DNA of 64,000 bases from Bdellovibrio sp. GTDB taxonomy: Bacteria; Bdellovibrionota; Bdellovibrionia; Bdellovibrionales; Bdellovibrionaceae. How positions within the stretch are numbered: the stretch's first letter is position 1; each line of letters begins with the position of its first letter. Positions 1 through 64,000 of this stretch are shown here, piece after piece. A model generated the notes under the pieces. That model saw only the letters and a list, made by a program, of their open reading frames with translations, had not been told where the DNA came from and did no database searches. The translations under genes and the position numbers were made by a program. The DNA lies in contig JBBKWD010000072.1 of assembly GCA_037968775.1 (NCBI GenBank), positions 11,339 through 75,338 of the forward strand. Direction: 5' to 3'.

Positions 1-98
1 CAGGGATGGTCGAGTCGAGGTAAATTCATGCGCGAAACTTTGCGACTCCATTTTCGATAGGCTTCTGTTTTTAAATTTGGATTCTTGGCTCAAACGGC

Positions 99-128
99 AG
101 TCCTGAGAGAGTACTCTCAGGACTTTTT
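99..128 (+). terminator. Rho-independent terminator-like hairpin for a gene ending upstream of the window
   Basis: Perfect 11-bp inverted repeat AGTCCTGAGAG / CTCTCAGGACT with a 4-nt loop, followed by a T-run. Confidence 0.55.
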
Positions 129-165
129 GGTAGAGTAAAATTCCGGAAACAAAAAAGTACCAAGA

Positions 166-211
166 TCTGAGGCGCATGGATGCGCCTCAGAAAGGCCGCC
201 CACGGATGGCC
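166..211. repeat. Hairpin-plus-box element, copy A
   Basis: Perfect 11-bp stem TCTGAGGCGCA / TGCGCCTCAGA (loop TGGA), immediately followed by the 20-nt box AAGGCCGCCCACGGATGGCC. A second copy lies at 20899-20943. Confidence 0.6.
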
Positions 212-291
212 AGACTATCTCAAGAACCGAGAGCCGCTGTATGGAGGACTCCTCCCCAAAAAACTCAAAAAACCAAACTTCTTCGCGAAAA

Positions 292-1029
292 CTAAATCCT
301 CAACGGCAACAAGGTCTCAGAAAGCAACACCTCCGTCGCTGTCAAATCCACCACTAAAGGACTAATACGCAAACCCTTGTGGTAAGCCTCTCGCAACAGT
401 TGGCCATACACAGGATCAATATCATCCGCCGGAGCAAAGCTGCCACAGTCATGACGTTGAATCGTAAAAAGCAATTCTGCAGTATGTCCTTTATCCATCA
501 AATCCATCAACTCACGAATATGCTTTTGCCCACGCGTAGTTTCAGCGTCCGGAAATTTCGCCATCCCCTCTTCTGCTAAAGTGACATTTTTCACTTCGAT
601 AAAGTGCATTTTATCGCTGCCTTTTTTTGACAGCGCAAAATCCAAACGTGTTTCGGCGGAAATTTTATACTCCGCTTTGATCTCGTCAAACTCTGACCAG
701 TGCGAAAATGTTCCCGGTATTTTATCCTTATGTCCAACAACTCTCTCAAGAGTTTCTCTGACAATAGCATTCGGAATCGAAGTATTCACTCCGACCCACG
801 ATCCTGCTGGTGACTTGATCATCTGCAAAGTGAATTTCAATTTACGCTCAGGATTCGTCGCTTCTGAAAACAGGCAATGCTGCCCCGGGTGATTGACACT
901 TTTAAGGCTGCCCGTGTTGGGCACATGAGCCACAACAGTGTTCCCCTGCCATTCAATATCGGCGAAAAAACGTTTATAGCGCTTTAAGAAAATACCCTCT
1001 TGCAGCTTTTGCTCAAACTTCATAGCCAT
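292..1029 (-). CDS. sfsA: Sugar fermentation stimulation protein SfsA family
   Basis: 245-aa ORF. The N-terminus (FEQKLQEGIFLKRYKRFFADI...VAHVPNTGS) and the overall length are typical of SfsA. Confidence 0.85.
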   Translation of the reverse strand: MAMKFEQKLQEGIFLKRYKRFFADIEWQGNTVVAHVPNTGSLKSVNHPGQHCLFSEATNPERKLKFTLQMIKSPAGSWVGVNTSIPNAIVRETLERVVGHKDKIPGTFSHWSEFDEIKAEYKISAETRLDFALSKKGSDKMHFIEVKNVTLAEEGMAKFPDAETTRGQKHIRELMDLMDKGHTAELLFTIQRHDCGSFAPADDIDPVYGQLLREAYHKGLRISPLVVDLTATEVLLSETLLPLRI

Positions 1030-1256
1030 TTGCTCCTTAAAACCCTTAAATTAGGGCGCGAAGAGTACTCGAGACAACTCGAAACGCCCGACGCCAATAA
1101 ATACATGAGAAGCCCCTGTGTTTCTCGCCGTGCGCAGCGCGTAATCCGGTGCAAATGCTCTAGCTCCGGTCTAGAAGAAAGGATTCGCTTAAATTGCAAA
1201 ATTTAGGTCGCTCAACAGAGCGTTTAGCACACTTATTTGAAAGGAACTTTCTCAAT

Positions 1257-1826
1257 ATGGCAACAGACGTAAAACTGCCCGAACTTGGTGAAGGTGTATC
1301 TGAAGGCGAACTAGTAAAATGGTTAGTAAAAACTGGCGACGCTGTCAAAGCTGATCAACCTATCGCTGAGGTTTTAACGGACAAAGCAACTGTGGAAGTT
1401 CCATCGCCTGTTGCTGGCACCGTTGGTGATTTAAAATTCAAACCGGGCCAGGTTGTAAAAGTTGGCGAAACGATGATTACTTTATCGGCCTCTGGATCTG
1501 CTTCGGCGCCAGCCCCCGCAAAGACAGCTACCGCTGCCGCCGCATCAGCACCTCAAGCCACAACATCGGCTCCAGCTGCTGGTGGCAAAATTCAAGACAT
1601 CAAATTGCCTGAGTTGGGCGAAGGTGTTTCTGAAGGAGAACTTGTTAAGTGGTTGGTAAAATCCGGCGACTCTGTAAAAGCAGATCAAGCCATTGCTGAA
1701 GTTCTTACCGACAAAGCTACTGTTGAAGTTCCCACTCCAGTTGCGGGTGTTGTGAAAGATTTGAAATTTAAAGCTGGCGATGTTGTCAAAGTCGGCGCGA
1801 CCATGATCACACTAGCTGCTTCAGGC
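1257..1826 (+). repeat. Tandem duplicated lipoyl-domain coding segments inside the E2 gene
   Basis: Segments ~1257-1496 and ~1590-1826 encode about 78 aa that are roughly 85 percent identical by eye (KLPELGEGVSEGELVKWLVK...AEVLTDKATVEVP...MITL). An Ala/Pro/Thr linker separates them. Confidence 0.85.
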
Positions 1827-2897
1827 TCTACTTCGGCGATGGCCCCTGCGGGCGCTCAACGCGAAGTTCCTGCTTCGGCCCATGCAAACTTTGCGGCGGC
1901 GACGCCAACTCCTGTGGCAAAAATGCCCGCAGCTGGTGCGACGGCTTCTCCGAGCGGAATTTTCCCACCTGTAGCGGATTCAAAAGTTTTAGCGACTCCG
2001 GCGACTCGTCGTTTGGCGCGCGAAACAGGTATCGACATCAATGGCTTAAGTGGCAGCGGTCTTGCCGGACGAGTGACTCGTGAGGATGTCATGAGTGCTG
2101 GCGGCGGAGGAGCTATGACTGCAAGAGCGCCTTCTACTGGAGGTGCGGCTGGAATGACTATACCTCGCCCTGCTTATCAAGGACCCGCAGGTGCTATTGA
2201 AGAGCGCGTGGCATTAATTGGTATTCGCAAAAGAATTGCTGAAAATATGCAGAAATCTAAGCATATCATTCCTCACTTCACAATCATGGATGAAGCCAAG
2301 GTCGATGCTTTGGTCGACCTGCGCACGTCTTTGAAGGACTTTGCGGAAAAGAACGGTACAAAGATCACTTATTTGCCGATCGTTATTAAAGCCTTGGTGG
2401 CGACGATTCGTGAATTCCCGATGTTCAATGCTTCGATCGATGATGCCGCTGGCGAAATTGTTTACAAAAAATATTTCAATATCGGTTTTGCGGCTGACAC
2501 GCCGAATGGACTTGTTGTTCCGGTTATCAAGAATGCCGATCAAAAGACAATTCTAGAGATTTCTAAAGAGATTTTAGATTTGTCTAAGCGCGCACGTGAC
2601 AACAAATTAAAACCTGACGAAATGAAGGGCTCTAATATCACGGTGACCAACATCGGCTCTATTGGTGGAACTTATGCAACTCCAGTCATCAATCATCCAG
2701 AAGTCGCCATACTTGGCATGTACAAAATTGACGAAAAGCCTGTGATCAAAAACGGTCAATTGGCGGCGATCAAAGTCATGAACTACACAATGACTGCGGA
2801 TCACCGTTTGATCGATGGTGCTGTTGCAGCAAGATTCTTGGCAGCCTTCATTCAGCGCATTGAAAATCCCGGCAAGCTGCTTGTCGAGATGATTTAG
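1257..2897 (+). CDS. Dihydrolipoamide acyltransferase (E2 of a 2-oxoacid dehydrogenase complex) with two lipoyl domains
   Basis: Start moved to ATG 1257 (MATDVKLPELGEG). There are two lipoyl domains, each with a TDKA lipoyl-lysine motif. A PATRRLARE peripheral-subunit-binding segment is present. The catalytic domain carries the DHRLIDGA motif. Confidence 0.9.
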   Translation: MATDVKLPELGEGVSEGELVKWLVKTGDAVKADQPIAEVLTDKATVEVPSPVAGTVGDLKFKPGQVVKVGETMITLSASGSASAPAPAKTATAAAASAPQATTSAPAAGGKIQDIKLPELGEGVSEGELVKWLVKSGDSVKADQAIAEVLTDKATVEVPTPVAGVVKDLKFKAGDVVKVGATMITLAASGSTSAMAPAGAQREVPASAHANFAAATPTPVAKMPAAGATASPSGIFPPVADSKVLATPATRRLARETGIDINGLSGSGLAGRVTREDVMSAGGGGAMTARAPSTGGAAGMTIPRPAYQGPAGAIEERVALIGIRKRIAENMQKSKHIIPHFTIMDEAKVDALVDLRTSLKDFAEKNGTKITYLPIVIKALVATIREFPMFNASIDDAAGEIVYKKYFNIGFAADTPNGLVVPVIKNADQKTILEISKEILDLSKRARDNKLKPDEMKGSNITVTNIGSIGGTYATPVINHPEVAILGMYKIDEKPVIKNGQLAAIKVMNYTMTADHRLIDGAVAARFLAAFIQRIENPGKLLVEMI

Positions 2898-3005
2898 TAC
2901 GCATTTTCGTTCTGTTGTTTGATTCCGTATCTTTCTCGGCTCGGGGTGTGCAAGCACTCTGAGCAGCTTCTAAGTTCTCTCTCAATTTTATTTTCGGAGA
3001 TTTTT

Positions 3006-4427
3006 ATGCAAACTTTTGATGTTGTCGTAATCGGTTCTGGTCCTGGTGGATATGTCGCCGCGATTCGTGCGGGTCAACTTGGCTTCAAAACTGCCATTGT
3101 TGAACGTGAAGTTCTGGGCGGTGTGTGCTTGAACGTGGGATGTATTCCTTCTAAGGCGATGATCACGGCGACTCACCTTCTTCACAAAGCTCAACACAAC
3201 TTTAAAGACATGGGCTTGATGATCAAAGGCAATATCGATGTCGACATGAAGAAGCTGGTGACTTGGAAACAGTCTGTCAGCGACAAAATGTCAGGTGGCG
3301 TAAATCAACTTTTGAAGGGTAACAAAGTTACTATTTTAAAGGGCGAGGCTGAATTTAAAACTTCTAAAGAAATCACGGTTAAGTCCGCGACAGGATCTGA
3401 AAGCATTCAAGCCAAATACTTTATCGTAGCAACGGGTTCTCGGCCGATTGAAATTCCTGGGTTTAAATTTGATGAAAAAGATATTTGTTCCTCTACGGGC
3501 GCCTTAGCCTTTGATGCGATTCCCAAACGCGTGGCTGTCATTGGTGGCGGCTATATCGGCCTTGAGATTTCTTCTTATCTGCGTAAACTGGGAACTGAAA
3601 TCACAGTGATCGAAGCTCAGACCTCTTTACTTGCTGGTGTTGTCGATCCCGATTGTGCACAGGTCGTCACTCGTAAGCTTGAAAAATCTGGCGTTAAAAT
3701 TATGTATGGCGCAAAGGCAAAGGGTCAAAAGAAAGTCAAAGATGGCTATGAAGTCACGGCTGAAGTAAACGGCAAAGACGAAGTCATCAAGTGCGATAAA
3801 ATTTTGGTCACAGTTGGCCGTCGTCCGAATGGCGATCAATCGAACCTGAAAGCTGCCGGCATTGTTGTTGATGAGCGTGGCTTTGTTAAAGTCGATGCTC
3901 AACGCCGCACCAATGTTCAGCATATCTTTGCAATCGGCGACGTTGCCGGGCAACCGATGCTGGCTCACAAAGCATCCCATGAAGGTGTTTTAGTTGCGGA
4001 AATCATTTCCGGCCAGAATCGCGTTTATGATGCCAAGACAGTTCCCGCAGTGGTCTTCACGGACCCTGAAATTGCTGCTGCCGGCATGACAGAGGCCGAA
4101 GCCAAAGCTGCAGGCCACACGGACCTGTTGATTGGTCGTTTTCCTTTTGGAGCCAATGCTCGAGCCGTCAGCATGATGGAAACCGAGGGGTTCGTAAAAA
4201 TGATTGCTGACAAAAAGACACATGTTTTATTGGGTGTTCATATCGTCGGACCAGAAGCTTCGAATCTTATTTCAGAAGCCGTTGTGGCTATTGAAATGGG
4301 GGCTCGCATGGAAGACTTGGCGCTCTCTATTCATCCGCATCCTTCGCTGGGCGAAACGATGATGGAAGCTGCCGAAGCCACTTTGGGTCATGCCATTCAT
4401 ATTATCCAAAAGCCTTTAGGAAAGTAG
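3006..4427 (+). CDS. lpdA: Dihydrolipoyl dehydrogenase (E3)
   Basis: Start at ATG 3006 (MQTFDVVVIGSGPGGY FAD fold). Redox-active disulfide motif GGVCLNVGCIPSK. C-terminal HAHPSLGE-type motif (IHPHPSLGE). Confidence 0.93.
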   Translation: MQTFDVVVIGSGPGGYVAAIRAGQLGFKTAIVEREVLGGVCLNVGCIPSKAMITATHLLHKAQHNFKDMGLMIKGNIDVDMKKLVTWKQSVSDKMSGGVNQLLKGNKVTILKGEAEFKTSKEITVKSATGSESIQAKYFIVATGSRPIEIPGFKFDEKDICSSTGALAFDAIPKRVAVIGGGYIGLEISSYLRKLGTEITVIEAQTSLLAGVVDPDCAQVVTRKLEKSGVKIMYGAKAKGQKKVKDGYEVTAEVNGKDEVIKCDKILVTVGRRPNGDQSNLKAAGIVVDERGFVKVDAQRRTNVQHIFAIGDVAGQPMLAHKASHEGVLVAEIISGQNRVYDAKTVPAVVFTDPEIAAAGMTEAEAKAAGHTDLLIGRFPFGANARAVSMMETEGFVKMIADKKTHVLLGVHIVGPEASNLISEAVVAIEMGARMEDLALSIHPHPSLGETMMEAAEATLGHAIHIIQKPLGK

Positions 4428-4453
4428 TTTCCCCATTCAATTTTTTTTTGCAA

Positions 4454-4480
4454 AAGGGCAGGCTTCGGTCTGCCCTTTTT
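4454..4480 (+). terminator. Rho-independent terminator after lpdA
   Basis: 10-bp stem AAGGGCAGGC / GTCTGCCCTT (one G-U pair) with a TTCG loop and a T-run. Confidence 0.75.
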
Positions 4481-4565
4481 ATGTATAGTTCCCACTAAAG
4501 AACATTTACTTTGTCTACATAAGCCCTTCCCATTATAAAAAATAAAATTACTATGGAGGGTGCTC

Positions 4566-5006
4566 ATGAAAAAAATTGTTCTATCGTCTATTCTGTTACT
4601 CTTTGCTTCCTCGGCATACTCTGCCGAAATCACGCCAGAAAATTTAGTTGGAAAGTACAAGGTCAAGGCCCGTGTTGCCTTTCAGACTTACTATGCCACT
4701 TTAAGAGTTCTCGACACCAAAGAATTCGAAATCCAGAGAACCTATCCCGACGGCCGTGGTGATGAAGTTTGTGGTGGCACTTTCGTGCTGGCACAAGGTT
4801 TCATTCCTGACCTCGCCGAAATCAGCGCGACTAAGGTTTTTAAAGGAAAAGCCACATGCCCGAGCGACCGCTCGCGTACTTTGGACTTCAATGTCGACTT
4901 TAGAAATGCAACCACAGAAAGCCTGGATGCGGGAACGAATGTCACTTTGACTAGCTCTGTTTCACCAGGAACTCGATTGAGTGCCTATATTAAGCGATTG
5001 CATTAG
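4566..5006 (+). CDS. Small secreted protein, unknown function
   Basis: ATG 4566 (GTG 4560 is also possible) is preceded by GGAGGG. Signal peptide MKKIVLSSILLLFASSAYSA. No family recognised. Confidence 0.6.
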   Translation: MKKIVLSSILLLFASSAYSAEITPENLVGKYKVKARVAFQTYYATLRVLDTKEFEIQRTYPDGRGDEVCGGTFVLAQGFIPDLAEISATKVFKGKATCPSDRSRTLDFNVDFRNATTESLDAGTNVTLTSSVSPGTRLSAYIKRLH

Positions 5007-5063
5007 ACGACATATACCGCACCTATATTTGGAGAGTATAAGACTGTTTAAACTTCAAAAAAT

Positions 5064-5095
5064 AAAAGGCTTCCCAGGGGAAGCCTTTTATTTTG
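5064..5095. terminator. Bidirectional terminator between convergent genes
   Basis: Stem AAAAGGCTTCC / GGAAGCCTTTT is flanked by an A-run on the left and a T-run on the right. Confidence 0.75.
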
Positions 5096-5111
5096 CTTTC
5101 GCTTAAAACAA

Positions 5112-5627
5112 CTATTCTGCTGCAGTAATAGACAATCTATCAATTCCTACCTGTACACCGAAGCCCTTTAAAAGCTGAAGTGAGATATTCACCGCCAACT
5201 GAGGCATGCCTACTTTTACCGCCGTAAAGGCGCCCACACCACCAACAATGGCCGCTTCCCCTTGAGCAACTAGATAGTTCCCAAGAATCGCATTTGGACT
5301 GTGGTTCAGAAGACTGATCTCTGAAGATACGCCTCTAAGCTTAAAGTATCCAATTCCTGCCGTTGGACCTATCCAATGGTGTCCGATTGTCACATTCACA
5401 TGGCGTGAATAAGACTCACCGAAAACACTCTTACAACTTAAAGTCCCATGACCTACCGTTTTAAAGTGACCGACAATCACCTTCAAACCATGAGAGGTCC
5501 CGGAAAACTTCAATCCACAGGCCCAGACTTTGCCTGCCGTTGCATCCACGTCTCCCATTGGCTCCTGTGCTTGCGCATAGAACCCAACTAAACTCATAGC
5601 CATAATGAACGCCACTCTCTTCAACAT
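5112..5627 (-). CDS. Secreted protein, unknown function
   Basis: Internal ATG 5627 is preceded by AGGAG. Signal peptide MLKRVAFIMAMSLVGFYAQAQ. The protein is Gly/His-rich. Confidence 0.55.
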   Translation of the reverse strand: MLKRVAFIMAMSLVGFYAQAQEPMGDVDATAGKVWACGLKFSGTSHGLKVIVGHFKTVGHGTLSCKSVFGESYSRHVNVTIGHHWIGPTAGIGYFKLRGVSSEISLLNHSPNAILGNYLVAQGEAAIVGGVGAFTAVKVGMPQLAVNISLQLLKGFGVQVGIDRLSITAAE

Positions 5628-5815
5628 CTTAATCTCCTTTTGTTTCGGTCTTTGATAAACCTTTCTGCTTATTCCGCACCTGTTACATTTTAGAATCAAG
5701 TCAGTGGATGAAAGACATAGCCAAAGACGGCTGCATTTGTTTACCAACAATAACTTTGAGTGCGGAACCCTACCGATTTGTTGTCTTTCATGATAGTTGC
5801 GCGTACCTTCGAGTT

Positions 5816-6457
5816 ATGAATGTAGTCATTTGTGGAGCCTCAGGATTAGCCGGCGCAAGCCTGCTAGAAAAACTTTTATCGGAACCGACTATTCACCGAG
5901 TGATCTCCGTGGGCCGCCGTTCTCTGTCCATTCAAAATCCGAAGTACCAGGAAGTGAAGATTTCTGATTTATCCGATATTTCCCGGCACAGCGATGAGCT
6001 CAATGGAGATATTTATTTTTGCTGCTTGGGCACGACCATCAAAACCGCCGGCAATGAAGAAAATTTTCGCAAGGTGGACTATGTTGCCGTGATTGATTTT
6101 GCTCGTGTGGCACAAGACCATCATGCCAAGAAATTTGTTGTGATCTCGGCCATGGGTGCAAATTCCCAGTCCACTTTCTTTTACAATCGCGTAAAAGGTC
6201 AAATGGAAGAAGACCTCCAAGCCATCAACTTAGAAAGCCTGGTCGTTTTTCGGCCCGCACTTTTAAGAGGAAATCGTAAAGAAATTCGCCTAGGTGAAAA
6301 GTTCGCAGTGAAGGCTTTGAACTTTATTTCCCCCCTATTGCCACAAAATATTGAAAAAAGTATTTCGACCTCGATCGACGACCTGAGCGATAAAATGCTA
6401 AAAGAATGCTGGGAGCCAGCTCGCAAAGTAAAGTTTGTCCAGCCATTGGACATATAG
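5816..6457 (+). CDS. NAD(P)-binding Rossmann protein (atypical SDR, NmrA/HTATIP2-like)
   Basis: Start moved to ATG 5816. The N-terminal sequence MNVVICGASGLAGASLL is a GxxGxxG dinucleotide-binding fold. Confidence 0.65.
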   Translation: MNVVICGASGLAGASLLEKLLSEPTIHRVISVGRRSLSIQNPKYQEVKISDLSDISRHSDELNGDIYFCCLGTTIKTAGNEENFRKVDYVAVIDFARVAQDHHAKKFVVISAMGANSQSTFFYNRVKGQMEEDLQAINLESLVVFRPALLRGNRKEIRLGEKFAVKALNFISPLLPQNIEKSISTSIDDLSDKMLKECWEPARKVKFVQPLDI

Positions 6458-6460
6458 GTA

Positions 6461-7147
6461 CTAAATCATTTCATCCACAAATACTTCAAAGTACCGCAGT
6501 CCACAGCGCGACGTCTCTCCATAAATTTTTTGAGCGCGCTTTCCTGTCGTGCTCGTGCCGGGCTTATCAAGCCCGCGAATATCTCGAGATGAAGATGCTG
6601 GTGGCTTCTCGCTAGGCCCTGCCGTGCCGGTGAACGGTTCTTTTAGTGCAGAACTCGCTGTTTGTTTCACCCCAGCTTCAGGCGCCTTTGATGGCTTTTC
6701 TGTTCTCGCCGACTTCGGCGTTTCGGATTTTGCAGTAAAATCGGTGAAGGGCGCTTTTTTCCATGCCTCTGCTGTCTTCGCAGCAGCCGCCCCGGAATTT
6801 GAAGCTTTCGGGCGCAGAACGCTTGTCGCCTTCACTGTGACATCATAAGCCTTGCGTTTTAAAGGATCCAAAAGAGTTTCGCGCGCTGAATTCAGTCGAG
6901 TCATCACTTGGTTTGCGGCCTTTAAGTTTGCCGAATTTCCTTGATGGCGATCTGGGTGATAAACACTCAAGAGCCGACGATAAGCCGCTTTGACTTCCGC
7001 TGGGGTCGCATCAGAGGTCACTCCGAGAACTTCATACAGGCTTGACTGAGAGCTCACGATTCTCAGGGCCTCGGCCTTTGATTGAGCCCCAACAGGGCCA
7101 GCTGAAAAAAACATCATAAACATCAAAATTTGACACTTCATTTGCAA
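6461..7147 (-). CDS. Exported J-domain (DnaJ-like) protein with low-complexity tail
   Basis: Sec-type signal peptide MQMKCQILMFMMFFSAGPVGAQS. Canonical J domain LYEVLGV...AYRRLLSVYHPDRH with the HPD motif. The C-terminal half is Ala/Ser/Pro/Lys-rich. Confidence 0.8.
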   Translation of the reverse strand: MQMKCQILMFMMFFSAGPVGAQSKAEALRIVSSQSSLYEVLGVTSDATPAEVKAAYRRLLSVYHPDRHQGNSANLKAANQVMTRLNSARETLLDPLKRKAYDVTVKATSVLRPKASNSGAAAAKTAEAWKKAPFTDFTAKSETPKSARTEKPSKAPEAGVKQTASSALKEPFTGTAGPSEKPPASSSRDIRGLDKPGTSTTGKRAQKIYGETSRCGLRYFEVFVDEMI

Positions 7148-8712
7148 ACTCCCGTCTTGGAAGACTCTCGCATGGCTTCTGCGACTTTTTCAGGCTTTGC
7201 TTTTATTGCTTCAAAAACTTTTATTTTTTCAGACGGCGACAGACCGGAAAGGAGTCCCAAGAATTCGCCCATCTCTTCCTCGGGCACTCGAGCTTTCTCG
7301 AGTGCCCGATACAAATCTTGATCCGACGAAATTTCTTTCAGTGCGACGGAAAGGGAGTGAAGGCTCTCTGCTTCGACCTTGGCGCCTTGACTTGCAACTT
7401 TTCTCAAAGATCCCAATCGCGACGCTTGAGACATGCTTTTCATGACTTTGAAGCCTGCACCGAACGGAATGATAGAAATGGCTGAAATCCCCGCTCCTTG
7501 TAAATCTGCAAAGGCTTTTTGATTTGCTTCTTCCATACGTGTTTGTTCTGCCGTGGACAGCCCTTCCGCATAAGAAGACGATCGTATGTTTTGGGCTTCG
7601 AGATATGAATCGTGTGCCTTATTAGACGAGTACACAGTATCTCCGACCGCGGTCACTGTTCCCGCAAGTGCGGCTCCGGCCGCAACTGTTGAAAGTGTTC
7701 CGACCATTGCGACCCCCGCGACGGCCCCAACTCCAGATGCAATTAGGACTCCTGCGATGGCTATCCCGCCCCAAAAAAACAGATCCTCAAGCTTTTCATT
7801 TCGCGCCATGGAAACATCTACGCCTTGCAGGGTCCGACAAATGAGTTCTACGGCTTCCGGATGTTGAATCAGATATTGCGCCACCGCCCCGGGATTTGTT
7901 ACTACCAAACTGCGCAAAGATTTTTCGGGTGTTTCGTTTTGACTGTCTTGAAGATAGTCCGAGTTTGATTTCAGTTCGGATTTTATTTCAGCAAAGGCCT
8001 TCAGAACATCCTTCTTGGAAATATAGCTTTTATCAGCGCGCTCTTTCAAGGCCTTCGTATAAAGCAAAAGTTCAGATCCGGCTTTAGGAACACGGGAATC
8101 AAGCTCCCTTTCGGTCAGTGATACTGCCAAATTAACAGTGTCTTCTTTTTCAATCCCCGCCCAATACTCTTGAGTCTGCTTCAAATTACCACGAGCATTG
8201 GCAAGAATTTGATCCCGCGCCTCTGATTGAAAATGAGTTTCGAGCTCTTGATTAAACCGAAGAACCTTGGGTGCCCCCGAGGTCAGCTCTTGGCAAATAT
8301 CTGACTGAAGAGCCTTAACTCCGAGTGCGTTGGCGATTGTCTCGCGAATGCCCAAGGCTCCAGCTTGTTCTAGATGACAGGCCTTCAGATTTTTCTGTAA
8401 GTTGATAACGGCTAGCAAATTTTTTCCTTGCTGAAAAACCCTTTGTCCCTCTGAGGTCTGAATTTCTGGAAAACCATTTTTATCACTCATGAATGGCTTA
8501 AAGGATTCTTGAAATTGCCGTGCGACTTGAGGGTTCTCTATGTTCGCAGCCGTCCACGAAATTTGTTTTTCATATGTCGATAGCCCTAAGAGGCCCGCCT
8601 CGGCAGAAACAAGTCCACCGATAAAAATGATCATAAGTATACAGAAGAATCTCGATAGCTTCACCACCCTCACATATCGGCATCTGAGGGCAAAAACTTT
8701 TGAGTTCCACAA
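7138..8712 (-). CDS. Large exported/membrane protein, unknown function, with a central Gly/Ala-rich hydrophobic segment
   Basis: 524-aa ORF with a hydrophobic N-terminus. A ~48-aa hydrophobic block (FFWGGIAIAGVLIASGVGAVAGVAMVGTLSTVAAGAALAGTV) lies mid-protein. The 3' end overlaps the J-domain gene by 10 nt. Confidence 0.6.
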   Translation of the reverse strand: MWNSKVFALRCRYVRVVKLSRFFCILMIIFIGGLVSAEAGLLGLSTYEKQISWTAANIENPQVARQFQESFKPFMSDKNGFPEIQTSEGQRVFQQGKNLLAVINLQKNLKACHLEQAGALGIRETIANALGVKALQSDICQELTSGAPKVLRFNQELETHFQSEARDQILANARGNLKQTQEYWAGIEKEDTVNLAVSLTERELDSRVPKAGSELLLYTKALKERADKSYISKKDVLKAFAEIKSELKSNSDYLQDSQNETPEKSLRSLVVTNPGAVAQYLIQHPEAVELICRTLQGVDVSMARNEKLEDLFFWGGIAIAGVLIASGVGAVAGVAMVGTLSTVAAGAALAGTVTAVGDTVYSSNKAHDSYLEAQNIRSSSYAEGLSTAEQTRMEEANQKAFADLQGAGISAISIIPFGAGFKVMKSMSQASRLGSLRKVASQGAKVEAESLHSLSVALKEISSDQDLYRALEKARVPEEEMGEFLGLLSGLSPSEKIKVFEAIKAKPEKVAEAMRESSKTGVCK

Positions 8713-8730
8713 CCGGACTTTGGCAGGTAT

Positions 8731-9330
8731 TTACTCTTGAATCTTTATCGACTGGACCAGCATAATTTCGCAGGCACCGTTGCCGGTATCTTCCCGCATG
8801 GTGGAGCTCACCCAATCAGAACCATCTTTTCGATTCACTCGCACTAAATAACCCGCCAATTCAACCAAATGGCCGGGTCTGATTTTGAATGCTTGAGCTT
8901 TGATATATTCATTTTGAGGAATGATATGCACGTTGGCGCTATTCAACGACAAAATTTTTGGATCAACCGTCAACTGCCCCGACCAAGAATAGAAATAAAA
9001 GCGATTGCTCTGCCGAATTTTGAATTGATCTATAACTGCTGAATCCGAGGCTGGCCCCCAGGCTACTGCTAAGTCTAGAGGCGCGATATCAGAAACGGGA
9101 TCCGCCCAGTATCTTTCAGTCGATAACACGCGAGCACGCAATACATAGCGAGCCAAAGGGTCGATCACGACATCCTTGAGCAATATCGGTTTTGCATCTT
9201 TCAAAAGAGGCCCTTGCTCAGGCTGAGATGGAACCAAAATTCCTGGTGGTCGCGAAATCTCACGATGACTCCAGGCTTGAAAAAGACCCACGAGCATAAG
9301 ACCAATGAAAATAGGGCCGCGCCAATTCAT
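8731..9330 (-). CDS. N-terminally anchored protein, unknown function
   Basis: 199-aa ORF with a single N-terminal hydrophobic helix (PIFIGLMLVGLFQAW). It is first in a same-strand trio with the two genes downstream. Confidence 0.55.
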   Translation of the reverse strand: MNWRGPIFIGLMLVGLFQAWSHREISRPPGILVPSQPEQGPLLKDAKPILLKDVVIDPLARYVLRARVLSTERYWADPVSDIAPLDLAVAWGPASDSAVIDQFKIRQSNRFYFYSWSGQLTVDPKILSLNSANVHIIPQNEYIKAQAFKIRPGHLVELAGYLVRVNRKDGSDWVSSTMREDTGNGACEIMLVQSIKIQE

Positions 9331-9507
9331 AACTCATGCTAACAGGCGATGCCGGGTCAGAGGAAAAGGATTCCTCACTTCTAGATCGGCAAATTTTTCC
9401 GCGACTTCTTCTAGCCTTAGCCAAGGTCCGATTCAAGAGGTTGCAGGACTGCCTCGCTCATAGTCACGAGCTATTCTGACATCCGACACATTTTTCATGG
9501 AGGAAGA

Positions 9508-10698
9508 ATGAAGAACCACCTATTGCAAATGATGCTGGTCTTGGCTTCTATTTTCACATCTCACGTGGCCTCTGCGGTGGAGATAAAAGAATGGAATTTT
9601 TTAGTGTTCTTAAATGGCGTCAACAATCTTGATTCCTTCGGAAAAATGAACCTGAACCAAATGGAAGAAGTGGGCTCCTCAGACAAATTGAATATTTTAG
9701 TTCAATGGGGGTCTTATTCAAATAAGGACGTCACGCGTTTACAGGTGATCAAGGATCAAGATAAGAATCGAGTGACCTCACCGATCCTACAGAACCTGGG
9801 CTCTGCGGATATGGGCGACTGGAAAGAGCTTGTACGTTTTGTTCAATGGTCGCACCAGAACTTCCCGGCGAAAAAATATTTTATTGCCGTGTGGAATCAT
9901 GGCTCAGGTTGGAACTTTATGCGCCTCGGATCTAGTGGCCAACTTCGCCCTCAAGACATTTCTTACGATGATCGCACCGGCCATCGAATCACCACTGAAG
10001 AACTCGCACAAGCCATGGCTGAATCCGCCAAAATTATCGGCCACAAAGTCGATATCTATGGCTCCGATGCCTGCCTCATGGGGATGGTCGAAGTCGCCTC
10101 TGAAATGTCAGATTCCGTAAAGTATTTTGTAGGCTCACAAGACAACGAACCTGGAGAAGGATGGCCCTACTCTACTTTTCTCTCAAAATGGAGCGCTCAG
10201 GCTGCCACCATATCGGCTGCAGGCGTTTCCTCCCTGCTCTCTCAAGAGTTTCTGACCTCGTATTCACCAGGCGGCATTTACCCTCAACGTAGCGTCACCT
10301 TGTCTGCTTATGATCTCTCGTACTCTTCTGCCTATGAGAATGCCATTGCTCAAGTGTCTCAGTTTCTTCAAGGCTTGAATGCGAATGAGGTTAAGGTCGC
10401 GAGCCAAGCTCTGACGAGTTCTAAAAGTTTTTCCTACACTGATTTTTATGATCTAGCAGACTATATTGATAAGCTTGAGAAAAAAGGTTTGAAGCATTCA
10501 AGTTTCGCCCGCCTTCGCCAAGCCCAAAGTAAATATGTGATCGCCAACCATCAGAATCAGGACAGCCAAACATATGGCGTGTCTATTTGGGGGGCAAGTT
10601 CTTATGGGTATGCTAGAGATATTCGCCGTTATCAAGGACTTAAATTTGATCAGGCCACCCAGTGGTCCGAGTTTTTAAAGCTGCTTTACCGTCGCTAA
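9508..10698 (+). CDS. Secreted clostripain-like (C11 family) cysteine peptidase
   Basis: Signal peptide present. His/Cys dyad contexts WNHGSGW and YGSDACLMG. N-terminal FLVFLNGVNNL block typical of C11. Confidence 0.7.
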   Translation: MKNHLLQMMLVLASIFTSHVASAVEIKEWNFLVFLNGVNNLDSFGKMNLNQMEEVGSSDKLNILVQWGSYSNKDVTRLQVIKDQDKNRVTSPILQNLGSADMGDWKELVRFVQWSHQNFPAKKYFIAVWNHGSGWNFMRLGSSGQLRPQDISYDDRTGHRITTEELAQAMAESAKIIGHKVDIYGSDACLMGMVEVASEMSDSVKYFVGSQDNEPGEGWPYSTFLSKWSAQAATISAAGVSSLLSQEFLTSYSPGGIYPQRSVTLSAYDLSYSSAYENAIAQVSQFLQGLNANEVKVASQALTSSKSFSYTDFYDLADYIDKLEKKGLKHSSFARLRQAQSKYVIANHQNQDSQTYGVSIWGASSYGYARDIRRYQGLKFDQATQWSEFLKLLYRR

Positions 10699-10707
10699 AA
10701 CACAAAA

Positions 10708-10738
10708 AGCCGCACTTTTCCAAGTACGGCTTTTTTTT
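10708..10738 (+). terminator. Rho-independent terminator
   Basis: Stem AGCCGCACTT / AAGTACGGCT (one mismatch) followed by T8. Confidence 0.7.
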
Positions 10739-10789
10739 CGGATGGAAATAACTCTCCTGTCCTATCTTTGACTGAACTCTCTGACTGAT

Positions 10790-12403
10790 CTACTTAAGGC
10801 ATGTATAAAAAACTTCGTAGTTACCTTCTGGCAACATTTCAGAGAACGCCACATTCATACCGTTAATCGTGCGTGCTCCAGTGTAGACTTGTCCGTCTTT
10901 AAGCACTGCTACTGACCGCATAGCATCAACCACCGGGGCACAAGCAAGAGTGATCGTTTTCAATGTTGCACGAACACCGTCAGCAATACCTTGAACTTGA
11001 GCCGCGTAATCCGTCGCACATACGTCGCCGATTACACCACCAGTTAATTTAGAAATCGCATCATAGCGGTGACCTGCAGAGTAACCTTCACCATTCAAAC
11101 AAGCTGTGTCACCCGGGCGAGCAATGATGGAGTGGAAGCTAAATGCTTTATTACCACCATAAGTTGACTGAACAAAGCTTACTAAATTTGCAGGGTCGTT
11201 TTTAACACCATTAGCTGATTCATCTTCATCCGAGATCAAAACCACTGCCAATTGAGAATCGTCACGAACGAAGTTCACATTGCCACCGCTTGCAGAGATC
11301 GATCTTTCAATTGCGCGGTAAGCGGCAAAGATACCTTGCTCTGAACCACTTCCAGTTTCTGAACGCTGTAAAGTCTTTCCTAGAGTTGTGCGTGCATCCG
11401 CATCGTCCATATTAGAGGTCAATATGAACTGATTCTGTTTTCCTGTTAAGGCTACCAAGCGGCCATCACCCAAAGTGATATTGCGTGGATCGGTTGTCGT
11501 AACTGCGATCTGCCAGTCCAAGCCCTTAACAACACCTAAGAAATTCTGCACCCGAGAAGCCATGCTCTTTTGTTCGTATGCCATCGAACCCGAGTTATCT
11601 ACCACAAACAAAATGTCGACTCTTTTAGACTCATTCATTTTTACGGATTGAACCATCTGCTTATACAAAGAAGTCACAGAGAAGTTCACAGTTTTACTGG
11701 ATGCAAGTCCCAGCTTATCTGTTGCTGATACCTTAAAGGAGTAATCGCCAGCAGCCATTTTTGGCAACTTCACTTTATTTTCACCAGCAGCACAAACCTT
11801 CTGAACACCCGAGAACTCGCAAGTCACTGAAGCAACGCCCGCTCCGGCATCAGAGACTGAAAAGATAATCTCAACATCTAAACCTTCTTCAACAGCCGTT
11901 GAAGGATATTTAGCGTAAAGAATTTCTGGGGGCAAAGTGTCTATATAGATACTTTTAGTAAAACAATCACTGACCATTCCATCGTGATCACGATACTGAA
12001 CACTCAATGGAACGTTCTGATTGATGCGAGCACTGCGGTAATCGCGAGCAGCAATAAAGGCAGCCCATTGGCCTCCCTCACAAGTCGCATTTTCTGAAAG
12101 CTTCATATCGGAAGCATGAAAAGGAGCATCGAACTCCAACATAAGTAGAGGATTACCCGTTAACTTAGCATCACTATTAATGAGGAACATCGGCAAACCA
12201 GTTGAAGGCGCACCAGGATCTGTGCCCGGCCCAGGGCCGACATCCACACCACCTGCTGATGAATTTCCGTCTGCTGGATCCGTGATAACTTCAAAGTCCG
12301 AGTTGTTAAGATCTTTTGCGACCTCCAAGCCCCCGTTGTTTTCAAGACATCCAGTCAGAAACATTCCGGCAACCAAAATTCCAACTCTGCTGTGCGTTTT
12401 CAT
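10790..12403 (-). CDS. VWA-domain lipoprotein
   Basis: Start moved to ATG 12403. Lipobox in MKTHSRVGILVAGMFLTGC. MIDAS motif within VDILFVVDNSGSM. Ig-like region upstream of the VWA domain. Confidence 0.7.
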   Translation of the reverse strand: MKTHSRVGILVAGMFLTGCLENNGGLEVAKDLNNSDFEVITDPADGNSSAGGVDVGPGPGTDPGAPSTGLPMFLINSDAKLTGNPLLMLEFDAPFHASDMKLSENATCEGGQWAAFIAARDYRSARINQNVPLSVQYRDHDGMVSDCFTKSIYIDTLPPEILYAKYPSTAVEEGLDVEIIFSVSDAGAGVASVTCEFSGVQKVCAAGENKVKLPKMAAGDYSFKVSATDKLGLASSKTVNFSVTSLYKQMVQSVKMNESKRVDILFVVDNSGSMAYEQKSMASRVQNFLGVVKGLDWQIAVTTTDPRNITLGDGRLVALTGKQNQFILTSNMDDADARTTLGKTLQRSETGSGSEQGIFAAYRAIERSISASGGNVNFVRDDSQLAVVLISDEDESANGVKNDPANLVSFVQSTYGGNKAFSFHSIIARPGDTACLNGEGYSAGHRYDAISKLTGGVIGDVCATDYAAQVQGIADGVRATLKTITLACAPVVDAMRSVAVLKDGQVYTGARTINGMNVAFSEMLPEGNYEVFYTCLK

Positions 12404-12685
12404 GTGGTCTCCTCTTGCTACAAGATCATTGTTGACGGATGAGCAGAAACTTTTCAAACGAATCTCATTATGAAATTTTTGTGAATAGAGAATAGACAAA
12501 TCAAACAGATTAGCCGTCGAAAAGTTCGACACCAACTAGAACTCTCTAATGAATTCGCCATATTGAGACTTTTTGAATCCATAAAGGACGTAGAAGTACA
12601 CACTTGTGTCTTGCGATCGATCGCCATAGCTTAATGGCGATTAAAACCAGTTGAGACGACAATGCTAAGTACAAAAAAAATGATG

Positions 12686-13471
12686 TCACTTTAACTGCAA
12701 ACTATATTTTTTAAGTTCACTTTGCCATTCAAGGTCACTGGATAGTCGTACAATTGCCTGATTGATAAAAACCAACAAGTCTTCGCGTTGTTTGGGGATA
12801 AGAATGTTCCTAGCGAAACGGGGGGTTCGTGGTTTTTTTGAAATATAAAAGCCTCTTAGGCTTCCGCGTATGTCTTCCGCAGCCAAGGTCGAACGATCAA
12901 TGACGGCAAAGTCTAAATTTCTTTTTCCAGATAGAAGTTTGGAAATAGATTGCGTAAGAGCTACCGCATCTTCGCGAACCAGATCTCCAGAGGTGATCTT
13001 TGTTTGCAAATCTGGATAGTTGTGTCCGAGCGTACCTGAGAATCTTTTCCCATTAAAGGACTCAGAGTCAATGAACTCAAATTTTCTATTTTCGTGTGAA
13101 ATAAATAAGCTTTCATCTTCGACTATGTCCTGGGACCAAAGAAATTTTTCCTTGTTTGTATCGTTAAAAAACTGAGGATTCACCCAAGGCACCACGATTG
13201 TAGTTCGAGTTTTTAGATGTTGTTCAAGCCGCTTTCTGGGATAGAGTTTGGCTTCAAATTCATATTTACCTTGAGCCATAAGATTGAGCTTACTTACCAA
13301 TATGCGAGTCAGTCCTGAATCAGGGACACCCAACTCGGACCAGGGTGAGTATTCGTATTGATTGGCTACTTCAATTTTTTCAACGGCAAGTCCCTCTATT
13401 GCGAATCCAAACATGAATAGGCAAAATGAAGTTGTTACGAGTTGGATGGTTTTCTTCTGAATCGCGATCAA
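12686..13471 (-). CDS. Periplasmic solute-binding-like protein (orphan), function unknown
   Basis: 261-aa ORF with an N-terminal signal/anchor. Size and pattern loosely resemble family-3 substrate-binding proteins. No transporter genes are adjacent. Confidence 0.35.
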   Translation of the reverse strand: MIAIQKKTIQLVTTSFCLFMFGFAIEGLAVEKIEVANQYEYSPWSELGVPDSGLTRILVSKLNLMAQGKYEFEAKLYPRKRLEQHLKTRTTIVVPWVNPQFFNDTNKEKFLWSQDIVEDESLFISHENRKFEFIDSESFNGKRFSGTLGHNYPDLQTKITSGDLVREDAVALTQSISKLLSGKRNLDFAVIDRSTLAAEDIRGSLRGFYISKKPRTPRFARNILIPKQREDLLVFINQAIVRLSSDLEWQSELKKYSLQLK

Positions 13472-13660
13472 GTTACCCTTCCCTCCCCCCTGCAGTTAAA
13501 AATATTATTGTCCTCTTTACGGTATGTGCGTCTCTAAGAAAGGTAAAGATGTGATCAAATGAGCGGAGCTGGGGCACTTTCTTGCTAGACAAAAGTCTCA
13601 AAATACCTTCAGGCGTACCTCTTGCATATCACTGTCGAGCATGTCCATATGGAGGCTATA

Positions 13661-14617
13661 ATGACCCGTTCTGTAATGAAGTCCATTTCCGGCTCTATTC
13701 TTTCAATCGCCCTGTGCCTTTTTTCGGCAACTGCGCACTCTATGGACTCCCAAGGGTCCCCCAATGAACACTGCCTAGAACGAATGAAAGTCGGGAAATT
13801 CAAAGACCAGTGCCTGGACACATCGTCCAAAAGAGCTTTGAAAGTCATCACGTGGGAAAACGACCAGACCCTTTCAATTCAAAACTTCCGCAAGAATGGG
13901 GAATTCTACCAGGCCCGTATTCCCTTGAATCACATCGAAAAAGTCAGCTATCTAGTCGTAGACCTCGATGCCAAGCCCCTTAATAAATGGGGGCTGATAA
14001 ATGTCTCCCATACGCAATTGAGACTCCAACTAGCTCCGGGAGCTTATATCGAGCTAACATCCTCGAACAGAAATAACCTCGAAGTTCTTTATGAAAATGA
14101 TTTCATCATCTCCGTGAACTACATGGCCCCGAAGGACGTCCCTTATGATCCTGTGAAGGGCTTTGATGAAACGCTCTATGGATCTGTGATGCAGATGTAC
14201 GCGACAAGTGAGGAGGCCAAAGTTCGCTTTTTAGAAGATCAAGTCAATGTCTATGAGATTCCCTTGCGCATGACCAAGGAGCAAGCGGGCTCGCTGACAC
14301 TTCAAGCAATCCTGACCAGTAGCACAGCTCAATACACGACACCTTATGACAGTTGGAGTTCGAACTGCACCACCGCTGTTTTTGATCTGATCGATCAGGC
14401 TCTTGAGCTAAAGAATCAAAAACCTTATCGGTTTAAGGCTTGGATTTTCCGCGACACTGGAATGATCCCTGCATTCAAGGCTCTTGGCAAAAGAGGTCTT
14501 ATCGATCCACAGGCAAAACTCACCTCGATGAACCGAGAGTTTGGCTATCCCCAGTTTCCCAGCGACAGCAACAGATATTTTAAACGCTATCTTGGCAAAC
14601 GCTTACAGGATCTCTAA
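13661..14617 (+). CDS. Secreted protein, unknown function
   Basis: Start moved to ATG 13661 (MTRSVMKSISGSILSIALCLFSATAHS signal peptide). No confident family call. Confidence 0.5.
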   Translation: MTRSVMKSISGSILSIALCLFSATAHSMDSQGSPNEHCLERMKVGKFKDQCLDTSSKRALKVITWENDQTLSIQNFRKNGEFYQARIPLNHIEKVSYLVVDLDAKPLNKWGLINVSHTQLRLQLAPGAYIELTSSNRNNLEVLYENDFIISVNYMAPKDVPYDPVKGFDETLYGSVMQMYATSEEAKVRFLEDQVNVYEIPLRMTKEQAGSLTLQAILTSSTAQYTTPYDSWSSNCTTAVFDLIDQALELKNQKPYRFKAWIFRDTGMIPAFKALGKRGLIDPQAKLTSMNREFGYPQFPSDSNRYFKRYLGKRLQDL

Positions 14618-14828
14618 TTCTGCTGGCGAACCTTGGGAACATACATAGACAGCAGGGCAGGTGGCGTCACGCCACCTTGATAGTAAGTATTTTGATGCCT
14701 CGGCAGCCTGTCGAGCGAGTTGCACAAATGGCCGTCTCCTAGACATCAGAGAGTGTGGAGCATCCCGACACACTGCTTGCCGCAGGATATTTTTTTGTTT
14801 TGGGCTTTCCAGAATGGACCGCTTCGCC

Positions 14829-15260
14829 CTAGCCCTTACGAGTAATCAGCGCATCCACGGACCAGCGACCAGCCCCATGTAAAACGAAAAACAAAGAGGC
14901 AAACAAATAAAGAAACGCCAGCTCTTTAACTTGGAAGGGATCTGCTGCATGCACCACAAAGCCCGCAATTGCCATGGTAAAGCAAACAAAAGCCGCTGCC
15001 GGTCTGGTCAAAAAACCGATCGCTAAAAGTATGCCGCCTGCAAACTCTGCAAGCCCTGCGCACCACGAGAAAAACTCTGGAGCTGGAAAGCCCATGTTCG
15101 TAATTCCCGTCACAAGCATTTCAGGCGGAGGCAGCTTCCCCATACCATGAACAAAGGCCATCGTTAAACCGATAAAAAGGCGCAAGATCGTCAAAGCAGC
15201 ATCATCCCATCGAGAGTTGAAGTTTCGTGGGGCGATAAATCGTTGAAGCAGAGTTTTCAT
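14829..15260 (-). CDS. DoxX family membrane protein
   Basis: Start at ATG 15260 (or 15272). Four hydrophobic helices. N-terminal ...LTILRLFIGLTMAFVHGMGK is typical of DoxX. Confidence 0.7.
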   Translation of the reverse strand: MKTLLQRFIAPRNFNSRWDDAALTILRLFIGLTMAFVHGMGKLPPPEMLVTGITNMGFPAPEFFSWCAGLAEFAGGILLAIGFLTRPAAAFVCFTMAIAGFVVHAADPFQVKELAFLYLFASLFFVLHGAGRWSVDALITRKG

Positions 15261-15292
15261 AAAGGTCTCCATTATTAAATTATATTTAAAAC

Positions 15293-15721
15293 TTAAACTA
15301 ATGCGGGAGCCGAAGCGCGAAATTTTCGTAGGAAAGGTAGAATCAAAGTCCGGTGGCCGACCCCACCTTTTAAGCAAGTATCGAAAAGGTCAATCAGTTC
15401 GATAGTTGAGTTGGATGAAATGTCGCCATCTAAGAAAGCCATAGACCAGTCTTCGAAAAGACGTTCTTCGCCGTTTGCCTCTATAAGTACGCGCAGACTA
15501 TAGTTACGCTCATCCATCATGATTTTTCCTAATACATTTTTGACGGCTTTTTCTGTGCCTTCTAAAACTTGCAAAAAATAGCCATCACGAAAAACGAGGA
15601 CACCCGTAATACTTTCCAAGGCATTGTTTTTTCGCGAAACTTCCAGGATCTCACGAATATCAGTATAGCTGATATCATCAACAGCCTGGCTTATATAGAC
15701 AAGATGGAAGACCGACTTCAT
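15293..15721 (-). CDS. Short BLUF-domain protein (blue-light FAD sensor)
   Basis: Contains LVYISQA (conserved Tyr), GVLVFRDGYFLQVLEG (conserved Gln) and FEDWSMAF (Trp/Met). The protein is 142 aa with no output domain. Confidence 0.8.
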   Translation of the reverse strand: MKSVFHLVYISQAVDDISYTDIREILEVSRKNNALESITGVLVFRDGYFLQVLEGTEKAVKNVLGKIMMDERNYSLRVLIEANGEERLFEDWSMAFLDGDISSNSTIELIDLFDTCLKGGVGHRTLILPFLRKFRASAPALV

Positions 15722-16131
15722 ACGAAGGATTCAGGAGCCGCAATCATAATCATAGCTTCACCTTTGACGACCAGGTCCCCGTTAGCCTTGGTGGCAAGGG
15801 TCTCAACAGAAGCAATGCCTTTTTCGCGACGGATGTTGGTGATTCGAATAGTCACTGTGATTTCGTCATCTATGAATACAGGATTTACGAACTTTAAACT
15901 TTGCCCCATGTAAATACCCTGTCCATGGATGCCATCGACAAGGGCTCTTGAAATCAATGCGCCAACGATCATTCCGTGGGCGATGCGCTGCTTGAAGCGA
16001 GTCTTGGAAGCAAACTCTTCATCCATGTGGATCGGGTTGTAATCTCCAGATAGTTCTGCAAACTGACGGATCATATGATCCGTCACCTTGGTTGTAAATG
16101 AAGCCGTATGTCCAACATCGATCTGATTCAT
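15718..16131 (-). CDS. MaoC-like (R)-specific enoyl-CoA hydratase / hot-dog fold dehydratase
   Basis: The segment FAELSGDYNPIHMDEEFA...RIAHGM is the hydratase-2 motif. Its stop overlaps the BLUF start (ATGA). Confidence 0.8.
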   Translation of the reverse strand: MNQIDVGHTASFTTKVTDHMIRQFAELSGDYNPIHMDEEFASKTRFKQRIAHGMIVGALISRALVDGIHGQGIYMGQSLKFVNPVFIDDEITVTIRITNIRREKGIASVETLATKANGDLVVKGEAMIMIAAPESFV

Positions 16132-16140
16132 AAAAAACTC

Positions 16141-17457
16141 CTACATGATATTTGCGGCAAGTTCTGCCAGCTCGGATCTTTCACCCTTGGTCAAGGTCAC
16201 ATGGGCTGCGATTGCATGCCCCTTGAATCTTTCAACAGCATAAGTAAGACCACTGTTCGCGGAATCCACATAGGGATTGTCGATCTGGTAAACGTCACCA
16301 GTCAAAACCACTTTGGTCCCTTGTCCGGCACGAGTCACAATTGTCTTGATCTCATGAGGTGTCAAGTTTTGAGCCTCATCGACGATCAAGTATTGTTTCG
16401 GGATGCTGCGCCCGCGGATATAAGTCAGCGGTTCAATATTCAACATACCTTGATTAATCAGCTCTTGCGCACGGCCCGCAGCTTTTTTATCCGAACCCAT
16501 CAGAAATTCAACGTTATCAAATATCGGTTGCATCCATGGATTCAACTTTTGTTCAATATCACCGGGTAAATATCCGATGTCTTTTCCCATTGGGAAGATC
16601 GGTCGTGAAACCAACAGGCGCTGGAATTTTCCCAAATCCAAAGATTTATGCAAGCCAGCTGCAATTGCCAAAAGAGTTTTACCCGTTCCGGCTTTTCCAA
16701 CCAATGAAACAAATAAGATCTCGTCATTCATAAGGCAATCTAAAGCAAATGCTTGCTCGACGTTACGAGCATGGATACCCCAAATTGAATCAGCCGCTTG
16801 AACCAAAGGTACAATGGCTTTTTCGGCAGCACTAAAGCGACCAATCGCTGAATGATTCGGATTCGAAGAGTCCTTCATAATCACATATTGATTAGCATAA
16901 AGTTTCACTTCAGGAACAAATCGTTTTTCGCGATAGAATGTATCAATTTGCTCTGGAGTGACCTGAATCTCTTGATAACCTTCATAAAGGTCATCCTGAC
17001 TGAGATCTTGCGGCTCGTAGTCGGCAGCATAGATACCGTAGACGTCGGCCTTGATACGCAGATTGATATCCTTTGTGATCAACTCCACCTTGTAGTCAGG
17101 GTGTTGCTTTTGCAAACCCAGGGCGGTATTCAAAATTCGGTTGTCTGCCTTTAATTGGTCCAACTCTGGGGGCATACCTTCTAACATCAGATCGATATTA
17201 ATAAACACCATGGTTTTGGAGTTATCGATTTGCACACCGTTTGCAAGCTTCCCCTTTTCGCGCAAAACGTCGACAAAGCGACTGAATTGACGAGCATTTC
17301 GCCCATTCTCACCCTGGTCTCTTTTAAAGCGATCGACTTCTTCGATAACCGAAATAGGGATATGCAAATCAGATTCACCAAACTTTAAGATCGCTTGCGC
17401 GTCGAAAAGAATCACGTTTGTATCGAGAACAATTTTTCTGCGTGTTGATTTACTCAA
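16141..17457 (-). CDS. PIN-domain + PhoH-like ATPase (PhoH2 type)
   Basis: N-terminal PIN (VLDTNVILFD). C-terminal PhoH domain with Walker A GKAGTGKT and the LIVDEAQNLT motif. Confidence 0.85.
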   Translation of the reverse strand: MSKSTRRKIVLDTNVILFDAQAILKFGESDLHIPISVIEEVDRFKRDQGENGRNARQFSRFVDVLREKGKLANGVQIDNSKTMVFINIDLMLEGMPPELDQLKADNRILNTALGLQKQHPDYKVELITKDINLRIKADVYGIYAADYEPQDLSQDDLYEGYQEIQVTPEQIDTFYREKRFVPEVKLYANQYVIMKDSSNPNHSAIGRFSAAEKAIVPLVQAADSIWGIHARNVEQAFALDCLMNDEILFVSLVGKAGTGKTLLAIAAGLHKSLDLGKFQRLLVSRPIFPMGKDIGYLPGDIEQKLNPWMQPIFDNVEFLMGSDKKAAGRAQELINQGMLNIEPLTYIRGRSIPKQYLIVDEAQNLTPHEIKTIVTRAGQGTKVVLTGDVYQIDNPYVDSANSGLTYAVERFKGHAIAAHVTLTKGERSELAELAANIM

Positions 17458-17566
17458 AGGTCATCCCTCCGTGAAATTGGCCTAGAGGCGCGCTTCATGC
17501 GGCCTCTCTTAAATTCGACCAAATCGCAGGACCAAAGTCCACGGAATAAGGATGTTTGCTTAACAA

Positions 17567-18082
17567 TTAGGAGATGTGGGAAACCAAAACGTCGCCATTG
17601 TCTGTTTTTAGACTTGCGCTGACGGTTTCAATGAACTTAACGAAATGATGGAGCGCAACATCGTTCATTGTATCACGAGCAAAATTAGCACCATGACGAA
17701 CGACGTTTTCATCTTCCACCACACGCACGTGATTTACTGTGATCGTAAATGGAAAATAAGTTGTGTGATTCAGGTAAACTCGCATAGCCACTTCATCACC
17801 GTCTTGGAATCCACCCTCAAGTAAATCCAAGTCGAAAGCCATACCCTTTTCAGAAATGTCATACAGAGCCACTCTCATCAGACCCTTTTCGGGCAAGACA
17901 GCGAAGGCGCCGACGAACTCTGTTAAAATGGTTCGTTTTACGACGCGTCGATCACGAGTGATCATGGCCTGCCTGGCCTCTGAAATATCCGTCACCTCGA
18001 GTGGCGACCCCTTAACTAAGTAGTTGCTTTTAGTATTGTTTTCAGACTTTAAGCGCGGCGTAATATCGAGAACTTTCCCCAT
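17567..18082 (-). CDS. PilZ-domain c-di-GMP receptor
   Basis: Start moved to ATG 18082, preceded by GAGGGGGAAAA. RxxxR (RVVKR) and DxSxxG (DISEKG) motifs sit at PilZ spacing. Confidence 0.7.
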   Translation of the reverse strand: MGKVLDITPRLKSENNTKSNYLVKGSPLEVTDISEARQAMITRDRRVVKRTILTEFVGAFAVLPEKGLMRVALYDISEKGMAFDLDLLEGGFQDGDEVAMRVYLNHTTYFPFTITVNHVRVVEDENVVRHGANFARDTMNDVALHHFVKFIETVSASLKTDNGDVLVSHIS

Positions 18083-18183
18083 TTTTCCCCCTCGTACCTT
18101 AACTCGTACCTTCAACTTATCGGCAAAAAACGTTTCAACTTTAGTCATTTGCACGAAGGTCTAGTTTCGTTCTAGAATGAGAC

Positions 18184-19056
18184 ATGCGGATTCTGTACGC
18201 CGTTTTATTCAGTCTTATGTTTCACTTCATCTTCTTTAAGGGGGCCTTTTTTCTTGCGCCTTATTTAGAGCCCAAGACTCCTCCCGTACCAGAGACGATT
18301 GAGGTGACACTTGCTCCAACAAAGAACAAGTCAAAGGAACCGTCTGGAACCGTCGTACGCCAAGCTTTGCTGCCAGAAAAGCTAAAAGCACCTGACGATG
18401 AAACGATGGCTCGTTTTCTCTCTGAACAAAAGCAACGCGTGAAACAAGAATCCCAAGCACAACGAAGTGGTAAGACAGAAAATCGTACCGAGACCTCAAT
18501 TGCCCCGCCCTCTAAAGATAAGCCTCAACAAAAAACTTCGGCAGAAAAAAAACAACCTCCTGATAATGATGGCTATCGAACTGTCGATATTTCCAGAGAG
18601 CTCAGTGAGATGAATCGATTTGACCAAGGCTCCTCGACAGTCGGTGAAAGCCTGCCAACGGATGTACGCGTGGGATCGTTTACGGCCCTCAATACAGATC
18701 GCTATATTTATTATACCTTTTACGCTCGTGTCGAAGACTTGATTCGATACCGCTGGGAAACCCGCGTGCAAGGGGCCATCAACACTTTGACCAACCAACA
18801 ACTCTCCGCAATGAGCGATCGCAACTGGGTCACGCAGGTGGAATTTCTTTTAAATCCAAAAGGAGTTTTGGAAAAAGCATTGCTGATGAAAAGTTCAGGT
18901 ATTGAGTCCTTCGACCAGGCCGCCATTCGTGCCTTTCAAGAAGCTCGCACCTTTCCGAATCCACCTGAGGACATGGTGCAAGAGGACGGCTATATCCATT
19001 TGCAGTTTTCCTTCACCGTCAATTACCGACCACCGGCTCTTGTAAACCGCAATTGA
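18184..19056 (+). CDS. TonB-like energy transducer (C-terminal TonB domain)
   Basis: N-terminal TM helix, a Pro/Lys/Glu-rich spacer and a C-terminal domain ending ...AIRAFQEARTFPNPPE... Confidence 0.65.
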   Translation: MRILYAVLFSLMFHFIFFKGAFFLAPYLEPKTPPVPETIEVTLAPTKNKSKEPSGTVVRQALLPEKLKAPDDETMARFLSEQKQRVKQESQAQRSGKTENRTETSIAPPSKDKPQQKTSAEKKQPPDNDGYRTVDISRELSEMNRFDQGSSTVGESLPTDVRVGSFTALNTDRYIYYTFYARVEDLIRYRWETRVQGAINTLTNQQLSAMSDRNWVTQVEFLLNPKGVLEKALLMKSSGIESFDQAAIRAFQEARTFPNPPEDMVQEDGYIHLQFSFTVNYRPPALVNRN

Positions 19057-19168
19057 GATCGCTCCCGTACTATAGAAGCTCTCCCCCCATAACTAGACTC
19101 CGACCTTGTGCCAGAAAGAGTTCAGCTCGTATGTCGCCTCACATGGGGGACTGCTAGAATTTTACTAT

Positions 19169-19741
19169 ATGAAAATGATCTACAGCACCCTTTCCGTGAT
19201 GATGGTTTTATTTGTTTCAGCACCGGCCATGGCCCTCTATACCGAAGTGGGTTTAAGTTACGGCCGAAAAACAACCACCTTCGATCAAAATAATACCTTC
19301 GATTCAGAATCGGTTACCGGCTCCCTCTCTCTTTATTTTCTGGAACGCTTAGCTTTAGAACTCAGCTATACGGATGCGACAGGTTTGCGCAAAGAAAAGG
19401 CCTTTTCGACGGATCCTCAACGGACAACCACTCAGAAATCGCAAATTATGGGCGCGGATCTGATTTTTGTCTTTGCTGATAAGAAGGCACTATTTCAACC
19501 TTATATAAAAGCTGGTGGTGCACAAATTTCTCGCACCCAAATAGTCGATATCGAAGGCTTTAGCACTTATACTTTGCCTGTGGATAATGCGACTGTTCCC
19601 AGCTATGGAGCTGGGCTAAAAATTGCTATCACAGAAACCCTAGGAATCAAACTGAGCTATGATGTTTGGAAAACTCCTGCCGGCGGAGGCGTGCAAACAG
19701 ACGACACTTCTATTCGCGCAGGGATTACTTGGGTTCTCTAA
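19169..19741 (+). CDS. Small outer-membrane beta-barrel protein
   Basis: Start at ATG 19169. Signal peptide ...VSAPAMA. Alternating-hydrophobic strands (LSLYF, LELSYTD, GLKIAIT, IKLSYDV, IRAGITWVL). Confidence 0.6.
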   Translation: MKMIYSTLSVMMVLFVSAPAMALYTEVGLSYGRKTTTFDQNNTFDSESVTGSLSLYFLERLALELSYTDATGLRKEKAFSTDPQRTTTQKSQIMGADLIFVFADKKALFQPYIKAGGAQISRTQIVDIEGFSTYTLPVDNATVPSYGAGLKIAITETLGIKLSYDVWKTPAGGGVQTDDTSIRAGITWVL

Positions 19742-20796
19742 AGCTTACCACTCTCGTCTTCGCATTACTCACTTGGCTCCCCCTGTCCGGCTGCCAAATG
19801 AGTTATCTTTTCAGCTCAGCCTACAATCAAATGCGTTTGCTCAAAGATCGCGTGCCCCTTGAAGAGGCTCTAAAAGACCCGCGCCTCACCGACGAGGAAA
19901 AACGAAAACTTCGACTGGCCCAAGAGGTTCGCAAATTTGCAGAGACTGATTTGCATCTGATCACGACTAAAAACTACAGTTCCTTTGTGCAACTGGATCG
20001 CCCCTATGTCACTTATGTCGTGAGTGCCGCCCCCAAATGGGAACTCAAACACCATGAATGGTCTTACCCCTTTGTCGGCAAAATGCCTTATAAAGGTTAT
20101 TTCAACGAAGAGTCCGCGAAGGAACAAGAGAAAGAACTGATTCAAGAAAATCTCGATACTTATTTGCGAGGAGTCGCCGCTTACAGCACCTTGGGGTGGT
20201 TTAAAGATCCGATCCTCAGCTCCATGTTGCGCTATAAAGACTTCGACTTTGTAAACACGATCATTCATGAAACCGTGCATGCGACACTTTATATAAAAAA
20301 TTCTGCCGACTTTAATGAGCGTTTGGCCAGCTTTTTAGGTGGCAAAGGGGCGGAGATTTTTTATCTCCAGAAAGAGGGCCCGGATTCACCGACACTCACT
20401 GCTGTTCGCGCCGATAACGAGGACAGCAAACGCTTCTCTGAATTCATATCTCTGGAACTAAAAAGCCTGGGCGCTTGGTACCAGAATTTACCTGTGGCCG
20501 AACGCACGGAAGAAATGCGCCAAAAAAGAATACATGAAATTCGATCTAAGTTTGAATCAGATATACTGCCACACATGAAGACCGACAGTTTTAAGAATTT
20601 TCCAAATGCGAAACTCAACAATGCCAAACTCTTAGTTTACAAAACCTATATGCAAGATCTGAGTGATTTTGAAAATCTTTACGAAAAAGTAGGCCAGGAT
20701 TTTGGTAAGTTTTTGGAGGCTTGTAAAGGACTTGATGGGAAGAAGGATCCGGAGCAGGCGTTAAGGGAGCTTGTTGTGGAGCTTCAACAGCCGTGA
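19729..20796 (+). CDS. Lipoprotein zinc aminopeptidase-like protein (HExxH)
   Basis: The in-frame TTG at 19729 gives the lipoprotein signal LKLTTLVFALLTWLPLSGC. HExxH motif in IIHETVHATLY. The longer track ORF (19666) would overlap the OMP gene by 76 nt. Confidence 0.6.
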   Translation: MGSLKLTTLVFALLTWLPLSGCQMSYLFSSAYNQMRLLKDRVPLEEALKDPRLTDEEKRKLRLAQEVRKFAETDLHLITTKNYSSFVQLDRPYVTYVVSAAPKWELKHHEWSYPFVGKMPYKGYFNEESAKEQEKELIQENLDTYLRGVAAYSTLGWFKDPILSSMLRYKDFDFVNTIIHETVHATLYIKNSADFNERLASFLGGKGAEIFYLQKEGPDSPTLTAVRADNEDSKRFSEFISLELKSLGAWYQNLPVAERTEEMRQKRIHEIRSKFESDILPHMKTDSFKNFPNAKLNNAKLLVYKTYMQDLSDFENLYEKVGQDFGKFLEACKGLDGKKDPEQALRELVVELQQP

Positions 20797-20832
20797 CAAC
20801 TGTGAGTTCGTCCTCCATCCATGAGATGGCTG

Positions 20833-20857
20833 TAAGAGCGCCATCGTGGCGCTCTTA
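20833..20857. repeat. GC-rich perfect hairpin (11-bp stem) downstream of the aminopeptidase gene
   Basis: TAAGAGCGCCA / TGGCGCTCTTA with a TCG loop and no T-run. Confidence 0.5.
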
Positions 20858-20898
20858 GCAAAGTACATTTGGCTCTAGGAAACTAACCGATACTTTGG

Positions 20899-20943
20899 CC
20901 TGATGGGCACGATGCCCATCAGGAAGGCCGCACATGGATGGCC
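20899..20943. repeat. Hairpin-plus-box element, copy B
   Basis: 11-bp stem CCTGATGGGCA / TGCCCATCAGG followed by the box AAGGCCGCACATGGATGGCC. The box matches copy A at 18 of 20 positions. All three stem differences are compensated. Confidence 0.6.
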
Positions 20944-20979
20944 CTTCCAACTTAACTAATTCTGACAGCTGCAAAAAAT

Positions 20980-21402
20980 CTAGTGACGAGCTTTACTCCC
21001 CCGAAAATAAATTTGTCCCTCAGACTGAACAATCACAAAACGATCGCCGCGCGAACTCTCAAAAGAAATTTCGAGATCGCCAGGAGCTGCGTTCTCTAAA
21101 GGCATAACTGCCTCGACCAAACCCGTATCAAACTTCACTGCATGCGACGGTAAGAAACGGAAAGTACAACTCGCGGTCTTTTCCTGACGACCACAATCAA
21201 CTTTAATGCTCTGATCTTGATTCAGCAAATGAAGTTCGCTGCCGACGCCCATGAGGTCCATCCAGGCATGCACACGGCTGGTCTTGAATTCATTAATTAA
21301 TACAACTGTCTTTTCAGGACGAAGCATAACTGCAACAGAATCACTAGAGGCAACAGCTTGTAATGAACTCATCAAAATTAAAACTGAAACAATTGATCGC
21401 AT
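20980..21402 (-). CDS. Secreted protein, unknown function
   Basis: Start at ATG 21402. Signal peptide MRSIVSVLILMSSLQAVASS. Confidence 0.5.
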   Translation of the reverse strand: MRSIVSVLILMSSLQAVASSDSVAVMLRPEKTVVLINEFKTSRVHAWMDLMGVGSELHLLNQDQSIKVDCGRQEKTASCTFRFLPSHAVKFDTGLVEAVMPLENAAPGDLEISFESSRGDRFVIVQSEGQIYFRGSKARH

Positions 21403-21567
21403 ACAATCCCTTTCCAAGGCCGAACACCCGCTTTCAAACGGTTCTTCTGAAGAGCTTCAGAATTAGACTGCAGGCATTGAATTGGCAATAGAATTCAGTT
21501 TGTGAAAACCTTGATGGAGATCACGACGCATATCAAGAAGACTCCTGACGCAATCCTGTCTCATTAG

Positions 21568-22056
21568 CTATTCAACTATGACTTTCGGGGCTGGAAGGCT
21601 TTTCTTTTCATTCAGCTTAGGGGCCTCTGGGTTCGCCAAAAGGGATTTGATTCTTCCCGTAAGATCCTGCTTTATTTTAAGATACTGAACCAAGCGGTCT
21701 CCGCCCAATAAAACACGCAAGCCATCGAACTCTTCTTCTGCGATTCGGTTGTAGTTTGTAAGGTTCTTACGATATTTGGCCAACTCATCACTGCGCTGCT
21801 TTGCCGTTTTCACAAGGGCCATTTTGTCCACGGACTCATGCAAGGCCAGACTTAAGTCGGACTTCTTTTTATTTAGATTTTTAATGATATCTGTGAATTT
21901 TTTTTCTTCTTGAGTGGTCAACTTGAGCTCTTCACTGGTCTTCCAGATAAAGAGCTCTTCAAACTGATTTTTCTTTTCCAGCGCCTGTGCCGAAAAAGAA
22001 AACATCAGAACTAAAATCGTAATAAAAAGTCTGTCAGTACCATGCACGTCGAACAC
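21568..22056 (-). CDS. Periplasmic helical protein, third gene of the ECF sigma operon
   Basis: Signal peptide followed by Lys/Glu-rich predicted helices. It lies directly downstream of the anti-sigma gene. A Spy/CpxP-like role is only a guess. Confidence 0.4.
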   Translation of the reverse strand: MFDVHGTDRLFITILVLMFSFSAQALEKKNQFEELFIWKTSEELKLTTQEEKKFTDIIKNLNKKKSDLSLALHESVDKMALVKTAKQRSDELAKYRKNLTNYNRIAEEEFDGLRVLLGGDRLVQYLKIKQDLTGRIKSLLANPEAPKLNEKKSLPAPKVIVE

Positions 22057-22073
22057 CCATCTAAAATGGGTGA

Positions 22074-22544
22074 CTAGCGTCGCTCCTCACCCATTAATTG
22101 ATTGAATTTTGCTACAGATAAATTTTCAAATGATTCTGTAGCGACGTCCACAAAAAAGTCAGATTCGTTCTGTCCGCTGATTAAAGTCTGGGACAAATCC
22201 TCTGGAGCCAAAAGGGCTTCAGCCACAATGCGTTCACGACCATCACTCAGGAGGCCCGCACGTTGCATACCCTGGTTCACTTTTGACACTTGGCCTAAGA
22301 GCAAAGTGCTAAAGAGGAACAGTGACATGAGTCCACCGACGGGATAAAGCCAACCCCGCCAATGTGCTCGCAAAAGATTCCGCGGCGTCATCAGCATGGG
22401 AGGAGGTGCGATATCGACTCTTTCCACTTTGGCCATGATTTTGTCATGTAAGCGGTCAAAAAAGTCATCATCCATTGGCAACTCAAGATCATCAGCGGCT
22501 CGTAAGCCTTTCCGGATTTTATCCGTTCTATCGAATTGATCCAT
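22074..22544 (-). CDS. Membrane-spanning anti-sigma factor (putative)
   Basis: ATG 22544 lies just downstream of the sigma stop codon. A single central TM helix (LYPVGGLMSLFLFSTLLLG) is present. The position is the classic anti-sigma position. Confidence 0.55.
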   Translation of the reverse strand: MDQFDRTDKIRKGLRAADDLELPMDDDFFDRLHDKIMAKVERVDIAPPPMLMTPRNLLRAHWRGWLYPVGGLMSLFLFSTLLLGQVSKVNQGMQRAGLLSDGRERIVAEALLAPEDLSQTLISGQNESDFFVDVATESFENLSVAKFNQLMGEERR

Positions 22545-22545
22545 T

Positions 22546-23166
22546 TTAACCCTCTGCCTCCGCAAAACGTTGTTGGACTTCCATAAAGAAGCCACCAACT
22601 TCTTCAGTCCAGTTTTTAAGTTCGCTCTGTTGCTCAAAGGTTTGACGAAGCTTTAAAAGCGCATGGCGATAGTTGGCCTTCGCCGTGTCATATGGACACT
22701 CCATAATCTCTGCGATCTCACTAAAGCTTAAATCTTCGTAAACCCGAAGAACCAGTGCGGTCTTCTGTTTCAATGGCAACTTTTCAACTTCTTTATGAAG
22801 GATATCCTTCATAGCACCGTGGACAAGTGTGCTCTCAGCCTCGGCATTCACTGCCAATTGAACATCATCGATGTCCACGGTGACCCGTTTCCACTCGCGC
22901 AGCTTATTTCTGGCGGTGTTCACAGCGATCTGGAACAACCAGCTTTTAAAGCTCGCTCTTCCTTCGAAGGTGTGCAGCTTTTCATAGGCTTTAATAAAAG
23001 CCTCTTGCGTCACATCTTCGGCCGCATCCATATCCTTCACAAAACGCAAACTCATCCGTAGCACACTTCTTTGATGTCGTTTCACGAGTTCGGAAAAAGC
23101 GCGCCTCTCCCCCGCTTTTACTTTTTCGACTAGCTCCAGATCCGATATAACAAGATCTTCCTGCAT
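22546..23166 (-). CDS. ECF (sigma-70 group 4, RpoE-like) sigma factor
   Basis: Region 2 (AFSELVKRHQRSVLRMSLRF...QEAFIKAY) and region 4 (LSFSEIAEIMECPYDTAKANYRHAL) are both recognisable. Confidence 0.85.
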   Translation of the reverse strand: MQEDLVISDLELVEKVKAGERRAFSELVKRHQRSVLRMSLRFVKDMDAAEDVTQEAFIKAYEKLHTFEGRASFKSWLFQIAVNTARNKLREWKRVTVDIDDVQLAVNAEAESTLVHGAMKDILHKEVEKLPLKQKTALVLRVYEDLSFSEIAEIMECPYDTAKANYRHALLKLRQTFEQQSELKNWTEEVGGFFMEVQQRFAEAEG

Positions 23167-23363
23167 ATATGACTCGCTTCTGTCTAAGTTCGGTTAACGT
23201 CCTGAATTTTTTACTTAGGGAGATCACTTTGACCCCTCTCAGCTACCGGTAAATTCGCCCCCAAACCCGGCTGCCTACATGCTTAACTATGATGCAATGT
23301 TAGTGCCGAAAAAGTGGGGTCAAAATGCCTTAAATATACGAAATCTATAATGTTTTTATGTTT

Positions 23364-23415
23364 TTCTTATGGGACACATAAGAACTTCTTATGGACTCGA
23401 CATTAGCCATAAGAA
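23364..23415. promoter_or_regulatory. Clustered inverted repeats (candidate operator) in the divergent sigma / fibre intergenic region
   Basis: TTCTTAT-N7-ATAAGAA (23364-23384) is immediately followed by TTCTTATGG-N12-CCATAAGAA (23386-23415). Confidence 0.4.
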
Positions 23416-23638
23416 TCACTTTTACTTAAATCGCGCCCCTTTGACCATCGCCTTTAAATTTGAAAATTGCGACGTATCCAATGGATCCTTGAATTCAAAC
23501 GAAATCTACTCTCGCTTAAGTGGTACAAAATGAAACGAAACCGTTGAACGTAATTCATTCTCATTAAAGATCAGTCAAGATTTCGAGGCCTTCCGACGAT
23601 AAATTAATTACCAGAACGTAACTTGAAGGGAACACACT

Positions 23639-26194
23639 GTGTATCAAACGAAAATGACACACAAAATTCTAAACAACCTGCGGAGGATGAAGCCATCTCT
23701 CTTGGGCCTCGCGAGTCTCCTTCTTGTGTTCATAGGCATTCACGCTGGCGCTTCTCCTGGATCACTTAACTATCAGGGAAGAATTGTTAAAACCAATGGT
23801 GTCCCCCTGACATATTCCAGCGTCAGCTTTATCTTTAAAATCATGGATCCGGCTGGCACCTGCGTGATCTACCAGGAGCAGGTCAATGGCTACGATATGA
23901 CGAACTCTGGTGGTGTCTTCGATATTCCTATTGGACTAGGCACTGTCATCTATCCCCCTGCGGGTGCCCTCAATATATTAGATACCTTTAATAACACCTC
24001 TGTTTTTGCTTGTGATGGTGGAACATCGACATATGTGCCAAGTTCAGGTGATATTCGAAAGTTGCGTGTGCTCTTTTATGATGGCACCGGTTGGCAAACT
24101 ATTTCTCCTGACAACACCATCCGCACAGTGCCTTTTGCAGCCTATGCAAAATCCGCTGAAAAATTAGGGAACTTTGGATCGTCTGATTTTCTTTTAAAAG
24201 CGGGCCTTCCGACTTGTTCTGCAAATAGTTTTTTAAGCTACGACGGCACAGGCCTTACCTGTCAAGCCGTGTCTGGAGCTACGGGTGGAACACTTACCAG
24301 GGTAACCTCCACAAATAGTTATTTAACCATCGTAAATCCCACAGACACACCTGCCCTTACTTTGAATGTCGGAACAGTGGCCGGAACAGTGGCTGCTGGA
24401 AATGACTCTCGTCTAGTGAACTCTCTGCAACCTGGTTCGGCTGTGGGCGGGGACCTCAGTGGTACGTTGCCAAATCCTGCGGTCGTCAAAATTCAAGGTA
24501 CGGCTGTCGGTGCAGCTGCTCCGTCAGCGTCTGGGCAAGTTTTACGTTATGACGGCTCTACTTGGGGACCCGCTGCACTGAGTATTAGTGAAATCACGGG
24601 ACTCTCTGCAAATCTAGCCACTTATATGACACAAGCAACTTTCAACAGCGCTGTTTCCAGTGCAAGCTGCAGTGCGAACCAAACTCTCTATTGGAATTCA
24701 GTTTCGAGTGCTTTTACTTGCCAAAATATTTCCTTAACGGACTCTGCAGTAAGCTTCTCATCTCAAGCAGCGAATACTGTTTTTTCAGCTCCCAATGGTA
24801 CCGCTGGTGCTCCGACCTTTCGTGCTCTGGTTAACGCCGACCTTCCCCTTGTGTCAGTAGCAAAAGGTGGAACTGCCTTAGCCACGGTTCCCACGAATGG
24901 ACAACTTTTGATAGGTAACGGAACGGGATATACACTTGCAAATATTACGGCCGGGACGGGAGTCTCCGTTAATAACTCAGCTGGAGGCATCAGTATTTCC
25001 GCGACGGGCACAGGCGGAACAGTCACAAATATTACGACAGGCACCGGCCTCTCTGGCGGACCGATCACCAACACTGGAACTATCTCCTTGGCAAATACCT
25101 CCGTATCAGCCGGGTCTTATGGAACTGCTACGGCTGCTCCGACTTTTACCGTCGATGCCCAAGGTCGCTTAACAGCGGCGAATACGACCACGATGACACC
25201 TGCATGGGGATCAATCACTTCAAAACCGACGACCCTCGCTGGATATGGCATCACCGACGCCATTGATATGACAATCACTTCGGCAAATATTATTGTGGGA
25301 AGCTCCACGAATGTAGCAACAGAGCGAGCTCTCAGTGGCGATGCCACTCTGTCTAATACGGGAGTGTTGACCCTGGCCGCGACTGGAGTCACAGCTGGCC
25401 CCTACCCGAAAGTCACAGTTGATGCCAAAGGCCGCGTGACAGCTGGAGGCGCGTTGGCTTCCTCTGATATCACAACTGGCTTGGGATACACTCCGGTCAA
25501 TAGAGCTGGAGACACGATGACCGGAGTCTTAGTTTATCCCGCAGGAAGTGCTGCGGCTCCGTCGATTACGTTCGTCGGAGATACCGATACTGGATTTTAC
25601 TCCTTGGGTGCCGAACAAGTTGGGATCACGACAGCAGGAACACTTGCCGCCTCCTTTAATACAACAAGCAGCTATTTTGTTGGCAATATGGGCATCGGCG
25701 TGACCGCCAGTGAAAAATTAGAAGTGAATGGCAATGTCAAAGCCACGAGCTTCATTTCGACATCGGATCGTCGTTTGAAAAAAAATATTATCACTGCGGA
25801 GGGCCTGGACAAAGTTCTTAAACTTCGCGGCGTTCGTTTCCAATGGCGTGACAACGATGTCACTGAGTTAGGTACCATTGCTCAAGAGGTAGAAGAAATA
25901 TTTCCGGAGCTAGTCATCACCAATAAAACCACGGGTTTTAAGGCCGTTAAATACCAAGGCCTCATTGCTCCGCTAATTGAGGCGACGAAGGAACTAAACA
26001 CCAAATGTGAAATGACAGATCGTCAAATGCAACAGCTGCTGAGTTCCGTCGCCCAACACGAAGAAGAACTGACATTAGTTAAGCGCCGCTTAGCCTCGGT
26101 AGAAAATGAAAATGCAGATCTCAGATCGCTGCTGCGCGATTTTGAACAACGCCTCCAAGCTGTTGAGGCCATCGAGAAAAAAGAGTCCCCTTAA
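23639..26194 (+). CDS. Tail-fibre-like surface fibre protein with C-terminal S74-type intramolecular chaperone domain
   Basis: GTG 23639 follows GAAGGGA. An N-terminal signal/anchor is present. The long Gly/Thr/Ala/Ser-rich region has fibre-type repeats (VSAGSYGTATAAPTFTVDAQGRLTAA; VTAGPYPKVTVDAKGRVTAGG). The C-terminal block is SDRRLKKNI...LRGVRFQWRD...GTIAQEVEEIFPELV plus a coiled coil. Confidence 0.85.
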   Translation: MYQTKMTHKILNNLRRMKPSLLGLASLLLVFIGIHAGASPGSLNYQGRIVKTNGVPLTYSSVSFIFKIMDPAGTCVIYQEQVNGYDMTNSGGVFDIPIGLGTVIYPPAGALNILDTFNNTSVFACDGGTSTYVPSSGDIRKLRVLFYDGTGWQTISPDNTIRTVPFAAYAKSAEKLGNFGSSDFLLKAGLPTCSANSFLSYDGTGLTCQAVSGATGGTLTRVTSTNSYLTIVNPTDTPALTLNVGTVAGTVAAGNDSRLVNSLQPGSAVGGDLSGTLPNPAVVKIQGTAVGAAAPSASGQVLRYDGSTWGPAALSISEITGLSANLATYMTQATFNSAVSSASCSANQTLYWNSVSSAFTCQNISLTDSAVSFSSQAANTVFSAPNGTAGAPTFRALVNADLPLVSVAKGGTALATVPTNGQLLIGNGTGYTLANITAGTGVSVNNSAGGISISATGTGGTVTNITTGTGLSGGPITNTGTISLANTSVSAGSYGTATAAPTFTVDAQGRLTAANTTTMTPAWGSITSKPTTLAGYGITDAIDMTITSANIIVGSSTNVATERALSGDATLSNTGVLTLAATGVTAGPYPKVTVDAKGRVTAGGALASSDITTGLGYTPVNRAGDTMTGVLVYPAGSAAAPSITFVGDTDTGFYSLGAEQVGITTAGTLAASFNTTSSYFVGNMGIGVTASEKLEVNGNVKATSFISTSDRRLKKNIITAEGLDKVLKLRGVRFQWRDNDVTELGTIAQEVEEIFPELVITNKTTGFKAVKYQGLIAPLIEATKELNTKCEMTDRQMQQLLSSVAQHEEELTLVKRRLASVENENADLRSLLRDFEQRLQAVEAIEKKESP
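25763..26191 (+). other. Predicted auto-cleaving chaperone (endosialidase/tail-spike S74-type) domain of the fibre protein
   Basis: The domain starts at the conserved Ser of TS-SDRRLKKNI (codon 709) and has a terminal heptad-like coiled coil. Confidence 0.65.
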
Positions 26195-26595
26195 TGAAAG
26201 TCGTAGAGTCGGGCCTCTTTATTTTTAATGGGTTCACGGCACTGCTTCTTACTTTCGGGATCAGCAGCTGGGCGCAAGCGGCCTGCACCTCCCCGGCAGG
26301 AAGTTCCGGTCAGCTGCAGTGGATTCCAGCAGCAACAGCCGTGAAGTATTGCAATGGTACAACGTGGGTAACAATGGATAATACCGCCACCGCAACCGCT
26401 TGCAGCCCCGCAGGAAAAATTCAATACACCAGCTCAGAAATCATGTTTTGCAATGGCTCCGTCTGGGTCAAAACAGCACCAGCCACAAACCATGGCGCCT
26501 GTGCCGTGGCGATTGCGGGCAAGTTCTATTATGACAGCACCGGAACTTTTTATTGGTTTTGCAACGGGACCAATTGGCGCAGGATGGGCCCTTAG
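26194..26595 (+). CDS. Secreted Cys-rich protein with three A-C...[YF]-C-N-G-[ST]-x-W repeats
   Basis: Its ATG overlaps the fibre gene stop (TAATG). A signal peptide ends in WAQA. Three repeats: ACTSPAG...YCNGTTWVTM, ACSPAG...FCNGSVWVKT and ACAVAIAG...FCNGTNWRRM. Confidence 0.7.
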   Translation: MKVVESGLFIFNGFTALLLTFGISSWAQAACTSPAGSSGQLQWIPAATAVKYCNGTTWVTMDNTATATACSPAGKIQYTSSEIMFCNGSVWVKTAPATNHGACAVAIAGKFYYDSTGTFYWFCNGTNWRRMGP

Positions 26596-26611
26596 AAGAG
26601 AGCGTTAGAAA

Positions 26612-28297
26612 TTAAAGGCCGGCGTCAAATATTTCCGCAAATGATTTTTCATTTTGAGTTTCAAAGGGATCATAAATTGAAAAAGAAATGAAGTCCTCTT
26701 TTGACTGTATTTGTGGAACGTCGCCATTGCAAGGCTGGAGCTTGCTTCTTCCCATAAATTTCATCTCTAAAAAACTTGAACCTTCATAAACATACACCTG
26801 ATCTGCCGAAAGCTCTTTGCACAGGTTCCGCCACTCCTCACCGCTAAGTTTGTGCTGAGCACGGATTACATGGGCCTTTGCAAAAACCCCTTTTCCGATT
26901 CGAATAAAAAACTTTTCTTCCAGCTCTAAATAGAAATCATTCAAGTAATAGAACAAACGATTTCCAAAAAAAACCAAACCTAAATCAGGTCGCTTCAAGA
27001 CCCCGAGAACTTCCTGTCTATTTCCAAAGTGCATCGGGGCCGGAAAAACAAAAATACTGTTATCACGAGGCAACACGACCGTACTATCGTAATAAACCGT
27101 TTCTGGGTAAGAGCGCAGATACACCTGCATTTGCTCTTGAAGCTGAATCTGGGTTTGATTGTTTTGCGCCCAATAAACATTGTATACGGTCGAAAAGGCC
27201 TGAACCGTGGCGGCAATAACGATTAGGTCTCGACCAATTCTTCCGGGTCGCGGCAGACGTTCGCAAAAATGCTGGAAGTATTCGGCCGACGCCACGCCGA
27301 TAAAGGCAATCGGCAGCGGCAATAGGCTTAAAATAAAAAATGGCAAACGATCATTGTGAAGTAAGATCAAGGTCAATGCAGCTAAGCTGGCCCATCCCAA
27401 CGACTGCAATTGCGGCGACAAAGGGCGCTTGCTCTTGACTATAAAAATTTGGATTAAGAGCAGTACCATGAGCCATTGTTGAGTTAGAGCTTCTCCAACA
27501 TATCGAAAGGCTTCCATAGAAAAGAAACTTGGATGATGTTCACTTGCCGAGAAAGATTGCAGAAAGAAGACGGCAGCCGTTTGAAACTGCTCCCACTTCC
27601 AAGCTAGGAAAATTCCAAATAGCCCGATAACAACAGGAACGATCCTTAGAAGCGTGTCTTTAGAAAACCTCCCTTGACCACTGAGCCTCTCCATTGAATA
27701 AATAAAACTGATGTTCACTGCTAAATGAAATATCCCTTTTGGAGTCGCTAGTAAAACCGTGACACAAAGAAGAATATTCAAGAAATAATCGAATGGAGAC
27801 TGTTTTTGCTTTTTGCGAAACCAAAGGTAGTGACACAATGCCAGAATCTGAAAAAAACAGGCTAACATGTCGGATCTAAGCTTAAAACCCTGCGACAAAA
27901 ACAATGAAGAGCTTAAAAGCAAAAAACCCGTCCACAAGGCCGCCTTTTTGTTTTTTTGCAGAAGATAAACGAACAAAGAGAGAAGACCCACAACTCCTAG
28001 TCCCAGTATGGCAAAAATCGTTCGCGCGGCCTGCACAGTCCAACGATTGTCGAAGGGGAAGTGGTAACTCAAATTGAGGACTGCGTTAAATAAGATTTTA
28101 TAGTCCGTCGACGGCTGATGCGATTTGAAGAAGTCACGCGCCAGGCCCAGAGCCCAAAGTTCGGAGTCGGACCAGTGGGAGACCCAGGCCAGGCTGAAAA
28201 AAACAGTTACAATCAAAACAAGGATCACAAGTGACGTGATTTTTTTTAGAATGTCCACAGTGCCCCTAAGCCTATGGGACCTGGTTCCCCTTTTCAA
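26612..28297 (-). CDS. Polytopic membrane protein, GT-C-like (ArnT/PMT-type glycosyltransferase candidate) with C-terminal soluble domain
   Basis: 561 aa with about 11 hydrophobic helices and an acidic first loop (HWSDSELW...ARDFF). A ~190-aa non-membrane C-terminus follows. It is divergent from the island's first gene, with a 65-nt spacer. Confidence 0.45.
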   Translation of the reverse strand: MKRGTRSHRLRGTVDILKKITSLVILVLIVTVFFSLAWVSHWSDSELWALGLARDFFKSHQPSTDYKILFNAVLNLSYHFPFDNRWTVQAARTIFAILGLGVVGLLSLFVYLLQKNKKAALWTGFLLLSSSLFLSQGFKLRSDMLACFFQILALCHYLWFRKKQKQSPFDYFLNILLCVTVLLATPKGIFHLAVNISFIYSMERLSGQGRFSKDTLLRIVPVVIGLFGIFLAWKWEQFQTAAVFFLQSFSASEHHPSFFSMEAFRYVGEALTQQWLMVLLLIQIFIVKSKRPLSPQLQSLGWASLAALTLILLHNDRLPFFILSLLPLPIAFIGVASAEYFQHFCERLPRPGRIGRDLIVIAATVQAFSTVYNVYWAQNNQTQIQLQEQMQVYLRSYPETVYYDSTVVLPRDNSIFVFPAPMHFGNRQEVLGVLKRPDLGLVFFGNRLFYYLNDFYLELEEKFFIRIGKGVFAKAHVIRAQHKLSGEEWRNLCKELSADQVYVYEGSSFLEMKFMGRSKLQPCNGDVPQIQSKEDFISFSIYDPFETQNEKSFAEIFDAGL

Positions 28298-28362
28298 GGA
28301 TTACTCTAGCATTGCTCTTTTGTTCGAGTTGATTATACTTTCGTATTGAGATTGGAAAAAAT

Positions 28363-29712
28363 ATGTCGAGAATTGAAACTGAGAAAAAAAACTTTCGTGA
28401 CAAGCTCAATGCCGTCAGCCCCTCATTTTGCCTGGCAAAGTGGCTGCAAGTCACCATGCACCTTCATAGTGGGCATAATCACTCCTGTCATCATCCCGGA
28501 ACGCATAAAACTCCACTTTCGGAATTAAAGAACAACCCCTCAGCCCTGCATAACACTTGTTTTAAAAAAGTGCAGCGTGCGGACATGAAAGCAGGTAAGC
28601 GCCCTTCTGAATGTGAGTACTGCTGGAACATTGAAGATCTGGGCCCGTCTTACTTAAGCGATCGTACATTAAAATCTTCAGAGTTTTGGGCGGCTCCCGA
28701 GTTTGAGCGGGTTTCAGCTATGGCGAATAGCGAAAACATCAATCCAACCTATGTTGAAGTCAGCTTCAGCAATGTCTGCAATTTCCGATGCAGCTATTGC
28801 TCAGGAAATTTTTCGACGCGATGGACAGATGACATTTCCCGAAACGGATCTTACTCAACTCGCAACGGTGAACAAACCATGGACATCCTGCCAGAGGAAA
28901 ATAATCCCTATATCAAGGCCTTTTGGGAGTGGTGGCCCGAACTCGTAAAGAACCTCAAGGTTTTCCGAATCACAGGTGGTGAGCCCCTTCTTTCGCCAAA
29001 TACCTTTCGCGTGCTAGAGGAACTCAGCCGCAATCCCCAACCTGATTTAGAGATCGGAATCAATTCCAATCTAGGAATATCGGACGCCTCATTTCAAAAG
29101 TTTTTGGCGTTGGCCAAGGACCTAACCGAAAATAAAAAAATTAAAATGATTCGACTTTTCACAAGCGTGGAAGCTTGGGGAGAGCGAGCTGAGTATATCC
29201 GCAACGGCCTGCAGTTCATGCGCTTTCAACGGAATCTCGAAACCTTTCTCAAGGAAGTCCCTCAAGGGCAGGCCGTCATAATGGCAACCTTTAACTCGCT
29301 CAGCTTGACTTCTTTTACTGACTTGCTCTTGTATGTGAAGGGACTTAAAGAAACCTACACTTTGGATCCGGCAAAGTGCCCTCTATTTATTGATATTTCC
29401 TATCTCCGTCACCCTGACCACCAAAGCATTCAACTTTTGCCCGCATCTTATCAAAAAAAGATGAACGATATCTGCGACTATATGGAGCTCAATAAAGTTA
29501 CCGACAAGGATCCAGCTGGATTCTATTTTTTCGAAGTCACGAAAGCTCAACGAATTCTGGAATGGATGAAGCAACCTTTAGATGATGAAAAACTCAACGA
29601 AGGACGTCGGCACTTTTTCAAATTCTTTTCAGAGCACGATCAACGTCGCCAAACTAACTTTTTAAAGAGCTTCCCTGAAATGACAGACTTTTGGGACCTA
29701 TGCCAGCAGTAA
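28363..29712 (+). CDS. Radical SAM enzyme with N-terminal Cys-rich (twitch-like) domain, paralog 1
   Basis: CxxxCxxC motif in SFSNVCNFRCSYCSG. The N-terminal Cys set comprises FCLAKW, SCHHP, TCF and CEYC. The C-terminal tail ...FLKSFPEM is shared with the paralogs. Confidence 0.8.
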   Translation: MSRIETEKKNFRDKLNAVSPSFCLAKWLQVTMHLHSGHNHSCHHPGTHKTPLSELKNNPSALHNTCFKKVQRADMKAGKRPSECEYCWNIEDLGPSYLSDRTLKSSEFWAAPEFERVSAMANSENINPTYVEVSFSNVCNFRCSYCSGNFSTRWTDDISRNGSYSTRNGEQTMDILPEENNPYIKAFWEWWPELVKNLKVFRITGGEPLLSPNTFRVLEELSRNPQPDLEIGINSNLGISDASFQKFLALAKDLTENKKIKMIRLFTSVEAWGERAEYIRNGLQFMRFQRNLETFLKEVPQGQAVIMATFNSLSLTSFTDLLLYVKGLKETYTLDPAKCPLFIDISYLRHPDHQSIQLLPASYQKKMNDICDYMELNKVTDKDPAGFYFFEVTKAQRILEWMKQPLDDEKLNEGRRHFFKFFSEHDQRRQTNFLKSFPEMTDFWDLCQQ

Positions 29713-30734
29713 CAATAGGACTCGTTATTCATAATGAGTCCTTAAATCTTCCAGGGCTTCTACAAAACCTCGAAGATATTCTGATTCCCGACTCTGTGGA
29801 TATTCTCATCGTCGATAATGCTTCGACTGATTCAACCCCAGAAATAGTGAAAAAGTGGCAAGATGCGCAGACCAGGAAATGGAAAACTTCAATTATTTCT
29901 CGCAGAGTCAATAACTTGGCTGAAGCCCGAAATGACGTTATTCAAAATGCAGATACCGAATGGATTTTTTTTACAGATGCCGACTGCCGCCTTTCCAGTG
30001 AGTCCTGGCAAAAGCATTTAGACTTTATAGACTCACCTTTACTCACGCCCCGGATTGCAGCGTTTGGTGGCGGGAACCGACCTTGTGGCCCTAAGAGCTT
30101 TATGACCCGTGGACTTCAGACGATGAGTCTTAATGGACTTGCACATATGGGGTCCATTCAGCTCCGCAGCCCACGAAGCACTGAAAAAGTGTCCTTGCTT
30201 TCAACTTGCAATCTCATGTTACGGACCCGGATCGCGCAAGAGTGCGGTGGTTGTGATACTCGATTCCACCCAGTGGGTGAGGATTTGAGTCTTTGCCATC
30301 GGCTACTGGACAAGGGCTACTCTTTACTTGCCGTGCCCCACATCACTGTTGATCACTATCAGACACAAAACCTGAAGATCTGGTCCAAGAAAATGTTTCG
30401 CTATGGCGGGGCCCAAATTAAAGTGGCCCAGACTTATCCTCGACACTTAAGAGGCCCTCGTGGGCTGCAGCTCTTAGGAGGACTTTTGCTTAGCGGCTAT
30501 TTCCTCATTCATCCGCTTCAAATAATTTTATTCTTGGGAGCCTATGCCGCCCTCTTCATCTTGCTGTCCGTACAATCGGGGATCACAAATGGGAAAAATA
30601 TTTTTTCTGGAATGAGTTTAAGTTTTATTTCTCACGCTTGCTATTTTGCAGGGGAAGTCGACTCCCTAGGACGCTGGCTTTGCTCCACACTTGTTCGATT
30701 TTTCCCCTCAAAATTCCAACTCGAGAAAGAATAA
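29700..30734 (+). CDS. Family 2 glycosyltransferase with C-terminal TM helices (GtrB/ArnC/DPM1-like architecture)
   Basis: ATG 29700 overlaps the upstream rSAM gene by 13 nt. Motifs VTIGLVIHNES, ILIVDNASTD and FFTDADCRL. Hydrophobic C-terminus LLGGLLLSGYFLIHPLQIILFLGAYAALFILL. Confidence 0.8.
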   Translation: MPAVTIGLVIHNESLNLPGLLQNLEDILIPDSVDILIVDNASTDSTPEIVKKWQDAQTRKWKTSIISRRVNNLAEARNDVIQNADTEWIFFTDADCRLSSESWQKHLDFIDSPLLTPRIAAFGGGNRPCGPKSFMTRGLQTMSLNGLAHMGSIQLRSPRSTEKVSLLSTCNLMLRTRIAQECGGCDTRFHPVGEDLSLCHRLLDKGYSLLAVPHITVDHYQTQNLKIWSKKMFRYGGAQIKVAQTYPRHLRGPRGLQLLGGLLLSGYFLIHPLQIILFLGAYAALFILLSVQSGITNGKNIFSGMSLSFISHACYFAGEVDSLGRWLCSTLVRFFPSKFQLEKE

Positions 30735-31494
30735 GGAACAAAATCAGGCCCGGAATGAGACTGACTGCAAGACCGGAAAGATCAAACTTTAATGCGCCAC
30801 TGAGATTTCTTTTTCCAGCGGCGACTCCTTGGCGATAGGCCCGCTTTGCGAAAACATCGAAATTAGACTCGTCAATATGAGTGATCGAGAAATCAGAATG
30901 CCAACGCCCGCTAAATGAAGTCTGGCGTTCAAGATTCAGCAGCATTTCTTTTTCCTCTCCGCCCCAACGCAACTCTGCAGGAAAGACGATGGCTGCTTTG
31001 ATCACTGCCGAGCCAAAGATGAAACCACCTAAAAGATGCACTTGACCACGATCTGTCTGTCCTGATCGCAACCACAATTGGTTCACGGCCTGATACACAC
31101 GATTCCAGTAGTTGGATTTACCTTTCAAAATATAGCTGCCGCCATGAACACGGTTTTCCTCTGCCGAGATCTCAAAAATTCTGGCAATAATTTCGGGATT
31201 CTCGATGAGGCAGTCATCGTCCAAGAAAATAAAATAGCGACCTTTTGAAATGCGCAATCCCAAATTTCGCGCATTGGACACGCCACCTAAATGGCTGAGA
31301 TAGAATTGAAAATCAGAAAACTCCTGTTTGAGCTCAGTGATTTTTGAGGACTCTAAGGCCTCATCCACGATCACCAAGACTTCATAGGATTGTACGTCTG
31401 GCAATCCCTGCAAGGCCTGCAGACATCGTCCTAAATGGCGCCCCTCTTTCGTGGCGATTATTATGCTGAGAGACGGTGTCTGAGGATTGCCCAA
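30625..31494 (-). CDS. Family 2 glycosyltransferase
   Basis: Motifs LSIIIATKEG, VLVIVDE and IFLDDDCLI, with one C-terminal hydrophobic helix. The 3' end overlaps the convergent GT2 gene by 110 nt. Confidence 0.75.
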   Translation of the reverse strand: MGNPQTPSLSIIIATKEGRHLGRCLQALQGLPDVQSYEVLVIVDEALESSKITELKQEFSDFQFYLSHLGGVSNARNLGLRISKGRYFIFLDDDCLIENPEIIARIFEISAEENRVHGGSYILKGKSNYWNRVYQAVNQLWLRSGQTDRGQVHLLGGFIFGSAVIKAAIVFPAELRWGGEEKEMLLNLERQTSFSGRWHSDFSITHIDESNFDVFAKRAYRQGVAAGKRNLSGALKFDLSGLAVSLIPGLILFLILSRVGILRGKIEQVWSKASVLGSRLPLQNSKREK

Positions 31495-32153
31495 AAAAAC
31501 TTGACTCCATCTGAAAGAGGATTGAGTTTCGATTCGCCTCGGCGCTCTTCATAGCGAATTTGCATTTCCGAAAACTTCATTTTGCCATTAAGAATCTGCA
31601 AAGTCAGAGCCATAGAATAACTCAGATCATTTTGACCAACGCTGCAAAACTCCTCTTTTAAATGCGACCGGAACAATCGCATACCCGTGCACGGATCCCC
31701 AATGTGGGGAAAACCAAATAACTTCAAACAATAGTAGTAGAGATTATTTCCAACTCTGCGAACAAAGGGCATCCCATTGGCTTGCCCCAGGCGATTTCCG
31801 AACAGGACATCCAACTCTTGGGTTTCAAGTTGGTGGTAAATCTCTGGCAGCTGGCGAATATCGTAAGTGTCATCCATATCTAAAAAAACAATCAAATCAG
31901 ATTTGGCATGGCGAAAGCCTTTTTTTAAAGACGCCCCATAGCCCTCGCATCTCTCAGAACGCAATACCGTCAGATCTGAAAACTGCCTCAACATTTCGGA
32001 GGAGCGATCATTCGAACCGTCATCCACAACAATCACTTCTTGAACTTGAGGCATTTGCAATCGCAGCTCATGGACTTTTGCCATAACGGCGACGATAGCC
32101 TTTTCCTCGTTGTGGCAGGGAATAACGATGCTGACGGAAGGAGATTTTTTAAT
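31461..32153 (-). CDS. Family 2 glycosyltransferase (polyprenol-phosphate glycosyltransferase-like), probable ATT start
   Basis: Track ORF starts at ATG 32084, but the GT2 motif SVSIVIPCHNEE is encoded in frame upstream of it. There is no ATG/GTG/TTG between the in-frame TGA (32168-32166) and 32084. AGGAG at 32165-32161 lies 7 nt before ATT 32153. Other motifs: VIVVDDGSNDRS, LDMDDTYD. Confidence 0.7.
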   Translation of the reverse strand: MKKSPSVSIVIPCHNEEKAIVAVMAKVHELRLQMPQVQEVIVVDDGSNDRSSEMLRQFSDLTVLRSERCEGYGASLKKGFRHAKSDLIVFLDMDDTYDIRQLPEIYHQLETQELDVLFGNRLGQANGMPFVRRVGNNLYYYCLKLFGFPHIGDPCTGMRLFRSHLKEEFCSVGQNDLSYSMALTLQILNGKMKFSEMQIRYEERRGESKLNPLSDGVKFFWAILRHRLSA

Positions 32154-33525
32154 AAACCAGCTCCTTCATCTCCGGGAAGGTTTCACCGAAGTTCAGCTTA
32201 CGAATTCCATCCATATGTTGAATATACTCTTTAAATTCAGGCAGACGATTAGACCAGTCCTCAGAGTTCATAAACTTTACGAGGCCCTTGAGACGTTTGA
32301 TCCCGTATTCGCTTTCTTCCAAACGAACCGGATCTGGATGGTTCTCGTGCAACCACTTGTAAAAATCTTCATACTTTTCTGCGACCTTTTGCTTAAACTC
32401 TGGCGGCAGAACTTTCACATTCAAATGGGCCGGATGATAAACGAAATGGAAGTTGATCAGCCCCGCCCCCAATGGCCACGGATTTATTTTTTTAAATCCT
32501 TGAGTGAGCTTCCACTTAATAAAATCAGGAATATAATAAATATTTAAAATTTGCACGGCGCAAGCAACGGTCACCTCGATATGAGCCTCAGACTGATCCA
32601 AACGATGCAGCTGGGCCTCGATCTTAGACCACTGCGAAGGAAAACGAATGTAGTGATTCATCTCCCCAATGCTATCGATACTAAAATGAAAACGAACGCG
32701 GCGAAATTGCTTCCAAAGGTCAAAAATTCGCTCTGGCATTTCTAAGCCGTTGCTATTGTAGCGAAGCTCGATATTTTTCGCATGGCCTTGCTCAATGCAT
32801 TGCTCGAGCAATTTATAGTGCTCTTCAATGATGGTACTTTCCCCGCCGGCAAAATAAAGTTGCTGCAGATTCGGCAACTGAGTTGTCAAACCCTTCCAAA
32901 ATTCCGGGTTGTCTGAAAACCAGGTATAACTGGCGCCATCGACCTTGCCTTGTGAAGGCCACTGAATCGTTTCTTTGAGTTGGGGATTTTCGACCAAAGC
33001 ATGAAGCTTATTCCAATCGCCGACCCAGCGTGAACTGTCGTGAGGCGAACACATGATACACTTTAAATTACACTTTGTGCCCAAACGCAAATCGATATAA
33101 GCAATATGAGGTGGGACCTCTCCCTCGGGAGTTGTCTTTTCGATAAGCGCCTTGGTGTCGATTCTCTGACTCCAATATTCAGTTTCCCAAATTCTCTTGG
33201 AGCGATGTCCCGCGGCCTCTTCCTTAAAACACTTCAAGCAAGAAGGCGGTTGTTCTCCGCTCAACATCATCTGCCGAACTTTTCGCATATAAGGGCCATT
33301 CCAAGCTTCGAGCAAACTGACCTGACCAAGATTGGCCGGAGCCCCTGACTCAGTCTTCAAGATCCCCACTTCACCACCATATTTTTTATCATTGGTTTTC
33401 CCAGCTGAGGACGCATTTGCCGTACAGCACAAACGCATATGCCCATTAGGACGGGTGGAAAGATGAATCCATGGAAGGATACAAAACGAAGATGTTACTT
33501 GGTCCGGATGAAGGCGTTCTGGCAT
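32149..33525 (-). CDS. Radical SAM enzyme with N-terminal Cys-rich (twitch-like) domain, paralog 2
   Basis: N-terminal FCILPWIHLSTRPNGHMRLCC...CLKC, then LGTKCNLKCIMCSP (CxxxCxxC). It aligns by eye along its length with the 49491-50864 protein. Confidence 0.8.
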   Translation of the reverse strand: MPERLHPDQVTSSFCILPWIHLSTRPNGHMRLCCTANASSAGKTNDKKYGGEVGILKTESGAPANLGQVSLLEAWNGPYMRKVRQMMLSGEQPPSCLKCFKEEAAGHRSKRIWETEYWSQRIDTKALIEKTTPEGEVPPHIAYIDLRLGTKCNLKCIMCSPHDSSRWVGDWNKLHALVENPQLKETIQWPSQGKVDGASYTWFSDNPEFWKGLTTQLPNLQQLYFAGGESTIIEEHYKLLEQCIEQGHAKNIELRYNSNGLEMPERIFDLWKQFRRVRFHFSIDSIGEMNHYIRFPSQWSKIEAQLHRLDQSEAHIEVTVACAVQILNIYYIPDFIKWKLTQGFKKINPWPLGAGLINFHFVYHPAHLNVKVLPPEFKQKVAEKYEDFYKWLHENHPDPVRLEESEYGIKRLKGLVKFMNSEDWSNRLPEFKEYIQHMDGIRKLNFGETFPEMKELVY

Positions 33526-33552
33526 AGCTCAACATGATGTAATAACTATTGA

Positions 33553-34923
33553 GTGTTTGCAACAGGTGCCCTCTTAAATTACATTATCAGAGTGGCACGT
33601 CATTTTCTTGTAGAGCGAAATTCATTTCATAGTCTGACTCCTTATGGCTCCAAGGAAAGCGCTCTTTCGATTTCTTCGTGGGATTACTCCTTCACAACTC
33701 TCAAGCTGCAGGATATCGAGGCCAATAAAATCCAAATCCCCTTGGTGTTGAACTCCACTGCCTTTGACTTGCTGCCTTCTCCAGAGCTAGAAGCCATACT
33801 GATGAGCCAAACAGCTCCTGTTCGTTTGCAAATCTCCCTTGGCGCAGAGCTTACACGACACCAAGCCCTGGTTTTTGGACTCCTCAAAGATGGGTGCGGA
33901 CTTGATTTCCTTATAGACCGCCCTATCCCTGATGCGTCGCGAGCTATGATCGCTGAATTATGTCAGCAGTTTGATATCCGACTTTGTGTTTTGGTGAATC
34001 GATACTTTTCCACTCAAGAGACTCTTCGATCACTTCCGAAAGAGGTTAAGGATAATATTTTCCTGCTTCTTCTGCCGCCCCTGAATTCTGGATCTCACTT
34101 TTGCGCGCCGGATCATGTATACCGAATTCTGAGCGAACTTGAGGGGACCTGGCGTCTTTTGGTTTTTGAAAATGCTCTTGGACAACTGCCTCCCGGGGCC
34201 GAAAAGAATTTTTATACTCACTTTGATATCGAGAATTTTCTTGAGGACTCCAAAAGCATTCGTACCTATCACACTTTTAGAGAAGTCACCGTTTGGCTTT
34301 TGCAGAGACGTTGGATTTTTTTCTTAGATTTCTTACATTCAATTTTGCTCTTGGTACGCAATCCTTCACTAGCAAAGTTTTCGCAACTGCTTTCAATTTT
34401 AATCCGCCCTCTTAAAAACTTAATGAGAGCTGCAAAATATTTCACTTGGAAATTAAAGATGGGCGGCCACGCAGTTTATATTTTTTTTAGATACCGCTCA
34501 CTCACCCAAGTCTATTCATTTGTTCGCTACGAATGCGTTAATAAAGGTTTTTATTGGTCGCGCGAAAGGTCGGTACGGGTTTGGCACTTTTGTAAATACA
34601 ATTTGGCGATCCCGTTTTACTATGGAATTCGCGGATTCGGACCTCAAGCATGGGTGTTCTTTCGACATCGAGTCTTCGGTCTCGCAAAGGGTTTTGTCGT
34701 TCAAATCTGGATGCTAATTAAGTTTCAACTCATTCATAGAATTTTTATCTTCTTTCGATACACAGCATTCGGGTGGATTCAAATTGCTTGGGGTCAAGCT
34801 TGGCGCCTGAAGGAAGTTCTTCGCGTTCTGCTTTTTCCCATATTCAAAGTTTTTTGGTTTTTTTCCTATCAATTTCGAACTCGCGTCTCTCCTCTCTTCA
34901 AAAATGAAGTCGAAGACGAATGA
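33553..34923 (+). CDS. Unknown protein with C-terminal aromatic/basic FFR[YH] repeat region
   Basis: 456-aa ORF (GTG start uncertain). The C-terminal ~200 aa carries the recurring motifs IFFRYRS, VFFRHRV, IFFRYTA and WFFSYQF. Its stop overlaps the next GT2 start (ATGA). Confidence 0.5.
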   Translation: MFATGALLNYIIRVARHFLVERNSFHSLTPYGSKESALSISSWDYSFTTLKLQDIEANKIQIPLVLNSTAFDLLPSPELEAILMSQTAPVRLQISLGAELTRHQALVFGLLKDGCGLDFLIDRPIPDASRAMIAELCQQFDIRLCVLVNRYFSTQETLRSLPKEVKDNIFLLLLPPLNSGSHFCAPDHVYRILSELEGTWRLLVFENALGQLPPGAEKNFYTHFDIENFLEDSKSIRTYHTFREVTVWLLQRRWIFFLDFLHSILLLVRNPSLAKFSQLLSILIRPLKNLMRAAKYFTWKLKMGGHAVYIFFRYRSLTQVYSFVRYECVNKGFYWSRERSVRVWHFCKYNLAIPFYYGIRGFGPQAWVFFRHRVFGLAKGFVVQIWMLIKFQLIHRIFIFFRYTAFGWIQIAWGQAWRLKEVLRVLLFPIFKVFWFFSYQFRTRVSPLFKNEVEDE

Positions 34924-35882
34924 TTTCTATTGTAGTGCCCTCTTCAGGGTCTGCCTCGTCAGTTCGACACCTCTGTGACTCGATTCTTCAGCAGAAAGTC
35001 TCGGAGGAACTTGAGGTTTATATTGTCGCCAATCCCGATTCGAAAGAGATTCGCTCGCTACTTGCCGAATACCCGGCTCGATTTCATTACCTATCCAGCG
35101 GTCGCGGAGCGAATTGCGCGCGCAACGCAGGCCTTAAAGCCACACGCGGACGATTTGTTTTCTTTTTTGATGACGACTGTATTTTACCCTCAGCAGACTT
35201 TTTGGCTCGCGGCATTTCCTACCTAAATCAACATCCCGCCTGCATGGGGTATGGCGGCACTTATCGCCCTTACCAAAAATCGCTTTCCATCTATGACACC
35301 GCCTACTGCTATATTCAAAATAAATGGCTATTGGAAGGGGTCACCTCCACCGGAGAATCGCTATATTTAATTGGCGGCAATATGATGCTTCGACGCGAGC
35401 TCTTTACTCAGTATGGATTATTTTCCGAAAATCTCGCCTTCGGTGGCACCGAGACCGAACTCTTCAGTCGCATGGAAAACGTGCGCCTCGACTTCGATGC
35501 CGATCGATTTGTGTGGCACAATTATCAACTCAGCTATTGGACCTTTTTGCGAAAAGGATTCCTGCAGGGGGTGGGCAGCAGTTATATCCGTAAATTTCAT
35601 CCGGGTTGGAAACGCAGCGAAATTACCTACGGAAAATCGGCCGTTCTAAACAAAGTTGAACTCAACTCCGTGTCAGACCGCGCGCTGCAGAAATACAAAT
35701 GGGCTTTTTTTACTGGGGATCTTTTTTACCAGAAGAACAAGCGGACGAAAATGTCTCGTGCGCGGATATCTTGGGAACTTTTTCGATCCCAATACTTTCA
35801 AAATAAAAACAGATTCCGTCACACCCTTGATGATATTTTGTGTATCGTAGAGAACATAAGGAATAAATATGCCGGTCGATAA
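34920..35882 (+). CDS. Family 2 glycosyltransferase
   Basis: Motifs MISIVVPSSG, VYIVANPD, ARNAGL and FFFDDDCIL. Confidence 0.75.
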   Translation: MISIVVPSSGSASSVRHLCDSILQQKVSEELEVYIVANPDSKEIRSLLAEYPARFHYLSSGRGANCARNAGLKATRGRFVFFFDDDCILPSADFLARGISYLNQHPACMGYGGTYRPYQKSLSIYDTAYCYIQNKWLLEGVTSTGESLYLIGGNMMLRRELFTQYGLFSENLAFGGTETELFSRMENVRLDFDADRFVWHNYQLSYWTFLRKGFLQGVGSSYIRKFHPGWKRSEITYGKSAVLNKVELNSVSDRALQKYKWAFFTGDLFYQKNKRTKMSRARISWELFRSQYFQNKNRFRHTLDDILCIVENIRNKYAGR

Positions 35883-36738
35883 AAGCTTATTGCTACGCTC
35901 TGCTCAGCCCCTACAGGACCCTCAAGTGGAAGCTTATATAGAAACGCTATCATTCAAGAACCTTCGCAAGTGGAATGATGCAGAGAACTCGAGGCTTCAC
36001 TTTTTTCGAGCAGCGACCCTTTGGCTGCAGGATTTTTTGGGCACAAATGACTTAGCCGCATTTCCTCATCTTCACCTCACAAACGGGACTACGGGGTCTT
36101 TTGAAAACTTCTACCAAATTCACTGCAATCGTAAGCTGAAGGTTTTGCCTGGCGAATATCCCTTTCATCGCGATGTTTTTGAGAATCTTGAACGCCCCTG
36201 GGCTTGGCTCCAAATTGATCAGCTTGATCAGAATGACTTTGTGATACTCTCTGTTCCTTTTTCCGGAGACGGCAATATCCATCCCGAACTTTTTTCCGTT
36301 CTAGAGCACTGCGAAGCCTTAAGAATTCCCGTTCTTATTGATTGTGCTTTCGCGGGCCTCAGTGCATTGACCTTGCCAGACCTCCGTCGCTTTCAATGCA
36401 TTCAAAAAATTTCTTTTTCTCTATCCAAGGTGTTTAACTTCGGGCACTTTCGCTGTGGATTTGAATATTGCAAACTTCCTACAGGCAGTAATTTTATTCT
36501 TAACAACTGGGATTATGGCCCTAAAGCTGCCGCCTATTGGGGATTGGCTTTGATGCAGCAGTTTCCCCTTCGCCATATATTTGATACCTATCGAGCTAAG
36601 CAGCTCGAGGTTTGCAAAGAACTTCAGATTACGCCCTCTGATACGGTGCTTTTTGGAATCGGTGATGATTCTTGGAAAGAGTTTAATCGCGATAAGACTT
36701 TCAACCGAATTTGTCTTTCAAATGTTTTAGCGACTTAA
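35869..36738 (+). CDS. PLP-dependent aminotransferase-like protein (short, fold-type I-like)
   Basis: FSLSKVFNFGHFRCGF matches the SxSK...GxRxG pyridoxal-lysine signature of class I/II aminotransferases. At 289 aa it is shorter than canonical enzymes. Confidence 0.4.
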   Translation: MPVDKSLLLRSAQPLQDPQVEAYIETLSFKNLRKWNDAENSRLHFFRAATLWLQDFLGTNDLAAFPHLHLTNGTTGSFENFYQIHCNRKLKVLPGEYPFHRDVFENLERPWAWLQIDQLDQNDFVILSVPFSGDGNIHPELFSVLEHCEALRIPVLIDCAFAGLSALTLPDLRRFQCIQKISFSLSKVFNFGHFRCGFEYCKLPTGSNFILNNWDYGPKAAAYWGLALMQQFPLRHIFDTYRAKQLEVCKELQITPSDTVLFGIGDDSWKEFNRDKTFNRICLSNVLAT

Positions 36739-36755
36739 GAGTTTTAATGGCGGTA

Positions 36756-37214
36756 TTAGAGTTTGATCTGAACATAACTGTGTTCAGACTCATTTTCAGT
36801 GGATGGCATCTCTTGAAATCCGAAACTTTCGTAAACCGGCAATGCCGATAGCCTAGGGTAAGACCACATTTTCTGAAACCCTTGCTTTCGGCCCCACTCC
36901 CTCTGTGCATTCATTAACATCACAGAACCGCCCTGCTTTCGATAGTCCGGTTCCACATATAAACCTCGAATACGGTACGTCAGAGCAGAGGTTCCATGGC
37001 CCGATAGCACGCCGATGAGATTTTCCCCTCTAAAAAGGCCCACAAAATAGGGCTCATATTGATGGTAAATTTGCAGGTCATAACCACCCCCTAAAAGCAT
37101 AGAGCTCATGGGACGTATCGCATCGGTGCGCGTAGGCCAAAGTTTAGTGCGCCAAAATGGCAGGACTTCTGCAAAAGTGATTTGTTTGATAGAAAAATTC
37201 ATAAGTTCTGCCAT
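36756..37214 (-). CDS. GNAT-family N-acetyltransferase
   Basis: 152 aa. LYVEPDYRKQGGSVMLMNAQREWGRKQG is an acetyl-CoA-binding motif A-like segment. Confidence 0.6.
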   Translation of the reverse strand: MAELMNFSIKQITFAEVLPFWRTKLWPTRTDAIRPMSSMLLGGGYDLQIYHQYEPYFVGLFRGENLIGVLSGHGTSALTYRIRGLYVEPDYRKQGGSVMLMNAQREWGRKQGFQKMWSYPRLSALPVYESFGFQEMPSTENESEHSYVQIKL

Positions 37215-37223
37215 AATAATATC

Positions 37224-37772
37224 ATGTCGTCGTCAAATCCCGTACGGAAAATAAGTTTTGAAGTTAATTTACCACGCTTGCTGGATGAGGCGAACCAGCT
37301 GATTTCCTCGGTGGGATTTGACAAGTCCGCGCAACAGATTGGCCTCACTCATACGCCTTCATGTGCCGCAGAGAATCGATACTTTGAGTCCGTGGGCTCA
37401 CTTTATGACTATGAAAAAGACAAGTTTGCCTTTCATGAACGTGATTTTAATGTCTTCAATCAAGACCACCAGGGGTCTTATTTTGAATGGCTCTATTTAA
37501 ACCTGCCCTTTAAAGTGGCCCGCATGCGCCTGATGCGCATGCCACCCAAAAAATGTCTTTCTATTCATGAGGACACCGGGCCCCGTTATCATATTGCGCT
37601 AAAGACCAATCCATTTTCTTATCTCTTTTTCCCAGAGTCGAAAATCAGCTTTCAAATTCCAGCTGATGGATTTTTATATGAGATGGATGCGACTCAGCTC
37701 CACACAGCATTCAATGCCGACCTCAGTGAAGATCGCATTCATTTAGTTTTCTCAGATTTAGAAAAAAGCTAA
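37224..37772 (+). CDS. Aspartyl/asparaginyl beta-hydroxylase-like cupin (2OG/Fe(II) oxygenase family)
   Basis: Start at ATG 37224. The segment LSIHEDTGPRYHIALKTN...DATQLHTAFNADLSEDRIHLVF fits the H-x-D...H pattern and the conserved R-x-H / D-R-x-H-L blocks of that family. Confidence 0.55.
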   Translation: MSSSNPVRKISFEVNLPRLLDEANQLISSVGFDKSAQQIGLTHTPSCAAENRYFESVGSLYDYEKDKFAFHERDFNVFNQDHQGSYFEWLYLNLPFKVARMRLMRMPPKKCLSIHEDTGPRYHIALKTNPFSYLFFPESKISFQIPADGFLYEMDATQLHTAFNADLSEDRIHLVFSDLEKS

Positions 37773-37795
37773 GACGAAATTTTTCAGGCCGCGAA

Positions 37796-39250
37796 TCAAT
37801 CGAGAAATATCTTGAGCTTTTCATATATGGAGGGCGACAGATGATTAACGAAAAACGTCTTTGCCGTCGTCCGCATTAATTTGTGTTTAAAATACATCGA
37901 ATGGCGGTAACGTGCTTTTTCTGTCAACGGCGTCAAATGATACAGAGGAGTCCTCTCAAGATAAAATCGCAAACCTTTTTGATGGGCTGTAAACCCAAAG
38001 TCCGTATCTTCAAAACCATAAGAAACATAGGTCTTGCGAAATTTACCCAAGTTTAAGAATGTCTCTCGCTTTAAACTCAAACTATAAGTACACGCGTACT
38101 TCCAATAGTCGGGAATACCCATCCAATCGTCGCTGGTGAAAAAGGGGCCCCAATAGGATTCTTCCTCGATATAGACGTCTTTTTTCCCGAGCGCTTGAAT
38201 TTCTGTGAACTTGCCGGAAAATGACGGCTTTATATGATAACGAACAAACTGTAAAAGATCTGTTTGCTGCAGCCTTTGCTGCACGATTTCTAAATAGTTA
38301 TCGGGAACGATCATGTCGGAGTCTAAGAAACTCAAGATCGATCCCTTAGAAAAAGATGCCCCATAGTTTCGGCAGAGACCCGCCCGAAAGCTTCCCAACA
38401 ACTCCCCTGCTTTCTGAGTTTTCGGCACATGGTGATAGCTAAAGTTAAAGTTACCAAGCTCAGGGGCCAAGAAGGACTTCAGCGTATTCGTCGCCGCTTG
38501 GGGTGAACCATCATCGACAACTAGGACCTCAAATCGATTGCGATTGCAGTTTTGCTTCAAAAGATGGCGCAAAGAGTTCACCAAAAAGTCAGTTCCTTCA
38601 TATGCCGGAATGATCACCGACACTTCGATCTGAGGCTGGGCACTTTGACTTGAAACCAATTCCTGCCCTCGCAAAAAGAGTTCGACTTCTTGAGGAATCC
38701 GACTGTCGTATTGATCCAGTCCCGGTAACGGGCGATATTTCATTTCCGGGAAACTCTTTGTGATCTTTTGGCCCAATTGGTAAATATGTTTGCCGCTCAT
38801 CTTGCTGCAAGGCTCAAAGTAAAGTTGTTCCCTGAGCCAAATCGGTAGATACGACAAATTTGCCGCCACCTCAAAAGGTTTTGAATACTTCAGCAATCCA
38901 TAAATTTGAGCGCGCAGCGGATACAAACTCTCCAGATGACCGGACAAAGGCTCTGCACAAGGCCTGAGCTCCAAAATAATCTCATCAGTTTCCTGCAAAA
39001 TATTTTCCAGGTCCGAACGACTGACGTCCTTCAACACCTCATGCGGAAGCTGCAAGCAAATGGCCATCTTTGCCTCTCGCAACCGCTGCCTTAAATCACT
39101 CCACAACTTTGGGTGGCGGGGCCATTGCCACGAAATAAGTATATGCGAACACTCGCAGAGCAAGGCTTTCTGAATTCGCCTCTCGCAAATCGCCGCCTCC
39201 TCATGGAACTCTAGTCGATAATAAGTTTTCATGACTCTAGAGTCGGCCAT
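37796..39250 (-). CDS. Long two-domain glycosyltransferase (unknown N-terminal ~200 aa + GT2 domain), paralog A
   Basis: Motifs VSVIIPAYEG, FEVLVVDDGSPQ, FLDSDMIVP and YGFEDTDFGF. The start overlaps the rSAM stop by 22 nt, or by ATGA if Met7 at 39232 is used. Confidence 0.8.
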   Translation of the reverse strand: MADSRVMKTYYRLEFHEEAAICERRIQKALLCECSHILISWQWPRHPKLWSDLRQRLREAKMAICLQLPHEVLKDVSRSDLENILQETDEIILELRPCAEPLSGHLESLYPLRAQIYGLLKYSKPFEVAANLSYLPIWLREQLYFEPCSKMSGKHIYQLGQKITKSFPEMKYRPLPGLDQYDSRIPQEVELFLRGQELVSSQSAQPQIEVSVIIPAYEGTDFLVNSLRHLLKQNCNRNRFEVLVVDDGSPQAATNTLKSFLAPELGNFNFSYHHVPKTQKAGELLGSFRAGLCRNYGASFSKGSILSFLDSDMIVPDNYLEIVQQRLQQTDLLQFVRYHIKPSFSGKFTEIQALGKKDVYIEEESYWGPFFTSDDWMGIPDYWKYACTYSLSLKRETFLNLGKFRKTYVSYGFEDTDFGFTAHQKGLRFYLERTPLYHLTPLTEKARYRHSMYFKHKLMRTTAKTFFVNHLSPSIYEKLKIFLD

Positions 39251-40362
39251 AAGGGTGCCGTTGATGAACTTTTTCTTTTTGGAATTTTACTATCAGCACT
39301 GCTCACGCAAGACGGTGTCGTGCACGGTCGCAGGTCCTCAAACAATTGAAAGCCTTCGTCTAAACTTCCCAGGGGTTTGTCATGACAACTATAACTTCGC
39401 TTAACGACGCCACCGGGTTCTCGAATAACCAAAGAGCGATAACCAGCACTGCACTGCCATCCGGAAAATTGATTAAAGGGAAATGCATTCAATCTTTCGG
39501 CCTGATCTAAATACCAAAGCTTGCCGTCCGAATCCCTTAGTTCCATTTGCATATTTGCATGGCGAACAGTTTCCAGACTGCGATCTTGAATTTGATATTT
39601 AGAACGAGGACGAGGCGAAGTCTTTTGCAAGGCTTGCAGCCGCAGACCGGTATAGTCCATTTGCGGCAATCCGTTCTTCAGGATCTCCATTTGGGCTGCT
39701 GTGTAACCGTCCACTACCATGGTCGCATCCAAGTTGGATTGGGGCTTCAAGGTCACATTGATTCCCGCATTGTGAAAGTCTAAAGCCAGTTCCCACAGCA
39801 TTTCAAAACGCTCTGGCACCATCACCATATTGATAGTGACTTGCACGTCATGCCCCTGCAAAAAGATAATTTTCTGTTTGAATTCTTCAGACTTCGCAAA
39901 TTCAGAGTGATAGCTCGCTGTGATGCTGACGCGATTGAGTTCTTTCGTGGCTTCGACGTATTTCTCATACCAAGCCATTTTTAAACTGAGATTTGTAGTC
40001 ATATGAACAGATTGATAATTACAGTTAGGTGTGTCGGCCCCGTAAGCCTGCAAAAAATCGAGGTAACCCGGATGCATACTGGGCTCACCTCCACTAAAAG
40101 AAAAGTGAAAAGAATTAAAGCCCCGCTCTCGGGCTTGGCGTTTGATCTCTGCAATATTCTGAATGACGACTTCTGTCGGACGGTGATCTTTTATTTTAGT
40201 GCTCGCATAGGGCCAGCAATAGCTGCAAGAGTAATTGCAAAAGCGACCGAGAATCCAGCTCACAGCAAATAAGTCGCGATACAAAAGACTGCGCTGCCCC
40301 AGGCTCTCGATTTTTTCAAATGGAATTTGAGTGAAATCATATTCAGATAGATGTGTACTCAC
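39229..40362 (-). CDS. Radical SAM enzyme with C-terminal Cys cluster (twitch/SPASM-like)
   Basis: The GTG start shares nt 40362 with the upstream stop. CxxxCxxC in GRFCNYSCSYCWP. C-terminal WQCSAG...SYSCHD...RPCTTPSC. Confidence 0.8.
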   Translation of the reverse strand: MSTHLSEYDFTQIPFEKIESLGQRSLLYRDLFAVSWILGRFCNYSCSYCWPYASTKIKDHRPTEVVIQNIAEIKRQARERGFNSFHFSFSGGEPSMHPGYLDFLQAYGADTPNCNYQSVHMTTNLSLKMAWYEKYVEATKELNRVSITASYHSEFAKSEEFKQKIIFLQGHDVQVTINMVMVPERFEMLWELALDFHNAGINVTLKPQSNLDATMVVDGYTAAQMEILKNGLPQMDYTGLRLQALQKTSPRPRSKYQIQDRSLETVRHANMQMELRDSDGKLWYLDQAERLNAFPFNQFSGWQCSAGYRSLVIREPGGVVKRSYSCHDKPLGSLDEGFQLFEDLRPCTTPSCVSSADSKIPKRKSSSTAPLWPTLES

Positions 40363-41090
40363 TACTTCACTCCAATTTGCATGAAACGCTTGTATCCGAA
40401 CAATTCTAGCTCTCCGCTAAAAAGAATCGTGGATAAAGGAGCTTGCTGTTCAAAGGCATGCAGATCTGCCACACAATTCACATGATCACGGCCCTCATAA
40501 AAATCATTATTCTGGAGAACAACAAATTGCCCGGAAGGAATGGCCTCAAACCAACCCTTAAAATTCGTCAAATGCTCACAGACGGTATTAATTATAATAT
40601 GGGGTTGATGGGGTGCAAAAGCAGCGGCGTGTAAATCCATAGTTTTCACATCCAGCATGCCGTTCCAAGAATAAGGCTCATTCAAACTATTTGCGATCTC
40701 GGCGCATTCTGGATCAATATCAAAGCTGCAACAGTCTTTGACTAAATGAGGCATCAACCAAAAACTCATTAAAGCTGTCATTCCCGTCCAGCCCCCACCA
40801 ACTTGCAGTGAATACTGTCCTTGCGGAAGGACGTCTTTTAAGACTTCAAAAAGCCAAATTTTAGATTCGATTTGTCCTTGAGAAAGGGACTCTTGCACAC
40901 TTTTCCAATGACGCGCGTCCAACTTTTTAACTTGTCGCGCATAGGTGCCGTACTCCCACAATCCTTCACTGAGCAAATGCTTTTGCCAGTGCCCTAGCGC
41001 CTGCGTGGAGCAAGATCCCTCGAGGAAGGATTGCATCGCCCTGGCAAAAGAGCGTATAGATTGTGAAGTTAGAGTTCTGTCCTGCATCAA
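40362..41090 (-). CDS. Class I SAM-dependent methyltransferase-like protein
   Basis: LQVGGGWTG resembles a glycine-rich motif I. SFDIDPEC provides the acidic end of strand 2. IIINTVCEHL resembles motif IV. Confidence 0.5.
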   Translation of the reverse strand: MMQDRTLTSQSIRSFARAMQSFLEGSCSTQALGHWQKHLLSEGLWEYGTYARQVKKLDARHWKSVQESLSQGQIESKIWLFEVLKDVLPQGQYSLQVGGGWTGMTALMSFWLMPHLVKDCCSFDIDPECAEIANSLNEPYSWNGMLDVKTMDLHAAAFAPHQPHIIINTVCEHLTNFKGWFEAIPSGQFVVLQNNDFYEGRDHVNCVADLHAFEQQAPLSTILFSGELELFGYKRFMQIGVK

Positions 41091-41145
41091 CTATTTATTA
41101 GCCATTCCAGGACCTGTAATGTCAAGATCTTGAAAGAGGTTTGGT

Positions 41146-42240
41146 TTGTATAATTATGAAGATATCAGAATGGTTCATCTCGAGGTGACGTCTCGCTGCA
41201 ACGCGAGCTGCCCTATGTGCGCACGCAATATTCACGGCGGCAAAACCAGCCCCTATCTTCCCTTAACAGACCTCCGCCTGGAGCAAATAAAACAAATCTT
41301 TCCTGTCGCATTTATCCGACAACTTAATAAAATCTATCTCTGCGGTAATTATGGGGACCCGGCTGCGGGGCCAGAGACTCTCGAAATTCTTTCTTACTTC
41401 CGAGAGGTCCACCCTCAAATCACTCTCGGAGTCCACACCAATGGCGGCGTTCGATCCTCTGAATGGTGGGGGCAATTAGCAAAAGTTGTTAGTTATTGCC
41501 GTTTCGGTATCGATGGCCTCGAGGACACCAATCACCTTTATCGCCGAAATGTAAACTGGGAGCGCCTGCAACAAAACATTAAGGCCTTTGTTGCTGCCGG
41601 TGGACGTGCCGAATGGGACTTCCTATTGTTTGAACACAATGAACACCAAATAGACAGAGCACGAGACCTTGCAAAAACCTGGGGCTTTCAAGACTTTCAG
41701 GTTAAGAACACGTCGCGGTTTTTTGACAAAAAAACAACCACGACATTAATGGACTATCAGGTGCGGGATGTTGATGGTCAGAACATTTATAAGTTACGTC
41801 CGACGCGCTTGTCTCATTATCAAAATAAAGCCCTTGAAAAGGGTTATCGTGAAGTTGTGGCGGAATACGGTTCAGTGATGGATTATTGGAACAAGACTGA
41901 AATTCAGTGCCGTGTTGCTGTTGAAAAAAGTATTTATATCTCAGCAGAGGGTTTGGTTTTCCCCTGCTGTTGGACCGCTGGGCAGCTTTACTCTGCGACG
42001 ACGCCAATGTCGGCCGCGAACAATGAAGTCTGGAAACAAATTGAGTCCTTGAGTGAAGGCAAAGAATCCCTTTCGGCTCTTCGTTACAGCATAGAGTCCA
42101 TCCTCCGTGGTGCTTACTTTCAAAAAACGCTACCAGAAAGCTGGAACGCGCCTTCCCTGAAAGAAGGTAAACTGCAAGTCTGTGCAAAAACCTGTGGACA
42201 GACTGTGAAACCTTTTGAAAGTCAGTTTATCAAAGTATGA
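41146..42240 (+). CDS. Radical SAM / SPASM-type enzyme
   Basis: TTG 41146 lies 6 nt after AAAGAGG. Motifs LEVTSRCNASCPMC (CxxxCxxC) and LCGNYGDP. C-terminal Cys motifs: IQCRV, FPCCW and CAKTCG. Confidence 0.8.
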   Translation: MYNYEDIRMVHLEVTSRCNASCPMCARNIHGGKTSPYLPLTDLRLEQIKQIFPVAFIRQLNKIYLCGNYGDPAAGPETLEILSYFREVHPQITLGVHTNGGVRSSEWWGQLAKVVSYCRFGIDGLEDTNHLYRRNVNWERLQQNIKAFVAAGGRAEWDFLLFEHNEHQIDRARDLAKTWGFQDFQVKNTSRFFDKKTTTTLMDYQVRDVDGQNIYKLRPTRLSHYQNKALEKGYREVVAEYGSVMDYWNKTEIQCRVAVEKSIYISAEGLVFPCCWTAGQLYSATTPMSAANNEVWKQIESLSEGKESLSALRYSIESILRGAYFQKTLPESWNAPSLKEGKLQVCAKTCGQTVKPFESQFIKV

Positions 42241-43628
42241 AGGGCGCCTATATTTCCCCGACAGTTTACAAATACCTTTGGGGCACAAGACTCCCTTGGC
42301 CCTTTGGTAAAACTCGCGTAGAAATTGATTCTCTCTACACAGAGTTTCAAAAGTCCCCTTATCGCCATTTTCTGTTTCCAGCTGACTGGCTCCAAAAGTT
42401 AAAAAACTCAGAAACCCTTCCACCGGAAGCCGTCCTCATTGTTACCGCAAAAAAATATTCAACCTCAAATGGCCACAAACACCCATTGATTGTTTTGGTA
42501 AAGTCGGCCGATGAGGCCCTGCGATTTTTTGACTCCGGCAGTCCCGCAACTGAAATTTTTCTACTTACCGACTCTGTTCCTCAAAAAAAAGATTTAGAGG
42601 CTCTTATGAAAATTCCCAATTTAAAATGGCATTTTTCATATAAAATGAAGGACTCCGACCTGCAACGCAGTCTTAAGATCTTAAAGTCTCAAAATTTTTC
42701 CGCGAAATCTTCCGATTTTATAGAGCTGACTTCGCAAAAGAATATCGACCTTTGGTTTGCCCCTGAAGTTGAAGTTCTCTTGCAAAAAATTCCACCAGAA
42801 AGTCCCGACTTTTCGATCGTCATCCCTTTTCAGGACAACTATGCAGAGCTCGAGCAAACCCTGACATTTCTTTTCCAAAGCCTGACCTCAGACCTTCATT
42901 TTGAGATTTTACTTGCCGACGACAGCTTTTCCAAAGCTCACCAGGCCGCTCTGCTCGAAATCCTGAAGTCTCATTCCGTACCAGCAACTTATTTAAAACT
43001 TCACCGCGAAGCTGGACGAAAAAAAGGTGACTTGTCTTTTCGGGCCGGTGTCGCCCGCAACTGTGCTGTCCGTTTTGCCCACGGCAAAGAACTCGTCTTT
43101 TTGGACTCTGATATTCTGGTCGGAGCCGGTTTGTGGAATAACATTCAGCTAGATCGCAAGAGTCACCAAGGCCCCTTGATGCCCCGTCGCCACTTTCTTC
43201 GTTCAGATCTTTCGCTGCGAAATAAAGACTATTCTAAAATTTCTTTAGGCCAAGACACCCTTTTAAGCTGGGGCGGACACTGGGAAGATTTCTATCGCCA
43301 TTCAACAGATTCCGATAGCTGGAAATGGACATCGACCTACTGCCTGGCTCTTCCCAAAGACCTTTTTCTTGAGCTCGGAGGCTTTCGCAGATCTTTTTAT
43401 TGTTACGGATTTGAGGACACCGATTTGGGCTTTAGATTGGCGCATAGTTCACGTCCTTTAAAAGTACTCAATCAGGATGTTTTTCACCTGCCCACCCCCA
43501 CAGAACGCAGTGAATATGCCGCCGACTTTAACCAACGAAAAAAGCTTTTGAAAAAATCTTTTGCAGTTTTTCAACGGAGCGTTTTGGAACCGAATTTATT
43601 GCCGCAATTTAAGCACATTATTTCCTAG
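42237..43628 (+). CDS. Long two-domain glycosyltransferase (unknown N-terminal ~200 aa + GT2 domain), paralog B
   Basis: ATGA overlap with the upstream rSAM gene. Motifs FSIVIPFQDN, FEILLADDS, FLDSDILV and YGFEDTDLGF. The C-terminal domain aligns with that of the 37796-39250 protein. Confidence 0.8.
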   Translation: MKGAYISPTVYKYLWGTRLPWPFGKTRVEIDSLYTEFQKSPYRHFLFPADWLQKLKNSETLPPEAVLIVTAKKYSTSNGHKHPLIVLVKSADEALRFFDSGSPATEIFLLTDSVPQKKDLEALMKIPNLKWHFSYKMKDSDLQRSLKILKSQNFSAKSSDFIELTSQKNIDLWFAPEVEVLLQKIPPESPDFSIVIPFQDNYAELEQTLTFLFQSLTSDLHFEILLADDSFSKAHQAALLEILKSHSVPATYLKLHREAGRKKGDLSFRAGVARNCAVRFAHGKELVFLDSDILVGAGLWNNIQLDRKSHQGPLMPRRHFLRSDLSLRNKDYSKISLGQDTLLSWGGHWEDFYRHSTDSDSWKWTSTYCLALPKDLFLELGGFRRSFYCYGFEDTDLGFRLAHSSRPLKVLNQDVFHLPTPTERSEYAADFNQRKKLLKKSFAVFQRSVLEPNLLPQFKHIIS

Positions 43629-43661
43629 AACAATCGCCACTCTGGCATTAATCTTTTCATC

Positions 43662-44372
43662 ATGACGAAGCCACTTTTTATAGTCGACGACTGGGGCATG
43701 AGCCCTGCGATCAACGAAGCCGCGCTCTTTCTGGCCCAGCAAGGCTGGCTGTATGGAATTTCTGTCATTGCGAGATCACGATTTTATGCTCACCAACTTC
43801 AAGAAGTTCTCGCCTGTGACGTCAAAGTGGGCTGCCATCTCAACTTAACCTTTGATCTGAATCCAGCACTTCCCGAAAGCTCCACTTGGCTGGGAACAAC
43901 TCAACAAATTGCGAAAGCTCTGGGCACGGGCCTGTTTTTCAATCAAAAAATTTCGATAGAAATAAATCAACAAGTGGATTGGGTTCGAAAGCACATAGGA
44001 CGATTGGACTATTTGGATGGGCATCATCATATTCACTTGTATCCGGGGGTTTTGAAGGCCAGCCAGGCCGTGGCCGCCTATAACCAGATCCCACTGCGAG
44101 TGGTGACGGACTCTTCGTTTAAAAGTAACTACGGATTGGCTTTGTGGGCCAAGTGGGCCCTTAAAAAATCAGACTACTTCGAGTGTCTATATCTCAATCA
44201 AAATGATATCGAAACAGATCGGAACTTACGCGCAAAGGCGCTGAATACTCAAGAACTACCTGTGGCCGTTCATCCAGCCACTCGGAATGACTTTGCTGAA
44301 AATAAAGTGGCCGATCTTTTAAGTGCGGATCGCGTGATTCAATTTGAAAAAATTAAATCTGCCCTTTTGTAG
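43662..44372 (+). CDS. YdjC/ChbG/HpnK-family carbohydrate deacetylase
   Basis: N-terminal FIVDDWGMSPAINEA (metal-binding Asp) and DGHHHIH motif. Confidence 0.75.
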   Translation: MTKPLFIVDDWGMSPAINEAALFLAQQGWLYGISVIARSRFYAHQLQEVLACDVKVGCHLNLTFDLNPALPESSTWLGTTQQIAKALGTGLFFNQKISIEINQQVDWVRKHIGRLDYLDGHHHIHLYPGVLKASQAVAAYNQIPLRVVTDSSFKSNYGLALWAKWALKKSDYFECLYLNQNDIETDRNLRAKALNTQELPVAVHPATRNDFAENKVADLLSADRVIQFEKIKSALL

Positions 44373-44380
44373 ATCTTCGT

Positions 44381-45418
44381 TTAAAAATAGCTTTCTAACT
44401 TACCGGTGCGTTTTAAATCTAAAGTCACACAGTGGGCTCCTCCACCTAAAGTTCGTTGATGGCGCATTTTTACAGGAATCACATTGATCTGATTTTTCTC
44501 AAGTAAATTTATCAAAGGCACTTGAGTTGCTTCCACGATGGCCAAATCCGGTCGAACCATAAAAAGATTCATGCCAATCCACGTCGAGGCATTCTCATAG
44601 GGGGCCTGAAATCCAATGTCTATTGGTTCTGGACACCACAGCACATCCCATTTGTCTAAAGGCGCCGGTATAGAGTCCTTCTGAATGCGAGCGGGATTGA
44701 GCAGAGCCAAACCAGGGCGCAAGAGCGAAATCGTGCTATCAATGTGCATATAAGAATAAAGACCTTCCAAGGTGTGCACTTTAAATTCTTGCCCCAGTAT
44801 CGATTGCAACCAACGGGCACCTTTTAGATTTCCGCTATTAGAAACTAAATAGAACAAATCCCGCCCACATCGCAAAACATTGGCAGCATCAAAGCAAATT
44901 TCTTCATTCGTGAGAGTTGGGATCTTGGGTTCGGCCTTATCCAAATAGTTATTATCTGACAGCAAGGGCCGAGGGGCACTGAGCCACTTGGCCCCCGCCT
45001 CAAAAGCTTGTGCGAACAGCGCTCGATAAGCCAGGGTTTCTGAATACCGAGCCCGAATGGGCATAGGAGTTTCGATGATCATATCGCCAATCACCAGGGC
45101 CGAATCCCGGGGACAGAAAAAGTATTGCGAGTCCGATTTCCAAAAAGGATTTCCATGTTGCGAACTAGAATCAAATACTTGAGGCCGATGCACTTGAATC
45201 CCCAATTTTTCAAACACCTGACATAGCTCCGTCAAATCTTCCTCGGCCTCTTCAATCACTTGCTGGGGGTAGGCTCCTGAGGGAATGAATCGAGCGTCCT
45301 CGAGTTGTGCATAAGCTATGGCTTTCAAACTCGTGTCCACCTGGGGCACGCGTGCCCCCAAAGCCGTCCCCACAAGGACAGACTCTAGAGGGTCCCATTC
45401 ATTCCAGCTATTAATCAT
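44381..45418 (-). CDS. Amidinotransferase (glycine / inosamine-phosphate amidinotransferase family)
   Basis: Motifs SWNEWDPLESVLVG, CFDAANV (Asp), YMHIDSTI (His) and LGGGAHCVTLDLKR (Cys). These align along the full length with the remembered AGAT/StrB1 pattern. Confidence 0.85.
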   Translation of the reverse strand: MINSWNEWDPLESVLVGTALGARVPQVDTSLKAIAYAQLEDARFIPSGAYPQQVIEEAEEDLTELCQVFEKLGIQVHRPQVFDSSSQHGNPFWKSDSQYFFCPRDSALVIGDMIIETPMPIRARYSETLAYRALFAQAFEAGAKWLSAPRPLLSDNNYLDKAEPKIPTLTNEEICFDAANVLRCGRDLFYLVSNSGNLKGARWLQSILGQEFKVHTLEGLYSYMHIDSTISLLRPGLALLNPARIQKDSIPAPLDKWDVLWCPEPIDIGFQAPYENASTWIGMNLFMVRPDLAIVEATQVPLINLLEKNQINVIPVKMRHQRTLGGGAHCVTLDLKRTGKLESYF

Positions 45419-46875
45419 AGTGGTTTCTCATTTCTCTGTTCATTTTCTTTTTGAATAAAGGCGTGCATATCCGGAAGAAGCCCTTCAAGCAAACGGGATC
45501 GATTGCGCGCCAGACGTGGTTGCATTTTTGTCAGCAACGCTTGCAGGTCTGCTAAGGGCTGACTTAACAAACTATCTAAGAGATCCAAAACAGCCTGCAT
45601 ACGCTCTCCATGATTCAAAATTTCATCGTAGCTTTCATCCCAAAGGTCCGCGAAGGTTTCAAATCCCATCTCTCTGAGGTATCGAAGCATTTGGGGCCCC
45701 CCGACCACCACAAACGGGCGCATATAGAGAATCGGCAAAAATGTTTTTTCACTGATTTCGCCACACAAAGTCCCAAATCTCGTCTCGTTCACCACCGCCA
45801 AAAACGCTTCTGAATACCAGGCATAAAATTCAAATCCCGTTCGTAGGTTGGACTCGCCGTCAGCATCGGGCAACGAAAAACCTTGAGGGTCTAAAACTTT
45901 GGAGTTTTTTGAATCCAACACCAGGGGCAGCTTCTTCTGCATTCCTTGAATCCCGTCTTGAATTTGATGCCACCACGAAAGATTCTCGGGATTAAATGGC
46001 AACTCATTGCGAAAGTGCACCGGATCATGACGATGAAAGAAGCTGATCGATCCCGATTGACTATAACTCGATTTTTGATTCGCTGGCTGATTTCGCGTCT
46101 GAATTTGGCCTTCCAAAAAACCAACAACAAGCTCTCGTACACCTTCATAGCGAAAATTTGGGCAAATAAATTTTTTGCTGACGAGAGTGTTAAATGGAAA
46201 GCCATTTTTCGTAAACTCGGCATCGCGATCAATCTCTCTTTCAACTAAACTCCGGCAAAGATCTGCAAGAAAAAAATCCCACGTTTGCACCTGAAGAGAG
46301 TGGTACATATTTTTAGATCGCAGATAAGTTCCCAGCCCATAGTCACACACATAGACCTTGGCGCGAATCGTTCCGCCGTGATTAAAAATGAAATCCTCAA
46401 CCCAGCCCAGTTCAGGAAAAAAGGGCTTTGAATCCGTGTGAATAAAGGCGGGTGATCTTTGGTCCTCGTTAGTTCTTTGAAAAAGGGGTTCATAGAAATA
46501 AAACGCCACTTCTTTTCCCTGCAACTGCTTTAACTCTGACCCCGTGAATTTAAGTCGACTGAGTAAATTAGTATCCCCATTGATCAAAAACCACGGACGC
46601 TTTTCTACCGTCAAAAAAATATCCAAATACTTCTTTAGCCAAACTTTTTTATAGTCCAAGGGAGGTCGGCGCAACAGGATTTCATCATGACAGGTCACCA
46701 TGGTATAGCTGTCAGTCGACTCATGATTCCCATTTAATTTGTAGGTCACCGAAAAATAGTGGGCATTATAAGAAAGTAACGAAGGATCATGCAACATGGG
46801 AACCGAGGAAGAACGAAAATTTCTTCCCATTAAAACATCTCTCCAACCTCGTTTATCCTGGATTTTAAGAGCCAT
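45415..46875 (-). CDS. Unknown 486-aa protein inside the sugar-tailoring operon
   Basis: No confident family. The C-terminal block VVNETRFG..GEISEKTFLPILYMRPFVVVGGP..L..L...GFETF loosely recalls the nucleotide-sugar-binding half of some GT-B transferases. Confidence 0.5.
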   Translation of the reverse strand: MALKIQDKRGWRDVLMGRNFRSSSVPMLHDPSLLSYNAHYFSVTYKLNGNHESTDSYTMVTCHDEILLRRPPLDYKKVWLKKYLDIFLTVEKRPWFLINGDTNLLSRLKFTGSELKQLQGKEVAFYFYEPLFQRTNEDQRSPAFIHTDSKPFFPELGWVEDFIFNHGGTIRAKVYVCDYGLGTYLRSKNMYHSLQVQTWDFFLADLCRSLVEREIDRDAEFTKNGFPFNTLVSKKFICPNFRYEGVRELVVGFLEGQIQTRNQPANQKSSYSQSGSISFFHRHDPVHFRNELPFNPENLSWWHQIQDGIQGMQKKLPLVLDSKNSKVLDPQGFSLPDADGESNLRTGFEFYAWYSEAFLAVVNETRFGTLCGEISEKTFLPILYMRPFVVVGGPQMLRYLREMGFETFADLWDESYDEILNHGERMQAVLDLLDSLLSQPLADLQALLTKMQPRLARNRSRLLEGLLPDMHAFIQKENEQRNEKPL

Positions 46876-47524
46876 GCTGATGAAAAACTTCTAGCTTGCT
46901 CAGATCCGGATAGTCCGCCGAGTGGCCCGTTTGCAGAGGGTGATTCGTAATTTCGTCCATTAGCAAGATGCCGCGTGCGGCATCTTCTGGTGTCATATAG
47001 TAATGATAGCCTAAAGTCTGAATTGGATCCTGCTTCCAGGTGCGCCCCCGAGTCCTGCCATCGTAACTTGCTCGGCGCAACCATTCGGCCGCTTTCGCAT
47101 CAGAAGTCAGAATCATCCCGCCGCGACCGATCGGAAGTCGTTTCTTTTGCTGAAAGCTCAGACAAAAAAATGTGCCCTTGATATAGCTGTTTTCAGTGTA
47201 ACTCATGCTCGCGTCTACGACTGGATAAGGACTTAAGCTATAGTGATCTTTCCACTCTCTGTCGACCCATTGAATCTGGCACTGCAACTTCAAAACTGTC
47301 ATCGGTACACTGACATAGGTTCTTTTCGGGACCTCAATTGAGCCTTTGGCGTTGAGGTACCGCAATGACAACTCTATTGCGTGGCTACAGCAATCCACGG
47401 CCACTGCGTACGGTGCGCCGATATAAGCCGCTACCCGTTCTTCAAATAGAGTGACCACATCAAAGGGATCACTAAATTCAATACCTTTTTGTTTGAGAAG
47501 TCCCAGCTCATTTCGCTCGAGCAT
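46865..47524 (-). CDS. Short DegT/DnrJ/EryC1/StrS-like PLP-dependent sugar aminotransferase-like protein
   Basis: YIGAPYAVAVDCCSHAIELSLRYL matches the N-terminal family pattern. LSFQQKKRLPIGRGGMILT matches the SF..K...GEGG active-lysine block. At 219 aa it is much shorter than typical members. Confidence 0.5.
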   Translation of the reverse strand: MLERNELGLLKQKGIEFSDPFDVVTLFEERVAAYIGAPYAVAVDCCSHAIELSLRYLNAKGSIEVPKRTYVSVPMTVLKLQCQIQWVDREWKDHYSLSPYPVVDASMSYTENSYIKGTFFCLSFQQKKRLPIGRGGMILTSDAKAAEWLRRASYDGRTRGRTWKQDPIQTLGYHYYMTPEDAARGILLMDEITNHPLQTGHSADYPDLSKLEVFHQHGS

Positions 47525-48341
47525 ACATTGTCACCATTTCTCTGAGGCCGTCTTCAACTTGGCTAAAATCGCTGCCAAAAAAATTTTGAATTTGAATCTT
47601 ATAGTTCCGGCTGTCCCCTATATTGCTTAAACTGAAACTCAGGGGCTTTTCTTCAAAAACCTTGGATTTTAAAATATCGGTTTTAGTCAAATTTTCGGTC
47701 ACGATGTTTTGCGGCCCCACCCAAGAATCCAGTAGGCAGGCCTCAAGTGTTCGAGCAAAATCCTGACAATGAATATAGGGTCTCCAAGCATCGGGCGCAT
47801 AGATCTCGAGATGCTCCGAATGAGCAGCAGAACGCGCCAATTGATTAATAAATAAATCATTTCGCATTTTTTCGGACCAACCATAAGCTGTTCCAAAGCG
47901 ACAAATACGGTGAGGCAAAGAAAGTTTTTTTAAAATCTCTTCCACCGCCAATTTGGATTCAGCATAGTGGCTGGTGGGATTCACGATTGACGACTCCGTG
48001 ATGAGTTCCTCGGAAAATCCATACACACTGCAGCTCGAAGAAAAAATTACGCGCTTAAGATTTGGTAAATCAGAAACTTTATTTAAAAAATTCTCATGCA
48101 TACGAATATTATCTTTTAGATTCTCTGCGTGAATATCTTGAAAACGCCGATCCGCCAAGTGCACGACCGTCGTGACATCTTGAACGCCTTCCGACAGCGG
48201 ATCAAAAGACTCCAGGTCATTCAAGACTTGATCTCTATCTAATCCTAAAAATGAAATTCTTTTCCCAAGATGACTCCCAATATATCCGGAGGAGCCGGTC
48301 ACCAATGTCATCCCCGCTTCCCGATTATCGAGTGTTGCCAT
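47508..48341 (-). CDS. NAD-dependent sugar epimerase/dehydratase (extended SDR)
   Basis: VTGSSGYIGSHLG is a Rossmann motif, and YAESK is a YxxxK catalytic motif. An alternative start at ATG 48311 is possible. Confidence 0.75.
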   Translation of the reverse strand: MATLDNREAGMTLVTGSSGYIGSHLGKRISFLGLDRDQVLNDLESFDPLSEGVQDVTTVVHLADRRFQDIHAENLKDNIRMHENFLNKVSDLPNLKRVIFSSSCSVYGFSEELITESSIVNPTSHYAESKLAVEEILKKLSLPHRICRFGTAYGWSEKMRNDLFINQLARSAAHSEHLEIYAPDAWRPYIHCQDFARTLEACLLDSWVGPQNIVTENLTKTDILKSKVFEEKPLSFSLSNIGDSRNYKIQIQNFFGSDFSQVEDGLREMVTMYARAK

Positions 48342-49494
48342 ATTGTTTCACCTGACATCCTGGAATTTTTAGAACGGTTCGCCACGGATCAACCACGACA
48401 CTGTCATGAACAAATCCCACTTTGGTTTCCCAGTTTTCATAAGGGTGCGCCAAAAGGTACACTGCAGGGTTGTGAGGGATTTCATTGTAGCCCGCCAAGG
48501 GATCAAAGAGCAAAACTTTGACTTTATATTGCTGCAGATAGTGCGCCACCAGCAAACTGAAACTGCCATCAACTAAGGCACACTGAGGTTTAAAGCCCAC
48601 TCCTAAAATACAGACTTCTTTGCCATAGCCGGCTAAGTGTCGAGCCATGTTCTGCGCTTGTACCTCACGACTGTGAATGATTTCACCGAACAGATCATAC
48701 CCCAACTCGAGTCTTTTCGCGAGGTCTCGCAAGGCAATATTGTCGCGAGGATGGCAAGGCCCACCATCCCCCATGCCGGCCTTCATATAGGTGGGGCTTA
48801 AAATTCTTTGGTTCGCACGAGTCAATGCCTCCGTAACCACATCTACATTCATATGACCGATACGTTCGGCTACATCTTGGATCATATTTACGAAGCTCAG
48901 CTTAAAACTAATAAAAGTATTATAGAATATTTTTATTGATTCGGCTTCCTCCCAGGTACCTAAGGCGATGGGCGGCCGATCAATGAAAGTCTGATAGAGT
49001 TCCTCTAGGCGTTCAATTCCCGCATTGGAACCATCTCGAGTTCCGATTGGCAATAGCTCCGGATTCAAAAAATCCGCCTTCACTGTTCCCATCGCGATAA
49101 AGTAGGGATTGTAAATCAACTGACCTTGTGGCAACAAAGGCGCCAGCTCTATTCGAGTAGTCCCCGGCAATACTGTTGAAATAAGAACCACTGTCGCAGC
49201 GGGGTTGAGATTGTGAATATCTGAAAGAACTTTTTTAACTGCTTCATAACTGAAGTTCTTTAATGGCAATTGCGATACAGGCAAGCTGCCGTCGTAAGCA
49301 CGATCGTGGGGAGTCGGGACTGCCACCAAGATCAGGTCCTGATTCAAAACGACCTCTGAAAAGGTTTTGGCTATTTTCAAAGTTTCAGATTGAATAGCCG
49401 GGTCAAGATCAAAACCTGTGACTTCATGTTTCGTCGCCATAACCTCGGCACAAGGCAAACCCAACTTCCCTAAACCAATCATTCCCACTTTCAT
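48325..49494 (-). CDS. Nucleotide-sugar 6-dehydrogenase (UDP-glucose/GDP-mannose dehydrogenase family)
   Basis: MKVGMIGLGKLGLP forms the NAD fold. GDGGPCHPRDN matches the catalytic-Cys motif GGxCxxKD. Confidence 0.75.
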   Translation of the reverse strand: MKVGMIGLGKLGLPCAEVMATKHEVTGFDLDPAIQSETLKIAKTFSEVVLNQDLILVAVPTPHDRAYDGSLPVSQLPLKNFSYEAVKKVLSDIHNLNPAATVVLISTVLPGTTRIELAPLLPQGQLIYNPYFIAMGTVKADFLNPELLPIGTRDGSNAGIERLEELYQTFIDRPPIALGTWEEAESIKIFYNTFISFKLSFVNMIQDVAERIGHMNVDVVTEALTRANQRILSPTYMKAGMGDGGPCHPRDNIALRDLAKRLELGYDLFGEIIHSREVQAQNMARHLAGYGKEVCILGVGFKPQCALVDGSFSLLVAHYLQQYKVKVLLFDPLAGYNEIPHNPAVYLLAHPYENWETKVGFVHDSVVVDPWRTVLKIPGCQVKQYGNTR

Positions 49495-50864
49495 AACTCA
49501 ACTCCCGAATTGAACAACATATTCGAGTACTCCGGTGACACTACATCTTGAAACTTTTCATTTCGTATGCGATCTAAATTTTCTGTGTATTTCAAAAATT
49601 CATCAAAGTAGCTAGATAAATCCCGAGCCATCAAGTGATGAGCCAAACCTCTGTAGAGCTCTTGCCACTTGGCGATCAAGTGATCCGCCTCGGTCTTTTC
49701 ATATGCCATAAGACGGAGTCTGTCCTCAAAACGTTTTTGCAACAGTGGTATGGCTCGCAAAAGCTTTGCCTTTGATTCTTCTGGAAGGCACTGCACATTC
49801 AAAAACTCTGGTTTATGTAACACATGATGAGTCACCAAGGGTTTTTTTGAAGAGGCGTTGATCTTATTAAATCTCTTTTGCAACTTCCAAAGAATTAAAT
49901 CCGACAGATCATAAAAGTTAATTATCGAAACTGTACAGGCCAACCAAACCACGATATTCGGCGATGAAGCATCTAGACGTTCTAAGTTTTTTTCAATCAC
50001 TGAAAATCGACTCGGATTGCGAATAAAGTCGTTCAATTTCCCATGAGCATCGACACTGACACCAATACGAACTTGCTTAAAGTTTTTCCAAAGATCTAGA
50101 GCCTTCTCTGGCAAGATGGTCAGATTGGTGTTGTATTCCAGAACCACGCGAGCAGAAAGCCCCCGGGCAATGAGGTGATTCAAAAACTCATAGTGCTTTT
50201 CGATCAACAGTGGTTCGCCACCGACGACATAGATATGCTCAAGAGCCGTAGAGTTTCTTTCTAGGTCGATCCAGAACTCTTGGCTCTCATGCCAATTCAA
50301 AGTAGCGGGGGCCTCGTAGGCCTTTCCATTCAAGACTTTAAAATCTTCGTACCAAGCCGACGAATCCGTCGGTCCACACATTCGGCACTTTAGGTTGCAC
50401 TTATTTCCAAATCGAAGGTCCAGATCCATCACGGGATGATCACCGGTCACAATAGAGCCGTCTTTTGATGTCTTCGACAGAGTCTGCTCCCGATTTGGCA
50501 AGAGAAGTTCATTTGCATAATTTCTTTTCGACCTCAAACCACTGGATTCTTCCCGCTGACAACGTCCACAGGCTTCGGGCCACTCGCCTTGCGCCATTTG
50601 CGAGCGAACTTGCTTTAAGGTCGCGGAATTTCTGGCAGCTTCAAAACGATGAGTTCCAGCGTTGAGAGCCTGACCCTGCTCGTCTTTGAGCACTCCCCTC
50701 TGATCCGAGACATTGGCGTGACAGCAAATACGGAACTGCCCATCATTTCTAATGGCGACAGACGACCAAGGCAGGGGACAGAAAGTGTCTTGGATATTCA
50801 TTATAAAATTGCTCGCTGTCTCATATCCAGAATGACCCGGCGATGAGTGAAGTGTCTTTGCCAC
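49491..50864 (-). CDS. Radical SAM enzyme with N-terminal Cys-rich (twitch-like) domain, paralog 3
   Basis: N-terminal FCPLPWSSVAIRNDGQFRICC...CGRC, then FGNKCNLKCRMCGP. ATGA overlap with the dehydrogenase gene. Confidence 0.8.
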   Translation of the reverse strand: MAKTLHSSPGHSGYETASNFIMNIQDTFCPLPWSSVAIRNDGQFRICCHANVSDQRGVLKDEQGQALNAGTHRFEAARNSATLKQVRSQMAQGEWPEACGRCQREESSGLRSKRNYANELLLPNREQTLSKTSKDGSIVTGDHPVMDLDLRFGNKCNLKCRMCGPTDSSAWYEDFKVLNGKAYEAPATLNWHESQEFWIDLERNSTALEHIYVVGGEPLLIEKHYEFLNHLIARGLSARVVLEYNTNLTILPEKALDLWKNFKQVRIGVSVDAHGKLNDFIRNPSRFSVIEKNLERLDASSPNIVVWLACTVSIINFYDLSDLILWKLQKRFNKINASSKKPLVTHHVLHKPEFLNVQCLPEESKAKLLRAIPLLQKRFEDRLRLMAYEKTEADHLIAKWQELYRGLAHHLMARDLSSYFDEFLKYTENLDRIRNEKFQDVVSPEYSNMLFNSGVEL

Positions 50865-51147
50865 ATACTCTCTACGCTAATGGAAGACTGCGTAAAAATG
50901 GACCAATTTCTTTTGTTATGCCCTGTGGCTTGCACCTTTTTTTGAATGAAATCGACTTCGAAAAAATCTTTCTAAAGAAATCTGTGTTTTCTATTAAAAA
51001 TTTGATAATTTCTTATCTAGGCCCCTTGAACTCGAATTTCTGAGCGGATCGGTTTATATGATCGGTGAGAAAAAAACCTAAGCTTGACCATTTGGACGCA
51101 AATTCCAAAAGCCCACCGGGCCTAATAACTCCAGAGCAAAAGGATCC

Positions 51148-52071
51148 ATGAAAAAATCGATTTACTCCAAGCTTCATATAGAATTCGCGGATGCCCCCGC
51201 CTCCTTACAACCGTCCTTGCGACTGTCATTTCAGATTGCCGATCATTCGGCTGCGCAAAAGTGGGCTCATTGCATAGCTCAATCCCAAGCCCACAGCCAG
51301 TTACTTGAAGACAAACGATGGTATAATTTCCCAGGTAAAAAGATGAGTTCCCTCCCCAAGATCGCGCTGGAGCTGGAAGGAGTTATTCATCGCCTCAATG
51401 AGCTTCATCCCGGCTTGATCACCGAAAAACCAGATCCCGAGAATCTTCAAGATAGCGTGAACCGGCTGCATACCCACTTTGCCGACAGTCACCTTGTGAA
51501 AAATCGTATCACTGAAATTTCACACGACGCCTGGTTTGAGTTCAATAACCTTTTGCATGCCTTTGAAGCCGTCGAAAGATCTCTTCAAGTTGAGCCTCAA
51601 GCGCAGATTCCCAATGCCAGTATTGTGTTCACCTGGAAAGACAATTTCAACACACCCCTTGCCGAATTGGACTATCAAGAGTTCACAATCGCTAAAAAAT
51701 TTGGAACTTGTTATATCAATTACTGCCAGGTCGGGCGGCATCTTTTTGAAATGTTCCAAGCACAGGATCACGAGCTTGCCGACGAACACATTCTGCCCTT
51801 AAGAAATGCCAGCGCTGATACTTATCTCTGGTTTGGCCAAAGCACTGGGCCTCAAGGCTTTAAAAGAAAAATGCAAGACATCGAAACTTGGTTTTTTAAA
51901 AATGAAGAGCATTTTAAACGTCTTGGCTTTAAATGGGGGGATCCGAAACTAGCGATTGGGTGGATTCCTGTGGCCAGCCTTGAAAAAGATCTTCGAAATC
52001 TCTCAGACCAAAAAGATATGATTCAAAAAATTAGCCAAATGGATCGCATCGCAAATTGCATCGTTGAATAG
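51148..52071 (+). CDS. Hypothetical protein
   Basis: 307-aa ORF with ATG preceded by AAAGGA. No family recognised. It is divergent from the island, with a 283-nt spacer. Confidence 0.5.
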   Translation: MKKSIYSKLHIEFADAPASLQPSLRLSFQIADHSAAQKWAHCIAQSQAHSQLLEDKRWYNFPGKKMSSLPKIALELEGVIHRLNELHPGLITEKPDPENLQDSVNRLHTHFADSHLVKNRITEISHDAWFEFNNLLHAFEAVERSLQVEPQAQIPNASIVFTWKDNFNTPLAELDYQEFTIAKKFGTCYINYCQVGRHLFEMFQAQDHELADEHILPLRNASADTYLWFGQSTGPQGFKRKMQDIETWFFKNEEHFKRLGFKWGDPKLAIGWIPVASLEKDLRNLSDQKDMIQKISQMDRIANCIVE

Positions 52072-52102
52072 AGGCAAAGCAAAGGACAGGGCTCAAAAGC
52101 CC

Positions 52103-53032
52103 TTACCCCATTGTGACTCGATTTCGTCCGTTTTGTTTGGCATGATAGAGTGCTTTATCGGCGCGATCATAGATTTGACTCCACTCGGATTCTTGCGCTG
52201 CTTTCGTCGCAACACCGACCGATATCGTCACAGGAATTTTTTTACTTTCAAATAAGAACTCATGACTCTCGATCGTATGCCGAATACGTTCTCCGATTTC
52301 GCCAGCGATCTTGGCATTCGTACCTGAAAGAATCAGAACAAACTCCTCTCCGCCATAGCGGGCAAAGAAGTCATTCGCACGAATCAATTTGGAAATGACG
52401 ATCTGACATAGCTCTTTCAGAACATAATCGCCACCGGGGTGACCGATGGAGTCGTTAATTTTTTTAAAATGATCGATGTCGAAAGTGACGATGCTTAGTG
52501 GTTCATTTAAGATTTCGGAGCGCTTAATCGCCTCCGGGCCTTTTTCAATCAGAGCCCCTTTAGAGTGGGCTCCTGTCAGCGCATCCTTTTGCGCCTTCTC
52601 ATACATGGTCTGATTTGACATGGCCTCCAAGCTTCCCTTCTCAAGGAACTTGAAAATGACATTTCCGGTTTTAATTTGATCATTGTTTTTCAATAAACAT
52701 GAGGAAAGCGGCGGCAAGATCTGACCGTTCACGATTGTCTTGTTCGTCGAACCCAAATCAATGATAGAGACTTCCGGCCCGTTCACAGCAAACTTTGCAT
52801 GAGAACGGCTGAGACTTTTATCATCGATATAAACTTGGCTTTCCACCGAGCGACCAATCACGATGTCACTAGCCGTTACGGGATATTGTTTGCCAACATA
52901 GCCGGGGGGTCCCATTAAAACGACAACTGCCGGAGGCACTTCATCCGCTTCTTTGAGGCGGCCGCGAAAGGTATCGCTGGCAACTATACTGGTTTTTTCT
53001 AAACTATCGGAGTTATCATCGTTATGAGCCAT
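52103..53032 (-). CDS. dgcB: FHA-domain diguanylate cyclase (DgcB-like)
   Basis: N-terminal FHA (IGRSVESQVYIDDKSLSRSHAKF...TNKTIVNG). C-terminal GGDEF domain with RYGGEEF. Confidence 0.8.
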   Translation of the reverse strand: MAHNDDNSDSLEKTSIVASDTFRGRLKEADEVPPAVVVLMGPPGYVGKQYPVTASDIVIGRSVESQVYIDDKSLSRSHAKFAVNGPEVSIIDLGSTNKTIVNGQILPPLSSCLLKNNDQIKTGNVIFKFLEKGSLEAMSNQTMYEKAQKDALTGAHSKGALIEKGPEAIKRSEILNEPLSIVTFDIDHFKKINDSIGHPGGDYVLKELCQIVISKLIRANDFFARYGGEEFVLILSGTNAKIAGEIGERIRHTIESHEFLFESKKIPVTISVGVATKAAQESEWSQIYDRADKALYHAKQNGRNRVTMG

Positions 53033-53069
53033 AGTGGTAAGTATAAAACTTTGAACTTGCCTCTGACAA

Positions 53070-54290
53070 TCAGGCTTTCTTCAATTTTTCTTTCGCTAGT
53101 CTCTTGCCTAGCTCTACTCCGGGCTGGTTAAAGGCATCAATTTGCATAGCCTCGCCCAAACCCGCAACGACCAGCTGCCAGAACATAAATAGATATCCCA
53201 AGCCTTCTTCATCCAGGACTTTAGTCTTAAGACTGAATGTCGAAACTTTTTGTTCGTTTAAGGCCTCCTGTGTGGCCAATGCTTCTGCACGCAAAAGATC
53301 ACCCATCGTACGCCCCTCAAGATCCTGAGTTTCACCGAATTGAGCTTTTGCCAACCGCTGAGAACCAAACTCGGACTCCTCCACGCGTAAGAAAATTACG
53401 AATTTATCCAAGGCCCCTTCCATCACTTGCTGCAAAATCGAGTGTTGATCTGAGGCTCCAACTGCCCACATTGGAGTGCTTGCACGCGGTGCCGGCTTTC
53501 CGTCACGAGTTGTTTTTTTGGCTAAAGACTCCGCCCATAGTTGTTGAAACCAAGAACCGAAATTTTTAAGTCGAGAATTATAGAACCACAACAAAGTGAT
53601 CCACTCTTGTCGCTCGAAGCTTTGCAGAATCTGCGACATCGTTTGTGCGATCAAAGCCTCATCGTAACGGGCATGCTGCGCCCCTCTGCGAATTTTTTCT
53701 AAATCCAAACCAATGAATGCAGCAGGCACCATGCCTACAGGCGACAAGACCGAAAAACGCCCGCCCACATCTGCAGGAATTTCACATTGAGTGACGTTAT
53801 TCTTTTGGGCCCATTTAGTCAGAGTGTTTTCTTTGTTTTCAGAAATTACAACGCTGTGATCCGCTAACTTCAAAGACTCTTGTTGATAAATTTGATCTAA
53901 AAACTCTAAAGCGCATAAGGATTCAATTGTCCCACCCGACTTTGAAACAAAGGCCCAGCCGACCTCTTTAAGGTCGCCTAATTCTTCAATCAAAGTTTCA
54001 AACTCAAGCGCATCGACATTGTCGACAAAAAACAGTGTTTTGGAGCGGAAAGCTTCCGCTAAGACACGAGTGCCCAGCGAGCTCCCGCCGATTCCGACAA
54101 CCACAAGGCGGCGAAACTTACGAGCTAAAGCTTGTCCCACTTCGTGGGATTGCTGCCACAAGTGCATGCGTTCAACAAGTTGCGGAAATCCAATTTCAGA
54201 GCGCTTTAAAAAGCTCTGAAAAGCAGCTTCACATTTTGCGACTTGGTCAGCTTCTGATTTTTGACTGGCATGTGTGATCTCTAAAAACAT
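53070..54290 (-). CDS. pgi: Glucose-6-phosphate isomerase (short type)
   Basis: Motifs VVVGIGGSSLG and GGRFSVLSPVG, consistent with phosphoglucose isomerase SIS domains. Confidence 0.85.
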   Translation of the reverse strand: MFLEITHASQKSEADQVAKCEAAFQSFLKRSEIGFPQLVERMHLWQQSHEVGQALARKFRRLVVVGIGGSSLGTRVLAEAFRSKTLFFVDNVDALEFETLIEELGDLKEVGWAFVSKSGGTIESLCALEFLDQIYQQESLKLADHSVVISENKENTLTKWAQKNNVTQCEIPADVGGRFSVLSPVGMVPAAFIGLDLEKIRRGAQHARYDEALIAQTMSQILQSFERQEWITLLWFYNSRLKNFGSWFQQLWAESLAKKTTRDGKPAPRASTPMWAVGASDQHSILQQVMEGALDKFVIFLRVEESEFGSQRLAKAQFGETQDLEGRTMGDLLRAEALATQEALNEQKVSTFSLKTKVLDEEGLGYLFMFWQLVVAGLGEAMQIDAFNQPGVELGKRLAKEKLKKA

Positions 54291-54354
54291 GGCTCATCCT
54301 ATTCGTAAGGGAATCGATTCACCTTAGATGAAAGATTGAGCCAAGGCAACATTC

Positions 54355-55494
54355 CTAAGAAATTACCACATCTTCTTCGATACGATGGTAGCCCCGCCAT
54401 TCTTTCAGACGGCCACGAGGGCGGGCTCCCTCTTCGGGGTACTCAATAAGCACATAGGTCAACTTGGTAATTTTACCCAAGGAAACGATATCCAAGGAGG
54501 TGATTTCGGTCCAAGTTCCAGTATTGAAATATTCTTTTTCTTCCGTCCATTGACGGTATTGATAAACATGTGTGTGGCCGAATACGACAGTGTGGACGCG
54601 CTCATCGGAAAGAATCTTACGAGCGGACTCGCTGAGGTCTGGAAAAATCGCACTTTCTAAAATGACCTGAACAATTCTTTTGATCGACCACTGCCGCCTA
54701 GCATCTTTGGTCACAGCACTGCGTATAAAGTAACCCAGCGTCATAAAAAAAGAACTCACCATCACGCGCGTTTCATTGATTAACGCCCACCGCAACATCT
54801 TGCCGAAGGGGCGAATTTTATCAACGTGTGGATAACGCTGTTTAATCTTAAGCACCACTTCCAAAAAGAAGTGCGAACCAAATGGTAAATTCAAAATAGG
54901 CTCCACAAGATCCTTTTTTAAAAAAAACTTCTTGGGATCCATGCGATTTGCAGCCTCGTGCATATGCCCGTGCTCGATGTGAACGCCATCGAAAAAGTAG
55001 ACGATGTTTTTATAGCGAATGGGCGTTCCGATCACTTGATTCAAGTAAGCCCGGCAAGCTGGCCACAACATCCCCTGGTCATGATTTCCAACAATATATG
55101 TTAAAGAGTTCCCGGGCTTTGCAGCAAACTCTGCCAAGGCCTTAAAAACATTTTCATGTCCTTTTACAATGTCCTTGAGAATGTCAAGTGTCACAGCCTC
55201 TGTTATCACAGTCAGAATATGACCCTTGTAATCACACTGAAGAAAATTAAGAAAATCGCCGTTGATGATCAACTCGACTTCATAGTCTTTGTAAGTTCCT
55301 GTGGAGTAATAGTGAATGAATTCCACTAGCTTTTCACCATAGTAAAACTCTTCTAATGAGTTCAGTCCGCCTTTTTCTAAAAGCCGACCTTTTCCCAAGT
55401 GAAGATCACTGACAATAATTTTTATTTTTTTGACGGGAGCAGGCTTAACCACCACTGTGTTTTCGGAATTTTCGACTGTGGTAGGTGACTCCAT
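54355..55494 (-). CDS. Calcineurin-like metallophosphoesterase
   Basis: Motifs SDLHLGKG, NGDFLNF, GNHD and FGHTH in canonical order. Confidence 0.8.
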   Translation of the reverse strand: MESPTTVENSENTVVVKPAPVKKIKIIVSDLHLGKGRLLEKGGLNSLEEFYYGEKLVEFIHYYSTGTYKDYEVELIINGDFLNFLQCDYKGHILTVITEAVTLDILKDIVKGHENVFKALAEFAAKPGNSLTYIVGNHDQGMLWPACRAYLNQVIGTPIRYKNIVYFFDGVHIEHGHMHEAANRMDPKKFFLKKDLVEPILNLPFGSHFFLEVVLKIKQRYPHVDKIRPFGKMLRWALINETRVMVSSFFMTLGYFIRSAVTKDARRQWSIKRIVQVILESAIFPDLSESARKILSDERVHTVVFGHTHVYQYRQWTEEKEYFNTGTWTEITSLDIVSLGKITKLTYVLIEYPEEGARPRGRLKEWRGYHRIEEDVVIS

Positions 55495-55495
55495 A

Positions 55496-56851
55496 TTACT
55501 CAGCTTTCTTCAACGGAATGAGGTTCTCCTCATTGACCTCTAAATTCGATAGAGCCAAACGCAATGCGCGCTCTGTCCGTTTGAATTGGTCTTGATTCGC
55601 ATCGAGCGCCTTATTTAGTTCAAGGCATTTCTTACGATAATTATCAAGTTCCTGGGAAAGCTGATCAACCTTTCTTTTCTGCTCTAAGATATACTCATCT
55701 TTAGACCGAACAAGAGCGGCTTTTTCGGCACGTAATAGCTCCAAGCGGTTTTCTAGCTCTCGCTCACGCACACGAATTTTTTTAAAATCTGATCTAAGTC
55801 GAGTTTCTAGCTCCTCAACCTTGAGACGCGCCTTGGCAGCCTCATTCTCTTTAAACTGCAAACTGCCTTTCAAAACCAACATCTCGCTTTGTGCTGACTC
55901 TCGGTCCTCTTGACGGTCCTTTTCTGTCGCACCAATGCGAATTGCCAATTCATCTGCCCGGATGCGAATGATGTCCCCTGCTGAAGCGAGCTCTTCATTT
56001 TCACTGCGCAGCGCCTCGACTTCTTTTTCAAGTTCAAGAATACGTTGTTGGGCAATTTTTAAATTTTCTGCCTGCGCTAAACTTGCATCCACTGAAGTAA
56101 AAACATTCGCTGCACCCGCACGATTGCTGCCTCGAAAATGCCCGACACTTACTTTGACATCGACCTCTTGAGATTTGCGCTTGCCCATACGAGCATTCGC
56201 AAAGCCCTCAACGGCAATTGTCTTGTCGCTGCTCATCGATCCGGTGTGTGCAGACGGTGCATTTGTTTGATTTTCTAAAGGGATTGAAATTGTTCTGTCT
56301 TCCGGGCTCTCGCCGGAAGCCATTCCCACTGGTCGAGTCGATTCATCAAGCAAGGCCTCTGCCGAGGCTGCCTTATTTTTCTTTTTTGGCGTTGGAATTG
56401 GCGGCGCTTCGAGTTCATCCCGAGATTGATATCTCGCGTCGAGCGAAGGACCTTGGTAGCGCTGTTCTTCAGCGGATGGCGCATTGTAAATGCGCTCTGA
56501 AGCCGGCACCCCTTCCCATCCTTCAGGCACGCCGTCTTCGATAGGAGTCCCAAAGTCTTTTGAGTCGTCATCGTCATATGGCGTGTCCACTCCGCCACCG
56601 AACTCGGAAGAATCTAATTCATCTCCGAGGCCTTGTTCTAAATTGTCCCAAATATTTGCCACTCGAGAATTCGTTTGATCCACCCGATTTTCAGAGCTAT
56701 CAAGACCGCTGGGCATTCCCGCAAAACTGTCCTCATTCATTTGTCTTTTGGACGAATGAATAGACGATTCCGATTGGACACCTTTTAAGTCATCCATTAA
56801 TGACTCAATAAGATTTTCTGCAGCTGTCGATTTCTTTTTTCTTTTGCTCAT
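55496..56851 (-). CDS. Acidic disordered N-terminus + long coiled-coil protein
   Basis: Start moved to ATG 56851 (MSKRKKK). The C-terminal ~200 aa are heptad-rich (LELEKEVEALRSENEEL...). The stop abuts the phosphoesterase start. Confidence 0.6.
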   Translation of the reverse strand: MSKRKKKSTAAENLIESLMDDLKGVQSESSIHSSKRQMNEDSFAGMPSGLDSSENRVDQTNSRVANIWDNLEQGLGDELDSSEFGGGVDTPYDDDDSKDFGTPIEDGVPEGWEGVPASERIYNAPSAEEQRYQGPSLDARYQSRDELEAPPIPTPKKKNKAASAEALLDESTRPVGMASGESPEDRTISIPLENQTNAPSAHTGSMSSDKTIAVEGFANARMGKRKSQEVDVKVSVGHFRGSNRAGAANVFTSVDASLAQAENLKIAQQRILELEKEVEALRSENEELASAGDIIRIRADELAIRIGATEKDRQEDRESAQSEMLVLKGSLQFKENEAAKARLKVEELETRLRSDFKKIRVRERELENRLELLRAEKAALVRSKDEYILEQKRKVDQLSQELDNYRKKCLELNKALDANQDQFKRTERALRLALSNLEVNEENLIPLKKAE

Positions 56852-57375
56852 GGCTACTGTATGTATCGGATTTTTGGGGACTTCTCTTAAGCTTTCCGGG
56901 GATGCATGCCTCGATAACCCGACATTGGTCGGGTCGCAATTCAGCTTCTCACAATGAGACAGTACCGACTGACAGTACCGACTATTCCGTCGAATAATAA
57001 GACAACGCCTAGATCTTGGACTGTGATTCGTCTTCAAAGCTTATATAGACCTTATGGACAGCATCTTTCATGGCCGTAATTTTGCTGGAAAGAATGTTAG
57101 GGGGCTGCAAATGGAAAAATTCATGTACGAACGTCGACCCGTCTTTTATCTGTTCCTTGGCGCATGGTCCTCCATAAAAATACCCGACTCAAAGCTCGCT
57201 CTGCTCTCCGGATTGATGCTTTTGATTTGCGGGGCCTATGTGATTCACTTGAGACACGAATTTCGAAAATAGAAATAAAGGTTTGTCCTGAAAAGCGCTG
57301 GCGCACTTCTAAGTTCAAAAAAAAAGACTGAGATAACATCCCAGCCTTTTACATATTAGCTTTATGAACAAAGAA

Positions 57376-58284
57376 TTAAAGCGTGATGACCTTCTTGTAG
57401 TCACTCAAACGCTTTTCCAAATCACCCATTGTGACTTTTGAAAGTGCTTTCACAGAGAAATCTTGAATCGTATGACTGGCCATCATGGAACCCATGATAC
57501 AAGCCTGCTTCAAATTAGCATGTGTCGGTACGGTTTTTTGCGCAGCCAAATAACCAAAGAAACCGCCGGCAAAGGTATCACCTGCACCTGTGGGATCAAT
57601 AACAGTGGGGATCGGCATTGCTGGCAGAATGAAATAACCTTCAGCCTTTGAGTACATCGCAAAGCCGTACTCGCCACGTTTGATCACAACAGTTTTAGGT
57701 CCCATCTCTGTGATCAAAGGGGCTGCAGAAATAGCATTCGCAGCGCCAGTCAGCATTTTAGCTTCACCTTCGTTGATCAATACCAAATCGATTTTCTTAA
57801 GTACTTTTTTGATGGCATCTTCTTTAGTGGAAATCCAGAAGTTCATAGTATCCATACCAACAAACTTAGGCTCTTTCACCTGCTCTAGAACTTGCAATTG
57901 CAATTCAGGCGCGATGTTTGCCAAAAACACGAAAGAAGAATCTTTGAAATGCTCTGGCAATTGTGGATTAAAGTGTTCAAAAACATTGAGCTCCGTGCGC
58001 AAAGTTTTAGCTTCGTTCAAATCACCTTCGTAAGAACCTGCCCAATGGAAGGTTTTTCCGGGAACTTTTGAAAGGCCGCTTAAGTCCACGCCGCGAGAGT
58101 TCAACATGTCATAGTCTTTTTGGTCGTAGTCTTCGCCGACAACGCCCACAACACGCACTTTAGAAAACAATGACGCTGCTAAAGAGAAATAATTCGCAGA
58201 TCCACCAATGGCGCGATCTACTTTACCAGCAGGAGTTTCAATTGAGTCATAAGCTAAGCTTCCAACAACAAGAATTTCAGACAT
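57376..58284 (-). CDS. PfkB-family carbohydrate kinase
   Basis: N-terminal VVGSLAYD and C-terminal DPTGAGDTFAGGF motifs. Confidence 0.8.
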   Translation of the reverse strand: MSEILVVGSLAYDSIETPAGKVDRAIGGSANYFSLAASLFSKVRVVGVVGEDYDQKDYDMLNSRGVDLSGLSKVPGKTFHWAGSYEGDLNEAKTLRTELNVFEHFNPQLPEHFKDSSFVFLANIAPELQLQVLEQVKEPKFVGMDTMNFWISTKEDAIKKVLKKIDLVLINEGEAKMLTGAANAISAAPLITEMGPKTVVIKRGEYGFAMYSKAEGYFILPAMPIPTVIDPTGAGDTFAGGFFGYLAAQKTVPTHANLKQACIMGSMMASHTIQDFSVKALSKVTMGDLEKRLSDYKKVITL

Positions 58285-58295
58285 ATTTGATCCTT

Positions 58296-59492
58296 TTACT
58301 GTTTATTCAACTCTTGTGACTGTCCGTCCAAAAGTTCACGTTTATATTTTGGAAGTCCCGCCAATTTTGAATTGGAAATATCCATCACCTGAGGACGCTC
58401 TTTCATGGTCGTTAACTGTCCACAAGCAGCGAAGATATCGCGTCCCATTGAACGACGCAATAACACATGGGCTCCAAGACGCATCAGCTCAGAATGGAAG
58501 GCCTCAATGGCGGCATCCGTCGGACGCTCATAACCTGAACCCGGGTGTTCATTAAAGGGAATGATATTGATTTTGCAAGGCACATCTTTAACAAGTTTCA
58601 CCAATTGACGAGCATGCTCAATCTGATCCGTAACACCTTTAAGCAAAACATACTCGAACGTAATTTTGTCTTTAGTTGCTTGATAATGTTTTTTACAAGC
58701 TTCCAACAACTCTGCCACGGGCCAACGTTTATTGATCGGCATAACCTGGGAACGAATTTCATCCGTTGGTCCGTTTAAGCTCACCGCCAATCGAACTTTA
58801 GAGTTCGCCACGCGCCACATTTCAGGAACAATGCCCGAAGTTGAAACCGTGATTTTCTTGCGCGACAAATTGATGCCCCATGGGGAATGAATCACATCGA
58901 TCATCTTAAAGACAGCTTCAGGATTGTCCAAAGGCTCGCCCATGCCCATGAAGACCACGTTCGTCAGTCTTTGGCCCTCTTCGAGGCGATCATGAACTTG
59001 CATAAACTGCCCAATGATTTCTTCCGTGCGCAAACGACGCTTCAGTTTTTGTTTTCCAGTGAAACAAAACTTACAGGCCATATTGCAGCCGACTTCAGAA
59101 GAAATACACAGGGTCAAACGACCTTCAGAAGGAATCACCACGGCCTCAACCGAGTTGCCGTCTTTTACGTCAAAAAGAAATTTTTGTGTGCCGTCGACCG
59201 ACTTCAAATGCTGCAGCACCGGAGGCAATTCAAAGGACAATAAGTCAGGCATATCCGCACGGAATTGCTTCGACAAATTTGTCATTTGCTCGGGATCGGT
59301 AATTCGTTGCTCGTAAACCCATTTAAAGATTTGCTGGGCGCGGAATTGCTCTTTTCCTTTGCTCTTAATGTATTCTTTGAGGTCTTCCAAGGTCAGCGAG
59401 TAGAAATTCACTGCTTGGTTTTCGAGAGGCTTCGCGACATCGTCATCGGTATAGTTCACAGGCGCTAAAGCGCTGTCCGTGTTCAATTCCAT
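58296..59492 (-). CDS. rlmN: 23S rRNA/tRNA adenine-C2 methyltransferase RlmN (radical SAM)
   Basis: FRAQQIFKWVY N-terminal domain, CNMACKFCFTG cluster motif and a conserved C-terminal Cys (FAACGQL). Confidence 0.9.
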   Translation of the reverse strand: MELNTDSALAPVNYTDDDVAKPLENQAVNFYSLTLEDLKEYIKSKGKEQFRAQQIFKWVYEQRITDPEQMTNLSKQFRADMPDLLSFELPPVLQHLKSVDGTQKFLFDVKDGNSVEAVVIPSEGRLTLCISSEVGCNMACKFCFTGKQKLKRRLRTEEIIGQFMQVHDRLEEGQRLTNVVFMGMGEPLDNPEAVFKMIDVIHSPWGINLSRKKITVSTSGIVPEMWRVANSKVRLAVSLNGPTDEIRSQVMPINKRWPVAELLEACKKHYQATKDKITFEYVLLKGVTDQIEHARQLVKLVKDVPCKINIIPFNEHPGSGYERPTDAAIEAFHSELMRLGAHVLLRRSMGRDIFAACGQLTTMKERPQVMDISNSKLAGLPKYKRELLDGQSQELNKQ

Positions 59493-59731
59493 CTTGGGGC
59501 TCCTTGGGGCTTGTGACAGCCATGCTTGTTACAGCTGGGACCTTGTGGTCCCTTTAAAGTTAAAGGATGCGCGTTTGTAGCATAGCCCCCTGGTATTTCC
59601 TAGAAATTTAACAAATTGAAGGCCCCCTCAAAAAAGTTACAGGGGCAGAAAAGTCAAAAATGGCCATCAAAGCGATTATATAGCAAAACGGCCAATCAAC
59701 ATTTAAACGAGCTTCTAAAAGACCTAATGAA

Positions 59732-60760
59732 CTAATGCGCAGTTCGGATGTATTCGATGAGTTCTGGAATTTCACAAGGCACGCAGCCCACTTTACCGAC
59801 CACGACTCCGGCTGCGAAATTTGCGAGCATGCAGGACTGAACCAAGGTTAAACCCGACACCAAGCCCAAGGCCATCGTGGCAATTACGGTATCACCAGCA
59901 CCGGTCACATCGAAAACTTTGCGTGCATAGGTTGGAACTTCAGTGACGTCAGAGCCAGAGAAAATCGTCATGCCGTCTTTTCCACGAGTCAGAACGACCT
60001 CTTTAGCACCTGTGATTTTTTGCAGAGCATGTCCTACTTCGACAACTTTGTTGGGGTTGTCGCGAAGATCATCAAAATCCATATTGGCTAAGGCCACGGC
60101 CTCATCGTAATTGGGCTTAATTAAATCCACACCTTGATAAAAAGGACCTGAAGAGGTCTTATGTGGATCGACGAATACTTTTTTATTTTTTCGCTTACAA
60201 ATTTCGACTACTTTTTCAATTACGTTACGAGAAACCACACCCTTGGCATAGTCCTCGATCACCACGCAGTCGGCTTGATCGACATTTTTTTCGACGACAC
60301 TGATCATCTGACTTTCGACTTCTTCTGATAAATGACGACGGAGTTCGTAATCGACTCGCACCAGGTGATGGTGCTTTGCCATGATACGAGTTTTACGAGT
60401 TGTCGGACGCTTTACATCAGTTACCAAGTATTCAGAGCTCACGCCACTTTTGGCACAAAGTTCACGCATAAGGTTGGCCCCGGTGTCGTTGCCAACAACG
60501 GAAACCAGCATCGCCTGCCCACCCAAGCTGCAAACATTTTGGGCAACATTGGCAGCCATACCTAAACGGATGTCTTCTTCTTCGACTTCTAAAACAGGAA
60601 CGGGAGCCTCGGGGCTGATACGACGAACTTGACCCATAACATATTCATCCACGCAGACATCACCGATGATGAGAATTTTTTTACCCTTCAGCAAAGGAAT
60701 TTGGTCGATCAAAAGTTGTTTTTCTTGGGGACCTAGGCTGGCCTTTACGGGTGTTGTCAT
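59732..60760 (-). CDS. D-glycero-beta-D-manno-heptose-7-phosphate kinase-like (RfaE/HldE domain I, PfkB family)
   Basis: Start at ATG 60760. Motifs ILIIGDVCVDEY and DVTGAGDTVIATM. Confidence 0.7.
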   Translation of the reverse strand: MTTPVKASLGPQEKQLLIDQIPLLKGKKILIIGDVCVDEYVMGQVRRISPEAPVPVLEVEEEDIRLGMAANVAQNVCSLGGQAMLVSVVGNDTGANLMRELCAKSGVSSEYLVTDVKRPTTRKTRIMAKHHHLVRVDYELRRHLSEEVESQMISVVEKNVDQADCVVIEDYAKGVVSRNVIEKVVEICKRKNKKVFVDPHKTSSGPFYQGVDLIKPNYDEAVALANMDFDDLRDNPNKVVEVGHALQKITGAKEVVLTRGKDGMTIFSGSDVTEVPTYARKVFDVTGAGDTVIATMALGLVSGLTLVQSCMLANFAAGVVVGKVGCVPCEIPELIEYIRTAH

Positions 60761-60865
60761 TTTTTCATTCTCCCAGAGCTTATTTTTATCGGAACCGGGC
60801 CCTTCTGTCACCCTCTAACAAGGGGCGCTTGGCGGCAAGCCTGCCGGTGTGCTAAAAGGGGCCCT

Positions 60866-61750
60866 ATGTTTAGACCTCGCCCTTCCAAGTCAGGACCGAC
60901 CCCAAAAACCGACAAGGCCAAAAACCTGTCGAAAAACCTGATCTATCAGCCCGACTATATCACTCCGCGTGAAAAAGAAGAGATCTTAACTTACCTGCGA
61001 ACTCTGTATCCCATTTGGGAAATGCGCTATTCCAAAAACAATCCGCCGCCTGCCAATCAAAAACAACGACAGCTGTTGCGACCGGTTTATTGGTTAGGAA
61101 ATTGGCAGTTTGCTTGTTTGAATTATTATCATCCGCCTAAAGGCATATACGACCGCTGCGTTCAGGGCGAAACTTACCCACCCGTTTTGCAAAATATTGT
61201 AGATAAAATTGAACAGATGGTACGAGAGCAATTCGATCCCCGCGATGTCCCCCGTGATTGGCACTTGAACACCTGCTTGATTAATTATTACGGCAACCAA
61301 ACTCAAGAAGACGGCAAAAAAAATGACTGTGCTCGCGTGGGTGAACACAAAGACTTTGAACCCGGGCCTGTGGCATCAGTGTCTTTTGGCGAACGCGCTT
61401 TATTTCAATTTGTGTCTAGCCTTGGCACTGAAAGCAAATCCAATGTGGTCTTGCAACAATGGTTAGAAGATTCTTCTTTGCAAATTTTTGGCGGCGACAA
61501 GTTTAAAAAACATCATTTCCATCGCGTGCAAAGAGTCGACACCAAAGAGGGCTGGAACTTTGAATTGAATGACATTCAGAATTTTGAAACTCGCAGGATT
61601 AATTTCACGTTCCGCTATGTTCCCGATGATCATATTCTGCCATTTTTCAAAATTTCAGAAACGGCCCAAGAAGACGTTAATGGGTATATGGAGCAACTTG
61701 CGAAACGGTCTGATTTTTTCAAACGACAGTTGGAGTTTAAGAAATCTTAA
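60866..61750 (+). CDS. AlkB-like 2OG/Fe(II) dioxygenase
   Basis: Contains NTCLINYYG, GEHKDFE (HxD), SVSFGERALFQF and RINFTFR. Confidence 0.65.
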   Translation: MFRPRPSKSGPTPKTDKAKNLSKNLIYQPDYITPREKEEILTYLRTLYPIWEMRYSKNNPPPANQKQRQLLRPVYWLGNWQFACLNYYHPPKGIYDRCVQGETYPPVLQNIVDKIEQMVREQFDPRDVPRDWHLNTCLINYYGNQTQEDGKKNDCARVGEHKDFEPGPVASVSFGERALFQFVSSLGTESKSNVVLQQWLEDSSLQIFGGDKFKKHHFHRVQRVDTKEGWNFELNDIQNFETRRINFTFRYVPDDHILPFFKISETAQEDVNGYMEQLAKRSDFFKRQLEFKKS

Positions 61751-61757
61751 ACGCGCA

Positions 61758-61870
61758 TCTAATACATTTTTGAGCCCGATCCTACCCGCCGAAAATCGCG
61801 ACTCAAGTCTACATCCAAAAAAGATCAATATTTAAGCTCGCCACTTCCTCGGAAGATGATGTCTTTCACA
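61758..61870. repeat. Direct repeat copy 1 (degenerate remnant of a DUF4423-type gene 3' end plus downstream sequence)
   Basis: About 90 percent identical by eye to 63405-63516, including a 46-nt perfect core TTGAGCCCGATCCTACCCGCCGAAAATCGCGACTCAAGTCTACATC. Confidence 0.85.
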
Positions 61871-61901
61871 ACTTCCATTATTGAACGGTTTTGTCTTGGT
61901 C

Positions 61902-62279
61902 TTACCCTCGGCGCCCCTTCCGAATCGTTTGAATCAGGCAGCCAAAACAGGAAACAATAACCACTATTGCGACCATGATGTCGATACTCCGCAGAGGAAT
62001 ATCGACATAGCCCAGCTTATTCAATAAATAGGTGATATAAGAAGAAGGCAGGTTGGACTCCCCCAGGGCTTCTTTCACCCGCCACTGCCAGTCCGTCAGA
62101 AAGCAATATCCCCATCCATATACGGAGCCGAATCCAAACCAGGAGATCACTGTCAGACTTAAGGTAATTTGAGCCCATCGCAATGTTCGAGGAAAACACC
62201 AAAAGGTGGTATTGATCACAATAGCCATCAAATGGAGAAAATGAAAAAGATAATCGAGGCTGTGAAGAGCTATTTGCAT
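61902..62279 (-). CDS. DUF2784-like small membrane protein
   Basis: 125 aa with four hydrophobic helices. The CFLTDWQWRVKE segment is typical of that family. Confidence 0.55.
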   Translation of the reverse strand: MQIALHSLDYLFHFLHLMAIVINTTFWCFPRTLRWAQITLSLTVISWFGFGSVYGWGYCFLTDWQWRVKEALGESNLPSSYITYLLNKLGYVDIPLRSIDIMVAIVVIVSCFGCLIQTIRKGRRG

Positions 62280-62303
62280 TACAATGGCATTGATTTCTAA
62301 TCG

Positions 62304-63092
62304 CTAATTTAAAGGAGCGACCTCCTTTAAAAATACTAAAAGTGACTCCCATGATCGTTTATCAGCTTTTTCATTGTAGGCGGCCCCTTGTGATGGATCA
62401 TCCCCTGCACTGGGATCTGTAAAAGAGTGAACTGCGTTTCCGTAGGAAGTGAAAAGATAGTCGATTTGGGCCGCATCCATTTCTGACTTAAATTGAAAAA
62501 CCTCTGGGAGCGGAACGAAAGGGTCAATAGATCCGTGATGAACAGCAATAGGCATAGTCATATTCTGAATATCCTGTGGGTTGGGGTTGCTGAGCCCACC
62601 ATGAAAGCTGACCGCTCCAACAATGCCAGCACCCGCGCGGGCCATCTCCAAAGCCCCCATCCCTCCGAAACAATATCCGATAACGACAACTTTCGTGGCA
62701 ACAACTCGAGGATCTAATTTAATATGATTCAAAGCAGCCAGCTCCCTCTGCCTAAAAAGGGCGCGGTCAGATCTAAAAAGACCAGAAAGACGAGCTCGTT
62801 CGACTGGATCCACGGGTCGAATACCTTTGCCATAGACATCAATGGCAAAAGCAACATAGCCAGCTTCGGCAAGCATTTGCGCCCTCATTTTTTCGTAGTC
62901 GCCTAGGCCACCCCACTGATGAACAATTAGGACTGCCGGCCGAGGGGCGGAGTTTTGATCGTCATAGGCCAGAAAGCCCTCTAGCTCAGTGCTGCCATCC
63001 TTGTAATCCACAACTTCGGTTTTGATGGCTGCAAAGGCGCTGCCCGCGACCAACATCAATGAGACGAATAAATTGAATGTGGAAATTTTCAT
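62304..63092 (-). CDS. Secreted dienelactone hydrolase-family protein
   Basis: Signal peptide, IGYCFGG nucleophile motif (Cys type) and conserved His in NAVHSF. Confidence 0.8.
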   Translation of the reverse strand: MKISTFNLFVSLMLVAGSAFAAIKTEVVDYKDGSTELEGFLAYDDQNSAPRPAVLIVHQWGGLGDYEKMRAQMLAEAGYVAFAIDVYGKGIRPVDPVERARLSGLFRSDRALFRQRELAALNHIKLDPRVVATKVVVIGYCFGGMGALEMARAGAGIVGAVSFHGGLSNPNPQDIQNMTMPIAVHHGSIDPFVPLPEVFQFKSEMDAAQIDYLFTSYGNAVHSFTDPSAGDDPSQGAAYNEKADKRSWESLLVFLKEVAPLN

Positions 63093-63211
63093 ATTTCCTC
63101 CTGCATCGAATGATAGAGCGGAGGAATTCCAGGAGTCAAAACAGGGGTGGCGCCATTGGTAGAATACAGTGTTTGTTACCGGAGTCTGACAGTCACAAGC
63201 TAGCTAGAGAT

Positions 63212-63412
63212 TCAATTTTTTAAGTACTCTACCATAAGCGACTGATATTTTTTGCCATCTGCTTTTTGTTTTAAATTTGATTGCTCGCAAATATTTTCTG
63301 GAACTCGCAAACTAATTGCAGCAGTCGGCTCATCAATCTCGCTTGGCATCAGTCTGATGTCCTCCAGAAAGCGGACAACTTCATTTGGAGAAATTGCGGC
63401 AACCTCTAACAC
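63212..63412 (-). CDS. Small BrnA/CopG-like antitoxin-like protein (orphan)
   Basis: GTG start at 63412. The C-terminal ISLRVPENI...GKKYQSLMVEYLKN resembles the BrnA pattern (isiRl...GyQt.in..L). No toxin partner is visible. Confidence 0.4.
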   Translation of the reverse strand: MLEVAAISPNEVVRFLEDIRLMPSEIDEPTAAISLRVPENICEQSNLKQKADGKKYQSLMVEYLKN

Positions 63413-63516
63413 ATTCTTGAGCCCGATCCTACCCGCCGAAAATCGCGACTCAAGTCTACATCAAAAAAAGATCAATATTTAGATTCGCCACTTCCTCGGA
63501 AGGCGATGCTTTCACT
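63405..63516. repeat. Direct repeat copy 2 (spans the 3' end of the DUF4423-like gene and its downstream region)
   Basis: See copy 1. Positions 63456-63516 encode the last 20 codons of the gene below. Confidence 0.85.
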
Positions 63517-64000
63517 GTTTCAACGACTTCTTGGATCGTTCTCACAAGGGTCTCGCGAACCTTCAAAAAGTCCTCTTTGCTCAAAGAGACATTGGCTGTA
63601 AACATCAACTCTTCGTCACTCAGAATTTCGCTCTTTTTTATGGCTTCAATACGCCAGTTCCCGTGATGCTTAATAAGAAAGGGCGATCCCTTATCAACAT
63701 GTATGGTTTGATTGCCGGTTCGATAGTAATGAGAGTGCTGGCTGCAAAGTCCTGTGGAAACCAAAAATTGCAAGATCTCATGCACACGCACTCGTGGCAG
63801 ATCAAATTTCTTAGCGATGGACTCTACGGTGGCGCCTTTTCCGATGGAACAAAATAAGTGAATGGCAGAATAGTTTTTGCTGGAGTAAAAAATCGATCGT
63901 TCTAAGTCTGTTAGCTTGCGATCGGATTTGATTCGTTTCGAAATCTTCAGCGAATCCTTTTTCAACTCATCGATCTTTTCTTTGAAATAGCTTTTCAGTT
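63456..64000 (-). CDS. TIGR02147/DUF4423-like protein, 5' end beyond the window
   Basis: The reading frame stays open to position 64000. The internal HTH-like segment VESIAKKFDLPRVRVHEILQFLVSTGL and the C-terminal domain are typical of this paralogous family. Confidence 0.6.
   Translation of the reverse strand, partial: LKSYFKEKIDELKKDSLKISKRIKSDRKLTDLERSIFYSSKNYSAIHLFCSIGKGATVESIAKKFDLPRVRVHEILQFLVSTGLCSQHSHYYRTGNQTIHVDKGSPFLIKHHGNWRIEAIKKSEILSDEELMFTANVSLSKEDFLKVRETLVRTIQEVVETVKASPSEEVANLNIDLFLM

Follow-up and report, generated by a model that had tools for sequence, protein, structure and literature searches.

The window, by which we mean the whole stretch of 64,000 nucleotides of Bdellovibrio sp. 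DNA that was analysed, carries a streptomycin-type guanidino-making enzyme—an L-arginine amidinotransferase of the StrB1 family—in a Bdellovibrio-like predator and within a conserved sugar-modifying gene set. We propose, with about even confidence, that the operon constitutes a cytoplasmic nucleotide-sugar tailoring cassette ending in N-amidination, every step of which we infer. If that proposal is true, guanidino sugars would be a sugar decoration not yet described in bacteria, which circumstance makes the proposal either novel or else wrong: our literature search found no report of guanidino sugars in bacterial glycans, nor any paper tying amidinotransferases to glycan loci, so that nothing contradicted the remark in the initial annotation that these enzymes are not known from surface-glycan loci.

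The operon runs on the minus strand from 50864 to 44381 as six overlapping ORFs, whose calls match the coordinates originally claimed. The overlaps at the five junctions measure, from 5' to 3', 4, 17, 17, 11, and 4 nt, which values agree with the range of 4–17 nt given at that time. From upstream to downstream, the features are:

50865–51147, 283 bp, intergenic region, presumed promoter, separating the operon from the divergent gene 51148–52071
49491–50864, minus strand, N-twitch radical SAM enzyme (rSAM), 457 aa from a GTG start, operon gene 1
48325–49494, minus strand, NDP-sugar 6-dehydrogenase-like enzyme, 389 aa
47508–48341, minus strand, extended SDR of the Epimerase family, 277 aa
46865–47524, minus strand, 'mini' DegT-type PLP sugar aminotransferase (mini-DegT), 219 aa
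45415–46875, minus strand, soluble GT-B-like protein, putative glycosyltransferase, 486 aa
44381–45418, minus strand, StrB1-family L-arginine amidinotransferase, 345 aa, final gene of the operon

The promoter is presumed to lie in that 283-bp region; a scan for consensus promoters and terminators returned sites no more frequent than in shuffled sequence. None of the six proteins had a transmembrane segment. The family names first given to the rSAM, the dehydrogenase, the SDR, and the DegT protein agree with their Pfam and NCBIfam matches, while the 486-aa protein had no Pfam, NCBIfam, or PDB sequence match.

The set formed by the dehydrogenase, the SDR, the mini-DegT, the 486-aa protein, and the amidinotransferase recurs in about 10 contigs of the Bdellovibrionota type, at 58–75% identity. 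Three of these (L002, L087, L088) keep the five genes in that order, alone among unrelated genes; L091 has them shuffled, as dehydrogenase, 486-aa protein, amidinotransferase, SDR, and mini-DegT; L090 and L009 contain a minimal set of mini-DegT, 486-aa protein, and amidinotransferase; and in the isolate Bdellovibrio sp. HCB2-146 the cassette genes are dispersed yet local. Because the same families recur in about 10 independent contigs, once reordered, their grouping is not a matter of chance, and the amidinotransferase is indeed embedded among sugar-tailoring genes, with which it is co-inherited in those contigs. The rSAM gene heads the cassette in only the window and HCB2-146 (L003), and is missing from L002, L087, L090, and L091. 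Therefore, the description of a six-gene operon is correct for the six coupled ORFs found here, but not for the conserved functional unit, which consists of five genes, with the rSAM as an accessory add-on.

In a phmmer search of the PDB the amidinotransferase matched StrB1 (1BWD) over residues 2–344 with 384 bits (E 5.6e-114), the identity across the full length being 51.8%; SxtG, AGAT, HsvA, and DDAH scored 213, 209, 197, and 14 bits, respectively. The catalytic residues—Asp177, His225, and Cys330—align to Asp254/His303/Cys407 of AGAT and Asp179/His227/Cys332 of StrB1, and all three of the motif contexts quoted in the initial annotation were located (CFDAANV from residue 175, YMHIDSTI from 223, and GGGAHCVTLD from 325). 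Those three columns together with the residues that bind the arginine donor (Asp105, Asp227, Arg244, and Ser278) each carry one residue that 83 to 86 of the 86 sequences in the alignment share. In the phylogenetic tree, the clade of the window's protein was joined to a sister clade (99% bootstrap) and stood apart from that of Streptomyces (99% and 100%), with the enzymes of the AGAT/SxtG type outside the StrB1-like group (100%). A guanidino hydrolase (ADI, DDAH, or agmatine deiminase) misread as a transferase would be in keeping with the sole Pfam match, a sub-threshold one to PF02274 'ADI' (19.9 bits), and with the designation 'N-dimethylarginine dimethylaminohydrolase' in some JGI homologue records; but the scores of StrB1 and of four other solved amidinotransferases (197–213 bits) against that of DDAH, and a best NCBIfam arginine deiminase score of 15.7 bits versus a cutoff of 414, leave that reading with a negligible probability, so that a hydrolase identity is effectively ruled out by sequence. 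Tree and scores alike thus place the protein with StrB1 and not with DDAH or ADI, which phylogeny had been set as the check on the claim of a transferase, and identify the gene, as judged from its sequence, as one for a true StrB1-type amidinotransferase.

The likeness to StrB1 extends to the size of the protein (345 versus 348 aa), to the same catalytic and arginine-binding residues, to the lack in both of the long AGAT insertions, and to the location of both genes near a DegT-type aminotransferase and dehydrogenases. The window's protein differs, however, in belonging to a separate, well-supported clade and in its flap, which reads LYSYMH instead of the LYASTH of the streptomycin-type StrB1, the motif [IL]Y[SA][YF]MH being exclusive to this clade and its sister; in its partners, a GT-B-like protein and enzymes acting on nucleotide sugars, without cyclitol, kinase, or resistance genes; and in its host, a Bdellovibrio-like Gram-negative predator and not an actinomycete. 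Flap positions tune the acceptor specificity in AGAT and CyrA (PMC3684758). These two enzymes, SxtG, and AmtA share with the window's protein the fold family and a ping-pong cysteine chemistry (197–213 bits), but the identity is about 36%, and the 300-flap and the insertions for small amino-acid acceptors are theirs.

In streptomycin biosynthesis a dehydrogenase, a DegT-type aminotransferase, and an amidinotransferase act in the same sequence as here, and BtrN and similar twitch rSAM enzymes work on aminocyclitols. These parallels, along with the 52% full-length identity to StrB1 and the DegT gene found close to StrB1 in the Streptomyces loci as well, would speak for a streptidine-like guanidino-cyclitol or an aminoglycoside-type metabolite, in which instance the dehydrogenases and the aminotransferase would operate on an inositol-derived cyclitol, like StrI and StsC before StrB1. 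We nevertheless consider that option of the initial annotation, now disfavoured, to be quite improbable: no kinase, inositol-phosphate synthase, or gene resembling a DHQ/DOI synthase occurred in the flanks read with Pfam listings (in L004 and L005 the sister-clade gene has a HAD-family hydrolase as its neighbour), and the StrB1 substrate requires a phosphate, for which the cassette has no kinase. Furthermore, the dehydrogenase, with its thioester cysteine, falls among the NDP-sugar 6-dehydrogenases and is not a GFO-type inositol dehydrogenase; relatives of the mini-DegT lie near NDP-hexose 4,6-dehydratase genes; and the separate clade, the different flap motif, and the position of the rSAM outside the conserved core all argue in the same direction.

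With respect to the other core proteins, the N-terminal and central Pfam UDPG_MGDP_dh domains of the dehydrogenase scored over the cutoff, whereas the C-terminal domain was weak and the match to TIGR03026 (169 bits) fell under the NCBIfam cutoff of 189.8; the best PDB matches were a UDP-glucose 6-dehydrogenase (80 bits) and a GDP-mannose 6-dehydrogenase (74 bits), and the motifs present are GxGxxG (residues 7–12), Lys188-x3-Asn192, and the catalytic Cys247 within GGPCHPRD. The SDR matched Pfam Epimerase (72 bits), with Gly16-x2-Gly19-x2-Gly22, Ser103, and Tyr126-x3-Lys130; its best solved relative was MoeE5, a UDP-GlcA 4-epimerase (56 bits), and its active site reads SSSCSVYG, which sequence is GalE-like, with neither the T-D-E of dehydratases nor the T-S-E of decarboxylases.

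The mini-DegT matched PF01041 (DegT_DnrJ_EryC1; 65 bits, split over two stretches) and consists of the large domain only, the canonical enzymes having a C-terminal domain and about 60 further internal residues that it lacks; Asp104 and Lys127-Lys128 are invariant columns. Sugar aminotransferases accounted for 15 of the 16 top Foldseek matches of its AF2 model (pLDDT 92), among them GDP-perosamine synthase, ArnB, WbpE, PglE, and BtrR (E about 1e-11, TMq 0.65–0.71), and of 80 metagenome loci examined for the family, 66 had a homologue of NDP-hexose 4,6-dehydratase within 5 kb of the family member, typically just downstream. The earlier assignment to a short DegT/StrS-like aminotransferase was accordingly right as to family, to which we add that the protein is not a remnant: mini sugar aminotransferases of this kind make up a large family.

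The 486-aa protein, previously listed as unknown, stands as an ORF, and its AF2 model (pLDDT 85, pTM 0.87) suggests a GT-B-like member of a very large family outside Pfam coverage: the Foldseek matches in the PDB, though weak (best E 6.7e-4, TM 0.2–0.35), were nearly all GT-B enzymes, including OtsA, BshA, and VldE, all of which act on small molecules, while hhalign against GT10 and NodZ sequences gave no match. The model also matched some 20 uncultured-phage proteins with a probability of 1.0, of which one carries a fused UDPG/GDP-Man dehydrogenase; a profile retrieved 12,097 representatives. Some family members are fused to the dehydrogenase, others to an FkbM methyltransferase, and an Arg, a Glu, SEK (residue 375), and WDESYD (residue 412) are invariant. 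A word-index search of 5.8 billion sequences yielded 16 relatives, most having an amidinotransferase or mini-DegT match on the same contig, and of 10 related loci, 8 have the gene next to that of the amidinotransferase, whereas in L003 and L006 it lies within the locus on the opposite strand. Homologues share the N-terminus MG-LK[LI]QDKRT and so support the start that gives the 11-nt overlap, although the gene caller of the source starts the protein at Met16 (471 aa).

In the proposed pathway the dehydrogenase would oxidize C6 of a housekeeping NDP-hexose to a uronic acid via Cys247; the SDR would then oxidize a ring carbon, most likely C4, to a keto sugar—a beta-keto acid, with or without a subsequent loss of CO2—and the mini-DegT, using Lys128 and PLP, would transaminate that product and so yield an NDP-amino sugar. 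The amidinotransferase would load Cys330 with the amidino group from L-arginine, with ornithine leaving, and deliver that group to the sugar amine, so forming an NDP-guanidino-deoxy sugar (4-guanidino-4-deoxy-hexuronate or the corresponding pentose), which the GT-B-like protein would pass to an acceptor. DegT aminotransferases, SDRs, and glycosyltransferases consistently accompany both amidinotransferase clades—in the sister clade, 11 of 14 loci combine the enzyme with a full-length DegT and an SDR, and GT2 and NodZ-like genes occur as well. The StrB1 substrate, scyllo-inosamine-4-phosphate, has its amine 1,4 to the phosphate, and by analogy the amine of an NDP-4-amino-4-deoxy pyranose would be comparably placed. 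The guanidinylated amino sugar put forward in the initial annotation is thus the reading that the comparative data favour. Against the proposal, a GalE-type site would normally retain the keto intermediate, whose release is an assumption; the SDR lacks the Glu of the ArnA/UXS decarboxylases; the dehydrogenase, by its scores, lies below the subfamily cutoff with a weak UDP-binding domain; and the mini-DegT is without a whole domain, in a family without a characterised member.

Two known routes resemble this scheme. The Ugd/ArnA/ArnB route to UDP-4-amino-4-deoxy-L-arabinose, used to modify lipid A, likewise proceeds from a 6-dehydrogenase through an SDR acting on the uronate to a DegT aminotransferase and a cationic sugar, and ArnB is one of the enzymes that the mini-DegT matches in structure; but the cassette has SSSCSVYG in place of the T-S-E motif, is without a formyltransferase, deformylase, ArnC, or ArnT, contains in addition the amidinotransferase and the soluble GT-B-like protein, and has a single-domain aminotransferase. 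The WbpA/WbpB/WbpE route to UDP-2-acetamido-3-amino-2,3-dideoxy-glucuronic acid of the P. aeruginosa O-antigen also combines a 6-dehydrogenase, an oxidoreductase, and a DegT protein (WbpE, another structural match) to give an amino-uronic acid that is later N-modified, though WbpB is of the GFO type and not an SDR. The known N-modifications are acetyl and acetimidoyl groups, the latter introduced by an asparagine-synthase-like amidotransferase and not by a Cys-dependent amidinotransferase.

The amidinotransferase could also act after the glycosyl transfer, or on a non-sugar amine. In the latter instance—an amino acid, a polyamine, or a glycan-attached ethanolamine or lysine—the sugar genes would supply the scaffold only and no guanidino sugar would be made. 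The characterised acceptors are glycine, lysine, ornithine, and polyamines for AGAT, CyrA, AmtA (PMC4887976, PMC3684758), and HsvA, and the sequence does not reveal the acceptor; but we hold this reading to be rather improbable, for the amidinotransferase is translationally coupled to and co-inherited with the aminotransferase, in two sister clades whose partners otherwise differ, and belongs to the StrB1-like group and not to the AGAT/SxtG branches.

As for the destination of the guanidino sugar, the GT-B-like protein may couple it to a small acceptor, giving a cytoplasmic or secreted cationic glycoside, e.g., an osmolyte, a cofactor-like compound, or a predation toxin, instead of a surface glycan. 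That outcome, which we regard as unlikely, finds support in L002, L087, L088, L090, and L091, in which the cassette is alone amid housekeeping genes and has neither a flippase, polymerase, or ABC exporter nor a further glycosyltransferase in its vicinity; in the solubility of all the cassette proteins; and in the precedent for small acceptors set by BshA, VldE, and OtsA (Foldseek probability 0.97). On the other side, one dedicated transferase could equally decorate an existing surface polymer or protein, the sister clade occurs in a wzm/wzt cluster (in L089 the amidinotransferase gene comes immediately after wzm/wzt), and in the window and L086 the cassette lies inside a GT2-rich cluster, whose adjacent accessory glycan genes in the window, assigned by Pfam and NCBIfam except for the 242-aa protein, are:

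37796–39250, minus strand, GT2
39229–40362, minus strand, rSAM
40362–41090, minus strand, 242-aa unknown protein
41146–42240, plus strand, rSAM
42237–43628, plus strand, GT2
43662–44372, plus strand, YdjC-like, convergent with the amidinotransferase gene, the two 8 nt apart

The block 37796–44372 is syntenic with L086, which has a 486-aa homologue and an amidinotransferase, and is missing from the stand-alone cassettes. Because the cassette is often outside any glycan locus, the surface decoration suggested at the outset, with which the GT2-rich cluster of the window is compatible, is one possible destination only. Under the guanidino-sugar proposal, these GT2, rSAM, and YdjC genes along with the N-twitch rSAM would here provide extra tailoring and incorporation into a larger glycan.

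The rSAM itself scored 378 bits against NF033640 (NCBIfam cutoff 170), and has Cys156-x3-Cys160-x2-Cys163 plus the N-terminal Cys29, 47, 48, 99, and 102. Its start is ambiguous, either the GTG at 50864 or an ATG 63 nt inward, the match to the family model beginning at residue 26. Like BtrN of butirosin biosynthesis—a twitch radical SAM enzyme with an auxiliary-cluster domain, encoded beside a DegT-type aminotransferase—the rSAM has a twitch-like cysteine cluster, but that cluster is N-terminal, and a PDB sequence search found no relative. Since the gene is missing from most cassettes, the BtrN-like logic of the initial annotation does not belong to the core, and a BtrN-like role would be optional. 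Two paralogues are located elsewhere within the window, at 28363–29712 and 32149–33525.

Six overlapping ORFs were read on the minus strand, as the initial annotation had described, and the families that it gave to them agreed with the Pfam and NCBIfam matches as far as these reached. In the direction of transcription the genes are:

49491-50864, minus strand: N-twitch rSAM protein (ORF and NCBIfam)
48325-49494, minus strand: dehydrogenase (DH) resembling NDP-sugar 6-dehydrogenases (ORF and the Pfam UDP-Glc/GDP-Man dehydrogenase domains)
47508-48341, minus strand: extended SDR (ORF and Pfam Epimerase)
46865-47524, minus strand: mini-DegT aminotransferase (sDegT; ORF and Pfam DegT_DnrJ_EryC1)
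45415-46875, minus strand: 486-aa protein (ORF; neither Pfam nor NCBIfam match)
44381-45418, minus strand: amidinotransferase (AT; ORF, for which Pfam gives only a sub-threshold "ADI" match)

The successive junctions overlap by 4, 17, 17, 11, and 4 nt; the start of the 486-aa protein that produces its overlap is backed by the conserved N-termini of the homologues, and that of the rSAM protein is ambiguous, being either a GTG or an ATG 21 codons further in. Hydrophobic segments are absent from all six proteins, and the GC content is even across the region. A scan for consensus promoters and terminators between 43.5 and 51.3 kb returned fewer sites than did shuffled sequence.

When the AT was compared with all PDB sequences, the highest score was that of StrB1 (1BWD; 384 bits, E 5.6e-114, residues 2-344), followed among the solved amidinotransferases by SxtG, AGAT, and HsvA (213, 209, and 197 bits), whereas DDAH reached 14 bits and the NCBIfam arginine-deiminase model, for which the cutoff is 414, gave 15.7 bits. 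In an alignment of 86 sequences the identity of the AT was 51.8% with StrB1 and about 36% with AGAT and SxtG, and its Asp177, His225, and Cys330 were aligned with the triads of AGAT (Asp254, His303, and Cys407) and StrB1 (Asp179, His227, and Cys332), in columns kept in 85 to 86 of the 86 sequences; the catalytic triad that had been recognized at the outset is thus intact. The arginine-binding residues of AGAT—Asp170, Asp305, Arg322, and Ser355, in the numbering of PMC3684758—correspond to Asp105, Asp227, Arg244, and Ser278 of the AT, all of which are conserved. By its sequence, then, the AT belongs to the amidinotransferase family, in the StrB1-like group; and, given its high score with StrB1 and low scores with DDAH and arginine deiminase, together with the aligned catalytic and arginine-binding residues, it falls with the transferases, so that a placement with hydrolases of the ADI or DDAH type, which the initial annotation had named as the outcome contrary to its proposal, was discarded.

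A protein identical to the AT was met with only on a 2-kb Logan contig. When a single genome of each species was scanned, 281 relatives of the AT were obtained, the best being 61% identical and the nearest belonging to Pseudobdellovibrionaceae and Bdellovibrio; the best 80 of the 281 included sequences from Streptomyces producers of streptomycin and bluensomycin, Pseudomonas, Burkholderia, cyanobacteria, myxobacteria, Acidobacteriota, and Bdellovibrionota. In an NJ tree with bootstrap, the StrB1-like relatives were split from AGAT plus SxtG and the streptomycin-type StrB1 sequences formed a separate clade, each with 100% bootstrap. The AT of the window clustered with those of five Bdellovibrionota loci on other contigs (L002, L003, L006, L007, and L009; 74%), next to a sister clade of Acidobacteriota, Vicinamibacterales, and Burkholderiales (100%), and the two groups were united in a joint clade with 99% bootstrap. 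The two residues before the catalytic His lie at the positions of AGAT Asn300 and Met302, by which specificity is determined in AGAT and CyrA (PMC3684758). At these positions all 20 members of the joint clade carry [YF]-M, whereas the streptomycin-type StrB1 sequences carry S-T, the flap motif around the His being LYSYMH in the window and LYASTH in StrB1, which difference argues for an acceptor other than that of StrB1. Since the AT is set apart from StrB1 by its clade, its flap motif, and its genomic context, it was not considered to be a StrB1 orthologue. Further StrB1-like amidinotransferases of 47-50% identity were observed in many genera outside the actinomycetes, in Pseudomonas (L057, L067, L073, L078, L080, L083, L084), Burkholderia (L068), cyanobacteria (L028, L041, L048, L075), and Vibrio (L049); within 10 kb of these genes there was neither a DegT gene nor a member of the 486-aa family.

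The genes accompanying the AT recur as a group on other contigs. In L002, L087, and L088 the order DH-SDR-sDegT-uncharacterized protein-AT of the window is kept among unrelated housekeeping genes, the uncharacterized protein having about 467 aa there and the surroundings across these three cassettes comprising hflX and cvfB, TetR and proteases, and menaquinone genes; in L091 the five families are arranged as DH-uncharacterized protein-AT-SDR-sDegT and adjoin dnaX and recR; and L090 and L009 hold sDegT-uncharacterized protein-AT only. In L003, from the cultured cassette carrier Bdellovibrio sp. HCB2-146, an rSAM-DH-SDR-sDegT run is found, the AT and the 486-aa homologue lie at a distance of a few kb, and two more rSAM genes are present; L086 is syntenic with positions 37796-46875 of the window. 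Only in the window and in L003 is an N-twitch rSAM gene the first of the group, which restriction indicates that the rSAM protein is accessory. Consequently, of the operon described by the initial annotation the six ORFs stand, but the conserved unit consists of five genes: DH, SDR, sDegT, 486-aa protein, and AT. A word-index search of 5.8 billion sequences recovered 16 relatives of the 486-aa protein, most of them on a contig shared with an AT or sDegT match. The persistence of this co-occurrence, despite a divergence of the cassette homologues to 58-75% identity and the shuffling of gene order, is strong evidence that the five genes serve one pathway. As a separate observation, the metagenome contig L159 (JACCED010092936.1, positions 1-16636; 30% GC, all genes on the same strand), which may be viral, holds all six families—an N-twitch-like rSAM, sDegT, AT, an SDR fusion, a 486-aa-family member, and a DH—in addition to a GT7 plus laminin-G protein. 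The frame of its AT (9456-10475) is broken by one stop codon, for which decay to a pseudogene, an error in sequencing, or recoding of the stop could account; a close and uninterrupted relative in L168 runs off the end of its contig.

The sister-clade ATs, of 338 aa, are located in L004, L010-L020, L025, L029, and L089, and their cassette is composed of a HAD hydrolase, the AT, a 308-aa uncharacterized protein, a GT2, two NodZ-like proteins, a 365-aa uncharacterized protein, a full-length DegT, and an SDR resembling GDP-fucose synthase. A full-length DegT and an SDR were found within 8 kb of the AT in 11 of 14 such loci, directly after it in L018 and L019, and most of the loci also carry the GT2, the two NodZ-like genes, and the two uncharacterized genes. 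In L089 the AT overlaps the end of wzt within a cluster containing a WecA-like GT4, GT2s, epimerases, and wzm, which is an O-antigen cluster of the ABC-transporter type. Taken together, the contexts of the two clades identify an aminotransferase, an SDR, and glycosyltransferases as the constant partners of the AT.

These partners bear on the nature of the product, for which the initial annotation had left open a guanidinylated amino sugar or an aminocyclitol. Genes for inositol-phosphate synthase, inositol dehydrogenase, DHQ/DOI-synthase-like enzymes, or a kinase were not among the families listed for the flanks of L002-L005 and L086-L091, and the same cyclitol families (synthase, inositol dehydrogenase, and kinase) were not among the annotated genes of the window between 26 and 57 kb, the analysis covering 64 kb of this genome; the only family of phosphatase type in the flanks read was the HAD hydrolase beside the sister-clade AT, in L004 and L005. 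With an amidinotransferase of StrB1 type an aminocyclitol might have been the product, but the flanks read list neither cyclitol synthases nor kinases and the partners are of nucleotide-sugar types, so that we regard that product as rather improbable. The amino-sugar half of the earlier proposal is the one that we favor, and to a guanidino sugar we would give about an even chance.

The DH is a divergent enzyme whose closest PDB relatives are UDP-Glc 6-dehydrogenase (80 bits) and GDP-Man 6-dehydrogenase (74 bits). Its N-terminal and central domains pass the Pfam thresholds, the C-terminal UDP-binding domain, with 23 bits, stays under its cutoff of 30, and the match to TIGR03026 (169 bits) is below the cutoff of 189.8; the GxGxxG motif, Lys188-x3-Asn192, and the thioester Cys247 in GGPCHPRD (GGxCxxKD in the family) are kept. 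The SDR, for its part, possesses Gly16-x2-Gly19-x2-Gly22, Tyr126-x3-Lys130, and the motif SSSCSVYG. The residues before VYG are T-D-E in 4,6-dehydratases and T-S-E in the ArnA/UXS decarboxylases, and GalE has SSSATVYG; the motif of the SDR, which is GalE-like, has neither T-D-E nor T-S-E, and both an NDP-sugar 4,6-dehydratase subtype and an ArnA/UXS-type decarboxylase were accordingly rejected. The best solved relative is MoeE5, a UDP-GlcA 4-epimerase, and this relation together with the motif would fit an oxidation at C4 of a uronate, with the release of the keto sugar as an assumption on our part.

The sDegT matches PF01041 (DegT_DnrJ_EryC1) with 65 bits in two separated stretches, and it has 219 residues, as compared with the roughly 360-390 aa of the canonical two-domain enzymes; some 60 residues are missing internally, and the C-terminal domain is missing altogether. 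The PLP domain of DegT enzymes contains a Schiff-base Lys and an Asp bound to the pyridine nitrogen; in the mini-DegT, Asp104 and Lys127-Lys128 are invariant in 26 sequences. The AF2 model (pLDDT 92) fits, according to Foldseek, the PLP domains of GDP-perosamine synthase, ArnB, WbpE, PglE, and BtrR (E about 1e-11, TMq 0.65-0.71). With thousands of members of 215-260 aa, the short form is not a fragment, but a distinct family. In 66 of 80 metagenome loci (L092-L171) a homologue of NDP-hexose 4,6-dehydratases, a representative of which scores 247 bits with PF16363, lies within 5 kb of the sDegT relative, typically just downstream; the other neighbors include hexapeptide acetyltransferases, methyltransferases, GT4, GT8, GT10, GT11, and GT29. 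From this context the sDegT can be understood as a nucleotide-sugar aminotransferase, and the metagenome loci look like a compact pathway to a 3- or 4-acetamido-dideoxyhexose. A specific tie of the family to the AT was discarded: the AT is present in only 3 of the 80 loci, and the family is therefore a general module that the cassette has recruited. Mini-DegTs are abundant in freshwater and marine metagenomes, in which a 147-aa protein without Pfam match and a hexapeptide acetyltransferase often come before them.

For the 486-aa protein, sequence and profile searches of the PDB gave no match, and Pfam and NCBIfam matched neither the protein nor 20 of its relatives apart from fused foreign domains. 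All of the top 23 PDB matches of the AF2 model (pLDDT 85, pTM 0.87) in Foldseek had the GT-B fold, although these matches were weak (best E 6.7e-4, TM 0.2-0.35); glycogen synthase, OtsA, BshA, VldE, WecB, TagF, and EarP were among these neighbors. The model also matched about 20 uncharacterized proteins of uncultured phages (Caudovirales) with probability 1.0, one of them fused to a UDPG/GDP-Man dehydrogenase; BFVD A0A6J5TB28 is grouped with the family. A profile search retrieved 12,097 representatives at 50% identity, and fusions to a dehydrogenase (P0346) and to FkbM methyltransferases occur in the family. A kinship with GT10 or GT23 had been suspected from the motifs E..SEK and WDESYD and from the NodZ genes near the sister-clade ATs, but the hhalign comparison with one GT10 and one NodZ-like sequence gave a probability below 1%, and the idea was abandoned. 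To judge from the predicted fold, the 486-aa protein is probably a GT-B-like glycosyltransferase, and its relatives, which no Pfam model covers, constitute a large unannotated family of probable sugar-transfer enzymes.

The analysis shows to which families the proteins belong, which catalytic residues they carry, that their genes are inherited together, and that the proteins are soluble; beyond this, we infer a pathway of five steps. The DH would commit a housekeeping NDP-hexose to the uronate, from which the SDR would make a keto sugar, probably the 4-keto form, that is, a beta-keto acid; a decarboxylation of the latter to a pentose, in the manner of Arn, is possible, though not indicated by the SDR motif. 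The mini-DegT would then add an amine to the keto sugar, the AT would transfer the amidino group of arginine through an S-amidino-Cys330 to yield an NDP-guanidino-deoxy sugar plus ornithine, and the GT-B-like 486-aa protein would transfer the guanidino sugar. The substrate of StrB1 is scyllo-inosamine-4-phosphate; because the amine stands 1,4 to the phosphate both in that compound and in an NDP-4-amino-4-deoxy pyranose, the recruitment of a StrB1-type enzyme appears chemically plausible.

The formation of streptidine follows the same logic of dehydrogenase, aminotransferase, and amidinotransferase; the enzymes of the cassette are, however, of nucleotide-sugar types like Ugd/ArnA/ArnB or WbpA/B/E. 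Acetyl, formyl, acetimidoyl, acyl, and aminoacyl groups are among the N-substituents known from the amino sugars of bacteria, and the acetimidoyl group, a known substituent of amidine type, is made by unrelated amidotransferases. In the literature within our reach, which left out most subscription journals, we came upon neither an amidinotransferase assigned to a glycan pathway nor a natural guanidino sugar described from a glycan, and upon nothing relevant on amidinotransferases in connection with Bdellovibrio, twitch rSAM proteins, O-antigen/LPS, or nucleotide sugars. The cassette places a known enzyme chemistry in a pathway not described so far, beside partners from two large and uncharacterized families. 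The broader proposal, that StrB1-like N-amidination of nucleotide-activated amino sugars is an unrecognized and fairly widespread form of glycan tailoring in Bdellovibrionota, in the O-antigen-type clusters of the sister clade, and in low-GC, possibly viral contigs, we put forward tentatively, with somewhat more doubt than conviction. The guanidino sugars so produced would stay cationic at any physiological pH; in the predator such a sugar could be carried on the cell surface or on an adhesin and influence the contact with prey or the resistance to cationic peptides. If the cassette works as its parts suggest, it would introduce a new sugar chemistry, strongly basic or, with the uronate kept, zwitterionic. 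The biological range of a small enzyme family, hitherto associated with creatine, toxins, and streptomycin, would be widened, the mini-DegT family and the GT-B-like family (about 12,000 representatives) would gain a function, and the cassette, with its five small soluble genes, would supply compact enzymes for guanidino sugars, compounds similar to the pharmacophores of aminoglycosides and of the zanamivir type.

In the window a 20-kb cluster, in which at least seven GT2 genes were counted, is attached to the cassette. The glycan cluster at 26612-43628, which is unusually rich in rSAM genes, includes, among others:

26612-28297: PMT/ArnT-like membrane protein (weak match)
28363-29712: N-twitch rSAM paralogue (327 bits)
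31461-32084: GT2 resembling polyprenyl-phosphate-hexose transferases
32149-33525: N-twitch rSAM paralogue (439 bits)
39229-40362 and 41146-42240: further rSAM proteins, interleaved with GT2 genes

A GNAT and a YdjC-like protein are also present. The rSAM proteins total five, three of them N-twitch paralogues when that of the operon (49491-50864) is included. The latter matches NF033640 with 378 bits (cutoff 170) and gave no match in the PDB; its CxxxCxxC is formed by Cys156, 160, and 163, and Pfam SPASM matches residues 29-103, the N-terminal cysteines being Cys29, 47, 48, 99, and 102. The abundance of GT2 and rSAM genes beside the cassette makes a larger, heavily tailored glycan likely in this genome, and the stand-alone cassettes encountered elsewhere would be compatible with a small-molecule product or with a sugar that decorates a polymer already present; that the product should be a soluble glycoside is a variant to which we assign a further small, though appreciable, likelihood. 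Just upstream of the glycan cluster an 851-aa protein (23639-26194, plus strand) matches NF053851, the Bdellovibrio "mosaic adhesive trimer" chimeric fiber (217 bits, cutoff 60), and carries a Peptidase_S74 chaperone domain at its C-terminus; it marks the organism as Bdellovibrio-like, and the fiber might itself be glycosylated. An FHA-GGDEF diguanylate cyclase (GGDEF, 128 bits; FHA, 59 bits) is encoded at 52103-53032 on the minus strand, one gene further out on the promoter side of the operon.
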